Virus record (IMG/VR): IMGVR_UViG_2778261167_000011 | Coordinates: 1-25,534 of that record | From: a virus | Taxonomy: Duplodnaviria; Heunggongvirae; Uroviricota; Caudoviricetes | Direction: 5' to 3' (one strand) | Length of the DNA stretch: 25,534 nucleotides | Shown here: piece by piece, positions 1 through 25,534 of the stretch | Numbering within the stretch: position 1 is the stretch's first letter | How the letters are laid out: each line of letters opens with the position of its first letter | Notes under the pieces: generated by a model | Seen by the model: only the letters and a program-made list of their open reading frames with translations | Told to the model about the DNA's origin: nothing | Database searches by the model: none | Made by a program: the position numbers and the translations under genes

Positions 1-144
1 AAAGCGGCTATTGGTCGTCTGAAAGGTGAGGAACTGGCGCAATATAATTTGTGGCTGGATTATCTGGACGCACTGGAGCTGGTCGATACTTCCAGTGCGC
101 CAGATATTGAATGGCCTACGCCTCCGGCAGTTCAGGCCAGATGA
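1..144 (+). CDS. Tail fibre assembly protein, C-terminal fragment (5' end outside window), inverted relative to G
   Basis: Frame 1 reads ...RLKGEELAQYNLWLDYLDALELVDTSSAPDIEWPTPPAVQAR then TGA at 142-144. This closely parallels the C-terminus of the minus-strand Tfa (LDYIDAVTVTDTSTAPDIIWPELPEA). The two genes converge and overlap at 116-144. Confidence 0.6.
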   Translation, partial: KAAIGRLKGEELAQYNLWLDYLDALELVDTSSAPDIEWPTPPAVQAR

Positions 145-718
145 TATCCGGCGCGGTGCTGGTATCTGTTACCGTCACCGCGTCAATGTAATCCAGCACG
201 GCGTTAAGTCGGGTTGTTTCTGCCTGCGTCAACTTCCGTCCGGCCTGCAATTTCAGTTGAATCAGACTAATGGAAGCCATTGCAGTATCAATCAGTGACT
301 GACGTTGTGCTTCTGCCGCGTCTACTGCGGCGCTATGCTGTGCCTCGGTATCCGTCACCCATTTCTCACCATCCCATTTATCGTATGGCGTTAACGGGGC
401 GATAGTGGTTGTATTATCAGGGTAATCACCCGGAACTGTGATTTCTTTTGATTCTCCTGTTTCGGTGCTAAAGACGATTTCACCGCGATGGTCTGGCACA
501 TATTCCCATGAGTTAAAATCTGCAGATCGGCAGATTGCATAACCAGCTTTGTATGCGCCTGGGGCATCTAAACAGGAATATGCCGGAATGCCGACACCAA
601 TAGCAAGATATTCAGTTGAAGCTGAAATATATTCCCGACTCATGACATCAAAGTTATAAACAGTAATTTCTCCTGCCATAGTGGCAATTAATTCACTGTT
701 TAATTCTGCGTTATTCAT
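116..718 (-). CDS. G: Tail fibre assembly chaperone (P2 gpG-like)
   Basis: 200-aa ORF immediately downstream of the tail fibre gene; ATG at 718 overlaps the H stop; Tfa-type C-terminal DTSxAPDIxWP motif. Confidence 0.85.
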   Translation of the reverse strand: MNNAELNSELIATMAGEITVYNFDVMSREYISASTEYLAIGVGIPAYSCLDAPGAYKAGYAICRSADFNSWEYVPDHRGEIVFSTETGESKEITVPGDYPDNTTTIAPLTPYDKWDGEKWVTDTEAQHSAAVDAAEAQRQSLIDTAMASISLIQLKLQAGRKLTQAETTRLNAVLDYIDAVTVTDTSTAPDIIWPELPEA

Positions 719-2259
719 TATGCAGCCCTCACAATATAGTTAAAAGCGACATTTCGTGGGCGTGTTTCATTCGCACCAGCAGGTTTAGTCGTTGCCGCAA
801 CAACACCACCCTCTGTAATAGCCGGGTTGGGAATTGGGTAATTATCGAAGTCAATGGCCGGAGACAGGGGCGTGATTTGTTTTAAAATCGTGGTGCCTGT
901 AAAACTTTCCAGAGTCTGGTCGTTAGTTCGTGAAGTCCAGATTCCCCAATAGTGGTTATGACTGACAATCGCACCGTCCTGAAGCGTTAATAATCCCCTT
1001 CCGTTATCCACTCCACGTCCGTCATCCCAGCCACGAATAAACTCACCGCGTAAATCAGGCAATTTATTTGTCGGGTAAGCCTTTGCCAGTTCCGGGTATT
1101 CTTCAGCAGAAAAAGCCGCACCGTTGCATTTCAGCCAGCCTGTCGGCGGAGTGGCTGAAGGCCACGGAACAGGGACACCAACAGGTAATGCAGAGCCTTC
1201 TCCCAAACCAAGGTATGCGAGAAGACCAGCTACATCCTTTCCACTCAAATTGGTAAGCGTATTGTCCAGCGGTTGTTTACCTGCCAGCGCATTAAGCATT
1301 GTCGTGGCAAAGTTCGGATCATTCCCCAGTGCCGCCGCCAGTTCGTTCAGTGTATCCAGTACAGCAGGTGCAGAACCCACCATTCCTGCAATCGCCGATT
1401 TCACAAAAGCCGTAGTGGCAATCTGTGTATTGTTGACCGACTGCGCCGCCGTGGGGGCTGTTGGCGTTCCGGTGAGTGCCGGACTCGACAACGGTGCTTT
1501 TAGTGCCAGCGCATTGTTAATGGTGGTACTGAAATTCGGATCATTGTTAATGGCTGCGGCTATTTCTTTCAGCGTGTCCAGCGTGGCTGGCGCACCATTA
1601 ATAAGGGCCGTCAGTGCCGCCTGTACAAACGCAGTGGTCGCAACCTGCGTGGTATTATTCCCCGCCGCTGGCGTTGGCGCTTTGGGGGTTCCGGTAAATG
1701 TCGGGCTGGCTTTTGGCGCGTACTGTGAATGCGGGTCCGGTGCGGCAAGATGTTTTGCCATCTGATCATCCGCGTACACCTTCAGCTCCAGTGCCTTGTC
1801 ATCCACATACTTGCGGGTTGCCAGCACTACAGCAGGGTCGATTTTCAGGGTGATATTGTCCGTGCTGCTGGTAATCAGCACCATGCGCACGGTCTGAGTG
1901 CGCCCGCTACCTTCAGCCAGTTGCGGCTTATAGCTTTCCGGGCAGTTGCCCACGGCAATCAATGCCCCGGACTCATCAAACAAGCCCACTTCACGTATCC
2001 ACCAACCGCCCTCGTTTTCAGGGATCACCTGTTCGGCAATAATCTGGCTGCTGTTCTGCGGGTCGATATAAAGCATATTCAGCGCAGCCCGGCGTTTCTC
2101 ATTTACCAGTGCCGTCTGCTTTGCGTCCGGCGTTGGCAATACTCCACCGCCATCGCCGACCGCCATATGGGTAATTTTTAGCGGCACACCGAGCGCGGCG
2201 GCGCTGGCAAGTTTCGCCGCGCCAATATCCGTCAGCAGGGTATAAAATTTTGTGCTCAT
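718..2259 (-). CDS. H: Tail fibre protein (P2 gpH-like)
   Basis: 513-aa ORF with N-terminal P2 H-like region, internal Ala/Thr-rich repeats, and C-terminal WLKCNGAAFSAEEYPELAKAYP ... NVAFNYIVRAA typical of Mu S / P2 H-type fibres; start ATG overlaps the I stop (ATGA). Confidence 0.9.
   Translation of the reverse strand: MSTKFYTLLTDIGAAKLASAAALGVPLKITHMAVGDGGGVLPTPDAKQTALVNEKRRAALNMLYIDPQNSSQIIAEQVIPENEGGWWIREVGLFDESGALIAVGNCPESYKPQLAEGSGRTQTVRMVLITSSTDNITLKIDPAVVLATRKYVDDKALELKVYADDQMAKHLAAPDPHSQYAPKASPTFTGTPKAPTPAAGNNTTQVATTAFVQAALTALINGAPATLDTLKEIAAAINNDPNFSTTINNALALKAPLSSPALTGTPTAPTAAQSVNNTQIATTAFVKSAIAGMVGSAPAVLDTLNELAAALGNDPNFATTMLNALAGKQPLDNTLTNLSGKDVAGLLAYLGLGEGSALPVGVPVPWPSATPPTGWLKCNGAAFSAEEYPELAKAYPTNKLPDLRGEFIRGWDDGRGVDNGRGLLTLQDGAIVSHNHYWGIWTSRTNDQTLESFTGTTILKQITPLSPAIDFDNYPIPNPAITEGGVVAATTKPAGANETRPRNVAFNYIVRAA
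1272..1707 (-). repeat. Tandem duplicated ~72-aa module inside the tail fibre gene
   Basis: Two consecutive protein segments align: ...TGTPKAPTPAAGNNTTQVATTAFVQAALTALINGAPATLDTLKEIAAAINNDPNFSTTINNALALKAPL and ...TGTPTAPTAAQSVNNTQIATTAFVKSAIAGMVGSAPAVLDTLNELAAALGNDPNFATTMLNALAGKQPL. The DNA is visibly repeated but diverged. Confidence 0.6.
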
Positions 2260-2861
2260 GGATTCACTCTCATTGTGTCAATAACATGGACCGCCCCGCC
2301 TTCATGCGCGGTGCCACCGGAAATAATCGTTTCGTTGATATACGGATAGATCGTGATTTCTTCGCCAAGATAGCTGGCGGCTCCCACCCAATGCGGGCCG
2401 CTGGTCTGCAGATTGATGGACATGCCGATCATGTGGCGGCTACATGGTTTGGCATCGCTTATCAGTCGCTCAAGTTCCAGATAGGTATCTTCAGTGATGC
2501 CCTGGTCCTGCACGCCGATATCCAGGCGAAACGTGCCCGGTGTTTCTCCGGTCTGCCACCACTCAATAATGCGGATCAGGAATCCGAACGGTTCCACCAC
2601 CCGCCGCACGGCACTGGTGGTTCCTTTATGCTGATGAATATAAAAAGCATCCTTCACTACCTGGCGTTTGACGCTTTCTGTCCAGCCCTCGTCCCAGCGA
2701 TCCACAGAGAACGCCCAGGCGAGATAAGGCAGGAAGCTGACCGGACAGGTAGCCGGATTCCACAAGTCACGCAGCGGCACCTGCAAATCAGAAATCCCGC
2801 TACAGGTTTGCGCCAGTCGGCGCTCCAGTGAAGTTGAACCCGGTGGCAGCAGACTATTCAT
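2256..2861 (-). CDS. I: Baseplate assembly protein (P2 gpI-like)
   Basis: 201-aa ORF between J and H with ATG at 2861 and stop overlapping the H start; position and size match P2 gpI. Confidence 0.85.
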   Translation of the reverse strand: MNSLLPPGSTSLERRLAQTCSGISDLQVPLRDLWNPATCPVSFLPYLAWAFSVDRWDEGWTESVKRQVVKDAFYIHQHKGTTSAVRRVVEPFGFLIRIIEWWQTGETPGTFRLDIGVQDQGITEDTYLELERLISDAKPCSRHMIGMSINLQTSGPHWVGAASYLGEEITIYPYINETIISGGTAHEGGAVHVIDTMRVNP

Positions 2862-3762
2862 CCGTTCCTCCGTTGGTTACGCTCCACTGCGTACATGATG
2901 CCGCCTGTGTTTTGTTCAGGACCACATCCGCCAGCGGAGAAGCCAGTTCCACACGTTGAACACCCTCAACATGCAGAGCAGCAAAGATGGCGCTACGGCG
3001 AATATCCCGACCAAGCCTCGTCTGGCTGGCAATGTACTTCTGCAGACTGGCTTTTGCCGCTGCCATTACCGGCTCTGCTTCCGGTCCCGGATAGAGAAAA
3101 ATGGTGGCTTCCACGCGATACGGGATGATTTCTGCGCTGCGAACCGTAAGACGGTCAGCCACCGGGCGGACGTTCTCACTGTTCAGAGCTTTTTCCACCA
3201 CGTCCAGCAGGTCTTTTTCTGCAGTTCCATCGCCTTCGCGGCTAAGGACAGTCAGCACCACCTCTGCAGGTGCCGGGCTGGTTGCACTGGCATCCGCCAC
3301 CCGACCGTCGGCGCTTCGGGCATGAAATTCATAAGCTGCAGTTGGCCCCGCAACAGAAAGCCCTTCAAAGGCTGCAGGCACACGCAGGCGCAACGCTTCA
3401 TCGCTTTCCATCACAGCTGCAACGGGCGGCACAGCATCATTATCAGCAGGCGTCACCGTCAGGCGTGTCACGTTGTAGTTGGCAGCGAGCTGGTCAAGAT
3501 CGCCGCCCATCGCGTAAGCCACCATCACCGCCTGCGCGGCTTCGTTAATACGCTGGCGCAGAAGCAACTCACGGTAAGCGTTCTCCTGCAACAATTTAGT
3601 GGCGGGTTCAGATTCCAGTTCCAGCGTGCGGATCACTGCTTCCTGCTCATCTTTCGGATGAAGCGCCACAAATTCTGCCTTGCGTTCGGCAAGCAGCGTC
3701 TCAAAGTCCGGCACATCCACAATCTGCGGTGCAGGCAACTGCGAAAGGTCAATCACTGCCAT
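2854..3762 (-). CDS. J: Baseplate assembly protein J (gp6-like wedge)
   Basis: Start placed at ATG 3762 (MAVIDLSQLPAP...) preceded by AGGAG at 7-nt spacing; overlaps the W stop by 14 bp. The track ORF extends to 3801 with a non-ATG start. Confidence 0.9.
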   Translation of the reverse strand: MAVIDLSQLPAPQIVDVPDFETLLAERKAEFVALHPKDEQEAVIRTLELESEPATKLLQENAYRELLLRQRINEAAQAVMVAYAMGGDLDQLAANYNVTRLTVTPADNDAVPPVAAVMESDEALRLRVPAAFEGLSVAGPTAAYEFHARSADGRVADASATSPAPAEVVLTVLSREGDGTAEKDLLDVVEKALNSENVRPVADRLTVRSAEIIPYRVEATIFLYPGPEAEPVMAAAKASLQKYIASQTRLGRDIRRSAIFAALHVEGVQRVELASPLADVVLNKTQAASCTQWSVTNGGTDE

Positions 3763-4108
3763 TCTCTGCTCCTGTTGATACGGAAAGGGACACAGGCACA
3801 CCGTTATTCCGCCGCCCGGTCAGCTCCACCACCATTGAACCGTCAAAATTGCTGTTGATGGTGATGGAATCCAGCGTCAACCGTGGCTCCCAGCGACTCA
3901 GCGCCACATACACTGCCGACATGACCTGCAGGCGTAATGCCGGATTTTGTGGCTGATCTATCAGTGCCGACAGCAGGGAACCATATTCCCGGCGGGCAAT
4001 ACGGCTACCCTGTGGTGTCAGCAGAATGTCCCGCACCGACTGGCGCAGATGATCAATATCAGTAATGACTTTGCCGCTGGTATTGTTCATCCCGCTATAA
4101 AGCGTCAT
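3749..4108 (-). CDS. W: Baseplate wedge protein (P2 gpW / T4 gp25-like)
   Basis: 119-aa ORF; ATG at 4108 overlaps the V stop (ATGA); size and position match GPW/gp25 family. Confidence 0.9.
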   Translation of the reverse strand: MTLYSGMNNTSGKVITDIDHLRQSVRDILLTPQGSRIARREYGSLLSALIDQPQNPALRLQVMSAVYVALSRWEPRLTLDSITINSNFDGSMVVELTGRRNNGVPVSLSVSTGAENGSD

Positions 4109-4683
4109 ACCGGGCCTCCGGTTGTATCGCCGCCTTTCAGGACGCCAGTATGCTGATGCGCATCAACCACGATCCCGTTAGAACTCATCGCTCCGCCGCC
4201 CTGGGTAACGCCACCATTGATCACCACTTCGCTGTTAATGCGCGTGCGGTCAGCCTCCAGTACAAACTCACTGGTTTTCATGGTGATGTTGTCAGCAGCC
4301 TCAATGACCATTGATTTGATGCCCCTGACATACCAGCGCCCGGTGGCGGGTTCGTATTCAAACCAGCCACCGTCAGGATGTTCTGTCACGCAGGCGTCCG
4401 CCGACGTCGACGGTGGTGCGAACTGATTCGAATAGACAGCGGGCAGCGCAAAGGCGGTTTCCAGATTGCCGCCCAGACTCAGCAGCACCACCTGCTCACC
4501 TTCCGATGGTCGCCACCATGTACGGGCATTCCCGGCACGCAGCGTCAGCCAGCTGATCCAGTTGGTTTCAAGCTCGCCCGTTTTCACCCGGCAAAGCCAG
4601 TTTTCCCTGTCCACTTCGGTGACTACCCCTGTGCGGATCAGGTTGGTGATAAGGCGCATGATTTCGGTTAATTGTGCGTTCAT
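4105..4683 (-). CDS. V: Baseplate hub/spike protein (P2 gpV-like)
   Basis: 192-aa ORF that is first gene after a 68-bp intergenic gap containing a dyad; synteny with P2 V. An alternative start at Met9 (4659) is possible. Confidence 0.85.
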   Translation of the reverse strand: MNAQLTEIMRLITNLIRTGVVTEVDRENWLCRVKTGELETNWISWLTLRAGNARTWWRPSEGEQVVLLSLGGNLETAFALPAVYSNQFAPPSTSADACVTEHPDGGWFEYEPATGRWYVRGIKSMVIEAADNITMKTSEFVLEADRTRINSEVVINGGVTQGGGAMSSNGIVVDAHQHTGVLKGGDTTGGPV

Positions 4684-4728
4684 AGGGAAAGGTTGCCATC
4701 AGGGGAAGAAAGGCGGCAGTGCTGCAAC

Positions 4729-4748
4729 TTGTATCAGTGCTGATACAA
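4729..4748. promoter_or_regulatory. Perfect dyad TTGTATCAG-TG-CTGATACAA (TGT-N12-ACA) upstream of the V operon; candidate late-activator (Ogr/B-type) site
   Basis: 9-bp perfect inverted arms in the only sizeable gap of the tail operon. P2/186 late promoters carry a TGT-N12-ACA activator site. Confidence 0.45.
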
Positions 4749-4751
4749 AGA

Positions 4752-5198
4752 TCACCCCGCCAGCCATTGCAGAATCATGTCGCGGGTCATTGCCTCAACA
4801 TCATCATTTACACCCAGCAGGCGGCGCTCTGCGTAACGGACCTCCGGTCCTTTGCGACTGACGCGATCACGCAGGCCGTAATGGTGAACACGGGCAATAC
4901 GCTGCACCTTGCCTTCAAACTGTACGCTGGCAGAGTCGGCGCTGGCGGCAGTTTTCAGGTATTTTGTGGTGCGCAACTTTGCAAACATCTGACGTTTGAT
5001 GCGGCCTTTTTTGCTGCGTGCTGTTACCCTGCGCGGCTCATAGCTGCTGCCATCTGGATTGCGCTGCATCCTGATATTCTGCTGCTGTGTCCGGCGCAGT
5101 TCCTGCGCCAGCTGGCGCATCATGCGGCTTCTCGTGGCTGGTTCCAGATTCGCCAGCAAGGCACTCAGCCAGTCGTCCACCTTCTGCAGTTCAGCCAC
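4752..5198 (-). CDS. S: Tail completion / virion morphogenesis protein (P2 gpS-like)
   Basis: 148-aa ORF between R and V; GTG start at 5198 overlapping the R stop; synteny. Confidence 0.85.
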   Translation of the reverse strand: MAELQKVDDWLSALLANLEPATRSRMMRQLAQELRRTQQQNIRMQRNPDGSSYEPRRVTARSKKGRIKRQMFAKLRTTKYLKTAASADSASVQFEGKVQRIARVHHYGLRDRVSRKGPEVRYAERRLLGVNDDVEAMTRDMILQWLAG

Positions 5199-5625
5199 GT
5201 TTCACCGTCCACATTTCTTCAGGTTCATCGGGTTCTGCTACAGCTTCAACGCTCGACACACTGCCGTCAGTACTGACCAGCACACGTTCCGTCAATTGCA
5301 GGTTAAGGCTGATATCACAGACATCGTTGCGCAAAATATCCACCTCAAAGGTGAATAGCTTTTCCCGTAACGCCGGGTTATTGATGGCATCGGGCTGGTT
5401 ATCCCGAAGCCACAGTAAAACCGGGGCCATCAGCAGATTCTGGTCGCCGCTGAAATCCTCTATCACCACGTTCAGGGTATAGCGGTACTCCCATGACATG
5501 GAGCTGGCCCCCGTGGCAACCAGCGAACCGTTATCCACAAACAGATGCAGTTTGTCCGGGTTATTGCGGACATAAGGCACCGCTTTATTGAGGGCGTGGC
5601 GCAGGGATTGTGGTTTGTTCACTGT
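5191..5625 (-). CDS. R: Tail completion protein (P2 gpR-like)
   Basis: Start placed at GTG 5625 (MNKPQSLRHAL...) preceded by AGGAG at 7-nt spacing. The track ORF starts at a TTG at 5643 with an in-frame stop just upstream. Confidence 0.8.
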   Translation of the reverse strand, partial: TVNKPQSLRHALNKAVPYVRNNPDKLHLFVDNGSLVATGASSMSWEYRYTLNVVIEDFSGDQNLLMAPVLLWLRDNQPDAINNPALREKLFTFEVDILRNDVCDISLNLQLTERVLVSTDGSVSSVEAVAEPDEPEEMWTVKRG

Positions 5626-5875
5626 TTCGCTCCTGACACGCAATAATCATGTCCACTTTGTCTGCACAGACCGCCCAGGCGGCCTCCGTTTCATCCAGCA
5701 ACGCGTTCAGGCCACCGTTAGTGCGCGGCGCTGCCTGTCCCAGCCGACACGGCGTCACTCGCGGACAACCACTGACGGTAAGCTGCACCTCCGGTGAGTG
5801 TGGGGCGTTCCCGCAGCCGGATAATGTCAGCAGGCAAAGGAGTATCAGCCCAGCGGCGTAAATCCTCGTTCTCAC
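5585..5875 (-). CDS. lysC: o-spanin (Rz1-like lipoprotein, P2 LysC-like), overlapping lysB in another frame
   Basis: GTG start at 5875 with GAGGA 8 nt upstream; N-terminus MRTRIYAAGLILLCLLTLSGCG has a signal peptide plus lipobox (LSGC); Pro-rich mature part; starts inside lysB and runs past its stop. Confidence 0.75.
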   Translation of the reverse strand: MRTRIYAAGLILLCLLTLSGCGNAPHSPEVQLTVSGCPRVTPCRLGQAAPRTNGGLNALLDETEAAWAVCADKVDMIIACQERNSEQTTIPAPRPQ

Positions 5876-6146
5876 GTTTCAGTTCCTCAATCCGGTGTTG
5901 TCGTTGTCTCAGCAGTACACTGGTCTGTTCTGCTTCGGCATAGAGCCGCGCCTGCTCCCGGTTATTGGTTTCAGTCAGAATGGACAGGCTGATAAGCTGG
6001 CTGTTGCTCTTTGCCAGTGCCTGGCTTTTGCTCCGAAGCTCGTCTGCCTGCGTGCTGATGGTCTGGCTGGCATCAGCCAGCCGCCACGTCTGCCAGCCCA
6101 GCGCCGCCAGTAATAACGCCAGCACAACCAGCAGCAACCGGTTCAT
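5718..6146 (-). CDS. lysB: i-spanin (Rz-like, P2 LysB-like)
   Basis: 142 aa; N-terminal TM segment (LLLVVLALLLAALGW) followed by coiled-coil-like sequence; ATG overlaps the lysA stop. Confidence 0.8.
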   Translation of the reverse strand: MNRLLLVVLALLLAALGWQTWRLADASQTISTQADELRSKSQALAKSNSQLISLSILTETNNREQARLYAEAEQTSVLLRQRQHRIEELKRENEDLRRWADTPLPADIIRLRERPTLTGGAAYRQWLSASDAVSAGTGSAAH

Positions 6147-6520
6147 GCTGCTACCTGTTGCGCAATCTGATTACGGATCATCCAGAAGGCAATAACGGTC
6201 AGCAGATAAAAGACCAGGGTAATAGCCCACCCCGTCCAGGCGAAACTTACGACAATCAGCAATCGCATCACCCAGCTGATAAATACGTTTTCTTTTCGGG
6301 TAATGGTCTTTAGCAAAGATGCCCTCAACTCCTGCCAGAGCGGGCCGTTCTTAATTAACGCAGCCAGTGCTACCGGAATTACCGCCCATGTCAGCAGACA
6401 GGCTACCCAGACACCGGACGCTGCCAGTACCGGAAAAATCCCCTGCGGATACACCATTGCTGCGATCAACAGCGCCATCCATAACATCAGAAACAGCCCG
6501 CTGATTACTTTCTTTTTCAT
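6143..6520 (-). CDS. lysA: Lysis-timing membrane protein (P2 LysA-like)
   Basis: Start placed at ATG 6520 (MKKKVISGLFLMLWMALLIAAMV...) with GGGAG 9 nt upstream; several TM segments. The track ORF extends to 6592 with a GTG start. Confidence 0.7.
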   Translation of the reverse strand: MKKKVISGLFLMLWMALLIAAMVYPQGIFPVLAASGVWVACLLTWAVIPVALAALIKNGPLWQELRASLLKTITRKENVFISWVMRLLIVVSFAWTGWAITLVFYLLTVIAFWMIRNQIAQQVAA

Positions 6521-6521
6521 T

Positions 6522-7034
6522 TCAGTTTGCTCCCTGTAAGCACCAGGCCATCTCCCGCGCACGGCGGTTATCCAGCCCCTGATTAAAAACACCTTTCACA
6601 TAAACCCAGCGCGGCAACTGTCGGCACGCATCCGCCCAGCGCCGCTGATTGAGCAATTTCACCAGTGTGGAACTGCAGGCATTGCCCGTTCCCACGTTGA
6701 AGGCAAACGACACCGCAGCGTCATACACCTTCTGCGGCGGCTGTTGCTTCACACACCTTTCCAGCGCCCGCTCCACACGCAGCACGTTGGAGATCAGCCC
6801 TTCTGCTGCCTGTCGCTCCGTAATGGTTTTGCCGGGAATGACGCCCGACGTATTACCAATGCCGTCGGTCCAGACACCCGCGCTGCACTGATACGGCTGC
6901 AGACGACAACCTTCATAATCGGCAATCAGTTTCAGCCCTTCCACGGAGGTGTGAAGCTGCTGAAAACCCGGCAGCGTGGCAGCAATAGCCAGCACGGTCC
7001 CGACAAGGCAGCGTTTAACGATTGATGGATTCAT
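6522..7034 (-). CDS. K: Endolysin, GH24 T4-lysozyme-like (P2 gpK-like), possibly SAR-type
   Basis: EGLKLIADYEG...GVWTDGIGNT lysozyme catalytic region; N-terminal weakly hydrophobic Gly/Ala-rich stretch CLVGTVLAIAATLPGF. Confidence 0.9.
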   Translation of the reverse strand: MNPSIVKRCLVGTVLAIAATLPGFQQLHTSVEGLKLIADYEGCRLQPYQCSAGVWTDGIGNTSGVIPGKTITERQAAEGLISNVLRVERALERCVKQQPPQKVYDAAVSFAFNVGTGNACSSTLVKLLNQRRWADACRQLPRWVYVKGVFNQGLDNRRAREMAWCLQGAN

Positions 7035-7230
7035 AGTCCTCCCGCGAGATCTGCCCGTCGCGCAGAAGCTGGTAGGCTTTGTGTTTGTAGTACCAGTTGA
7101 TAGCCAGCATCAGCACACCAATCATCAGGCCGCCCAGCGTTGAGGCATCCTTGATGGACAAATCGCCCAGCCAGGCCAGCACGACGGCGATGCAATACGT
7201 GATAAAGGCGCTGATTCGCTCAAGCGTCAT
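7015..7230 (-). CDS. Y: Holin (P2 gpY-like)
   Basis: 71 aa with two hydrophobic TM segments and a charged C-terminus; directly upstream of the endolysin. Confidence 0.8.
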   Translation of the reverse strand: MTLERISAFITYCIAVVLAWLGDLSIKDASTLGGLMIGVLMLAINWYYKHKAYQLLRDGQISREDYESINR

Positions 7231-7233
7231 AAT

Positions 7234-7437
7234 TCAGTCCCATAGCTGGACAGTCTGCACGGTGGTGGTTGTCGGTATGTCCGGCAGCTCCACCTGCAGC
7301 CCGTGAGGTAAAAAGGGGCCGTATTCGGCAAGCCCCGGATTTGCCTTCAGTACCTGCTCCGTGACACCCTGCGTGCGCCCGTAATGACGCCAGCAAAGCG
7401 CGTCCACCGTGTCATACTGATACGCACGCACTTTCAT
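7234..7437 (-). CDS. X: Tail protein X (P2 gpX-like)
   Basis: 67-aa ORF at the P2 X position; ATG overlaps the L stop. Confidence 0.85.
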   Translation of the reverse strand: MKVRAYQYDTVDALCWRHYGRTQGVTEQVLKANPGLAEYGPFLPHGLQVELPDIPTTTTVQTVQLWD

Positions 7438-7901
7438 CAGATAAGCTCCACTGTGCAGTGCGGCGCATCCTGCACCCGGCTGATGGCCCAGCGGGCGTCA
7501 CGCCACAAATCACCGCTTGCTTCCGCCAGTTCCTCGCCCCGCTTCACACCGGATGCCGTGGCGTCATAGTCCTGATAACGCTCGTTGAGCATGGCGCGTG
7601 CCCAGCAGTAAACCGCGTTGAAATAATGCTGAATGCGCTCACTTTTGCCGTCCAGCTGTTCCGCCGGAACCTCAGCCAGCGACGCATACCCCAGCATCTG
7701 CTGACGTCTGCGAAACTCATACAGCTCTGCGTTGACCTCCGAAATTGCCGACAGCGCAACCTGCTTTAAACGCGGCTGCGTCACCGTGCCGTCAGTGCGC
7801 ATGACACTGCGAAACTCCGACAGGTCCACATCAGGCCAGAACGGCGTATTCCTGATGATTTCCGCCTGTTCCGGTGCCTGTTCTGGCGCAACAAACTTCA
7901 T
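7437..7901 (-). CDS. L: Head completion/stabilisation protein (P2 gpL-like)
   Basis: Start placed at ATG 7901 (MKFVAPEQ...) with AGGAG RBS. The track ORF extends to 7964. Confidence 0.85.
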   Translation of the reverse strand: MKFVAPEQAPEQAEIIRNTPFWPDVDLSEFRSVMRTDGTVTQPRLKQVALSAISEVNAELYEFRRRQQMLGYASLAEVPAEQLDGKSERIQHYFNAVYCWARAMLNERYQDYDATASGVKRGEELAEASGDLWRDARWAISRVQDAPHCTVELI

Positions 7902-7996
7902 GCTGCTTTCTCCTGAAATAGAGGGCGGTGGACGGGATTTTGATGTGGCTATGCCTTTCGCCACCCCGTGCCGCCCGTGCGCGGGGGCACGTTCTG

Positions 7997-8647
7997 TCAG
8001 CGGCTGTCATTGCGCAGTCTGCGCTCCAGCTGCTGTTTGTCTTTTTTCACGCCACAGCGGGGATCGAGCTGTAACGCATGGTTGAGATGATTAAGGGCGG
8101 AAGCCGGATTGCTTTCACTCAGGACAGCGCCAATCGCTTTATGCAGACGCGCCCGTGACTGGTCCGGCATATCCAGACCGTCTGTCAGCTCCAGCGTCTG
8201 CAGCAACAGATCGGCATCAAAGCCGGTAGCGGCAAGCATTGCGCTCTGCGCTGCATCTGCCATTTCCTCTGCCAGCACGGTCTGCACGTTGCGGTTACCC
8301 AGAGGCATCACCCAGCCATGACGCAGGGCATGACGCCCGATCTCCAGCGCCCCGGCATAATCTCCGGCATCAATGCGCCACAGCATCACGTACATCAGCA
8401 CGTCATCCTGTTGAGCGCCTCCGGCAGCCAGGACGCCCTCCGCCCAGGCGGCATATTTCGGCAGCAGCTCCACCTTTATTTCCGCTTTTTTCACCGTGGA
8501 CTGAACGCCCTTGAGACGGCGGCGGTCTTCCGCCAGCTGCAGCAGCATCAGGTCATAGCCCGACGCGTGGCGAACACTGCCGCCCTCACGGGCGGCCTGT
8601 TCAGCCTGAACGCGCAGGCGATGCTGCCGTGCGGGACTCAGGCTCAT
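7997..8647 (-). CDS. M: Terminase small (endonuclease) subunit (P2 gpM-like)
   Basis: 216-aa ORF between capsid N and L; synteny with P2 M. Confidence 0.85.
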   Translation of the reverse strand: MSLSPARQHRLRVQAEQAAREGGSVRHASGYDLMLLQLAEDRRRLKGVQSTVKKAEIKVELLPKYAAWAEGVLAAGGAQQDDVLMYVMLWRIDAGDYAGALEIGRHALRHGWVMPLGNRNVQTVLAEEMADAAQSAMLAATGFDADLLLQTLELTDGLDMPDQSRARLHKAIGAVLSESNPASALNHLNHALQLDPRCGVKKDKQQLERRLRNDSR

Positions 8648-8650
8648 GGT

Positions 8651-9709
8651 TTACGCTCCGGCTTCTGCTGCGGCGGCGCTGAAATCACCAATCTGGATGT
8701 TTTCCACCAGTGCGGCGCAGCGGTAGTCCTCAACCACATAGGCTTCATTAACGGATTCAAAGTTTTCAATCCGGTCACGTTTCGGGTTGTCGATAACTGA
8801 ACGGCGGCGGGTGTCTTCCTGCCAGTAGATGGACAAGTTATCCAGACGGGTGATCAGCAGTGCATTCGGCGGGAAGAACGGCGCACGCACGGCCTGCAGG
8901 CCACCCATGCGTTTCTGACTGATGATCATATCGGCAGCGAGTTTTTCACTGTTTTCCTGCTCTTTGTTGACCAGTGGGAAATACTTGTCAGACAACAGCT
9001 CACGACCGCAAATCACCACCAGATCGTCATCGTCCTGGTAGACCACGTCGATAAGCTCATTGACGGCATCCATCACCACGGCGTCCAGGTTGGCATATTC
9101 GCCACCTTTACCGACTTTCACCGCGCCCGGTGTGGTTTCACCGCCTGTGGTGGTGCTGCCCATGACGTGATCCGGTGCATCCTCACGGATTTTCTGCAGC
9201 CAGCCTTTGTTCACATCCTGCAGCAGCGGGTTTTCACTACGGTTGGAGGTTTTCGCACGCTTCACGCCGTTAAAGCCGATCATGATGCGGTCCAGTGCCT
9301 GACGTTTCACGATGGCGTCACGGATACGCACCTGGAAATCCTGAAATTTCGCCCACAAGTCCAGCTTCGCGTAGGTCAGCACCGTGTCAAAGTTGGTCTG
9401 CTCGCATTTGTATTCCACATCGACCATCAGCGTCGGATCGACAGGTTCACGCTCTTTCGCGGTGGTATCAGTGGTTCCGGCAATGGTGCTGCCAACACCC
9501 AACCCCAGCAGCTGACCGGACTGCTCAGTCACTGGCGTGACGTTAATCAGCGTCAGGAAAGCGGCGGACTGCTGGATCTGGTCTTCCAGCGTCTGCTGTA
9601 CAGACGGCTCCACGGTGAACTTGCTGGACAGTTCTTCAACTGCCACACCGTTCAGACGCGCCAGCTGCTGCAGGTAAGCGTTAAAAGCAAAGCGGGTATT
9701 CTTCTTCAT
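8651..9709 (-). CDS. N: Major capsid protein (P2 gpN-like)
   Basis: 352-aa ORF of the size and position of P2 N, immediately downstream of the scaffold gene. Confidence 0.93.
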   Translation of the reverse strand: MKKNTRFAFNAYLQQLARLNGVAVEELSSKFTVEPSVQQTLEDQIQQSAAFLTLINVTPVTEQSGQLLGLGVGSTIAGTTDTTAKEREPVDPTLMVDVEYKCEQTNFDTVLTYAKLDLWAKFQDFQVRIRDAIVKRQALDRIMIGFNGVKRAKTSNRSENPLLQDVNKGWLQKIREDAPDHVMGSTTTGGETTPGAVKVGKGGEYANLDAVVMDAVNELIDVVYQDDDDLVVICGRELLSDKYFPLVNKEQENSEKLAADMIISQKRMGGLQAVRAPFFPPNALLITRLDNLSIYWQEDTRRRSVIDNPKRDRIENFESVNEAYVVEDYRCAALVENIQIGDFSAAAAEAGA

Positions 9710-9725
9710 CGGGTTTTGTGCTCCA

Positions 9726-10559
9726 TCAGCAATTGGTCAGAGTGTCAGCGGGGGCGTTACCGCCTGTTGCACGCTGGCGGTAGTCCTGGCGGCTGTCTTC
9801 ATGACTCAGCTTGTCCACCAGTTCGTTAAAGGCGGTTTGCTGTGCCTGCAGGGCAGTCTCCAGCTCAGACAGGCGTTCTTCCTGCTCAGACAGGGATTTT
9901 TCGGTGCGTGCGCTCAGGTTTTGCTGCTCAGTGGCGACCAGCTCCACGGCCTTATGCACATCAGAGAACCGGGCGTCATCGGACTGCTCTTTTTTGGTAA
10001 ACAGCGCCGTGACGCGGGCAAACAGGGACGGTTTGTCGTCCTGGATTTCTTCCAGTTCGATCACCGTTTCCTCTGCAGCGGTAAAGAGATTGGCAGGATT
10101 CTGCTTGCGGTTTGCCAGCGGGTTATGGGCTGCACTGGCGCTGAATGTCAGCATTTCCGTACCCAGACTGGCAGGGTCATCAGTGGCAGCCAGGCCGACC
10201 AGGTAGGCTTTGCCCGTATCAGCGAACTTCGGGCTGACTTCCATAGAGGTGAATAATTTCTGGCCTTTTTTCACCAGTTCCACCAGGGACTCCGTTGGCT
10301 CAACGTCGGCATACAGCGCCATCTTGCCTGCCAGCGGACCTTCCGTGATTTCTTCAGCAAACAGCGCCGTCACCTTGCCGTAGCGGTTAAAGGTGCTGTC
10401 CGGCAGATAAGACTTGATGTGCTCAAGGTTAATCAGCGCGGTATACACCGCCGGGTTGTAGCTGGCTGCCATCTGTTCCAGCCATTCACGCTGGATTTCG
10501 CGTCCGTCGGTGGTGGCACCTTCCACCCCGATGCGAAAACGCTTTGCTTTCACTGTCAT
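9726..10559 (-). CDS. O: Capsid scaffolding protein (P2 gpO-like)
   Basis: 277-aa ORF with an acidic coiled-coil C-terminal half; divergent from terminase P. Confidence 0.9.
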   Translation of the reverse strand: MTVKAKRFRIGVEGATTDGREIQREWLEQMAASYNPAVYTALINLEHIKSYLPDSTFNRYGKVTALFAEEITEGPLAGKMALYADVEPTESLVELVKKGQKLFTSMEVSPKFADTGKAYLVGLAATDDPASLGTEMLTFSASAAHNPLANRKQNPANLFTAAEETVIELEEIQDDKPSLFARVTALFTKKEQSDDARFSDVHKAVELVATEQQNLSARTEKSLSEQEERLSELETALQAQQTAFNELVDKLSHEDSRQDYRQRATGGNAPADTLTNC

Positions 10560-10634
10560 GAGCCGTGCTCCGTTAGAAAAAACTTACTGGAGCCTTATGG
10601 TTGCGGTGATGGGGGCAGTGAAACAATGCGCGGT

Positions 10635-10657
10635 ATTTGTACCGACAACCACACAAA
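10635..10657. promoter_or_regulatory. Dyad TTTGT-N12-ACAAA in the divergent O/P intergenic region; candidate late-activator site
   Basis: TGT (10638-10640) and ACA (10653-10655) separated by 12 nt with 5-bp symmetric arms, lying between the divergent head operons. Confidence 0.35.
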
Positions 10658-10701
10658 CCGCAGGCGGGGAAAGCCTTCATTCAAGGCTGTAGGTTTGTGC
10701 C

Positions 10702-12468
10702 ATGAACACCACACTGACACCCGCAGATCTCGATCCCCGTCGGCAGGCCATGCTGCTGTACTTTCAGGGATACCGCGTAGCCCGCATTGCTGAAATGCTG
10801 GGCGAGAAAGTTGCAACCGTTCACAGCTGGAAAAAACGCGACAAGTGGGGTGACTATGGGCCGCTGGATCAGATGCAGCTCACCACCGCCGCACGCTACT
10901 GCCAGCTCATTATGAAGGAGCACAAAGAAGGGAAAGATTTCAAAGAGATTGACCTGCTGGCGCGCCAGTCGGAGCGCCATGCGCGGATCGGCAAGTTTAA
11001 CAATGGCGGCAACGAAGCCGACTTAAACCCTAACGTCGCCAACCGCAACAAAGGCCCGCGCCGTCAGCCGGAAAAGAACGTTTTCACCGATGAACAGATT
11101 GAGAAGCTGGAAGAAATCTTCCATTCCTCCATGTTCAACTACCAGCGCCACTGGTGGGAAGCCGGAAAAACCAACCGCATCCGCAACCTGCTGAAGTCAC
11201 GCCAGATCGGCGCGACCTTCTATTTTGCCCGTGAAGCCCTGATTGACGCCCTGCTGACCGGGCGTAACCAGATTTTCCTTTCCGCCAGCAAGGCACAGGC
11301 CCACGTCTTTAAGCAGTACATCATCGACTTCGCCAAAGAAGTGGAGGTGGAGCTGAAAGGCGATCCGATGGTGCTTCCTAACGGGGCCACGCTGTACTTC
11401 CTCGGCACCAATGCCCGCACGGCCCAGAGTTACCACGGCAACCTGTATCTGGATGAATATTTCTGGATACCGAAATTCCAGGAGCTGCGCAAAGTGGCTT
11501 CCGGTATGGCTATTCACAAGAAATGGCGACAGACCTATTTTTCCACGCCATCCAGTCTGACACACAGTGCTTATCCGTTCTGGTCCGGTGCGCTGTTCAA
11601 CCGTGGGCGCAACAGAGCCGATAAGGTGGACATCGACCTGTCCCACAGCAATCTGGCCCCCGGCCTGCTGTGCGCAGACGGGCAATACCGCCAGATAGTC
11701 ACCGTGGAAGATGCGGTGCGAGGCGGCTGTAACCTGTTCGACCTTGACCAGTTGCGCATGGAGTACAGCCCTGACGAATACCAGAACTTGCTGATGTGCG
11801 AGTTCGTGGACGATCTCGCGTCCGTGTTCCCGCTCAGCGAATTGCAGGCGTGCATGGTGGACAGCTGGGAAGTCTGGACCGACTTTCATGCACTGGCCCT
11901 GCGCCCGTTTGGCTGGCGCGAAGTGTGGATCGGTTATGACCCGGCAAAAGGTACGCAGAACGGCGACAGCGCCGGATGCGTGGTGGTGGCACCGCCAGCC
12001 GTGCCAGGCGGTAAGTTCCGCATTCTTGAGCGTCACCAGTGGCGCGGAATGGACTTTCGCGCCCAGGCTGACGCCATCAAAAAACTGACCGAACAGTACA
12101 ACGTGACCTATATCGGCATCGACTCAACCGGCGTTGGTCACGGGGTTTACGAGAACGTGAAAGCGTTTTTTCCTGCCGTCCGGGAGTTTGTCTACAACCC
12201 CAACGTTAAAAACGCCCTGGTACTCAAGGCCTACGACATTATCAGCCACCGCCGTCTTGAGTTTGACGCCGGGCACACCGACATTGCGCAGTCATTCATG
12301 GCAATCCGTCGCGCCACCACCGCCAGCGGCAACCGCCCGACCTATGAAGCCAGCCGCAGCGAAGAAGCCAGCCATGCCGATCTGGCCTGGGCAACAATGC
12401 ACGCACTGTTTAACGAACCACTGCAGGGCGAGTCCGCCAATACCAGCAATATTGTGGAGATTTTTTGA
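10702..12468 (+). CDS. P: Terminase large (ATPase) subunit (P2 gpP-like)
   Basis: 588-aa ORF divergent from O and followed by the portal gene with overlapping stop/start (TGATG). Confidence 0.93.
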   Translation: MNTTLTPADLDPRRQAMLLYFQGYRVARIAEMLGEKVATVHSWKKRDKWGDYGPLDQMQLTTAARYCQLIMKEHKEGKDFKEIDLLARQSERHARIGKFNNGGNEADLNPNVANRNKGPRRQPEKNVFTDEQIEKLEEIFHSSMFNYQRHWWEAGKTNRIRNLLKSRQIGATFYFAREALIDALLTGRNQIFLSASKAQAHVFKQYIIDFAKEVEVELKGDPMVLPNGATLYFLGTNARTAQSYHGNLYLDEYFWIPKFQELRKVASGMAIHKKWRQTYFSTPSSLTHSAYPFWSGALFNRGRNRADKVDIDLSHSNLAPGLLCADGQYRQIVTVEDAVRGGCNLFDLDQLRMEYSPDEYQNLLMCEFVDDLASVFPLSELQACMVDSWEVWTDFHALALRPFGWREVWIGYDPAKGTQNGDSAGCVVVAPPAVPGGKFRILERHQWRGMDFRAQADAIKKLTEQYNVTYIGIDSTGVGHGVYENVKAFFPAVREFVYNPNVKNALVLKAYDIISHRRLEFDAGHTDIAQSFMAIRRATTASGNRPTYEASRSEEASHADLAWATMHALFNEPLQGESANTSNIVEIF

Positions 12469-13493
12469 TGGGAAAGAGTAAGAAGAACCGCGCTGCGGCG
12501 ACGAAACAGATCCAGCATAAAAACCAGACTTCAGCCGAAGCATTCAGCTTCGGTGATCCCGTTCCTGTTCTGGACCGCCGCGAACTGCTGGACTATGTGG
12601 AATGCGTACAGATGGACCGTTGGTATGAGCCACCAGTGAGTTTCGACGGCCTGGCGCGAACCTTCCGCGCCGCCGTACACCACAGCTCACCGATTGCAGT
12701 AAAGTGCAACATTCTGACCAGCACCTATATCCCTCACCCGTTGCTCAGCCAGCAGGCTTTTTCACGTTTTGTGCAGGACTATCTGGTATTTGGTAATGCC
12801 TACCTGGAGAAACGCACGAACCGCTTCGGTGAAGTTATCGCCCTTGAACCTGCCCTGGCAAAATACACTCGACGCGGATTAGACCTGGATACCTACTGGT
12901 TTGTGCAATACGGTATGGCAACCCAGCCGTATCAGTTCACGAAAGGCAGCATCTTTCATCTGATGGAACCGGATATTAATCAGGAGATCTACGGCCTGCC
13001 TGGCTATCTTTCTGCTATTCCATCCGCTCTGCTCAACGAGTCCGCCACGCTGTTCCGCCGGAAGTATTACATTAACGGCAGTCATGCAGGCTTCATCATG
13101 TACATGACCGATGCCGCGCAAAACCAGGAGGATGTGAACAACCTCCGCAACGCAATGAAAAGCGCCAAAGGACCGGGTAACTTCCGCAACCTGTTTATGT
13201 ACTCGCCTAACGGCAAAAAGGATGGGCTTCAGATCATTCCTCTGTCAGAAGTCGCGGCGAAGGATGAGTTTCTGAATATCAAGAACGTGAGCCGGGACGA
13301 CATGATGGCGGCGCACCGCGTACCGCCGCAAATGATGGGGATTATGCCTAGCAATGTCGGGGGGTTTGGGGATGTAGAGAAAGCTAGTAAGGTATTTGTG
13401 CGGAATGAGCTTTTACCTTTGCAAAAATTGATGCAAGCGCTTAATTGTTGGCTGGATGAAAATATAATTACATTTAATAAATATATTTTGTAG
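12468..13493 (+). CDS. Q: Portal protein (P2 gpQ-like)
   Basis: Start placed at ATG 12468 overlapping the P stop (track ORF starts at a TTG at 12465); size and position match P2 Q. Confidence 0.93.
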   Translation: MGKSKKNRAAATKQIQHKNQTSAEAFSFGDPVPVLDRRELLDYVECVQMDRWYEPPVSFDGLARTFRAAVHHSSPIAVKCNILTSTYIPHPLLSQQAFSRFVQDYLVFGNAYLEKRTNRFGEVIALEPALAKYTRRGLDLDTYWFVQYGMATQPYQFTKGSIFHLMEPDINQEIYGLPGYLSAIPSALLNESATLFRRKYYINGSHAGFIMYMTDAAQNQEDVNNLRNAMKSAKGPGNFRNLFMYSPNGKKDGLQIIPLSEVAAKDEFLNIKNVSRDDMMAAHRVPPQMMGIMPSNVGGFGDVEKASKVFVRNELLPLQKLMQALNCWLDENIITFNKYIL

Positions 13494-13508
13494 TTCCTGT
13501 TTATAATT

Positions 13509-13530
13509 AACGCCTGCCTGAGCAGGCGTT
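13509..13530. terminator. Bidirectional intrinsic terminator between convergent Q and the DUF262 gene
   Basis: Perfect hairpin AACGCCTGC-ctga-GCAGGCGTT with A/T-rich flanks on both sides. Confidence 0.6.
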
Positions 13531-13533
13531 CTT

Positions 13534-15315
13534 TCATTTAAAACGTGTTGCAATATCTGCTGCTTCGATAACTGTTGCTTTTACGGTATTATCGCCAGCA
13601 CGATAATAAATATCCCCATCATAACTAGAATAAGATGCTAGAAGTGGAATTGTAATAACTATAACTCCATAACCATAAAAGTCATTATAGTCAATCAAAC
13701 TCACCACTTGTGATTTAAGAGGCTCACTCAAAGCAGATTTTTTCAACTCATCGCAAAAACGTCTATAATATTCTTCCATTGATATGCCGAGTTTAATAGC
13801 TTCTCTTTTAACACCAACAACACTTCTCTCACCAACTACATGTGCATCTATATCATCAAGCTCTTTTACTCTACTTGTATCACTTGGTTTATCTGTTACA
13901 CCAAGCAATAACTTACCAACTACACCGTTCTTGTTACCTTTACCGATGTTAGCAATAGCACAAATTGTGGAGAATATTTTCTCATGAATGCCATCATCAA
14001 TAGTTCGCTCTCCGCCTAACATCAACAAACCCTGTTTCAGTTCATAATTTGCAAGCTCTATTTCAGATCTTCGTAAAATATCCTCAATATCCACCGTATT
14101 GTGAGAATTATAGATATGACTGCTATCGGCGCTATCAATAAAGTTATCTTTAATCAAGCCTATGATAGAATTAATATTCTTTCTTCTCTCTTCCCCACCA
14201 GTAGCAGATCTTTTAGTATCTAGTCGAGTGACTATATTATTAAGATTGTCTTTTACACCTTTATAATTATTAATCTTCTTATTTTCTTTAATGAGTAATT
14301 CATGAAAAGCAATAAATAACACAGCAAATATGGCTGGGAAAGCATTTGTAGTACGTTTAGTAAAGATTAAATCCCTGAGTTTAATTTCACCGTCACTATT
14401 ACATACTTTTGTTATTTCCTGGATGCAGAATTTAAACTCTTCTGCAAATTTTCCTTCACCATAAACATTAATAGCAGAGCTAATACGACTATACTCTTCA
14501 TCTTCATTATTATAAATCTGATCAAGCGCATCTTTGGAACGATCTATTAACTTACCTCCAACAATACAAGCTGCTATATCTGCAATGCATTGCTCATCCA
14601 TACTGTCACGAAGGTCTGTTGAACGTAAGATCCCATGTTTTACCCAAAATACTTCTTCCGACTGAATTTGGTAACCATGTTTAGTTAGTGGCAAATCAAT
14701 GCTAATAGACGGCATTTGCTCTAAAAGCAATATGTCGTCAGATACATCCCCCCTGATAGAACAGGCAATATCCCTAACCATATTTGAAAATTTATTTTGT
14801 ATACCAGCCTGGCGCCTTTCTTGATCACTAAGTCTATGCCCGTATGTATTAATTCTATCAAAAACATCATTTATTTCGTTCTCAGTCGCATTACGCATAA
14901 TGGACATTGCAAGAGAATAATCCAATAACTGAGTAACCTCACGCTGACTTAAAAGATTATCAGCTTTCACTGCAACAAACTTACCTTCATCCGCTCGATT
15001 TTTCGCTGTGGGAAAAGCGTCCAGATTAAAACGTTTTCCATCAAGTGATTCATATCCTGTTTCGATGAAAGACATTATTGCATGTAATCTTTGTAGGCCA
15101 TCAATTATTTCATATGTGCCAGGATCATTTTCCCTTTCCGCGAGAAGAACTGCAGGAATTGGATATTTTTTTTGAATGGATTCAATTAATTTTTGTTTCT
15201 CTATTGCAGTCCAAACTAATTTTCGTTGATAACGTCTATTAACAAATATCTTACCTTCAGTAAACCATGAATAAATAGTTTGTATAGAAGTTGTTTGCGG
15301 TAATAGTTCAGCCAT
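13534..15315 (-). CDS. DUF262 / ParB-like nuclease-domain protein, 593 aa, AT-rich cargo gene
   Basis: ATG at 15315 with AAGGA RBS; N-terminal YEIIDGLQRL (DGQxR-type) motif characteristic of DUF262 as in GmrSD/BrxU/SspE/DndB N-domains; C-terminal ~350 aa unassigned. Composition is much more AT-rich than the flanking phage genes. Confidence 0.8.
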   Translation of the reverse strand: MAELLPQTTSIQTIYSWFTEGKIFVNRRYQRKLVWTAIEKQKLIESIQKKYPIPAVLLAERENDPGTYEIIDGLQRLHAIMSFIETGYESLDGKRFNLDAFPTAKNRADEGKFVAVKADNLLSQREVTQLLDYSLAMSIMRNATENEINDVFDRINTYGHRLSDQERRQAGIQNKFSNMVRDIACSIRGDVSDDILLLEQMPSISIDLPLTKHGYQIQSEEVFWVKHGILRSTDLRDSMDEQCIADIAACIVGGKLIDRSKDALDQIYNNEDEEYSRISSAINVYGEGKFAEEFKFCIQEITKVCNSDGEIKLRDLIFTKRTTNAFPAIFAVLFIAFHELLIKENKKINNYKGVKDNLNNIVTRLDTKRSATGGEERRKNINSIIGLIKDNFIDSADSSHIYNSHNTVDIEDILRRSEIELANYELKQGLLMLGGERTIDDGIHEKIFSTICAIANIGKGNKNGVVGKLLLGVTDKPSDTSRVKELDDIDAHVVGERSVVGVKREAIKLGISMEEYYRRFCDELKKSALSEPLKSQVVSLIDYNDFYGYGVIVITIPLLASYSSYDGDIYYRAGDNTVKATVIEAADIATRFK

Positions 15316-15449
15316 GAAACAAATTCCTTCTTCTGGATAGAATTTTATAATATAGAAACTGAAAAGGTTAAGTTACCATCAAAAATGATGATAGCAACAA
15401 AAAGATACCATTTTGTAATTTTTTGTTCAGATTTTCATATCAGAGCGCG

Positions 15450-15468
15450 CTCGTATCCCCGCCACGCC
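15450..15468 (-). other. Putative cos (cohesive end) core
   Basis: Minus strand reads GGCGTGGCGGGGATACGAG followed by GCGCGCTCTGA. From memory, this resembles the 19-nt P2/186 cohesive ends (GGCG(A/T)GGCGGGGAAAGCA...) and the following GCGCGCTGA. Orientation relative to Q is as in P2. Confidence 0.45.
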
Positions 15469-15999
15469 TGCCCGCTTTATGTAGTAGTTTTCATGCACCT
15501 GCATGACATGAGCAAAAGCCCGCCAGTTCTGGCATGTCTTAGCCAAACCGATCCTCAAACGATCATGCGAACTCATGCAGCATAGACATGCATGACATGA
15601 AAATCGGTCAAACCTTGAAACCAGTCATAAATATGAGCCAGCTTAATACACACTAAATAGCTGCGTCTAATACTGCTACACCTGCCGTTTACTGACATGT
15701 GGCATGTCGCGTAAGGACAACATACTGTAGGCCAGATACAGCAGGATCAGGCGAAGAAAACGGCCCCACGCCTTACCCAGCAAGAGCCAAGGGCCAAGGG
15801 CTAACCGAAAGTGGAACACTATTCCGCGCAGTTATTTAGTGTCAGCTCTTTTGAGCTAAAATCAAGTTTCAACATGAGGGTCTGTGCAGGCTTTCTCATC
15901 CCGCTAATTTATACAGCACACCTATATATGGCTATGAGTTTGTCATGCCCGCTAATCCTGTTAGGATTAGCCTTGTTTTTTTACGATTGGGATAGGGAT

Positions 16000-16806
16000 A
16001 TGAAGAAATTAACTGGCGTAATTGCTTTTGCTCTGCTGCTTACTGCTTGTGACAAACCGAAGATCGATGCATCAAGCGATCAGTCGATGAAAGAGTCCAT
16101 TCAAAAAGTAAGAGAGTCCTTACCTGCAGATAAAAAAGCTCAGTTCGATGATGCAGTTAAAGTCGTTGCCTTTAGCCAAATCAACATGAGAGAGCTAATG
16201 CAGGCTGGAACGTCTTCTGGGGACGTCTACGAAACAAAAATTAAGTCAGCGTTGGAAGGTAAAACTGGTGATGAGGTTATAAATTACGCACAAACTATTC
16301 GCCTTGAGCGTGAGAAGAGAGAGAAAGAACAGGCTCTGCAAGAAATAAAAGAACTGGAAGCCAAACAAACCTCTGCAACACAGGCTGCGGAAAAAATGAA
16401 AGCCTTCAAGGTCGAACGTTCCCGTTTTTATTTCCAGAAAGAGGATTACGGCAATGATCAGCCAATTCTGGATATTAGCGTTGAAAACGGAACAGACAAA
16501 GCGGTTGCCAGAGTATTCTTCAAAGGAGTTATTGCCAGCCCAGGAAGAAGCGTCCCTTGGTTCTCTGACGTCTTCAACTATAAAATTTCTGGAGGTCTGG
16601 AACCAGGTGAGAAAGCCAACTGGAAATTAGCCCCTAATAGATACTCTGATTGGGGAAAACTTAAAGTTCCGGCTGATGCTATATTTACCGTCACAGTCAT
16701 TGGCCTTGAAGACGCAGATGGGAAATCGATCTATGGTGACGCCGAGTTTTCAGAACGCGATGCTGACAGACTGAATCAACTTAGAGATAAGTACCTTTCT
16801 AAATAA
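16000..16806 (+). CDS. Lipoprotein of unknown function (cargo gene)
   Basis: Start placed at ATG 16000 (MKKLTGVIAFALLLTACDK: signal peptide plus lipobox LLTAC). The track ORF extends upstream to a GTG at 15811. Charged coiled-coil-like middle region (EREKREKEQALQEIKELEAKQ). Confidence 0.75.
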   Translation: MKKLTGVIAFALLLTACDKPKIDASSDQSMKESIQKVRESLPADKKAQFDDAVKVVAFSQINMRELMQAGTSSGDVYETKIKSALEGKTGDEVINYAQTIRLEREKREKEQALQEIKELEAKQTSATQAAEKMKAFKVERSRFYFQKEDYGNDQPILDISVENGTDKAVARVFFKGVIASPGRSVPWFSDVFNYKISGGLEPGEKANWKLAPNRYSDWGKLKVPADAIFTVTVIGLEDADGKSIYGDAEFSERDADRLNQLRDKYLSK

Positions 16807-16914
16807 TCAAAATTAAAGCTACTTCAGCATAGTCCCTGAGAATATATATCAGGGACTACCAAATCACGGCAGATACCCCTTAGTTAAATAATGCTAAACG
16901 CTTAGAAAGAGACC

Positions 16915-17214
16915 ATGAAACGTATAACTTTCTCCTTTACGTTAGTAGCAATCATCATAGCCTTAGCTGGATGTGCTTTGCCAGATAAAGACGGCGACTT
17001 CGGAGCTTATGTTCATGCCTGTCAGCAATATGCATACGGAAAATCCTATGCCTTTGAGAATAGAGACTTCGCGTATAAGGTCTGTAAGGACGCGGCGAAA
17101 CTGTGGAGTGACGAAGTTCCTGGCTATATCATCAGGCAAATTCAACTACATCCTGAAATACCCAGCGAAGAAATTAAATATGCAGCCATGGCCGGCTCTT
17201 TGGGGAACAACTAA
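16915..17214 (+). CDS. Small lipoprotein of unknown function (cargo gene)
   Basis: 99 aa; MKRITFSFTLVAIIIALAGCALPDKDG (signal peptide plus lipobox LAGC); followed by an intrinsic terminator. Confidence 0.7.
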   Translation: MKRITFSFTLVAIIIALAGCALPDKDGDFGAYVHACQQYAYGKSYAFENRDFAYKVCKDAAKLWSDEVPGYIIRQIQLHPEIPSEEIKYAAMAGSLGNN

Positions 17215-17227
17215 ATCAACTTATGAG

Positions 17228-17249
17228 AAAGGGGCTTAATGCCCCTTTT
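17228..17249. terminator. Bidirectional intrinsic terminator
   Basis: AAAGGGGC-ttaat-GCCCCTTTT hairpin with A- and T-runs on either side, between the convergent lipoprotein genes and the small minus-strand ORF. Confidence 0.65.
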
Positions 17250-17281
17250 CGGTTCCCTTATCAAGTCCTAACGAAACAAGC

Positions 17282-17470
17282 TCAACTGATTACATCCATC
17301 GACCTACTGTATTCATGGCTTCGAATTTTCGCCATCAACTCATCAGTCAATTCAGAAACCCACTGCAGAGCTAGCCCCTTCTCTTCATCACTACACTCAC
17401 TAGCCGCTACAAGCTTAAGAAAAAAATCAATGCGCTGGAGCTTCAAAGACTCCAAAAAATAGTCCTGCAT
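17282..17470 (-). CDS. Small hypothetical protein (62 aa) downstream of A
   Basis: ATG at 17470 with strong RBS (AGGAGGAAAG) and an AT-rich promoter-like region upstream (17480-17600). The track ORF is longer (to 17572) but its 5' part looks non-coding. Confidence 0.45.
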   Translation of the reverse strand: MQDYFLESLKLQRIDFFLKLVAASECSDEEKGLALQWVSELTDELMAKIRSHEYSRSMDVIS

Positions 17471-17623
17471 CTTTCCTCCTATAACACCATACGCAATACT
17501 GTACATATAACCACTGTTTATATTTACAGTATATAATAATCTTACTGATGTAAAACGTTTTTTTACGTTCATCAGCCTGATATGCCTGGTATTATTAAGA
17601 GCACGAATTGTTAACCCGCGTGA

Positions 17624-20035
17624 TTAATACATGTTCCGCCACTTATCATCTTCCTGCAAACGCTGGTTCCGATAGAAGATACGCAGGCCTGCTCCTGACG
17701 GAATACTGCCACCGCAAAGGAGCAAATCGACCTCTTTCTCGCTGCCATCAAATCCTCTGGACTTCAGTTCATAGACGAGCTGCTGACGCTGATACTCTGT
17801 AATTCGCTGTTTGTAGTCTTTACGCCGTTTCGGTTTAACCAGGCGCAATCTTGCTGCCAGTTCCCGGCGCTCTTTTTTGCTCATACTGTGCAGGTAATCG
17901 TGCAATTCCTTGTCATCCATGCAGGTAATGTCCGTTCTGGTATCCCCATCTGCTGATTCATCTTTCTCATGTTGGTTCAAATTTTCAGCAAGGGGACAGT
18001 TATTGCCACGAGTCCAAGGGGCGCAAGCGCCCTGGTCGGCTGCCGCCTCCTGAACGTCAACGGCCTTACGGGCCTTTTTCCACTTCATCGCGTGCGTGCA
18101 AATCTTGCCCTCTATAATCGGGGACCAGATGCCATAGATACGGATACCGTGATCGCCGTAAGCGCTCGGTTCGTCGTTAAGCTCATAAGCCGTGCGGACA
18201 AGGTGATGTTTGCGGGGAACCAGTACACCGCCCTGCTTCATGATGTAAGTGGCAAAGCAACCCGCATCTGCAGCTGCCAGTACCGCATCCAGACGCGGAT
18301 TATCCAGTACCGGTGCACCCGCTTTGCGTTCGCCCTGCACTCTCGCCGCCTGACCAGCCAGCAAGCGCAGCTCACGGTATGCCTGACGCCCCGGGATACC
18401 AAAGAAACGGAATTGCTGGACACGGTGCAGTGACGCCCAGGCACAGACATGCTCGGCGCTGTCACGCAATGATCTGCCGGTTTCTTTGCTGATTTCTTTA
18501 GCCAGCCCGCGCCCGTCGATGTTCTTACTGATGTATTTGGCGATGTAGCTGGTCGGTGTACCCTTGCGCGGGTTGATTAGCTCGGACTTGAAGCGCGGGC
18601 CGGTATTGGTGCCCAGTTCCTCGCGGTCTTCACGGATGGCGAACTTACGCAGCAGCGCGGTGATGGAACGACGGTCTTTTTTGCGCATAAAGCACAGAAG
18701 ATGCCAGTGCACGGTGCCGTCATGGTGCGGCTCTGCAACGCGGACGCCGTACCAGCGCAATCCGGCCTTGTGCATGGCCTTGCGGAAAGCGGCGAACGTA
18801 TCAACCAGATAATCACTGCTCTGCCGGACAGTGGCACTGATCCACTTCGGATTAGGTCTGCCGTTGTTGAGGGTTGCGTGGAAGCGTGACGGGCAGGTGA
18901 TGGTATAGAACACCGCGCAGTCTCCGCGCATTTCCGCTATCAGTTCCAGCCCCTTAACACAGGTCATCATTTCATTACGGCGGTGTGCCGGGTTACTGTT
19001 GCTGGCGTTCACTACATCTTCCATGTCCAGCGTGTCGCCGTCTTCATTGACCAGCTCATGCGAGCGGAAGAACTCCAACGATTTGCGACGCTGCTCGCGT
19101 TTGTGTATCACGGCTTCATAACTGACATACGGGGACGCTTTCTTGTTGACCAGACAGACGGCGCGCATCTGCTCCTCCCGCCACTCGCAGCGCATCTGCC
19201 ACAATTTGCGATACCACCAGTCCGCGCACAGCATGCGCGCCAGCGACGGTGGGATCAGTTCATAAGGCACTGGCTTGCGACGGCGCTTTTTGCGGCGCAA
19301 CTTCTCAAAGGCAGGCGGAATGACCTCAAGGCGCATGGCTTCTGCAGCAACCCTTTCCCACGCCTGGCGGATTTCTTCTGGTTTAACATCGTCACTGACA
19401 AACAGATCACCGCAAGCCGCATCAAGACACATGCTCATATGTGCCGCAACCAGCGTGGAAAGGCGCTTGACCTGATCCTGATTCATTTCAGGAAGTACCA
19501 GCAATCCCTCCAGCCCGTCCTGGCTCGCCATGAATCGGAAAGATGCAGACACCTGGCTGTCACGCACTCGCTCCAGCCGCTCAAAACAAGGCCTGATTGT
19601 TTCGCGCAGATAACGGGAATAAGCTTTAGCCCTGCCTAGGCTATTGAAGTATTTAATCCGCTCTAACAGAGGCTTGCTGATATGGGCAGGCATGGCGCTT
19701 ACATCGGCAATAATCACCAAATCGGGATTAACGCGCTGCTGCTCGCGGGCCATTCTGGCATGGCTAATCAGCCGATCCTGCTCTATTTCACGCTGGACAG
19801 GATCGCGGGATTCATTGAAGAAATAACGTTCCCACACCTCATCACTCAGCGCCTCACGGCGCAGATGCTCCTGCTCGTTATCTGCAGCGTACAGAGTGAT
19901 GAGGTTTGAAAGCGCAGACTCAGGCGCAAATTCCGCCGGGTCCAAATACGGGTTAACCGCTTTTTTTGGGGTATTCCATGGAAAGGCCACGGCGGTCACA
20001 ATCGGACCGCCTTTATCTTTTAGTAGCTCAGACAT
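17624..20035 (-). CDS. A: Rolling-circle replication initiator endonuclease (P2 gpA-like)
   Basis: HUH motif (TVHWHLLCF) and active-site tyrosine motif YIAKYISK; ~800 aa. Start placed at ATG 20035 with GGAG RBS; the track ORF begins at a GTG at 20065. Confidence 0.9.
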
Positions 20036-20054
20036 CACTGGAAGACTCCAAAGC

Positions 20055-20282
20055 TCACAAAGCACCTCGGGTGTAGTGCATCCCTTTCAGCTCTGCTATT
20101 TCCTTACAGGTGACGCAGAGATCACAGCCCGGCACTGCAGCACGGCGCTGTTCCGGGATGACGATTCCGCAACACTCACACTCCAGAGAAGAAGCCCCAG
20201 TCTTTCGGCTGCGAGCTGTTTGGATATGGCGCTGACGTTCTTCTTCAACGCGCTGTTGCACGAGGTCCATTGAATCAGCCAT
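20055..20282 (-). CDS. TraR/DksA-family C4 zinc-finger protein
   Basis: 75 aa containing [25 protein letters not shown] (a four-cysteine motif); sits just upstream of A like the DksA-like ORFs of P2-type early operons. Confidence 0.8.
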
Positions 20283-20515
20283 CAGTGGATCTCCTGCGCT
20301 TCGTTCTGAATGTTTTCAGCCGCAATACGCAGCAGCTCTGCCGCTTCAACGTGGTTAAGCTGGCGTGACGTGATATGGCAAGCCAGGCTATCAAGACGGG
20401 CTGCCATTGCTGAGGCACGTGCCCGGCGTTCTTCCATGCGTGCATCAGTCAGCAATTGGTTAAGTCCAGCATCATCTGGTCCGGATTTGGTGATACGGAT
20501 TTCAATATTTCGCAT
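20282..20515 (-). CDS. Hypothetical early-operon protein
   Basis: 77 aa; ATG at 20515 with AGGAG RBS; stop overlaps the next start (ATGA). Confidence 0.6.
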   Translation of the reverse strand: MRNIEIRITKSGPDDAGLNQLLTDARMEERRARASAMAARLDSLACHITSRQLNHVEAAELLRIAAENIQNEAQEIH

Positions 20516-20582
20516 AGTTGTTTCTCCTGAATTTGGGCAATAAGAAACCCTGCGGGTTTACGCCATTAATTTCTGTTTTGGA

Positions 20583-20924
20583 TTAATTCGGCATGGTTAG
20601 CCGTTTTGGAAATAAGCTCACCACTGCACGAAAATGATTCATTGCTTTAATCAGTTCCCGCTTTTCGTCAGTAGTCAGATCACTAATATTGACGCTATGA
20701 CGTTCTGCCGGAATTTTTGCCATATAAAATATGGCTGCCAATGCCCTCACATTTTGTTTATTGTTAACGTCCCTTTGGTTGCGCATATCTTCAATGAACC
20801 TTTCAAGCTCCGACTCAATATTCAGGCCAAACACTTTTGCGCGTAATTCTGCAATATGGTTCAGTCCGTCCAGGCGTTTACCGGGGCTTAATGGGACAGT
20901 CACCACAGCGCCTTCAATAGCCAT
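20583..20924 (-). CDS. Hypothetical early-operon protein
   Basis: Start placed at ATG 20924 (MAIEGAVV...) with GGGGGA RBS; the track ORF begins at a GTG at 20936. Confidence 0.6.
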   Translation of the reverse strand: MAIEGAVVTVPLSPGKRLDGLNHIAELRAKVFGLNIESELERFIEDMRNQRDVNNKQNVRALAAIFYMAKIPAERHSVNISDLTTDEKRELIKAMNHFRAVVSLFPKRLTMPN

Positions 20925-21003
20925 AAATTCCCCCACTGGTCACTTACTACTCCTTCTCTGATATGATTTTCCGATGCAACGAGATAACTCAGAGGGTGTA
21001 CCA

Positions 21004-21252
21004 ATGTTGAACCTGGTTGAGAAGGAACGGATCGAGCAGCTTGAAAATGAAATTGCGCGACTGCGAGAGGATGTTGAGATGCAACAAATCCTGCTGTCTG
21101 GCTTACTACACAGTGTGCTACGAGGAGAATCATCGAATCAGTCAGCATTTTTAAACATCCTTCGTGAAGAATTAAACAAATTGCCGCCAGGCTCACTCAA
21201 ACGTCAGGAATTCACCTACAAACTTCAGGAGCTAATAGAGCGTTACCGATAA
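21004..21252 (+). CDS. Hypothetical coiled-coil protein (82 aa), antisense to the early operon
   Basis: ATG at 21004 with GAGGG RBS at good spacing; heptad-like sequence ERIEQLENEIARLREDVEMQQ; 3' end overlaps the convergent 74-aa ORF. Confidence 0.45.
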   Translation: MLNLVEKERIEQLENEIARLREDVEMQQILLSGLLHSVLRGESSNQSAFLNILREELNKLPPGSLKRQEFTYKLQELIERYR

Positions 21253-21467
21253 GTTTGTTGGCGATACTGTTCAAGAGGTGATGTGCTTTTCCGCATCACT
21301 TCCTGAACCCGTTCCCCCCGAAAGAATGTCCCATCTCGCAACGTAAAATAGTAACTACCATCACCCGAAAGAGACGGATAACAACTTGCAAACTCGTCCT
21401 CATGAATTGAATACTTTTCGCCCTTATGGAAGAACTGGTAAAACACACCTTCTGTAGCTTGCGCCAT
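21243..21467 (-). CDS. Hypothetical early protein (74 aa; positional analogue of 186 fil/dhr-region genes)
   Basis: ATG at 21467 with AGGGG RBS; protein-like composition, unlike the alternative overlapping frame. Confidence 0.55.
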   Translation of the reverse strand: MAQATEGVFYQFFHKGEKYSIHEDEFASCYPSLSGDGSYYFTLRDGTFFRGERVQEVMRKSTSPLEQYRQQTYR

Positions 21468-21638
21468 GATTTCCCCTTTTTGGTTGTAGACAATTCATCC
21501 AGAAGCGCATTCTGAGTACGGCACAGGTGCCAGCGCTTGCCATCCTTCCCCATAATCCAGCCATGACCGCAGTGCATTGCCGGGCTTTGCCTCACCAATA
21601 GTGATGCAAATGAAGGTTCTTTCGTCAGCATAACCACC

Positions 21639-22148
21639 TCAGATCAGACCGAACGAAGCACCGAGGCCCGTCACGGTATCTACTGCGCTTGCCATCGCTG
21701 GGTTAGCCTGCAAACGCGCCTGTAATGAAACTGCAGTCAGTGCCATCAAACGCGTAACTGAATTAATGCTGCTAATTACATCGCGGCGGCCTGCGGTAGT
21801 TTTCACTTCACCAGAGACGGCACCTGCAGCAACACGACCTATTTCTGCGGTAGCGCTCATGACGTAATGCGGCAATTTCTCTTTTGCAACTTCGTTTACC
21901 GGAACACATGGCAAGCAATGAATTTGCGCCAGAAACCCATCAACTAATGTGGAGTCTTCGGTGAGATCGGTTAGCAGCCATATGTCTGGCGCCGTGAGCT
22001 GGTGCGGTTGCTCCGGGTTGAGCTTATTGCGCAGGGTTTGGACGTTCATGCCTGCAAGTTCTGCCAGCTTCGCCATGTTGTGCCGTAAAGCAAAAGCCCG
22101 ACAGGCATCATGGAAATGCGGATGTTTTGATATGCGATAGTCAAACAT
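21639..22148 (-). CDS. cII: Phage regulatory protein CII (186 CII-like)
   Basis: 169 aa. The N-terminal region (HNMAKLAELAGMNVQTLRNKLNPEQPHQLT) matches my recollection of the 186 CII family HTH region; located right after apl in the lytic operon. Confidence 0.75.
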   Translation of the reverse strand: MFDYRISKHPHFHDACRAFALRHNMAKLAELAGMNVQTLRNKLNPEQPHQLTAPDIWLLTDLTEDSTLVDGFLAQIHCLPCVPVNEVAKEKLPHYVMSATAEIGRVAAGAVSGEVKTTAGRRDVISSINSVTRLMALTAVSLQARLQANPAMASAVDTVTGLGASFGLI

Positions 22149-22180
22149 AGTCAGTTGCTCCGTGAAGTCTCAGAATGGAA

Positions 22181-22402
22181 CTAGTTGATAGTCACATTGC
22201 AATCAGAAAGAGCATCGACCGTCATCGCAGCGATGTTAATCATCACTTTTTCACGCTTTTTGTCCTTGCGTAGGCGATGACGAAGCAATCGCCCATCCGC
22301 AAGCATGTCGTTGATTGTGTCGATAGATAACCCAGTGAGTTCACTATATCTTTCAATAGTGACGTGGGGGGTGATGAGAGTGATTGAAATGTTAGGTCTC
22401 AT
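22181..22402 (-). CDS. apl: Apl/Cox-like excisionase and transcriptional regulator
   Basis: Start placed at ATG 22402 (MRPNISITL...; track ORF begins at a TTG at 22426); small HTH protein (ERYSELTGLSIDTINDMLADGRL), first gene of the lytic operon and divergent from cI. Confidence 0.7.
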   Translation of the reverse strand: MRPNISITLITPHVTIERYSELTGLSIDTINDMLADGRLLRHRLRKDKKREKVMINIAAMTVDALSDCNVTIN

Positions 22403-22527
22403 GATGCAACATTCCTCGTTTAGCAATGATTAATCAGGATGAATACTGATCGTTTGTATTTTGTGAACACGATAAACATACGATCACATCATGAAATCGT
22501 CAAGATAAAAGTTCACCTGGAGTGACC
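22403..22527. promoter_or_regulatory. Immunity switch region with candidate pR and operator
   Basis: Minus strand shows -35 TTGACG (plus 22498-22503), a 17-bp spacer and -10 TATGTT (plus 22475-22480), reading toward apl. Inverted repeat TGATCGTTTGT (22447-22457) / ACATACGATCA (22476-22486), 10 of 11 matching, overlaps the -10. Confidence 0.5.
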
Positions 22528-23094
22528 ATGAATTTGGAAAAAGGCGGCCGTGGTGCCATAGAGCGTATGGTTGAAGCCTATGGCTTCAAGACAAGACAAG
22601 CTTTGTGCGACCATTTAGGGATTTCAAAGAGTACTTTGGCGACACGCTATATGCGCGACTCCTTCCCTGCGGAATGGGTTATTCAGTGCGCCTTAGAGAC
22701 AGGTACGTCATTGAGCTGGCTGACTAATGGCTACGGAATCAAAGAGGGTTCACAAAATGAAAACACCAAAGAACTTCCGCTAAAAATTCTCTATGATGGT
22801 GAACTTTGTCCTGAAGGGTCTTATGTTTTTGATGTAAATTTTCTACCTAAAGCTCTAAAAAATCCGATGGTTGTTGTTGTTGATAGTTCCAAATACATTT
22901 GTGATATTGATTATGATGATGTCCGTGATGGAAAATGGATTGTTAATATTGATGGTGAAATATCAATGAGAACAATTACACGCTTGCCTGGCAGGCGCCT
23001 TCATGTGGAAGGTGGTATATCTCCTTTCGAATGCGCGTTAGAAGATATAATAATGATCGCAAAAATCGTGATGGCATGTCTTGAATATAAATAA
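22528..23094 (+). CDS. cI: CI-type immunity repressor (186 CI-like)
   Basis: Start placed at ATG 22528 with GGAG RBS (track ORF begins at a GTG at 22522); N-terminal HTH (RQALCDHLGISKSTLATRYMRD); divergent from apl; ~188 aa. Confidence 0.8.
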   Translation: MNLEKGGRGAIERMVEAYGFKTRQALCDHLGISKSTLATRYMRDSFPAEWVIQCALETGTSLSWLTNGYGIKEGSQNENTKELPLKILYDGELCPEGSYVFDVNFLPKALKNPMVVVVDSSKYICDIDYDDVRDGKWIVNIDGEISMRTITRLPGRRLHVEGGISPFECALEDIIMIAKIVMACLEYK

Positions 23095-23140
23095 AACTTA
23101 AATTTTAGCAAAATAAATCACGTGAACGAGGAGCTAATTA

Positions 23141-24397
23141 ATGGATGAATGTATAGTCGAGATGTTATTAATAGTGAATAAAGATACTTCCTTTGGACGC
23201 TCTCCGTCAGCCTATAAAAAAATAATTGAGGCCAGTGAGGAAGTCATATTTTCACCAAAAGAATTAAAATTCAAAGAACAGTCATTTAAATATGATATAT
23301 CAGAATATGGAAGCAATAAAGAAACTATCTCTGTAAAATTAACACTAAACGACGTTAGTGAAGATAATTTAATCACTTTCTCAAGATTAACCAGACTCTT
23401 CAAAAAAATATCTAGCGAAAGTAATTTAGGTAGCACTCAAATTATTTGGGATGATATAAGCAAATATTACTCAATTCAGGCTTATCCATTAATCCATGAA
23501 ATTGAAAACTTAATGAGAAAATTAATAACAAAATTCATGATACATAACGTTGGATTGTCTTGGACAAAAGATTCAGTGCCGAAGGAATTTTCAGAAGCAT
23601 TGAAAAAATCCGAAAAAAACACAGAATATAATGAACATAATTTAATGTATCAAGTTGACTTTATTGAACTTTCTGACTTTATATTCAAATCTTACCGAGA
23701 GATTGAAATAACAGATTTGATCCGAAAATTAACCCCGCTTGAATTTAAAGACATTAATGCTGATATATTCTCAGAATTGAAAAAAATCGTTCCCAGAACA
23801 AACTGGGAAAAATTCTTTGAGTCAAACATCGAAGCAAATGCTGACACTATAATAAAAAATTGGAGTATTTTATATCGACTCAGATGCAAAGTTGCTCATA
23901 ATAGAGATTTTACTAAACAAGATCTTGATGAAGTAATTCGCCTTACAAATACACTGAGTCCAATACTAAAAAAAGCAATTGAAAAAACCGAGACTCTGAC
24001 TATTGATCCGAAGGAAAAAGAAGAATTAACATCCCAGTTTGAGAATGAGTTTTCTAACAATACTAAAAGTGATGAAGAATTATTCAAAGACAGAGTGCTT
24101 GAATTATATCTACAAATAAGACATTTATATCAACTTACACATTCAAACAGTGAAAATATTAATAGCTATTACAAAGTAATACAAACAACATTCCAAAATG
24201 TTTTGCATGACGAAAAGTTCAATGCCGAAGACGTAATGAATTTAATTAATATCTCAACTAATGATGATGTTCTGAGAAAATGTGATAATTTCGAGATACA
24301 TGATTTAATGAATATTTGCCATTCTATTAAAGAACTTGTTAATTTTAAAATATCAAGTTTTGAAGCTGGGTCAAATGAAGCAGTTAAAAATGAATGA
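23141..24397 (+). CDS. AT-rich 418-aa hypothetical protein with an Rx4H (HEPN-like) motif; candidate abortive-infection/defence cargo
   Basis: ATG at 23141 with GAGGAG RBS, 46 bp after the cI stop; Lys/Asn/Glu-rich; RLRCKVAHNRD matches the HEPN Rx4-6H signature; followed by an intrinsic terminator. Confidence 0.8.
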   Translation: MDECIVEMLLIVNKDTSFGRSPSAYKKIIEASEEVIFSPKELKFKEQSFKYDISEYGSNKETISVKLTLNDVSEDNLITFSRLTRLFKKISSESNLGSTQIIWDDISKYYSIQAYPLIHEIENLMRKLITKFMIHNVGLSWTKDSVPKEFSEALKKSEKNTEYNEHNLMYQVDFIELSDFIFKSYREIEITDLIRKLTPLEFKDINADIFSELKKIVPRTNWEKFFESNIEANADTIIKNWSILYRLRCKVAHNRDFTKQDLDEVIRLTNTLSPILKKAIEKTETLTIDPKEKEELTSQFENEFSNNTKSDEELFKDRVLELYLQIRHLYQLTHSNSENINSYYKVIQTTFQNVLHDEKFNAEDVMNLINISTNDDVLRKCDNFEIHDLMNICHSIKELVNFKISSFEAGSNEAVKNE

Positions 24398-24456
24398 TAA
24401 TGTTTTATCTAATAGTTATCAAACATTGACCACTGTTCAAACATACAGTTAAATTT

Positions 24457-24481
24457 AGCCCTCAGACATGAGGGCTTTTTT
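24457..24481 (+). terminator. Intrinsic terminator whose 3' arm contains the integrase RBS
   Basis: AGCCCTC-agacat-GAGGGCT followed by TTTTTT, abutting the int ATG at 24482. Confidence 0.65.
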
Positions 24482-25534
24482 ATGGCAGTACGAAAACTCG
24501 ACACAGGTAAATGGATATGCGAATGCTACCCCGCAGGTCGCAACGGACGCCGCATGCGTAGGCAATTCGCCACTAAAGGCGAGGCTCTGGCTTTCGAACG
24601 TCACACTATGGAAGAAACAGAAGCAAAACCCTGGCTAGGCGAATCGGTAGACCGTCGGACTCTAAAAGACGTCGTTGAACTCTGGTTCAAGCTGCACGGC
24701 AAATCTCTGACTGCTGGCGAGCATGTTTACGACAAGCTGATCCTGATGGTCGATGCTCTCGGAAATCCCCTCGCCACTGATTTAACATCCAAAATGTTCG
24801 CGCACTATCGCGATAAACGCCTGACAGGTGAAATCTACTTTAGCGAAAAATGGAAGAAAGGAGCCAGCCCGGTAACTATCAATCTTGAGCAAAGCTATAT
24901 GAGCGGAGTGTTTAGCGAGTTGGCACGACTTGGAGAATGGACTGCACCAAACCCACTGGAGAACATGCGCAAATTCACCATCGCAGAAAAGGAGATGGCC
25001 TGGCTGACTCATGAACAAATCACTGAGCTTTTGTGCGACTGCAAACGCCAAAGCCCCCTGCTCGCTCTGGTTGTCAAAATCTGTCTGAGTACCGGTGCCC
25101 GCTGGCGCGAAGCTGTAAATCTGACTCGTTCTCAGGTTACAAAATACCGGATCACATTTGTCAGGACTAAGGGCAAAAAGAACCGCAGCATTCCGATCAG
25201 CAAAGAGTTGTATGAGGAAATTATTGCCCTGGACGGCTTCAAGTTCTTTACTGACTGCTACTTCCAGTTTTTATCTGTGATGGAGAAAACTTCTATCGTG
25301 CTGCCGCGCGGTCAGCTTACCCACGTTCTGCGCCATACGTTTGCAGCACACTTTATGATGTCAGGCGGTAACATCCTTGCCCTACAGAAAATCCTTGGTC
25401 ACCACGACATAAAAATGACCATGCGCTATGCTCACCTAGCCCCTGATCACCTTGAAACAGCGCTGCGCTTTAACCCATTGGCAACCCTGCCAAATGGCGA
25501 CAAAGTGGCGGCAGCGGTTGGCATTGCACCGTAA
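24482..25534 (+). CDS. int: Tyrosine site-specific integrase (P2/186 Int family)
   Basis: 350 aa; catalytic signatures ARWREA (Arg), HVLRHTFAAH (HxxR box) and MTMRYAHL (tyrosine nucleophile); stop codon is the last three bases of the window. Confidence 0.93.
   Translation: MAVRKLDTGKWICECYPAGRNGRRMRRQFATKGEALAFERHTMEETEAKPWLGESVDRRTLKDVVELWFKLHGKSLTAGEHVYDKLILMVDALGNPLATDLTSKMFAHYRDKRLTGEIYFSEKWKKGASPVTINLEQSYMSGVFSELARLGEWTAPNPLENMRKFTIAEKEMAWLTHEQITELLCDCKRQSPLLALVVKICLSTGARWREAVNLTRSQVTKYRITFVRTKGKKNRSIPISKELYEEIIALDGFKFFTDCYFQFLSVMEKTSIVLPRGQLTHVLRHTFAAHFMMSGGNILALQKILGHHDIKMTMRYAHLAPDHLETALRFNPLATLPNGDKVAAAVGIAP

Follow-up and report, generated by a model that had tools for sequence, protein, structure and literature searches.

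Introduction

The closest described relatives of the locus analyzed here are invertible host-range segments in which inversion by a Din-family enzyme (Hin/Gin/Cin/Pin) swaps the C-terminal part of a tail-fiber gene. In the C-segment of phage P1 (Cin) and the G-segment of phage Mu (Gin), a constant fiber part, Sc, is combined with alternative parts, Sv and Sv′, that come with the convergent chaperone genes U and U′; the invertase is encoded just outside the segment, and the 26-bp crossover sites consist of 12-bp half-sites that end in AAACC. The P-segment of e14 in Escherichia coli K-12 (stfP-tfaP/tfaE-stfE, pinE) has a comparable order of fiber exon, tfa gene, convergent tfa gene, silent exon and invertase. 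Among P2-like prophages, Kutsukake et al. reportedly described in 2006 a Din-family invertase, Fin, beside the tail-fiber genes of the Salmonella Fels-2/SopE-phi elements. Sequencing has been used to measure phase variation in e14 and at two P2-prophage loci of enteropathogenic E. coli (EPEC) E2348/69, with additional confirmation by PCR for e14 (Goldberg et al., 2014; PMC4272514); one of the EPEC loci (NC_011601.1 2977580-2979467) was found to be 93% in the forward orientation (PMC4272514). More broadly, the Z/fun hotspot of P2-like phages is reported to contain a DNA invertase commonly, along with inversion of the genes next to it (bioRxiv 10.1101/2024.10.15.618418, a 2024 preprint).

Here we analyze a viral DNA stretch of 25,534 nucleotides (IMG/VR record IMGVR_UViG_2778261167_000011), referred to below as the window. 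A preliminary description, made from the letters and reading frames of the window, had read its left end as part of a Mu/P1/e14-type invertible host-range segment. The follow-up reported here bears that reading out, in that the alternative fiber exon, the invertase, the inverted crossover sites and both orientations are all present, and we put at roughly 90% the probability that the left end belongs to a two-state Din-type invertible host-range segment of a P2-family, 186-like prophage.

Results

The window holds a P2-family prophage with a 186-type early region

The prophage is read in the window from its tail-fiber end, with G, H, I, J, W, V and further late genes on the minus strand and with terminase, portal, replication gene A and a 186-type CII/Fil/CI/integrase region in the right half. 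Assignment to the P2 family was based on the Pfam families of genes called in the right half of the window and in a contig, L003, that extends the locus to the left (see below). The late genes follow the P2 order (Q P / O N M L X, lysis, R S V W J I H G ... FI FII E T U D), and the right half of the window contributes Phage_GPA, Phage_CP76 (CII), Phage_CI_repr, Phage_186_Fil and an integrase, such that P2 late-gene order, replication gene A and a 186-type CI/CII/Fil/Int early region occur together. Inspection of the immunity region (positions 21296-23094) shows genes of the 186 type (Fil, CII/CP76, and CI with both Phage_CI_repr and Phage_CI_C; the CI repressor gene lies at 22522-23094) rather than of the P2 C/Cox type, and the prophage is therefore 186-like in its early region. 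The integrase gene occupies positions 24482-25534.

Several genes of the window stand at known or apparent cargo positions. Two are found between portal gene Q and replication gene A, the position of the P2 'tin/old' hotspot: a minus-strand gene at 13534-15315 (593 aa; GmrSD_N, E=1.6e-22; PADLOC NsnA, E=8e-31) and a plus-strand gene at 15811-16806 (331 aa; DUF6694, with no PADLOC match). This pair is probably anti-phage defense cargo. A 418-aa open reading frame (23141-24397, plus strand) separates the CI repressor from the integrase; its similarity to HEPN_Swt1 is sub-threshold, at 20.6 bits where the cut-off is 27.5, and it matches the PADLOC candidate PDC-M34B weakly (E=4e-7). The CI-integrase position is the third hotspot of P2-like elements (bioRxiv 10.1101/2024.10.15.618418). 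At the junction of S and V, the window has only a 68-bp gap (4684-4751). The related prophage of strain ATCC 8739 (L002, 12810-14321) holds there a 1.5-kb P-loop ATPase gene of the Sll1717 family, and a stretch from strain WS3294A that includes only the V side (L008, 1-359) has a 'P-loop NTPase fold' gene just upstream of V, at the same position. The S-V junction is thus another cargo insertion point in this phage lineage.

Two tail-fiber-assembly genes converge at the left end

Frame translation of positions 1-144 on the plus strand shows that frame 1 is open and reads KAAIGRLKGEELAQYNLWLDYLDALELVDTSSAPDIEWPTPPAVQAR*, while both remaining frames contain stops. The open frame comprises the last 47 codons of a second tail-fiber-assembly gene, which we term tfa′, and its TGA stop (142-144). 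The 47-aa product matches the Pfam family Caudo_TAP (PF02413) with E=3.2e-13 over profile positions 90-131 of 131, and by this placement is the C-terminal end of a Tfa protein. On the minus strand, G (116-718) is an open reading frame for a 200-aa TfaE-type assembly protein (Caudo_TAP, E=1.7e-32), the homologue of which carries the name tfaE in RefSeq relatives and which is about 88% identical in nucleotide sequence to tfaE of e14. G is the chaperone of the fiber tip that is expressed in the current orientation, and tfa′ serves the alternative tip.

The full-length tfa′ gene, recovered from the sequence to the left (L003 12116-12535), encodes 139 aa and starts 276 bp outside the window. Comparison of its product with the C-terminus of G reveals 38% identity over 65 aa (E=2e-10). 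The two genes overlap by 29 bp (116-144), a stretch bounded by the stop codons of G (116-118, minus strand) and tfa′ (142-144, plus strand). All three proposals of the preliminary description for this region, namely that the first 144 bp encode the end of a second Tfa-like protein, that this end parallels the C-terminus of G, and that the two genes converge and overlap at 116-144, are therefore upheld. An overlap of the same 29 bp in length also joins tfaP and tfaE in e14 of E. coli K-12 and the corresponding genes of the EPEC E2348/69 locus, indicating that the overlap has been conserved as part of the module and did not arise by chance.

The sequence left of the window encodes an alternative fiber tip and a serine invertase

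Look-up of the exact H protein retrieved contig PDMU02000003.1 of assembly GCA_002631765.2 (L003), the reverse complement of which is 100% identical to window positions 1-12259, with zero mismatches or gaps (window x = 12260 - L003 x); L003 was accordingly taken to be the source of the window or an identical sibling. The window itself contains one of the two crossover sites, one full tfa gene (G) and part of the second tfa gene, whereas L003, identical over the 12,259 shared bases, supplies the sequence of the invertase, the partner site and the alternative exon. Leftward of the window, L003 continues with the rest of tfa′, an alternative exon (Hv′), a serine invertase gene and the sheath gene FI. 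Hv′ is a 133-aa open reading frame with a Gp53-like_C fiber-tip domain and no promoter of its own, and is separated from tfa′ by TAATAAATG. Both elements that had been predicted to lie beyond the left edge, a fiber C-terminal exon and an invertase, are accordingly found there.

The invertase gene (L003 12968-13534) specifies a 188-aa protein with Resolvase and HTH_7 domains on record; scored on the 188-aa homologue from a 98%-identical prophage (L001), these domains give E=2.8e-53 and E=6.3e-16, respectively. The motifs YVRVSTNDQ, which includes the catalytic serine, and DRLGRS are both present. The protein is 87% identical to PinE of e14 and 79% identical to Cin of P1, matches the solved Gin structures 3uj3 and 4m6f with E about 1e-92 (E=1.1e-92 for 3uj3), and recurs at 99.5% identity in Escherichia phage 500465-1, one of several described phages. 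It is hence, like the Din invertases, a small serine recombinase with an N-terminal catalytic serine and a C-terminal helix-turn-helix that is encoded next to the segment.

We also examined the part of the invertase gene that is homologous to the enhancer annotated in P1 (cin nucleotides 19-90). This region is identical to cin at 56 of 72 nucleotides and to pinE at 63 of 72. Synonymous changes within it, as compared with the rest of the gene, number 7/23 versus 41/92 against pinE, 9/19 versus 50/88 against cin and 14/22 versus 49/81 against gin; they are not clearly rarer in the region, and an enhancer signal could not be told apart from coding constraint. Inversion may depend on Fis and an enhancer.

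Three short-read contigs with an identical H gene (L004, L005 and L006) all end in the segment, inside the tfa genes, at positions equivalent to L003 12403, 11843 and about 11912, where window position 1 corresponds to L003 12259. The likely cause is that assemblies break at tfa sequences common to other prophages. We considered these ends as a sign of mixed orientation and rejected this idea, given that they miss the crossover sites and that shared tfa repeats explain them better.

Two inverted 26-bp sites bound the segment

The H-side crossover site lies at window positions 1198-1223 and reads TTCTCCCAAACCAAGGTATGCGAGAA, that is, TTCTCCCAAACC-AA-GGTATGCGAGAA, with the AA core at 1210-1211. 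It spans H codons 346-354 (AYLGLGEG), has a 12-2-12 layout with dyad symmetry at 10 of 12 half-site positions, and aligns with the sites of e14, the cix sites of P1 and the gix site of Mu. A 26-bp site inside H had been something to look for in the preliminary description, and this is where it was found. Its partner, TTCTCCCAAACC-AA-CGTTTAAGAAAA, is inverted and lies about 630-650 bp left of the window (L003 12887-12912). The two share TTCTCCCAAACCAA, which comprises one half-site and the central AA, and their central dinucleotides fall at L003 11049-11050 and 12899-12900. They thereby form a pair of inverted, imperfectly dyadic 26-bp sites with identical 2-bp cores, as is characteristic of the Din family.

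The top-listed inverted repeat around the fiber genes joins L003 11037-11063 with 12886-12912 and is also present in two 98%-identical prophages (L001 and L002). A family-core scan returned exactly one site in the window (1198-1223; 0 expected by chance) and exactly two, inverted with respect to each other, in the 21.5 kb of L003 (0.01 expected by chance). No partner site was found in the window, either among inverted repeats at positions 1-2400 or in a pattern scan along its full length, and a third, shufflon-like site was absent from the 21.5 kb of L003.

Reference sites were taken directly from the e14, P1 and Mu sequences, with both cix positions annotated in the P1 record. The e14 sites are TTCTCCCAAACCAAGGTTTTCGAGAG and TTCTCCCAAACCAACGTTTATGAAAA; P1 cixR is TTCTCTTAAACCAAGGTATTGGATAA, cixL is TTCTCTTAAACCAAGGTTTAGGATTG, and the Mu gix site is TTCCTGTAAACCGAGGTTTTGGATAA. 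The invertase-proximal site of the present locus is identical to the pinE-proximal site of e14 at 25 of 26 positions and to the site of the EPEC P2 locus at all 26. The other site shares the TTCTCCCAAACCAAGG half with its e14 counterpart, and differs by one base, at a half-site position that is variable across the family, from the counterpart in the prophage of strain 13TMH22 (see below).

A gix/hix-like half-site at positions 893-902, which had been noted earlier and already called unconvincing, did not hold up. It carries 2 mismatches and has neither dyad symmetry nor a partner nor a homology breakpoint. Matches to the gix half-site with 2 mismatches occur 4 times in the window against 1.5 expected, and 6 of 100 shuffled sequences reach 4, a level at which a single half-site match is attributable to chance.

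Inversion exchanges the fiber tip in frame

The tail-fiber gene H (718-2259, minus strand) encodes 513 aa and is divided by the crossover site into a constant N-terminal part, Hc (1211-2259; residues 1 to about 350), which lies outside the segment and carries a Phage_tail_fib domain at residues 1-150, and a variable C-terminal exon, Hv (718-1210; about residue 351 to 513), which lies inside it and carries a Collar domain at residues 361-408. The segment occupies window positions 1-1210 and extends to about 640 bp left of the window, for a total of about 1.85 kb. When L003 was inverted in silico between the central dinucleotides, the frame of H was kept and a 469-aa product, H′, was obtained without an intervening stop. 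The last ~118 residues of H′ form the Gp53-like tip, and tfa′ follows directly. An identical 469-aa fiber is annotated in genomes that have the flipped orientation. The site thus sits within the fiber reading frame and inversion at it swaps the C-terminal exon in frame, each exon being followed by its own Caudo_TAP gene (G or tfa′), with the two convergent. The genes H and G share a TAATG (716-720), an overlap that couples them. On the model of Mu and P1, each tip would be co-transcribed with its own chaperone from a fixed upstream late promoter.

Many phage records, among them Escherichia phage Cartapus, several Klebsiella phage records and CP019275.1, match the window at 96-99% from 1197/1198 to 3000, and lose homology exactly at the crossover site. 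This abrupt stop indicates that the site is also a module boundary at which different fiber tips are joined to the same constant part.

Both orientations occur among near-identical prophages

The preliminary description had called for a search for both orientations. A synthetic flipped junction (Hc-Hv′-tfa′, 800 nt) was used to query complete E. coli genomes and was found to be contiguous in 9 of them, with up to 99.6% identity, as compared with 32 that have the unflipped junction of the window. The annotated flipped genomes show the exact mirror arrangement and the 469-aa fiber. Among 5,426 complete E. coli genomes, 331 or more contain, in a single place, 80% or more of window positions 1-3000.

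Strain 13TMH22 contains both states in a single assembly. Alignment of its chromosomal prophage (L010, NZ_CP019256.1) with the 36,172-bp circular p13TMH22-1 (L009, NZ_CP019257.1) shows flanks that are 100% identical over 3,914 and 2,064 bp, separated by 1,855 bp that are inverted, with one mismatch; the two copies encode the same proteins. The colinear and the inverted alignments overlap in 15 bp, which correspond to the shared half-site and core. A repeat so short, beside a PinE orthologue, points to site-specific rather than homologous recombination. Apart from the inverted fiber segment, the 36-kb circular 'plasmid' and the chromosomal prophage are one and the same P2-like phage in the 7.8 kb that were compared, which suggests that p13TMH22-1 represents phage DNA, excised or replicating, that was caught by the assembly. 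The two orientations sought are hence both present, in separate genomes and within this one isolate.

The module compares most closely with the e14 P-segment and an EPEC P2 locus

The order of elements in the e14 P-segment is reproduced here, and G together with the start of Hv is 88-94% identical in DNA to tfaE/stfE. In contrast, e14 is a defective lambdoid element whereas the present prophage is a complete myovirus of the P2/186 type, and neither Hv′ nor the 5′ part of tfa′ is homologous in DNA to stfP/tfaP. Furthermore, the E-type tip is the one expressed in the window, whereas in K-12 MG1655 the stfE exon is silent and adjoins pinE. Taken at the level of sequence, the module is related to the e14 P-segment in a mosaic fashion.

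The EPEC locus at NC_011601.1 2977580-2979467 likewise consists of a fiber tip, a 200-aa tfa gene, a convergent tfa gene, a gp53-like exon, an invertase and the sheath gene, with 89-94% DNA identity in the region of the 5′ part of Hv and tfaE. That locus, however, is a truncated prophage remnant that has lost the constant part of the fiber, and DNA identity in the invertase gene drops to about 75%. The other P2 locus of EPEC differs in being a shufflon-like arrangement of three sites and four states, as opposed to the two sites found here. The P1 and Mu segments share the general plan and the site structure, but are larger (4.2 kb in P1 and 3 kb in Mu), have U and U′ genes that do not overlap, and carry fiber and chaperone sequences that are largely unrelated, on different phage backbones; in Mu, the core dinucleotide is GA instead of AA.

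Discussion

The locus is an ordinary, already documented kind of Din-family host-range switch, the mechanism and site family of which are documented, as is its presence in P2-like prophages. The segment lies between G and the sheath gene FI, at the Z/fun position. In the proposed mechanism, the invertase, encoded just outside it, would bind the two inverted 26-bp sites, one inside H (1198-1223) and the other in front of the promoterless alternative exon. The enzyme would cut both sites at the central AA and rejoin the ends after strand rotation, inverting about 1.85 kb; the promoter of the late operon would stay fixed, as would about 350 codons at the start of H. In the orientation of the window, Hc is fused to Hv, giving a 513-aa fiber with a Collar-type tip, and followed by the TfaE-like G; in the other, Hc continues in frame into Hv′, giving a 469-aa fiber with a Gp53-like_C tip, and is followed by tfa′. 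A population of lysogens would accordingly release particles of two receptor specificities. The segment is real and probably functional, and we infer that it inverts in the source strain of the window.

Two other accounts of the locus deserve weighing. The module could derive from an invertible segment that no longer inverts, owing to lost invertase expression or to a site defect, in which case only Hv and G would ever be expressed; the window orientation is indeed the commoner one in public assemblies of this allele pair (32 versus 9), and the EPEC homologue is strongly biased (93% forward). We nonetheless think it improbable that the segment is frozen, as the invertase reading frame is unbroken and retains every catalytic motif, the two sites are undamaged and have the same core, the silent exon and tfa′ can be read through in frame, and a 98.5%-identical prophage shows both orientations in the assembly of one isolate, 13TMH22. 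Alternatively, the convergent tfa pair might be no more than a scar of mosaic recombination between tail-fiber modules, with the differences in orientation stemming from homologous recombination or assembly error. Recombination has hotspots in tail-fiber regions, other phages lose homology at 1197/1198, and several short-read contigs (L004-L006) end within the segment, all of which would fit such an origin. At only 14-15 bp, however, the shared inverted repeat is shorter than RecA would need to invert the segment efficiently; the breakpoints fall exactly at a 26-bp Din-family site beside a PinE orthologue; the reading frame is kept on inversion; and the same architecture inverts experimentally in e14 and EPEC. 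These observations render a recombination or assembly origin highly implausible and argue instead for the Din-type invertible segment.

Cross-complementation among Din invertases is established in principle. Given that the invertase-proximal site is identical at 25 of 26 positions to that of e14 and at 26 of 26 to that of an EPEC prophage remnant, the invertase could conceivably act in trans, at pix-type sites elsewhere in its cell, a possibility that we rate as unlikely. Were it to do so, several resident prophages would have their tail-fiber states switched by invertases from a common pool; even then, this would extend a known mechanism rather than introduce a new one. Along similar lines, the conserved 29-bp overlap of the convergent tfa genes could conceivably provide antisense control of the silent chaperone gene.

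Recognition of the invertible segment accounts for the fragment of a second tfa gene at the start of the window and for the exact break of fiber homology between related phages at 1197/1198. It also explains why annotation pipelines call the silent exon a 'hypothetical' or 'gp53-like' protein. The orientation of the segment in any one assembly is arbitrary, and a lysate of this prophage or of its relatives should be expected to contain particles of both receptor specificities.

Follow-up and report, generated by a model that had tools for sequence, protein, structure and literature searches.

A candidate DUF262-Schlafen anti-phage protein encoded between portal and cos in a P2/186-type prophage

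The closest described system to the one reported here is EcoSlfn7, a DUF262-Slfn fusion of E. coli UC4224 that was placed in the pSlfn class (Perez Taboada et al., Nat Microbiol 2026, PMC13056530). [quoted passage not shown] It gives only a plating phenotype for EcoSlfn7 and no trigger, substrate or mutant for the DUF262 class, and we found no published trigger, substrate or activation mechanism for any DUF262-Schlafen protein in the literature. RorSlfn5, an Ig-like fusion described in the same work, is triggered by the T5 tail assembly chaperone and cuts the anticodon arm of tRNA, and its E15A/D20A mutant has lost defence (PMC13056530). Both RorSlfn5 and SLFN-pAgo cut tRNA and need the Ex4(D/E)xK site to do so. 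In SLFN-pAgo, a single-lobe Schlafen domain is active only after ATP-driven oligomerisation has paired two of them (producing a mammalian-like horseshoe), and cutting is licensed by recognition of a DNA target. Activation by ssDNA binding has also been reported for the tRNase SLFN11.

The other half of the architecture is known from different systems. In GmrSD and SspE, DUF262 is the sensor and NTPase that activates a fused nuclease, and ParBDB is a DNA-binding helical domain common to NsnA, GmrSD, SspE and DndB (PMC12065111). As for genomic setting, Rousset et al. described two cos-adjacent defence hotspots, one in P2 and one in P4. Neither Rousset 2022 nor Vassallo 2022 mentions the DUF262-Schlafen architecture in its main text, and the same is true of the 2026 P2/P4 hotspot survey.

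We analysed a 25,534-nt stretch of viral DNA (hereafter the window), which is a P2/186-type prophage with tail, lysis and capsid genes, terminase, portal, the replication endonuclease gpA, CII/CI and integrase. A first-pass annotation, made from the sequence alone, had pointed to an AT-rich minus-strand ORF of 593 aa lying between the portal stop and cos, and the ORF itself, its base composition and the position of cos all bear this out (Table 1). GC is 0.32-0.38 across 13501-15500 (about 35% in the ORF) versus ~0.55-0.59 in the structural genes and ~56% for the prophage overall, and in 100-nt windows it falls sharply at ~13400 (0.31) and recovers at ~15440. An ORF of 1.8 kb in 35% GC DNA with more than 2000 homologues is far beyond chance. 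Scans of the window for Rfam families and tRNAs gave no match.

Table 1. Features of the cargo locus and its flanks, in window coordinates.
Feature	Position	Strand	Remarks
Portal gene (P2 Q / 186 W homologue)	12468..13493	+	conserved flank of the hotspot
AT-rich last ~95 nt of the portal ORF	13400..13493	+	part of the swapped cassette, portal-side recombination junction; drop in GC and, from ~92%, in identity to UC4224
GC-rich 9-bp hairpin	13509..13530	.	AACGCCTGC-CTGA-GCAGGCGTT; between the convergent portal and cargo stops, tQ/tW position
Cargo ORF (DUF262 + ParBDB-like helical domain + Schlafen fusion)	13534..15315	-	593 aa, ATG start; = WP_000818977.1
Single-lobe Schlafen/AlbA_2 nuclease domain, residues 396-593	13537..14130	-	Ex4ExK site, Schlafen box, third acid
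Helical ParBDB-like middle domain, residues ~186-395	14131..14760	-	PADLOC NsnA HMM; helices in the structure model
ParB-like DUF262 (GmrSD_N) domain, residues 1-185	14761..15315	-	motifs QRxxxW, DGxQR, FxxxN
AT-rich leader, cos to start codon, 134 nt	15316..15449	-	RBS-like AAGGA and promoter-like site
cos core (GGCGTGGCGGGGATACGAG on the minus strand)	15450..15468	-	186 cos end match; kept in the window, E. coli W and UC4224
Second, independent variable slot, cos-to-gpA side	15609..17600	.	DUF6694 lipoprotein and two small ORFs; outside the defence system

A search for the P2 cos sequence with up to three mismatches gave no match, and cos was placed by means of the annotated cos end of phage 186. 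The first 13 nt of that end (GGCGTGGCGGGGA) match 13/13 at 15468..15456 on the minus strand, and the core lies inside an island (~15436-15600) that is conserved across three prophages: those of the window, E. coli W and UC4224. The gap between portal and cos, ~170-190 bp in P2 and 186, is ~1.96 kb here and filled by the cargo gene. Taken together, the 186 cos end match and the enlarged, occupied gap confirm the portal (Q)-to-cos placement. The gene is thus single-gene cargo of the P2 cos-proximal hotspot, as had been proposed, positioned between gpA and gpQ beside cos.

The signals around the gene are less clear-cut. An RBS of its own and a promoter-like upstream region had been claimed, and both elements can be found: an RBS-like AAGGA ~9 nt upstream of the cargo ATG, and ahead of that a promoter-like TTAACC-18-TAAAAT at 15371..15342. 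Shuffling the sequence yields nearly as many such sites, however (9.3 expected versus 10 found), so the case for this candidate promoter comes from its position and from the example of EcoSlfn7, for which the native promoter was used. The claim of a bidirectional terminator shared with Q is half supported, since the hairpin between the two stops is present but has a T-rich tail on the + (portal) side only. The annotations of P2 and 186 place a terminator at the equivalent position, and the hairpin sequence differs in UC4224 and in 186.

Comparison with other prophages defines the unit that is exchanged. From the portal gene through cos, the window is essentially identical to E. coli W, and the leader is 100% identical. 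Identity to UC4224 is ~90-95% over most of the portal gene and then falls to 65% and 43% over its last ~100 nt and the terminator; the UC4224 leader is a different one of ~55 nt, and homology resumes exactly at the cos core. From this drop in identity and its return, we place the swapped unit between ~13400 (inside the portal 3' end) and ~15449, which shows that the swappable P2 cassette spans the portal-gene 3' end to the cos core. The conserved cos island separates this cassette from the second variable slot, where E. coli W and UC4224 carry DinI-like and small hypothetical genes instead.

The N-terminal part of the protein is a DUF262 domain. The first-pass annotation had read IDGLQRL (residues 70-76) as a DUF262 signature, and a profile search agrees, with Pfam GmrSD_N/DUF262 matching residues 16-170 at E=1.6e-22. 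Three DUF262 motifs, QRxxxW (Q30-W35), DGxQR (D72-R76, nt 15088-15102) and FxxxN (F152-N156), are invariant among 40 family members. PADLOC's NsnA HMM extends over residues 7-383 (E=8e-31) and so covers both DUF262 and ParBDB, and its PD-T4-2_A model matches the DUF262 part only (residues 14-184, E=2e-18). The reported lack of a DUF1524 His-Me finger also stands, as Pfam gives no DUF1524/HNH match in the 593-aa protein even at E<=1.

The C-terminal ~350 aa had been left without a recognised type, and this is where the annotation changes most: the region consists of the ParBDB-like helical domain followed by a Schlafen/AlbA_2 domain with an intact Ex4ExK site. The suspicion of a non-canonical architecture was thus correct, the order being DUF262, ParBDB-like and Schlafen. 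With the full protein the Pfam SLFN_AlbA_2 match is weak (E=1.2e-3), and the isolated domain scores 24.8 bits against a cutoff of 25.3, but the model matches 13/13 family C-termini (best 9e-11), and most homologues carry a precomputed PF04326 label. The Ex4(E/D)xK motif is E420-LANY-E425-L-K427 (nt 14035-14058), the Schlafen box (SAFAN) is C452-AIA-N456, and a glycine/hydrophobic core, G467-KLLL-G472-VT-D475, ends in the third acid. E420, E425, K427, N456 and D475 are invariant in 40 sequences. In relatives of only 28-39% identity the Ex4ExK motif aligns with IExxxxEFK or EExxxDFK, and by match coordinates the Pfam AlbA_2 model begins at the residue equivalent to E420. Each feature described as a hallmark of an active Schlafen nuclease (PMC13056530) is found here: the Ex4(E/D)xK motif, the Schlafen box, and the glycine/hydrophobic core with its third acid.

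Searches of solved structures with sequence profiles, whether built from the full family or from its C-terminal domain, yielded nothing significant, and fold comparison alone succeeded. For this we used an AlphaFold2 model built from a 40-sequence alignment (mean pLDDT 83.4, pTM 0.82). Its C-terminal domain, for which such a comparison had been suggested, has the Schlafen/AlbA_2 fold, with matches to the human SAMD9 AlbA_2 domain (7ksp, score 10.0), DIP2311 (3lmm, 9.4), a RecG-related N-terminal domain (2kyy, 8.1), SLFN12 (8.1), SLFN11 (7.7 and 7.1) and SLFN5 (7.4). The N-terminal part matches BrxU (9.2), SspE (7.3) and the DUF262 protein of a DndBCDE-DndI entry (9jfl, 6.2), followed by ParB, KorB and sulfiredoxin folds at lower scores. 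Foldseek agrees with these results.

We located the EcoSlfn7 gene, which encodes WP_028985442.1 (589 aa). In a P2/186-type prophage that is collinear with the window, it is the next gene after portal and is read from the other strand. Aligned over 592 residues with 4 gaps, the window protein and EcoSlfn7 share 60% identity and 77% similarity, and identity is 70.8% in DUF262, 57.6% in the helical middle domain and 52.6% in the Schlafen domain. The family had been considered uncharacterised, which no longer holds, because EcoSlfn7 is identical to 60% over its full length, occupies the same slot and has been shown to defend (PMC13056530). A full-length match to a characterised family had been named as evidence against the first-pass annotation; EcoSlfn7 is such a match in spirit, though one without an HNH domain. 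A literature search with three protein accessions gave no match.

Judged by its sequence, the protein belongs to the DUF262-Slfn class, as it shows every feature by which membership can be assessed at that level (a DUF262 domain, a Schlafen domain with Ex4(E/D)xK and full-length homology). It is not a mammalian-type Schlafen, which has a two-lobed core in one chain, as there is a single ~190-aa AlbA_2 domain here. The earlier suggestion of an anti-phage nuclease is probably right.

Of 5,426 complete E. coli genomes, 18 encode WP_000818977.1 (among them E. coli W and its derivatives), the gene always adjoining portal, and 16 of these copies do not differ by a single nucleotide and keep every motif. 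The UC4224 allele is found in 3 genomes. DUF262-Schlafen genes are present in both cos-adjacent hotspots, with two diverged alleles in that of P2, and also in that of P4. The nearest relatives outside E. coli are those of Pluralibacter (89%), after which identity is flat at ~58-63% across Xanthomonas, Paraburkholderia, Achromobacter, Dickeya, Pantoea and cyanobacteria. In three distant genomes the neighbours are wholly different (transposases, a ParDE pair, a phage capsid remnant), which shows that the gene acts alone and is passed on horizontally.

An exhaustive search with the Schlafen domain gave 320 clusters (50% identity) at E<=1e-3 and 183 at E<=1e-10, and nearly all full-length matches are ~580-620 aa long with the Schlafen domain at ~400-590. 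Among ten distant representatives, eight have GmrSD_N, seven of which also have AlbA_2 at E<=1e-3; the eighth (P0261) is known through its Schlafen-domain match. In the other two (~700 aa), DUF262 is replaced by a HARE-HTH or a sigma70-r4 HTH. The domain content of these ten therefore indicates that this Schlafen clade is consistently paired with DNA-binding N-terminal modules.

We consider it probable that this one protein is by itself an anti-phage system of the DUF262-Schlafen class, in which an NTP- and DNA-sensing N-terminus would license a tRNA-cutting Schlafen ribonuclease. The analysis shows how the domains are arranged, that the catalytic and NTP motifs are intact, that the protein is homologous to EcoSlfn7 over its full length and shares its locus, and that the gene stands alone. 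Most likely the window allele defends, its substrate is tRNA, DUF262 senses DNA or NTP and oligomerisation gates activity. In the order of events we propose, the DUF262 and ParBDB-like domains would act as a sensor and switch that binds nucleotide and (phage) DNA, and a change in oligomeric state would pair two single-lobe Schlafen domains. The C-terminal domain, presumably a metal-dependent ribonuclease, would once licensed cut tRNA, shutting down translation and limiting phage yield. The gene sits in the portal-to-cos slot of this P2/186-type prophage as exchangeable cargo.

Restriction of modified DNA in the manner of GmrSD/BrxU had been implied at first, with DUF262 recognising modified or foreign DNA; the Schlafen domain would then have to be a DNase in place of the HNH. 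With no DUF1524/HNH domain in the protein and a fold shared with tRNA-cutting Schlafen effectors, we regard this as unlikely. The characterised Schlafen-family effectors in the literature we cite all cut tRNA or rRNA. T7 DNA is unmodified. It is on T7 that EcoSlfn7 is most active, and the same paper followed RorSlfn5 activation by means of an SOS reporter (PMC13056530), which also speaks against type IV restriction.

The AlbA_2 domain might instead only bind nucleic acid, with the ParB-like NTPase clamping or occluding phage DNA and no nuclease activity involved. JGI annotations of the form 'DUF262/Putative DNA-binding domain' and the presence of AlbA_2 in non-nuclease regulators (e.g., DIP2311 and RecG-related N-terminal domains) are in keeping with this. 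However, E420, E425, K427 and D475 are retained without exception, even where identity is only ~30%, and the equivalent residues are catalytic and essential for defence in RorSlfn5 and SLFN-pAgo, so we consider a binding-only role very unlikely. Least probable of all is prophage cargo with no part in defence (serving the prophage, cos or packaging) or an inactive allele drifting to loss: the gene does abut cos, its leader begins directly at the cos core and in strain EC43, one of the 18 E. coli carriers, the region is annotated as two separate CDSs, but against this stand sixteen genomes with a nucleotide-identical, motif-intact copy, a family that is widespread outside phages in unrelated contexts, sister alleles in both cos-adjacent defence hotspots and the defence given by EcoSlfn7 (PMC13056530).

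Within the preferred reading of a Schlafen ribonuclease under DUF262 control, conservation says something about the ligand. Identity is highest in the presumed sensor (~71%) and lowest in the nuclease (~50%), the reverse of pSlfn5. This poorly fits a variable sensor that tracks a phage protein and favours an invariant ligand (DNA or NTP), with the nuclease diversifying. In ParB proteins CTP gates a dimerisation clamp, and nucleotide binding alters the dimer state of BrxU. We tentatively suggest, as a possibility we would not yet favour, that DUF262-ParBDB is an NTP-gated, DNA-loading ParB-like switch whose dimer state depends on nucleotide and DNA and joins two single-lobe Schlafen domains into an active tRNase.

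If so, bacteria would have, in a single protein, an equivalent of DNA-activated SLFN11, and a 'GmrSD sensor' could drive an RNA-directed, abortive-infection output instead of DNA restriction. With the ligand invariant, the Schlafen part would diversify in its choice of tRNA target or to escape phage inhibitors, and alleles in one prophage slot, such as the window allele and EcoSlfn7, would differ in output or inhibitor sensitivity. How DUF262 controls a Schlafen nuclease, and what is sensed, are questions for the whole class and nothing peculiar to this locus. A second natural allele, 60% identical and at the same locus, would be a useful partner for domain swaps and specificity mapping. The gene also gains a specific functional annotation in the widely used E. 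coli W and 17 other complete E. coli genomes.

Several known systems share parts of this protein, and we compared it with each. GmrSD, BrxU and SspE have the DUF262 domain in common with it but carry a C-terminal DUF1524 HNH/His-Me finger that is absent here, so membership was rejected; the effector here has a Schlafen fold, which makes RNA rather than DNA the probable substrate. The RefSeq/PGAP name, "GmrSD restriction endonuclease domain-containing protein", is misleading. The best PADLOC matches are NsnA and PD-T4-2_A, but the partner genes of either system are absent. For Menshen (NsnABC), the NsnA-like DUF262 and ParBDB are present, but adjacent genes for the NsnB ABC-ATPase and NsnC are not: the flanks are the portal gene, cos and then the DUF6694 lipoprotein, and distant homologues have no conserved neighbours. 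PD-T4-2 was rejected as well, as only the DUF262 part matches PD-T4-2_A and there is no PD-T4-2_B partner gene. In both Menshen and PD-T4-2 the effector is separately encoded, whereas here it is fused in cis.

With regard to its setting, P2 old and tin lie on the gpA side of cos, whereas the cargo here is on the portal side and the gpA side of the window holds a variable slot of its own. Cargo here, old/tin and other cos-proximal genes (Rousset et al. 2022; Vassallo et al. 2022) are alike in being AT-rich, horizontally acquired and located in the gpA-to-gpQ variable region.

Among Schlafen effectors, the protein resembles RorSlfn5, SLFN-pAgo, SLFN11/12/13/14 and SAMD9 in its Schlafen C-lobe-like fold, Ex4(E/D)xK motif, Schlafen box and third acid, and it follows the same logic of pairing a sensor with a Schlafen domain. 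It differs in that its sensor is a ParB-like NTPase rather than an Ig-like domain, Argonaute or helicase, and in that its Schlafen domain is C-terminal and single-lobed, without an N-lobe, and less conserved than the sensor. EcoSlfn7 is the nearest of all, with the same three-domain architecture, a similar length (593 versus 589 aa), every DUF262 and Schlafen motif in common, the same portal/cos slot and the same single-gene form. Unlike EcoSlfn7, the window protein is a diverged allele in a separate clade with the Pluralibacter relatives, and its locus has another leader length, another terminator hairpin and another portal 3' end. On sequence evidence, it is a real defence candidate, though no new kind of system.

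At its 3' end the portal ORF is AT-rich for ~95 nt, and this stretch differs between prophages with different DUF262-Slfn alleles (window 13400-13493; positions 6026-6150 of L003, the UC4224 locus), so the cargo cassette is swapped along with the terminator hairpin and the codons for the portal C-terminus. Of the two recombination junctions, one is within the portal gene and one at the cos core. In UC4224, which carries the sister gene EcoSlfn7, the distance from cos to the ATG of that gene is only ~55 nt, so the native EcoSlfn7 promoter may overlap cos. At L003 7908-8102 the RefSeq annotation shows a small pseudogene, named "hypothetical protein" and interrupted by an internal stop, which covers the cos region and overlaps the EcoSlfn7 start.

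A third E. coli allele, WP_063081156.1 (588 aa; DNA ~70% identical across 61% of the gene), is found in nine complete genomes, including Ec-FL1-1X (NZ_CP066836.1; positions 4326-6092 of locus L010). Its gene sits in a P4-like satellite at a tRNA-Leu gene, flanked by integrase and psu, and the DUF262-Slfn family therefore occurs in both helper-phage and satellite hotspots.

The window contains two further variable slots (see table), one on the gpA side of cos (window 15609-17600; GC 0.42-0.46) and the other flanked by the CI repressor and integrase genes. In E. coli W and UC4224, the gpA-side slot holds DinI-like and small hypothetical genes in place of the window's three ORFs, among which PADLOC found zero matches.

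Genes in the two further variable slots of the window
Feature	Window coordinates	Strand	PHROG	Location
DUF6694-family lipoprotein	16000..16806 (equivalent of PGAP start)		phrog_7468	gpA-side slot
99-aa ORF	16915..17214		phrog_7666	gpA-side slot
96-aa ORF	17282..17572	-		gpA-side slot
Second strongly AT-rich single-gene cargo, 418 aa	23141-24397	+		between CI repressor and integrase

The 418-aa cargo gene (GC ~0.29-0.31) is a candidate defence or Abi gene of the HEPN RNase type. Its protein weakly matches a Swt1-like HEPN model (E=5.5e-4) and, in PADLOC, PDC-M34B (E=4e-7), and an identical protein, labelled "HEPN domain-containing protein", occurs on 174 E. coli contigs. Klebsiella and Citrobacter have copies at 98-99%; Pseudomonas, Bacillus and cyanobacteria have relatives at ~30% identity that carry HEPN_Swt1 or HepT-like domains. 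A search of PHROG returned no match to the protein, and 5,426 complete E. coli genomes gave no near-DNA match to the gene. In E. coli W, a KAP P-loop NTPase occupies this slot instead.

The closest relatives of the window's Schlafen domain that lack DUF262 are two metagenomic proteins of ~700 aa, P0174 and P0208, in which the Schlafen motif is an Ex4DxK variant. Their N-terminal modules are HARE-HTH and/or sigma70 region-4 HTH. They are a different fusion, with a putative DNA-binding sensor joined to a Schlafen domain.

Follow-up and report, generated by a model that had tools for sequence, protein, structure and literature searches.

A probable P2-family cos site with conserved YGCAT motifs, set between two exchangeable cargo cassettes in an Escherichia coli prophage

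The 25,534 nt of DNA analysed here in full (the window) contain, at 15443-15592, what is very probably the cos site of a P2-family E. coli prophage of the Fels-2/Elvee type. Within this element, 15450-15468 is, with similar confidence, the sequence that the terminase of this phage lineage would cut, leaving 19-nt 5' ends. Both the element and its two-sided cargo arrangement are already known, the literature describing each of them, and current understanding is unchanged. The element, of about 150 bp, carries no RefSeq annotation in roughly one complete E. coli genome in four (1,248 of 5,426), and although the practical value of marking it is small, doing so would fix the virion map of these prophages, and would split the gpA-gpQ hotspot into two independently exchanged cassettes, one for each end of the packaged DNA. 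Additionally, the exact phasing of YGCAT motifs shared by P2, 186, P4 and the window's lineage represents a testable candidate for a terminase recognition code, which could aid the design of P2/P4-type cosmids for different helpers.

The prophage context of the element is clear. Positions 13000-18000 of the window are 100% identical to part of an E. coli chromosome, in a region that RefSeq annotates as a P2-family prophage, and that annotation gives a gene order on the window's plus strand that corresponds to the P2 order read backwards. Tail, lysis and head genes (minus strand) are succeeded by the small terminase (minus), the large terminase (plus), the portal (plus) and a GmrSD-domain gene (minus), after which comes cos; beyond it lie a DUF6694 lipoprotein gene (plus), a 99-aa open reading frame (ORF) (plus), a 62-aa ORF (minus) and gpA (minus), then CII, CI and the integrase. 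Hence the left end of a P2-type virion map is expected exactly at the cos element, which lies between the portal (Q) and the gene A region of a genome with a gpM/gpP-type terminase (RefSeq, Pfam). The principal genes and one promoter-like site are as follows.

7997-8647, minus strand: small terminase, gpM homologue and predicted recognition subunit (Pfam PF05944, E 2e-40; 49% identical to P2 gpM and to 186 R)
10702-12468, plus strand: large terminase, gpP homologue and predicted cos-cutting enzyme (63% identical to P2 gpP, 64% to the 186 homologue)
12468-13493, plus strand: portal, gpQ homologue, left limit of the variable region (RefSeq, Pfam)
13534-15315, minus strand: left-end cargo, 593-aa GmrSD_N (DUF262) protein (Pfam PF03235, E 1.6e-22; PADLOC NsnA, 8e-31; RefSeq)
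15342-15371: promoter-like site near the GmrSD gene (promoter scan)
16000-16806, plus strand: right-end cargo, DUF6694 lipoprotein (Pfam PF20404, E 3.5e-22)
16915-17214, plus strand: right-end cargo, 99-aa lipobox ORF
17624-20038, minus strand: replication endonuclease, gpA homologue, right limit of the variable region (RefSeq)

An ORF of 66 aa at 15385-15585, spanning cos, was rejected as a gene, as it crosses both the conserved non-coding block and the edge of homology at 15443, and an Rfam scan of 15200-17700 returned no match. On the far side of gpA, a dam methylase gene is missing from the window's prophage in the interval up to a TraR-like ORF (20038-20055), whereas the closely-related GCM74-1-1 prophage has an 858-nt dam gene at this place (21036-21893 of its locus); the left part of the window is also unlike the GCM74-1-1 genome.

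The cos element itself can be divided into the following parts, with signed positions giving distances from the top-strand nick.

15443-15449, minus strand: left flank CGCGCTC (YGCGCGC in the family, P2, 186 and P4); homology to all relatives ends here
15450-15468, minus strand: 19-nt cohesive-end sequence GGCGTGGCGGGGATACGAG, putative cosN equivalent (matches 186 at 15 of 19 positions and P2 at 14 of 19; the same as the SEN8 putative cos)
15469-15490, minus strand: right flank AAAACTACTACATAAAGCGGGCA, directly before the predicted top-strand nick; nearly invariant in 55 family members
15491-15506, minus strand: proximal inverted pair TCATGCA-GG-TGCATGA, with motifs at -36 and -28 (the -28 GCAT is in 55 of 55 members, and in P2, 186 and P4)
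15511-15534 (-62 to -38), minus strand: terminator-like hairpin and T-run, degenerate in the window's lineage (terminator scan)
15550-15553 (-85) and 15561-15564 (-96), no strand assigned: two conserved GATC sites in the spacer, in nearly all family members
15563-15592, minus strand: distal module of three direct YGCAT repeats, with positions kept in P2 (the first at -122), 186, P4 and 48-51 of 55 family members
15593-15708, no strand assigned: outside the conserved cos, comprising the end of the second GCATGACATGA copy, CATGAAAA and a palindrome; part of the right-hand cargo module, with no family conservation

The original prediction, made from the letters of the DNA alone, proposed a P2/186-type cos on the strength of the 19-mer on the minus strand at 15450-15468, and every sequence it quoted is present where it was placed. 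The 19-mer was correctly read as GGCGTGGCGGGGATACGAG, although the sequence following it is CGCGCTCTGA, the quoted 'GCGCGCTCTGA' having re-used the last G of the 19-mer. The comparison with genome termini that it proposed bears out the assignment, as the window aligns with the annotated ends of P2, 186 and P4 without gaps and with the same architecture. The cohesive ends given in GenBank records are GGCGAGGCGGGGAAAGCAC for P2 and GGCGTGGCGGGGAAAGCAT for 186, from which the window differs at five and four of the 19 bases respectively, with the first 13 nt being identical to 186, and the last six reading TACGAG in the window versus AAGCAT or AAGCAC in P2 and 186. The element has the G+C-rich 19-nt end of the form GGCG(A/T)GGCGGGG... 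The pattern GGCGWGGCGGGGA occurs as a single copy in the 25.5 kb window when up to one mismatch is allowed, against an expectation of 0.02. By homology, the nicks would fall between 15469 and 15468 on the top strand, and between 15450 and 15449 on the bottom strand.

The 19-mer is identical to the cos assigned in two named phages, which places it in the Fels-2/Elvee-type variant (...GGGGATACGAG). The record of the Salmonella phage SEN8 (Felsduovirus, NC_047753) begins with the identical 19-mer, labelled 'putative cos site', and the SEN8 genome paper gives the same sequence as cos (PMC5427200). Similarly, the annotation of the Escherichia phage Cartapus (Elveevirus, OV696611) includes the 19-mer in a 'putative cos site, homologous to the cos of P2'. 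Both sites were assigned by annotation or homology, and the literature search yielded no physical mapping of virion ends for any phage of the ...ATACGAG type, including the prophage of the window. The similarity to SEN8 and Cartapus continues through the block of about 150 bp (about 88-92% identity), and both phages also carry inserts between cos and the portal gene: SEN8 has an HNH gene and a gene for a hypothetical protein, Cartapus a DUF4145 gene. However, their cargo is unlike that of the window on both sides, and the window differs in having four extra CATGs, a weaker hairpin and a GCGCTC variant of the left flank.

This block is both widespread and sharply delimited. Against phage records, BLAST aligned only 15432-15592, and the 54 records with a query coverage of 80% or more were 79-92% identical to the block. 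In the search of complete E. coli genomes, 15445-15592 was aligned in 1,248 of 5,426, nearly always without an annotated feature. Among 80 loci from different species, gathered using the portal protein as an anchor, most had a GGCGNGGCGGGG-type site exactly once, downstream of the portal gene, and in 41 of these 80 species-level loci the 19-mer was exactly that of the window. The exact 19-mer was also found in more than 120 IMG/VR contigs, where it was internal, these contigs being prophage-derived. An alignment of a 55-sequence family was near-invariant from 15592 down to 15443, with no conservation outside, such that three independent comparisons agree on sharp edges of homology at 15443/15445 and 15592. 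Among the loci fetched, none was a convincing P4-like satellite with the window's cos variant, with one (L077) alone having a weak psu-like match.

A four-way alignment of the window, P2, 186 and P4, ungapped and anchored on the nick and annotated cohesive ends, resolves the internal structure of the element. Mean pairwise identity is 84% in the overhang, 83% at +19 to +25 (the YGCGCGC flank), 74% at -38 to -1, and 63% in the distal module at -124 to -95, yet 33% in the spacer at -94 to -39, and 26% beyond +26. The window alone compares with the other three at 66-76% over -38 to -1, 74-79% in the overhang, 71-86% at +19 to +25, and about 17-29% beyond +26. The window, P2, P4 and 186 thus share a conserved core, some 55 bp in length, that surrounds the nick sites. 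According to papers that cite Ziermann & Calendar 1990 (PMC5694545, PMC3931495), a 55-bp core is conserved in P2-family phages and needed for packaging; this statement, known through these citing papers, was the only one on P2 cos anatomy that the literature search found, and the published core corresponds to -38 to +25 of the alignment. The cos sites of P2, 186 and P4 also resemble that of the window in location, with the portal gene Q to one side and the accessory region next to A to the other, and in their two flanks, AAAAC..AAGCGGGC(A/G) and YGCGCGC. The right flank of the window aligns to AAAACCGCCCCGTGAAGCGGGCG in P2 and AAAACCGACCCATAAAGTGGGCA in 186, and the terminases of these two phages are of the same family as that of the window (TerS 49% identical, TerL 63-64%).

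The three direct repeats of the distal module, all on the minus strand, are TGCATG at 15587-15592 (-123), TGCATGA at 15573-15579 (-110) and CGCATGA at 15563-15569 (-100), spaced by 13 and 10 nt. Together with the proximal motif, GCAT starts at -123, -110, -100 and -28 in the window, 186 and P4, and at -122, -110, -100 and -28 in P2; within the 55-member family, these four positions are occupied in 49, 51, 48 and 55 sequences, respectively. The inverted ATGCA at -36 is common to the window, 186 and the family. As P4 has only cos in common with P2 (PMC9122126), and the spacer is unconserved, yet the distances to the nick are fixed, the YGCAT motifs are best regarded as part of the packaging signal. 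That they specifically act as terminase recognition elements, in a cosB-like role, is the favoured reading of their function, albeit one held with appreciably less confidence than the identity of the site; we infer that such recognition would occur through gpM, a helix-turn-helix noted in the annotation of the 186 large subunit, or both.

The motif that first drew attention to this region was CATG, which the original prediction found in a dense cluster of repeats downstream of the 19-mer, and suggested as terminase recognition elements. The cluster itself is conspicuous. The window contains 116 CATGs (4.5 per kb), of which nine are in the 140 nt from 15488 (15488-15627), relative to 0.64 expected (Poisson P about 3e-8), and no other 140-nt stretch of the window has a higher count. 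Similarly, YGCATGA occurs 13 times in the window, five of them within 15491-15595. It is therefore highly implausible that the cluster arose by chance or from base composition next to a genuine cos, and a chance origin is already refuted for the five CATGs (15492, 15502, 15564, 15574 and 15587) whose positions are kept across genera, as well as in P2, 186 and P4. Yet the remaining four (15507, 15533, 15591 and 15596) are specific to the lineage, such that the window has nine CATGs in -150 to -1 compared with a family mode of five, and the conserved unit is YGCAT(G/T) rather than CATG, the window's TGCATG being mostly TGCATT in P2. The suggested recognition role is probable for the five CATGs linked to YGCAT, while the four unconserved ones could have arisen by chance.

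Other repeats that had been quoted alongside them are real, but several of them are lineage-specific or cargo DNA. The two copies of GCATGACATGA (15501-15511 and 15590-15600) are contained in a longer direct repeat of 20 nt (15492-15511 and 15581-15600, 85% identical), and the second copy runs past the conserved edge at 15592, which argues against its being a conserved element of cos. TTTTCATG (15488-15495) and CATGAAAA (15596-15603) are inverted relative to each other, as had been described, but are not conserved cos elements. The palindrome GACATG-tgg-CATGTC (GACATGtggCATGTC) at 15694-15708 is likewise as quoted, but lies in cargo DNA, as 100% identity over 15593-15708 is restricted to prophages with the same lipoprotein cassette. 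The lack of conservation of the second GCATGACATGA copy and the palindrome, like that of the four lineage-specific CATGs, is what a chance accumulation would produce, and a 9-nt repeat TGGCATGTC (15530 and 15700) is also within chance expectation, at about 0.5 per 500 nt by our own estimate.

These observations are consistent with a mechanism in which, after excision and replication, a terminase of gpM-like and gpP-like subunits would bind the signal of about 150 bp. It would then make staggered nicks on either side of 15450-15468, generating linear virion DNA with 19-nt 5' overhangs reading GGCGTGGCGGGGATACGAG. P2 terminase acts on circular monomers. The signal would be bipartite, with a core from about -38 to +25 and a distal module. 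The core would consist of the overhang, with YGCGCGC to its left, and AAAAC..AAAGCGGGCA and the inverted TCATGCA/TGCATGA pair to its right; the distal module would present three direct YGCAT repeats at -123, -110 and -100, held at a fixed distance across an unconserved, hairpin-bearing spacer. The cos of lambda (cosN, cosB with its R sites and the integration host factor (IHF) site I1, and cosQ) is a functional analogue, in that it combines a nick site with a one-sided array of short recognition repeats. However, it has no sequence similarity to the window's element, and has a 12-nt rather than a 19-nt overhang; furthermore, no match to the IHF consensus WATCARNNNNTTR at up to one mismatch was found between 15283 and 15998, in contrast to a lambda-type cosB.

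An alternative is that the repeats are transcription signals for the neighbouring cargo, acting as -35 elements or operators reading outward from cos, rather than being involved in packaging. P2 provides the reason to consider this, as its old-tin mRNA starts at -149/-151 and is read away from cos, such that the distal repeats overlap the promoter region there; in our reading of the sequence, this start places a -35-like TTGAAT on the first distal repeat, where the window's family reads TAGACA on the outward strand (15583-15588). Yet P4 has the three repeats at identical positions, despite its neighbouring gene psu being read towards cos, and the repeats keep their distance to the nick rather than to genes, with the cargo differing in every locus. 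No outward-strand promoter reaching 9/12 was found in the window's element. Hence this explanation is improbable, and packaging remains the preferred function of the motifs.

It is similarly unlikely that the element is a cos by descent of which this copy is crippled, as part of a defective prophage. This would be attributable to a G-to-T change and the degenerate hairpin reducing or abolishing cutting. The change is an A at 15444 (T on the minus strand, at +24), 6 nt beyond the overhang, which converts GCGCGC to GCGCTC; it is absent from each of the other 54 members of the family, and the flank reads GCGCGC in P2, 186 and P4 alike. The hairpin has a folding energy of -10.2 kcal/mol, compared with -19.7 kcal/mol in typical relatives, and -17.8 kcal/mol at the same place in P4, being weaker because GGCCCGCCAG has become GACATGCCAG. 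However, the variant is shared with the E. coli W prophage, travelling with the GmrSD cassette, and this form of the left flank is 100% conserved in that prophage lineage and its relatives. Additionally, P2 itself has no obvious hairpin at the corresponding place, and the conserved YGCAT motifs, the 19-mer and the packaging genes of the window are all intact. Therefore a cos that may well be active in this copy is the preferred reading.

Covariation in the stem of the hairpin is weak, with 83% of positions paired, eight doubly changed cells, and 12 of 500 shuffles reaching the observed score; given this, and the absence of an obvious equivalent in P2, it is treated here as an insulating terminator of uncertain importance. 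Some relatives (L009-L014, L126 and similar) have a different structure at -78 to -35, where the cos hairpin is lengthened by an outer stem, ACGGGTCGG...CCGGCCCGT, or makes a 16-bp perfect palindrome instead of the T-run, which suggests that it is not always a simple terminator. The two GATC sites are also a feature of the family's spacer that is absent from P2, 186 and P4. A link between this pair and a phage-encoded dam gene was considered and rejected, as 15 loci without dam keep both sites.

Up to 15481, the window has the same sequence as the E. coli W prophage, which shares its GmrSD gene but has a different right side; from 15445 onward, it is identical to the NMBU-W12E19 prophage, which has the same lipoproteins but a different left side. 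The two cassettes of the window consequently have separate histories, and these limits of identity define an exchange interval of 15445-15481, containing the 19-nt overhang. This junction fits published speculation that the cohesive ends, or the cos block, mediate cassette exchange, and would be compatible with either annealing of ends or ordinary homologous recombination.

It is conceivable, if doubtful, that the signal of the whole P2/186/P4/Fels-2 group is bipartite and phased, that its recognition in the Fels-2/Elvee lineage may be coupled to Dam methylation or replication state, and that the overhang is the crossover point between cassettes. Were this so, a core of about 63 bp would act with a triple-YGCAT module fixed at -124 to -95 across a freely varying spacer; the two near-invariant GATC sites in the Fels-2/Elvee spacer might link cos recognition to Dam, as at the P1 pac site; and left and right cassettes would be reassorted at the cohesive-end sequence between co-resident phages.

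The arrangement of cargo on both sides of cos was itself singled out in the original prediction, which placed a DUF262 gene on the portal side and lipoproteins on the other. The split is as described, with the GmrSD_N/DUF262 gene on the portal side and two lipobox ORFs, correctly given in the plural, on the gpA side. As cos lies between the two variable cassettes, packaging would leave the GmrSD gene at the far left of the virion DNA, with the lipoprotein genes at its far right. However, the split is not exceptional. In a survey of 134 loci with a single family-type cos, the distance from the portal stop codon to cos ranged from 160 to 3531 nt (median 1699), being at least 600 nt in 88 of 105 loci, while the distance from cos to gpA was 482-4378 nt (93 loci); both were at least 600 nt in 50 of 71. 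Hence cargo on both sides is the norm in the window's lineage, and has been described previously (PMC9122126, PMC5694545), with P2 and 186 being the exceptions: their portal-cos gap is about 170-190 bp, whereas that of the window is a cassette of 1.96 kb.

This region corresponds to a recognised hotspot. Related prophages have unrelated gene content between the conserved Q and A, and the variable, often defence-related gpA-gpQ interval next to cos has been described as such (Rousset et al. 2022, PMC9122126); cosL-Q is also a known insertion hotspot, attributed to Dodd & Egan 1996 and Nakayama 1999 by a citing paper (PMC5694545). The interval in the window is of the same kind, bounded by the conserved A and Q with cos inside, and resolves into two independently exchanged cassettes, with their junction in or next to the cohesive-end sequence. 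The GmrSD_N-domain protein, with its NsnA-like PADLOC match, is a candidate for the defence-type cargo typical of the cos-adjacent hotspot of P2-like phages. On the other side, both right-hand ORFs have N-terminal signal peptides and lipoboxes (LLLTAC and IALAGC), and neither lipoprotein matched a defence family.

Several further observations concern this cargo and the DNA adjoining cos. Only the N-terminal GmrSD_N/DUF262 domain of the 593-aa 'GmrSD' protein has a match, the best PADLOC match being NsnA (8e-31), while its C-terminus has a weak match to Schlafen AlbA_2 (E 1.2e-3) rather than the usual DUF1524 nuclease domain. A 13-nt inverted repeat (12 of 13 positions matching), GATTTTCATATCA and TGACATGAAAATC, lies just outside both edges of the cos block, at 15430-15442 and 15593-15605, although this could be chance, with a rough estimate of 0.1-0.3 expected per 500 nt. 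GCCAAGG occurs as two tandem copies at 15786-15799, within the 400 nt of non-coding DNA that separate the cos block from the lipoprotein gene. Finally, some 20 nt before the start codon of the lipoprotein gene (16000), a hairpin with a 9-bp stem is followed by a T-run (15951-15981) and overlapped by a promoter-like site at 15940-15967; the hairpin could be either a terminator or a leader element.

Follow-up and report, generated by a model that had tools for sequence, protein, structure and literature searches.

A 186-type prophage carries between cI and int an AT-rich cargo gene for a predicted stand-alone HEPN ribonuclease, most likely a defense protein

In phages of the 186 type, int directly follows cI, as an earlier sequence-only reading of this DNA had stated; in phage 186 itself (NC_001317), cI (22433-23011) and int (21423-22433) share a single nucleotide within the pL lysogenic operon. 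In the window (the whole stretch of viral DNA that we analyzed, 25,534 nt), an AT-rich gene of 418 codons lies between the two. What does this gene encode, and why is it there? We put at about 0.65 the probability that it is a horizontally acquired cargo gene in a variable slot of a 186-type prophage, encoding a predicted stand-alone HEPN ribonuclease that is most likely an abortive-infection or superinfection-defense protein. The region is organized as follows.

22522 to 23094, + strand: cI, the immunity repressor, first gene of the lysogenic operon (Pfam Phage_CI_repr, 1e-30; Phage_CI_C, 8.7e-25)
23095 to 23140, + strand: cI-to-cargo spacer, 46 bp, with the Shine-Dalgarno sequence GAGGAG at 23128-23133, 7 nt before the ATG
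23141 to 24397, + strand: AT-rich cargo gene (GC ~0.29) for a three-domain HEPN protein (ORF; full-length AF2 model, pLDDT 84, pTM 0.69)
24407 to 24481, + strand: backbone segment upstream of int, the right slot junction, kept regardless of cargo
24482 to 25534, + strand: int, a tyrosine integrase (Int_N, 2.2e-31; Phage_integrase, 6.1e-21)

The cargo ORF begins with ATG. Its GC content runs from 0.26 to 0.32, versus 0.47 to 0.55 in the flanking phage DNA, and at this base composition the probability of a stop-free run of 418 codons by chance is 2.6e-17. The ORF call and the GC profile agree with the sequence-only reading, which had described an AT-rich 418-aa gene inserted between cI and int. 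That reading also called the protein rich in Lys, Asn, and Glu, which is roughly right: E (10.8%), K (9.8%), and N (7.9%) are among the commonest residues, but so are I (10.0%), L (9.3%), and S (9.1%). The host of the prophage is a gut bacterium.

Upstream of cI, apl and cII lie on the minus strand and are divergent from it. The cargo gene starts 46 bp past the cI stop behind a strong ribosome-binding site, just as had been noted, and the spacer matches the earlier impression of no obvious separate promoter: the promoter scan found no sigma70-like site on its plus strand (23095-23140). Promoter-like sites across the region were no commoner than in shuffled sequence (14 found versus 10.7 ± 3.0 expected). 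We therefore set aside a separate promoter for the cargo gene in the spacer. We propose that the gene would be transcribed with cI from the lysogenic promoters; given such cotranscription, the protein would therefore be present in the lysogen. A counterpoint is that the AT-rich DNA could be silenced.

The argument for a defense gene had rested partly on placement, and the sibling prophages uphold it. Siblings that are likewise integrated at rcdA and share the cI and int flanks differ in what the slot contains: the HEPN gene, a gene for a DUF4041 protein, genes for KAP NTPases or for a hypothetical protein of 349 aa, or nothing beyond a 63-aa ORF. (The window ends at the int stop codon, 25534; in related genomes, rcdA/ybjJ come after int.) The DUF4041 cargo matches PADLOC PD-Lambda-1 (E = 4e-120), and the KAP NTPase cargo matches PDC-S20 (1e-171 and 4e-82) and PifA; a DUF4041 system was validated by Vassallo 2022. 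All of the cargo lies on the same strand as cI and int and starts 0 to 46 bp after cI. Prophages with different cargo diverge directly 3' of the cI stop, the left slot junction, and the segment at the right junction is conserved in an alignment (A4) that covers 7 prophages and 4 kinds of cargo. Mobile-element hotspots are recognized by conserved flanks around variable cargo and by known defense systems among the alternatives, and the cI-int slot has both. Conserved flanks and variable AT-rich cargo with known defense systems likewise characterize the prophage and satellite hotspots P2 gpA-portal, P4 psu-int, and Vibrio K139-like cI-int; Rousset 2022 (PMC9122126) validated the P4 psu-int hotspot and noted the cI-int hotspot in K139-like Vibrio phages. 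According to a 2026 preprint, 8% of P2 defense systems lie between integrase and primase. The hotspot papers that we consulted contain no specific description of the cI-int slot in rcdA-integrated E. coli 186-type prophages.

The AF2 model of the protein gives the domain order as N-terminal alpha/beta, HEPN, and helical C-terminal domain.

23141 to 23452, + strand: N-terminal alpha/beta domain, aa 1 to 104 (secondary structure of the model)
23453 to 23995, + strand: central Swt1/AbiF-like HEPN domain, aa 105 to 285, with an insertion of ~90 residues between core helices
23504 to 23521, + strand: helix-1 motif E122-N123-L-M-R126-K127 (ENLMRK), with E122, N123, and R126 invariant in alignments A1 and A2
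23882 to 23902, + strand: predicted catalytic motif R248-C-K-V-A-H253-N254 (Rx4H and then N)
23996 to 24394, + strand: C-terminal helical domain, aa 286 to 418, in the place of a HepT-like second HEPN domain of distant homologs, with no conserved Rx4-6H

The central domain has a HEPN fold, in which the R248-x4-H253-N motif and residues E122, N123, and R126 of helix 1 are invariant. Searching HEPN and Abi profiles had been suggested as a check, and Pfam HEPN_Swt1 (PF18731) agrees: it matches aa 123 to 267 (profile positions 8 to 105 of 115; E = 5.5e-4) with 20.6 bits, below the 27.5-bit gathering cutoff, and it matches 82 of the 89 family members at E < 0.01 (best, 2.3e-8). Structure prediction, a second check proposed at the outset, places the Rx4H motif within the HEPN helical bundle of the central-domain model, at the end of helix 234-252 and in the next loop. 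The closest structural matches are AbiF, Swt1, AbiA, Cas13b, and HepT. With the full-length model, a multidomain query and as such uninformative, Foldseek found nothing in the PDB at E ≤ 0.001.

The sequence RLRCKVAHNRD (aa 246 to 256), singled out earlier as matching the HEPN Rx4-6H signature, contains R248-x4-H253. By itself the motif is not significant, since a protein of this composition is expected to contain 0.30 Rx4H and 0.89 Rx4-6H; the protein also has an Rx6H at aa 327 that is not conserved. The Rx4H motif is meaningful because R248, A252, H253, and N254 do not vary across 89 homologs, down to ~25% identity. R248-x4-H253 is also invariant in an alignment of 30.

The outer domains are far less conserved: identity to distant homologs is 41% in the HEPN core, 18% in the N-terminal domain, and 11% in the C-terminal domain. 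The N-terminal domain is modeled with strands at 4-13, 35-37, 41-44, 47-58, 62-72, and 97-104 and helices at 22-30 and 74-93, and its Foldseek matches, to ferredoxin-like folds, are weak. This fast-evolving domain is a candidate sensor or oligomerization domain.

The C-terminal domain is replaced outright in some family members. In distant homologs it is a second, HepT-like HEPN domain with its own RNxxxH motif, which the clade of the window protein has lost; 60 of 67 distant C termini have an Rx4-6H, and none is conserved in the window clade. A HepT-like profile matches this domain in 28 of the 89 homologs. For HepT-type toxins, scores also rise when the full-length model is used in place of the central domain by itself. 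No HepT-like Pfam profile matches the window protein, and its C-terminal domain has no sequence relatives in the PDB or Pfam. With these searches empty and an hhalign probability of 16% against the distant HepT-like domain, homology of the two C-terminal domains is not demonstrable. The C-terminal domain of the window protein may be a degenerate HEPN domain that serves in regulation or sensing.

A more detailed history, which we consider tentative and rather doubtful, would begin with a non-CRISPR Swt1/AbiF-like HEPN and a HepT-like HEPN in one chain. Cas13 has been proposed to stem from a two-HEPN fusion of this kind. The second HEPN, having lost its catalytic residues, would in the enterobacterial prophage clade have become a pseudo-HEPN that at rest covers the dimer face of the active HEPN, forming an intramolecular, half-dead pseudo-dimer with no need of an antitoxin; once a phage trigger displaced the pseudo-HEPN, HEPN1-HEPN1 dimerization and RNA cleavage could follow. 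If this is true, the fast-evolving C-terminal domain would be both safety catch and specificity determinant.

The sequence-only reading had assigned the protein to no known family. That holds insofar as NCBIfam and PHROG profile searches with the window protein gave no match and PADLOC gave only a partial one, to component B of candidate PDC-M34 (aa 113 to 180 versus profile positions 60 to 133 of 192; E = 4.4e-7). It does not hold entirely, because family members bear the NCBI label "HEPN domain-containing protein" and DefensePredictor counts them among predicted novel defense genes, so the family has not gone wholly unnoticed. The DefensePredictor log-odds reach 14.4 for a clear homolog and 13.4 for an E. 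coli HEPN protein of 418 aa, which is very probably the window protein. WP_088543997.1 is putatively the window protein. We rejected membership in PDC-M34: the match is partial and component A is absent, the slot holding no further cargo gene. Literature searches on PDC-M34 and on tandem HEPN gave nothing relevant. The type IX retron was ruled out as a tandem-HEPN precedent, "tandem" there referring to KH domains. A literature search found no experimental work on any family member.

How does the protein compare with known HEPN systems? The HEPN cores of AbiD/AbiF proteins (Abi_2, PF07751; PbAbiF, PDB 8vz6; C. difficile AbiF) are structurally similar to that of the window protein, which differs from AbiF in its extra N-terminal alpha/beta and C-terminal domains. 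Abi_2 matched neither the window protein (E ≤ 1) nor any of the 89 homologs (E ≤ 0.01). The abiF RNA motif RF03085 had no match in the window (E ≤ 5) and none at the gathering score in five homolog loci, and there are no direct repeats upstream of the cargo gene. With neither the RNA motif nor an upstream repeat array, the window gene therefore has no RNA antitoxin. AbiF membership was rejected for want of the Abi_2 domain, the RNA, and the repeats. In the HepT/MntA type VII toxin-antitoxin system, HepT is paired with an MNT antitoxin, whereas in the window family the HepT-like part is one domain of a larger protein; this assignment was rejected as well, with no MNT neighbor in the neighborhoods examined. 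Yeast Swt1 (C-terminal domain, PDB 4pqz) is a eukaryotic PIN-plus-HEPN nuclease of mRNA surveillance, unrelated in architecture and biology. A tandem-HEPN protein has two HEPN domains per chain, each with an Rx4-6H, an arrangement that the window protein does not share. Cas13 and Cas13an have two HEPN domains in chains of ~1,000 aa, whereas the window protein has ~400 aa, lacks the second motif, and comes with no CRISPR array or crRNA-binding lobe.

Two proteins from Rousset 2022 were also set aside: the "Putative HEPN" (pFR103) is unrelated in sequence, and "HEPN-TPR" (pFR83, from ATCC 8739) lies outside the family because neither the window gene nor its P4-type homolog has a match in complete E. 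coli genomes. HepS of the Salmonella prophage Gifsy-1 (PDB 9oik), a triggered tRNA anticodon nuclease (PMC13043305), resembles the window gene in being a prophage HEPN gene that stands alone, accompanied by neither a partner nor an inhibitor gene. Its sequence similarity to the window protein is undetectable (no PDB sequence match at E ≤ 1). HepS is a 218-aa tetramer of essentially one domain, triggered by the tail-tip protein J and targeting tRNA anticodon loops, whereas the window protein has 418 aa and three domains; the HepS phage is lambdoid and carries it at another locus, whereas the window phage is of the 186 type.

The distribution of the family bears on whether the gene serves defense at all. 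The window protein is found identical on at least 174 contigs, and at 50% identity the family falls into ~1,760 clusters, from Proteobacteria, Firmicutes, cyanobacteria, and spirochetes, including Leptospira. It is rare in two large collections, because 50,697 phage records and 5,426 complete E. coli genomes yielded no homolog. A related int is present in ~1,095 of those 5,426 E. coli genomes. A Kosakonia homolog (50% identity) occupies the same cI-int slot; an Enterobacter homolog is the sole gene in a P4 psu-int hotspot; a P. aeruginosa homolog adjoins a Pf-like prophage; a B. thuringiensis homolog sits beside RES and reverse-transcriptase genes; and a Cronobacter homolog persists, together with a fragment of cI, where the remaining prophage has decayed. 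In these contexts (cI-int, P4, Pf, Bacillus island, and prophage remnant) the gene is solitary and always in a mobile-element cargo site, and we found no conserved partner, antitoxin gene, or MNT (nucleotidyltransferase) neighbor.

Could the gene serve the prophage alone? A HEPN RNase might stabilize the prophage by addiction or postsegregational killing, or tune lysis versus lysogeny by processing transcripts such as the cI-int mRNA. The gene does lie within the lysogeny operon, adjoining cI and int; HEPN toxins are common in toxin-antitoxin systems, and HepT is among the structural matches; and C. difficile AbiF has been discussed as a possible prophage stabilizer (PMC12373285). However, neither antitoxin gene nor MNT partner nor antitoxin RNA was found in any context, and unrelated elements (P4, Pf, and the Bacillus island) carry the gene too. 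Sibling phages have either nothing or unrelated cargo in the slot, and the gene therefore does not belong to the lysogeny circuit; in Cronobacter it has outlived its prophage. We consider a selfish module unlikely.

A weapon between mobile elements, used by a 186-type helper against P4-like satellites or rival P2-like phages, or a counterdefense factor, is distinctly unlikely as well. Members of the family do occur in both P2/186-type helpers and P4 satellites, and Rousset 2022 (PMC9122126) discussed P2-P4 defense interplay, but the family reaches Bacillus, cyanobacteria, Leptospira, and Pseudomonas Pf contexts that have no P2/P4 pair, and placement in the lysogenic operon speaks against early lytic counterdefense.

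Some HEPN domains are noncatalytic. That the window protein is one of these, a ligand- or RNA-binding or scaffold protein (sensor or decoy) whose conserved R and H serve binding, is very improbable: the HEPN domain was originally defined as nucleotide binding, the window clade keeps a single conserved Rx4H per chain and has lost the second HEPN motif, and no toxicity safeguard such as an antitoxin is present, but the invariance of R248, H253, and N254 and of the helix-1 E, N, and R in 89 sequences sampling ~1,700 clusters is the pattern of a catalytic HEPN RNase, the nearest structural matches are nucleases, and HepS is a solo HEPN RNase that needs no antitoxin.

The gene is thus a credible candidate for single-gene HEPN abortive infection, and defense of the lysogen remains our preferred reading. 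The protein would be held inactive in uninfected cells, as HepS is. A trigger from the infecting phage would be sensed by the fast-evolving N-terminal domain, the C-terminal helical domain, or both, and dimerization of the central HEPN domains would bring two Rx4H motifs together. In the HEPN superfamily, two such domains make up a composite site for RNA cleavage that requires no metal. Since each chain in the window clade has one conserved Rx4H, activity would depend on this putative dimerization. The active enzyme would cleave RNA (tRNA, mRNA, or rRNA), which would stop translation and so block phage production.

If defense is confirmed, a widespread family (~1,760 clusters), whose architecture is absent from the copies of PADLOC, NCBIfam, and PHROG that we searched, would join the known single-gene HEPN defense proteins. 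For 186-type E. coli prophages, the cI-int junction would become a documented slot for lysogen-expressed cargo, one that could be mined like P2 gpA-portal and P4 psu-int. Two catalytic HEPN domains in distant members, versus one plus a degenerate domain in the window clade, would make a natural experiment, and this contrast would bear on how HEPN enzymes are restrained without an antitoxin and on the origin of two-HEPN enzymes such as Cas13.

The backbone segment before int has further features. A promoter-like site, TTGACC-18-TAAATT (24426-24455), lies within it, and 24395-24500 folds as RNA with z = -4.4. It ends in a hairpin.

24457 to 24481, + strand: terminator-like hairpin AGCCCTCAGACATGAGGGCT with a T-run abutting the int ATG (terminator scan: 8 pairs, 5 of them GC; T5 tail)

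This conserved hairpin and T-run may terminate the cI-cargo transcript before int. The GAGG in its 3' arm is likely the int ribosome-binding site. In alignment A4, E. coli H14 shows a compensatory change in the hairpin, from GCCCTC/GAGGGC to GTCCTC/GAGGAC.

The 418-aa gene between cI and int appears to be an architectural variant within the HEPN class of abortive-infection nucleases, and it is a candidate defense gene that a machine-learning screen had previously flagged. The features at this site are:

22522-23094, cI, upstream of the cargo (Pfam Phage_CI_repr, 1e-30; Phage_CI_C, 9e-25)
23141-24397, + strand, cargo ORF, 418 aa
24407-24481, conserved pre-int segment: promoter-like TTGACC-18-TAAATT, then a terminator-like hairpin and a T-run touching the int ATG
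24482-25534, int, downstream of the cargo (Pfam Int_N, 2e-31)

The sequence-only reading took int to follow cI directly in 186-type phages, and this premise was borne out by phage 186 (NC_001317), in which the two genes overlap by one base inside the pL operon; the window, in contrast, has a separate int with its own conserved upstream segment. The description of an AT-rich gene inserted 46 bp after cI, with a strong ribosome-binding site and no obvious separate promoter, also proved accurate. The GC content of the gene is 0.26-0.32 versus 0.47-0.55 in the adjoining phage genes, GAGGAG lies 7 nt before the ATG, and a promoter scan of the 46-bp spacer found no sigma70-like site on the + strand. 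At the cargo's base composition, the probability of 418 stop-free codons is 2.6e-17.

The proposed HEPN motif, RLRCKVAHNRD, occupies aa 246-256. By itself an Rx4H is weak evidence: chance alone would give 0.3 per protein at this composition, and an unconserved motif of the Rx6H type also occurs at aa 327. Judging from the alignments, the weight of the motif rests on its conservation. R248, A252, H253, and N254 were invariant in alignments of 30 and 89 family members, as were E122, N123, and R126 in the helix ENLMRKLITKFM, and also D173, F174, N221, W222, W241, and Y245. Against distant homologs, the HEPN core was 41% identical, the N-terminal domain 18%, and the C-terminal domain 11%, which gives the picture of a conserved effector with apparently fast-evolving domains on both sides.

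AlphaFold2 produced a confident model of the full-length protein (pLDDT 84, pTM 0.69) with three parts:

aa 1-104, alpha/beta N-terminal domain
aa 105-285, helical central region
aa 290-417, helical C-terminal region

In order to assign structural matches to a domain, we modeled aa 101-291 separately (pLDDT 87.5, pTM 0.82) and repeated the search. From these models and searches, the Rx4H motif is predicted to sit within a HEPN fold, as the sequence-only reading had supposed; the refutation named by that reading, a motif outside a HEPN-like fold, thus fails so far as the predicted structures go. Profile searches agreed: Pfam HEPN_Swt1 matched the window protein at aa 123-267 (E of 5.5e-4; 20.6 bits, under the 27.5-bit cutoff) and 82 of 89 homologs (best E, 2.3e-8). 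There were no matches in NCBIfam or PHROGs, and PADLOC gave a partial match to the candidate component PDC-M34B and nothing else. The closest structure was AbiD/F, yet the family has no Abi_2 domain, abiF RNA (RF03085), or repeat array, and membership in AbiD/F was therefore rejected. (In AbiF, the upstream noncoding RNA is the antitoxin [PMC12373285].)

In distant homologs (≤35% identity), a further motif, RNxxVH, is present close to the C terminus. At that site 28 of 89 members matched Pfam HepT-like, Rx4-6H was found in 60 of 67 distant C termini, and the family profile aligned RNxxVH with the motif of solved HepT toxins (E of ∼0.08). In the window protein and its enterobacterial relatives, this position lacks a conserved motif, and their C-terminal domain has no sequence relative in the PDB or Pfam. 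Homology between the C-terminal domain of the window clade and the HepT-like domain was not demonstrable (hhalign probability of 16%, with a collinear alignment). The scores of HepT-type toxins were higher with the full-length model than with the isolated central domain (9.0 versus 6.5, 8.5 versus 6.6, and 8.4 versus 6.5), a hint, though no proof, that the C-terminal domain retains a HEPN-like fold. In some family members the match covers profile positions 1 to 300 only; thus, the C-terminal domain has been exchanged in these. A tandem-HEPN ancestry, with the second domain now an autoinhibitory pseudo-HEPN, seems to us rather unlikely.

By homology search, the identical protein occurs on at least 174 contigs, mostly of E. 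coli, and Klebsiella and Citrobacter have copies that are 98 to 99% identical. The family, of ∼400-aa proteins, spans Proteobacteria, Firmicutes, and cyanobacteria. Among 1.84 billion representative proteins, a profile search picked out 1,760 clusters with a threshold of E ≤ 1e-3; 628 of them passed E ≤ 1e-30. The majority of the matches span the full length. Megablast against 5,426 complete RefSeq E. coli genomes and tblastn against 50,697 phage records found no copy of the gene, and it is nearly absent from plasmids. Draft and metagenome assemblies, in contrast, account for 375 indexed blocks with the identical protein; the gene is either rare or carried by lineages that are poorly represented among finished genomes.

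DefensePredictor (PMC13092281) lists WP_088543997.1, a 418-aa (1257-nt) E. coli "HEPN domain-containing protein," with log-odds of 13.4, the label "Predicted novel defense gene," and AbiD (probability 91) in the remote-homology column. Judged by its record description, this entry is very probably identical to the window protein. WP_069609595.1, which clearly belongs to the family, has log-odds of 14.4; neither protein is in that study's files of tested systems.

At every examined locus encoding the identical protein, the order was cI, gene, int in a 186-type prophage, and the E. coli prophages adjoin rcdA/ybjJ. Cargo differs among sibling prophages at one attachment site, always on the cI/int strand and 0 to 46 bp past cI. 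The alternatives were:

558-aa DUF4041 protein (E. coli A14, phage vB_EcoM-813R9); PADLOC PD-Lambda-1, 4e-120
KAP P-loop NTPases (KO11FL, H14); PADLOC candidate PDC-S20, 1e-171 and 4e-82, with a PifA-like region
349-aa hypothetical protein (Klebsiella phage 4LV2017); no PADLOC match
63-aa ORF only (RM10740)

Taken together, the KAP NTPases, PD-Lambda-1 homolog, and 349-aa protein make up the cargo at L022 2031-3482, L001 3716-5244, L023 1811-3487, and L020 1851-2900. A DUF4041 defense protein was validated by Vassallo et al. 2022 (PMC9519451). Rousset et al. (PMC9122126) pointed to the cI-int interval of K139-like Vibrio phages as a hotspot; the two HEPN constructs that they tested are unrelated proteins outside this family. 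A 2026 preprint placed 8% of P2 defense systems between integrase and primase.

On the left, divergence begins directly past the cI stop; on the right, ∼75 bp upstream of int are conserved regardless of cargo. The 3' arm of the hairpin in this segment contains GAGG, the likely int ribosome-binding site, and the stem in E. coli H14 differs by a compensatory change. The segment could act by ending the cI-cargo transcript, by masking int translation, or by both, and int would then be uncoupled from the lysogenic operon.

More distant homologs occupy other settings:

Kosakonia, 50% identity: cI-int slot as in the window
Enterobacter hormaechei, 390 aa, ∼30% identity (L015/L016, 6001-7173): sole gene between psu and int of a P4-like satellite
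Pseudomonas aeruginosa, 405 aa (L013/L014, 6001-7218): edge of a Pf-like filamentous prophage (Zot, DUF2523)
B. thuringiensis: among RES and reverse-transcriptase genes
Cronobacter turicensis (L017/L018, 5833-7221): between the RybB sRNA gene and rcdA

Rousset et al. 2022 (PMC9122126) validated the P4 psu-int hotspot. With the Enterobacter locus, the family is carried by helper-type prophages and by their satellites alike. The P. aeruginosa homolog has an intact second HEPN motif and is preceded by a same-strand 91-aa ORF. All that the Cronobacter remnant retains, besides the HEPN homolog, is a C-terminal piece of cI (51 aa); int and every other phage gene have been lost, and the cargo gene looks as if domesticated by its host. 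No neighbor gene is common to these five loci; the gene stands solo.

The predicted HEPN fold, the invariant motifs, the solo status, and the hotspot cargo support the earlier proposal of a HEPN/Abi-type defense candidate, with a putative function. The best working model is HepS, a solo HEPN protein of Gifsy-1 that is produced constitutively and is inactive at rest; a phage structural protein triggers it, and it cuts tRNAs in the anticodon loop (PMC13043305). By analogy, the window protein would be cotranscribed with cI, expressed in the lysogen, and inactive until a phage cue reached its variable N- or C-terminal domain. The central HEPN domains would then dimerize into a two-motif active site, RNA would be cut, and infection would be aborted.

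A second AT-rich cargo region occupies the classical P2 hotspot:

13200-17600, GC 0.33-0.44, between portal-side genes and gpA
13534-15315, - strand, GmrSD_N/DUF262 ORF, 593 aa (domain 1.6e-22; PADLOC NsnA 8e-31, PD-T4-2_A 2e-18)
15811-16806, + strand, DUF6694 ORF, 331 aa

The prophage therefore bears at least two putative defense cargos. There is also a GC dip (0.39-0.47) at 20583-21470 within the early operon. A 92-aa, coiled-coil-like + strand ORF at 20974-21252 is opposed to the surrounding - strand early genes, and all related loci have a called counterpart of 82 aa, likewise on the + strand.

What the first reader, a model, noticed from the sequence alone, without database searches (positions are those of the whole stretch)
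24457..24484. Integrase RBS embedded in the terminator that ends the cI/cargo transcript
The hairpin AGCCCTC-agacat-GAGGGCT plus TTTTTT ends directly at the int ATG. The only Shine-Dalgarno-like sequence for int (GAGGG) is the 3' arm of that hairpin. Int translation could therefore depend on whether the hairpin forms, which would decouple int from repressor expression.
Basis: inference. Interest (0 to 1): 0.4.

Follow-up and report, generated by a model that had tools for sequence, protein, structure and literature searches.

The report
Insulated, SOS-controlled phage integrase promoter
The hairpin in front of this prophage's integrase gene is real and conserved, and it most likely shields the integrase from transcripts coming from the repressor and cargo genes upstream, while the integrase appears to have its own DNA-damage-responsive promoter that starts inside the hairpin and so escapes it.

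Summary
AGCCCTC(A)/GACA/(T)GAGGGCT at 24457-24476 folds at -14.3 kcal/mol (z -4.8). T5 follows, then the int ATG at 24482. The only Shine-Dalgarno sequence (GAGGG, 24470-24474) lies in the 3' arm.

The window is a 186-like (P2-family) prophage with a variable cargo gene between cI and int. The 85 nt before int are conserved across related prophages that carry unrelated cargoes.

- a 186-CII-type inverted repeat, ATGTTTT-N13-CAAACAT (24400-24426), identical to this phage's own pE site;
- a -35/-10 pair, TTGACC-18-TAAATT;
- a LexA box in the spacer, CACTGTTCAAACATACAGTT (24431-24450).

Both the promoter geometry and the 186 pE analogy put the transcription start near 24461, inside the 5' arm.

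Best model: transcripts from cI/cargo carry the full hairpin, so they terminate or have a masked ribosome site. Transcripts from int's own promoter lack the 5' arm and are translated.

More than 10 different arm sequences keep the pairing between the SD and the arm. Only some lineages keep the T-run. LexA/CII binding and the start site are inferred, not shown.

Verdict: a new variant of known mechanisms (lambda pI, IS10/IS200 read-through protection, LexA-controlled intI).

The parts
22522..23094 (+). cI repressor gene, first gene of the lysogenic (rightward in this window) transcript
   Evidence: Pfam Phage_CI_repr 1e-30 and Phage_CI_C 9e-25. Same gene order as 186.
22122..22148 (+). pE-type CII binding site at the cII start codon: ATGTTTTGATATGCGATAGTCAAACAT
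   Evidence: Positional and sequence homologue of the annotated 186 CII site GATGTTTGGAAACCTGAAAATCAAACAT. One of only two pattern hits in the window.
23141..24397 (+). AT-rich cargo ORF (418 aa) in the variable slot between cI and int
   Evidence: GC 0.27-0.32 against about 0.5 in the flanks. Weak HEPN_Swt1 match (E 5.5e-4, below the Pfam cut-off) and PADLOC PDC-M34B 4e-7. Related prophages carry other genes in this slot.
24400..24426 (+). CII-type inverted repeat ATGTTTT-N13-CAAACAT, abutting the -35 of the int promoter
   Evidence: Half-sites and spacing are identical to the window's pE site. The pattern has 2 hits in the window against 0.07 expected. ATGTWT-N14/15-AWACAT is perfect in 51 and has one mismatch in 31 of 90 distinct related upstream segments; shuffles give 0% and 0.8%. 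CII binding is inferred.
24426..24431 (+). -35 hexamer TTGACC of the proposed int promoter (Pint)
   Evidence: Promoter scan: TTGACC-18-TAAATT, 9 of 12. TTGAC is kept in most relatives. Family B has TTGACA-17-AAAAAT, 10 of 12.
24431..24450 (.). LexA (SOS) box CACTGTTCAAACATACAGTT filling the promoter spacer
   Evidence: PWM score 19.7 bits (recalled E. coli sites score 12.8-26.8). It is one of only 3 hits of 10 bits or more in 25.5 kb. The best hit in shuffled windows averages 11.3 and never exceeds 19.8. HI 6.0, within the 0.7-9.6 range of the training sites. CTG-N10-CAG is invariant while the centre varies. The box is present in every locus whose Int is 69% or more identical and absent at 56% or less.
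24450..24455 (+). -10 hexamer TAAATT (alternative: TTAAAT at 24449-24454 with a 17-nt spacer)
   Evidence: An A/T-rich hexamer follows CAGT directly in all lineages.
24459..24464 (+). Predicted transcription start zone of Pint (best guess 24461), inside the 5' arm
   Evidence: Inference from two rules. First, a start lies about 7 nt after the -10. Second, in 186 the last T of CAAACAT lies 35 nt upstream of the annotated pE +1 (coordinates). The same spacing from T24426 gives 24461. Not mapped experimentally.
24457..24463 (+). 5' arm of the hairpin (anti-SD, AGCCCTC)
   Evidence: It covaries with the 3' arm.
24470..24476 (+). 3' arm of the hairpin, GAGGGCT, containing int's only Shine-Dalgarno sequence (GAGGG, 24470-24474)
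   Evidence: P(unpaired) of the SD is 0.01-0.02 when sequence upstream of the hairpin is included.
24477..24481 (+). T-run after the stem (U-tract of the intrinsic terminator; also the SD-to-ATG spacer)
   Evidence: A run of 5 or more T's is present in 40 of 65 distinct leaders and absent in 25.
24482..25534 (+). int, tyrosine integrase (350 aa); the window ends at its stop codon
   Evidence: Pfam Int_N 2e-31 and Phage_integrase 6e-21. Annotated as integrase in E. coli and phage records.
17497..17531 (-). Tandem overlapping LexA boxes upstream of a small ORF (ATG at 17470, minus strand), in the position of 186 p95/tum
   Evidence: PWM 15.7 and 24.5 bits; sequence. In 186, p95/tum with its LexA site lies downstream of gene A. 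These are the only other LexA-box hits in the window. The ORF itself has no Pfam match.

Best explanation
The 85 nt between the cargo stop codon and the int ATG form a compact control region with two jobs.

(1) Insulation. RNA that enters from the cI/cargo side contains both arms of the hairpin. In this lineage the hairpin plus U-tract acts as an intrinsic terminator. Any RNA that reads through has int's only Shine-Dalgarno sequence locked in a -14 kcal/mol stem, so int is not translated from the lysogenic or cargo transcript.

(2) Separate expression. int has its own sigma-70 promoter, TTGACC-18-TAAATT. The spacer of that promoter is a LexA box, and the -35 abuts a 186-CII-type inverted repeat. 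RNA polymerase starting there begins at about 24461, inside the 5' arm. That RNA lacks the anti-SD, cannot form the terminator, and carries a short leader of about 21 nt with an accessible ribosome site.

int would then be off in a quiet lysogen, where LexA is bound, CII is absent and upstream transcripts are blocked. It would turn on when LexA is cleaved, and/or when CII is made after infection or after derepression of the lytic promoter. That would synchronise Int with the excisionase Apl.

What is shown: the hairpin; the SD inside it; its conservation and covariation; the presence, conservation and statistical significance of the LexA-box-like and CII-site-like motifs; and their fixed geometry.

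What is inferred: LexA and CII binding, promoter activity, the start site, and termination efficiency.
For: Hairpin
- It folds at -14.3 kcal/mol, z -4.79, and 0 of 200 shuffles fold as well.
- It is conserved in front of int behind unrelated cargo genes: KAP NTPase, ATP-dependent nuclease, DUF4041/SNIPE and hypothetical proteins.

Covariation
- AGCCCTC/GAGGGCT becomes AGTCCTC/GAGGACT in L001, L007, L128 and L137.
- ATGCTCTCC/GGAGGGCAT becomes ATGTTCTCC/GGAGGACAT in L106.
- Unrelated arm pairs also occur: CCCCCTT/AAGGGGG, TCTCCTTC/GGAGGAGA, TCCCCTTC/GGAGGGGA, ACTCTCCTAA/TTAGGAGAGT and TAGCCC/GGGCTA. All of them mask the SD.
- Native leaders fold at -12.0 kcal/mol on average, against -8.4 for chimeras carrying a foreign 5' half.
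- Hairpin z-scores are -3 to -7.5 in most module loci. They are about 0 in most int homologues without the module, including 186 and P2; one such homologue reaches -2.6.

LexA box
- It scores 19.7 bits and HI 6.0.
- The only other hits in the window are the tandem boxes at the tum-like promoter.
- Every module locus found by protein homology has a box of 15-27 bits ending 27-32 nt before the ATG. The 11 more distant loci score below 3 bits.
- CTG and CAG are invariant while the centre varies.

CII site
- The pattern hits only pE and this site in the window, against 0.07 expected.
- It is conserved in 82 of 90 distinct relatives with at most 1 mismatch, against under 1% of shuffles.
- The 186 CII site is annotated in the GenBank record.

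Geometry
- In all hairpin families the 5' arm occupies roughly positions +1 to +8 after the -10 hexamer (my reading of the leaders).
- The rule of -10 plus 7 nt and the 186 pE spacing (35 nt from CAAACAT to +1) both place the start in the last bases of the 5' arm.

Accessibility
- RNA from 24461 or 24464 has no significant structure (z +0.3 and +0.9).
- P(unpaired SD) rises from 0.02 to 0.25-0.46.

Contrast
- In 186 the cI stop overlaps the int start and none of these elements exist.
Against: - No experimental start site, 3' end or binding data exist for this locus, and none was found in the searchable literature.
- The -10 is only 4 of 6. In the Yersinia/Serratia lineages (TAAATA or TTAAAT) it fails the scan's strict criteria.
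- A start at 24461 still leaves CUCA, which can pair with UGAG (4 bp). The SD would be more open, not fully free.
- Int is needed to establish lysogeny in cells where LexA is intact. A LexA box in the spacer would oppose CII activation, so the logic of the two inputs is unresolved.
- At many loci the CII-like half-sites are ATGTAT/ATACAT with a gap 1 bp shorter, while the pE site of the same phage stays TGTTTG/CAAACA. Recognition by CII is therefore not certain.
- A few loci have weakened hairpins (L022, L028, L034, L043).
- The LexA PWM and HI were built from sites recalled from the literature, not from a curated file.
- Chimeric leaders still fold fairly well. A median of 8.5% of chimeras match the native energy, because all anti-SD sequences resemble each other.
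Confidence: 0.55

Rival explanations
1. The hairpin is a plain intrinsic terminator for the cI/cargo operon. Its overlap with the SD is a by-product of tight packing. int is made from the fraction of upstream transcripts that read through, as in 186. This is the core of the first reader's picture.
For: The anatomy is a canonical hairpin plus U-tract. Sub-threshold Rfam hits are all to families that end in terminators. In 186, int is part of the lysogenic operon.
Against: At least five lineages keep an SD-masking hairpin but have no T-run, and no other terminator was detected within 300 nt. The hairpin's position is fixed relative to the -10 and the ATG, not relative to the cargo stop codon, which lies 71-145 nt upstream. 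A -14 kcal/mol stem over the only SD would nearly abolish translation of read-through RNA. The conserved LexA box, -35 and CII-like repeat would have no explanation.
Confidence: 0.1
2. int has its own promoter, but the RNA starts upstream of the hairpin. The hairpin is then a built-in attenuator and translational damper of int's own mRNA. This would resemble the SD-sequestering stem of IS200 tnpA: Int stays very low at all times, or needs an unknown factor to open the stem.
For: SD masking is the universally conserved feature. IS200 combines a terminator with an SD-sequestering 5'-UTR stem (PMC4513863). The start site has not been mapped.
Against: The best -35/-10 pair ends at 24455, only 1 nt before the stem, so a start upstream of 24457 would need a different promoter, and none is seen on the + strand in 24398-24456. 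The alternative -10, TACAGT at 24444-24449, lies only 12 nt from the conserved TTGACC. In families A and B such an RNA would terminate itself 20 nt after its start. The 186 pE spacing also predicts 24461.
Confidence: 0.2
3. The conserved upstream palindromes are not LexA or CII sites. They would instead bind another phage or host protein, or they are conserved only as the fixed homology flank for cassette exchange at the cargo hotspot. The hairpin would be the only regulatory element.
For: No binding data exist. The half-sites of the distal repeat often differ from the pE site of the same phage. The region is the constant 3' border of a variable slot.
Against: The conservation pattern is motif-like, not uniform: CTG and CAG and the two hexamers stay fixed while the intervening bases vary freely. 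The LexA PWM and HI values fall within the range of bona fide sites, and the only other hits in the window are at the tum-like promoter. The window's repeat matches its own pE site exactly in half-sites and spacing.
Confidence: 0.1

Closest known systems
Phage lambda int control: CII-activated pI promoter and sib retroregulation
   Same: int has a promoter of its own that responds to the lysogeny-establishment activator CII (lambda CII activating integrase expression is stated in PMC7708051). The fate of int mRNA depends on which promoter produced it.
   Different: In lambda the discrimination is at the 3' end (an RNase III site at sib; my own knowledge). Here it would be at the 5' end, through an anti-SD/terminator arm that own-promoter transcripts lack. 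The 186-type CII is unrelated to lambda CII. Lambda pI has no LexA operator.
Protection of IS transposase genes from outside transcription (IS10 'fold-back inhibition', IS50, IS200 left-end terminator plus SD-sequestering stem)
   Same: A recombinase gene is shielded from read-through by a terminator and/or a stem that masks its SD. In IS10 the element's own promoter starts inside the inverted repeat, so only foreign transcripts fold back (Davis, Simons and Kleckner 1985; my own knowledge). The IS200 arrangement is described in PMC4513863.
   Different: This is a phage integrase, not a transposase. One hairpin serves both as terminator and as SD mask. The promoter carries LexA and CII-type sites. 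The upstream transcripts are the phage's own repressor and cargo operon.
LexA-controlled integron integrase (intI) promoters
   Same: A tyrosine recombinase gene has a LexA box overlapping its promoter, which couples recombination to the SOS response (Guerin et al. 2009, my own knowledge; PMC3948777 appeared).
   Different: Integrons have no SD-masking terminator and no phage activator site. The function here is prophage excision and integration.
Coliphage 186 lysogenic operon (pL/pE - cI - int) and p95-tum SOS operon
   Same: Same phage family and gene order, a CII-activated pE, and LexA-controlled tum. The window has both pE-site and tum-box equivalents.
   Different: In 186 the cI stop and the int start overlap by 1 nt. 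There is no cargo, no int promoter, no LexA box near int and no hairpin. P2 likewise has a free GGAGG and no box.

Membership tests
Intrinsic (Rho-independent) terminator | G+C-rich stem of 5 or more bp with a short loop | tested here: met
   7-8 bp, 5 G-C pairs, loop of 4-6 nt, -14.3 kcal/mol, z -4.8.
Intrinsic (Rho-independent) terminator | U-tract immediately 3' of the stem | tested here: met
   TTTTTT at 24476-24481. Met in 40 of 65 distinct leaders of relatives and not met in 25.
Intrinsic (Rho-independent) terminator | RNA 3' ends map to the U-tract; termination measured | not testable with these tools
   Needs Term-seq, 3' RACE or in vitro transcription.
LexA (SOS) operator of Gammaproteobacteria | CTG-N10-CAG palindrome with an A/T-rich centre, scoring like known sites | tested here: met
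   CACTGTTCAAACATACAGTT scores 19.7 bits and HI 6.0, within the range of the recalled E. coli sites. The annotated 186 p95 site scores 26.9 bits.
LexA (SOS) operator of Gammaproteobacteria | Overlaps a promoter and is conserved at orthologous positions | tested here: met
   It fills the -35/-10 spacer. It is present in every module locus (Int 69% or more identical) with invariant CTG and CAG, and absent from more distant int genes.
LexA (SOS) operator of Gammaproteobacteria | LexA binding and SOS induction of the downstream gene | not testable with these tools
   Needs EMSA or footprinting, and expression in lexA mutants or after mitomycin C.
186-type CII-activated promoter (pE-like) | Inverted 7-bp half-sites ATGTTTG/CAAACAT with 13 bp between them | tested here: met
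   ATGTTTT-N13-CAAACAT at 24400-24426 equals the window's pE site and the annotated 186 site.
186-type CII-activated promoter (pE-like) | Proximal half-site ends about 35 nt upstream of the start; poor -35 that needs the activator | tested here: inconclusive
   The spacing fits the predicted -10 and start (24461). However, the -35 here is good (TTGACC), relatives vary by 1 bp in spacing, and many use ATGTAT/ATACAT half-sites.
Read-through protection by SD sequestration (IS10/IS200 type) | The SD lies in a stem whose partner is upstream, and the pairing is maintained in evolution | tested here: met
   P(unpaired SD) is 0.00-0.20 in most module loci. Compensatory changes and more than 10 independent arm pairs are seen.
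Read-through protection by SD sequestration (IS10/IS200 type) | The gene's own transcript starts inside or after the upstream arm | not testable with these tools
   Predicted from the promoter geometry only.
Known cis-regulatory RNA family (riboswitch, leader, thermosensor) | Match to an Rfam covariance model at its gathering score | tested here: not met
   The best hit is RyhB at 25 bits against a gathering score of 55. All hits are sub-threshold and terminator-driven.

The most novel reading that the evidence does not exclude
A large clade of 186-like prophages has replaced the ancestral cI-int translational coupling with a self-contained int control cassette. The cassette combines a promoter that integrates the phage's CII activator with the host's LexA repressor, and a transcription start placed inside a terminator/anti-SD hairpin. 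The same 20 nt then kill every transcript arriving from upstream but are absent from int's own mRNA. This universal insulator would be what lets the cI-int gap act as a plug-and-play slot for defence and other cargo genes without disturbing prophage stability. It would also make Int supply for excision directly SOS-dependent.
Probability: 0.4. Interest if true: 0.65.

Novelty: new variant of a known kind. Interest (0 to 1): 0.55.

Why it matters
In the reference phages P2 and 186, int is taught as part of the repressor operon. If this model holds, a widespread sister lineage controls int quite differently. That lineage is found in about 2.5% of complete E. coli genomes and in many Klebsiella, Enterobacter, Citrobacter, Serratia and Yersinia.

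In this lineage int would be silenced in the lysogen by three layers: LexA, absence of CII, and a terminator/SD mask. It would be released by DNA damage.

The model explains how a variable cargo slot can sit between cI and int without coupling cargo expression to recombinase expression. It also gives a compact natural part of about 85 nt that insulates against read-through while allowing expression from its own promoter.

It predicts that prophage excision and curing rates, and hence mobility of the defence cargo, respond directly to SOS-inducing antibiotics. Each step can be tested with standard reporter fusions and start-site mapping.

Tried and rejected
- Rfam scan of 24300-24600: no family reached its gathering score. 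The weak hits (RyhB, Phe, Trp and rnk leaders) reflect only the terminator shape.
- P2 and 186 as models: neither has the hairpin, the box or the repeat. The element is not a general P2-family feature.
- Alternative -10, TACAGT, inside the LexA box: rejected, because it lies only 12 nt from the conserved TTGACC and no -35 is at the right distance.
- IHF site: TATCAAACATTG fits WATCAANNNNTTR in the window but is not conserved in relatives (my reading).
- Minus-strand promoter (TTGATA-17-TATCAT, 24422-24394): it lies in the non-conserved part and does not overlap the box.
- Separate upstream terminator in the lineages without a T-run: none detected within 300 nt in L033, L035 and L059.
- The MAFFT alignment A2 puts the divergent hairpin families out of register, so I did not use the count of structure pairs on it. 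I compared families directly and ran a native-versus-chimera folding test instead. That test is conservative and only moderately discriminating.
- Covariation between the Pint repeat and the pE site of the same phage: not seen. The pE site is constrained by the cII coding sequence.
- Literature searches for a LexA- or CII-controlled int in P2/186-like phages found nothing. Subscription-only papers are not covered.
- One literature call and one find call failed on term length.
Full report
**1. Observation**

The sequence at 24457-24484 is AGCCCTC-AGACAT-GAGGGCT-TTTTT-ATG. The terminator scan reports it as 8 pairs, 5 of them G-C, with a 4-nt loop and the tail TTTTTATGGC.

Folded as RNA, 24451-24484 gives -14.3 kcal/mol. 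Dinucleotide shuffles average -4.05, so z is -4.79, and none of 200 shuffles folds as well. The hairpin is also present in the MFE and centroid structures of the 121-123-nt context.

GAGGG (24470-24474) is the only SD-like sequence before the ATG at 24482, and it lies in the 3' arm. The ATG is the conserved start of this integrase family.

**2. Context**

The window is the right end of a 186-like (P2-family) prophage. The relevant genes are:

| Gene | Coordinates | Strand |
|---|---|---|
| replication gene A | 17624-20065 | - |
| cII | 21639-22148 | - |
| apl-like gene | 22181-22426 | - |
| cI | 22522-23094 | + |
| AT-rich 418-aa cargo ORF | 23141-24397 | + |
| int | 24482-25534 | + |

In phage 186 itself the cI stop and the int start overlap by one base, and nothing lies between them.

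Prophages with 84-89% identical DNA around the int start sit next to rcdA/ybjJ in 134 of 5426 complete E. coli genomes. They carry different genes between cI and int: KAP/P-loop NTPases, an ATP-dependent nuclease, DUF4041/SNIPE proteins and hypothetical proteins.

Despite these different cargoes, the roughly 65-85 nt between the cargo stop codon and the int ATG are conserved (alignment A1). The hairpin therefore belongs to the constant int-side border of a variable slot. It is not part of any one cargo.

**3.

A protein-based scan of one genome per species returned 55 loci. I read the 110 nt before int in about 40 of them that hold the int start. This showed a strongly conserved block immediately upstream of the hairpin: ACATTGAC(C)-ACTG-N10-CAGT-TAAAT.

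*Promoter.* TTGACC-18-TAAATT (24426-24455) is the only + strand promoter-like match in the intergenic region. A sister family has TTGACA-17-AAAAAT, 10 of 12.

*LexA box.* The promoter spacer is CACTGTTCAAACATACAGTT (24431-24450), which matches CTG-N10-CAG.
- I built a weight matrix from E. coli LexA sites recalled from the literature (my own knowledge). The box scores 19.7 bits; the training sites score 12.8-26.8, and the annotated 186 p95 LexA site scores 26.9.
- The whole 25.5-kb window has only two other hits of 10 bits or more. These are tandem boxes at 17497 and 17512, upstream of a small ORF in the position of 186 tum.
- Shuffled windows give a best score of 11.3 on average and never above 19.8.
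- A heterology-index calculation gives 6.0, inside the 0.7-9.6 range of the training sites.
- Every locus with the conserved upstream block has a box of 15-27 bits ending 27-32 nt before the ATG. All of these have an Int at least 69% identical to the window's. Eleven loci at 56% identity or less score below 3 bits.
- In alignment A2 the CTG and CAGT columns are invariant while the centre varies freely. That is the signature of a LexA operator.

*CII-type repeat.* Further upstream lies ATGTTTT-N13-CAAACAT (24400-24426), whose last T is the first base of the -35.
- It is identical in half-sites and spacing to the window's own pE site at the cII start codon (22122-22148). It also matches the CII binding site annotated in the 186 GenBank record, GATGTTTGGAAACCTGAAAATCAAACAT.
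- The pattern ATGTTT-N15-AAACAT, allowing one mismatch, hits exactly these two places in the window, against 0.07 expected.
- Among 90 distinct upstream segments from relatives, ATGTWT-N14/15-AWACAT is perfect in 51 and has one mismatch in 31. Shuffles give 0% and 0.8%.

**4. Geometry and predicted start**

In 186 the last T of CAAACAT lies 35 nt upstream of the annotated pE +1 (coordinates, sequence). The same spacing from T24426 gives 24461. The rule of about 7 nt after the -10 gives 24461-24462. Both positions lie inside the 5' arm (24457-24463).

Counting in the same way puts the start on the last bases of the 5' arm in two other hairpin families: family B (ATGCTTTCC/GGAGGGCAT) and the Yersinia family (CCCCCTT/AAGGGGG). 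This counting is my own reading of the sequences.

RNA beginning at 24461 or 24464 has no significant structure (z +0.3 and +0.9). The computed probability that the SD is unpaired rises from 0.02 in read-through RNA to 0.25-0.46.

**5. Is the hairpin selected, and for what?**

A pattern scan of IMG/VR required only the LexA-box half-sites and the int start, so it was blind to the leader sequence. Together with the loci fetched earlier, it gave 156 matches with 64 distinct leaders.

Almost all of them fold into a hairpin whose 3' arm contains the SD. The arm sequences differ:

| 5' arm | 3' arm | Note |
|---|---|---|
| AGCCCTC | GAGGGCT | family A, the window |
| AGTCCTC | GAGGACT | compensatory change within family A |
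| ATGCTCTCC | GGAGGGCAT | family B |
| ATGTTCTCC | GGAGGACAT | compensatory change within family B |
| CCCCCTT | AAGGGGG | Yersinia lineage |
| TCTCCTTC | GGAGGAGA | |
| TCCCCTTC | GGAGGGGA | |
| ACTCTCCTAA | TTAGGAGAGT | L029 |
| TAGCCC | GGGCTA | L033 |

Other variants also occur.

- Hairpin z-scores are -3 to -7.5 in most module loci. They are about 0 in most int genes that lack the module, including 186 and P2; one such locus (L039) reaches -2.6.
- Native leaders fold better than chimeras made with a foreign 5' half (-12.0 against -8.4 kcal/mol). The test is conservative because all anti-SD sequences resemble each other.
- A T-run of 5 or more follows the stem in 40 of 65 distinct leaders, which are the two large families. 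It is absent in 25, and no other terminator was detected nearby in those lineages.

The universal, selected feature is therefore SD masking by an arm that sits exactly at the promoter's start region. Termination is an added function in the lineage to which the window belongs.

**6. Model**

Transcripts from pL, pE or cargo promoters carry the full hairpin. In this lineage most should stop at the U-tract, and the rest cannot initiate int translation. Transcripts from int's own promoter lack the 5' arm and can be translated.

The promoter appears to take two inputs: repression by LexA and activation by the phage's CII. In a stable lysogen all three locks are on. After DNA damage LexA is cleaved. 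That also derepresses the tum-like gene, which in 186 encodes the antirepressor that inactivates CI (annotation). The lytic promoter then makes Apl and CII, so Int would appear together with the excisionase.

How enough Int is made during lysogenisation of a cell with intact LexA is unresolved. Basal expression, or CII-assisted competition with LexA, are the obvious options. This is the weakest point of the model.

**7. Comparison with known systems**

- *Lambda.* The closest functional analogue on the phage side is lambda. There int has a CII-activated promoter (PMC7708051), and the fate of int mRNA depends on the promoter of origin.
- *Insertion sequences.* On the mechanism side the closest analogue is the protection of IS transposase genes from outside transcription. 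IS200 has a left-end terminator plus an SD-sequestering stem (PMC4513863). IS10 has fold-back inhibition, in which the element's own start lies inside the inverted repeat (my own knowledge).
- *Integrons.* LexA control of a tyrosine recombinase gene is known for integron intI (my own knowledge).
- *P2 hotspots.* A recent survey lists the integrase-primase interval as a minor defence hotspot of P2-like phages but does not discuss its regulation (PMC13586616).

I found no description of a LexA- or CII-controlled int, or of this hairpin arrangement, in P2/186-like phages. The search cannot see most subscription journals.

**8. Verdict**

The likely switch, however, is the choice of promoter, through a start site inside the hairpin. 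It is not folding dynamics within one transcript.

The arrangement is a new variant built from known parts. Binding, promoter activity, the start site and termination all remain to be shown.

Noticed in passing
window 17470-17531 (minus strand): Two overlapping LexA boxes, TACTGTAAATATAAACAGTG and CAGTGGTTATATGTACAGTA (24.5 and 15.7 bits), sit upstream of a 62-aa ORF (ATG at 17470) just downstream of gene A. This is the position of 186 p95/tum. The ORF has no Pfam hit.
   Followed up: partly
window 13534-15315 (minus strand): A 593-aa ORF next to the portal-like and terminase-like ORFs (12465-13493 and 10702-12468), on the side toward gene A, matches PADLOC NsnA (E 8e-31) and PD-T4-2_A (2e-18). 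It is probably a defence gene in the known P2 hotspot between gpQ and gpA.
   Followed up: partly
window 15811-17214 (+): A 331-aa ORF with a DUF6694 domain (5.5e-22) and a 99-aa ORF with a lipoprotein-like N-terminus lie between the NsnA-like gene and the tum-like gene. They are further cargo of unknown function.
   Followed up: partly
window 23141-24397 (+): The 418-aa cI-int cargo has only weak similarity to Swt1-like HEPN (E 5.5e-4, below the Pfam cut-off) and to PADLOC candidate PDC-M34B (4e-7). Its GC is 27-32% against about 50% in the flanks. An ORF of the same length (418 aa) follows a 90% identical cI in Enterobacter sp. ENT03 (L034).
   Followed up: partly
L034 4968-5000; also L022 and L028: A few relatives have weakened hairpins. 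L034 has a G-A mismatch plus a G-U pair (-7.9 kcal/mol), L022 has an A-C mismatch, and L028 has a deletion that leaves 4-5 bp. These may be decaying prophages or tolerated variants.
   Followed up: no
L019 and L020 (L020 4606-5000): In these two loci the cI-int gap is only 395 nt. In L020 its largest ORF is a 63-aa ORF with a signal-peptide-like N-terminus. The full LexA box, repeat and hairpin are still present, so the control module does not depend on a large cargo.
   Followed up: partly
L014 (Klebsiella phage 4LV2017) 3557 vs 3629: The deposited int CDS starts 72 nt downstream of the ATG that is conserved across the family. The conserved start pattern (ATGGCAGTACGAAAA-like) is at 3557, so the annotation is probably truncated.
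   Followed up: no
related loci, 46 nt upstream of the LexA box: The CII-like repeat upstream of int often uses ATGTAT/ATACAT half-sites and a gap 1 bp shorter. The pE site of the same phage keeps TGTTTG/CAAACA, which is fixed by the cII coding sequence. It is unexplained whether CII tolerates both or whether another protein reads the int site.
   Followed up: partly
window 20974-21252 (+): A 92-aa ORF is oriented against the early operon, between the DUF5347-like and fil-like genes. A + strand hypothetical gene lies at the equivalent place in E. coli KO11FL (L003 404-652).
   Followed up: no
window 24468-24638 (+): A 56-aa ORF starts at the ATG inside the hairpin (acATGagg), in another frame and overlapping the int start. 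It has no SD, and the ATG is conserved only as part of family A's loop and arm. It is probably not a gene.
   Followed up: no
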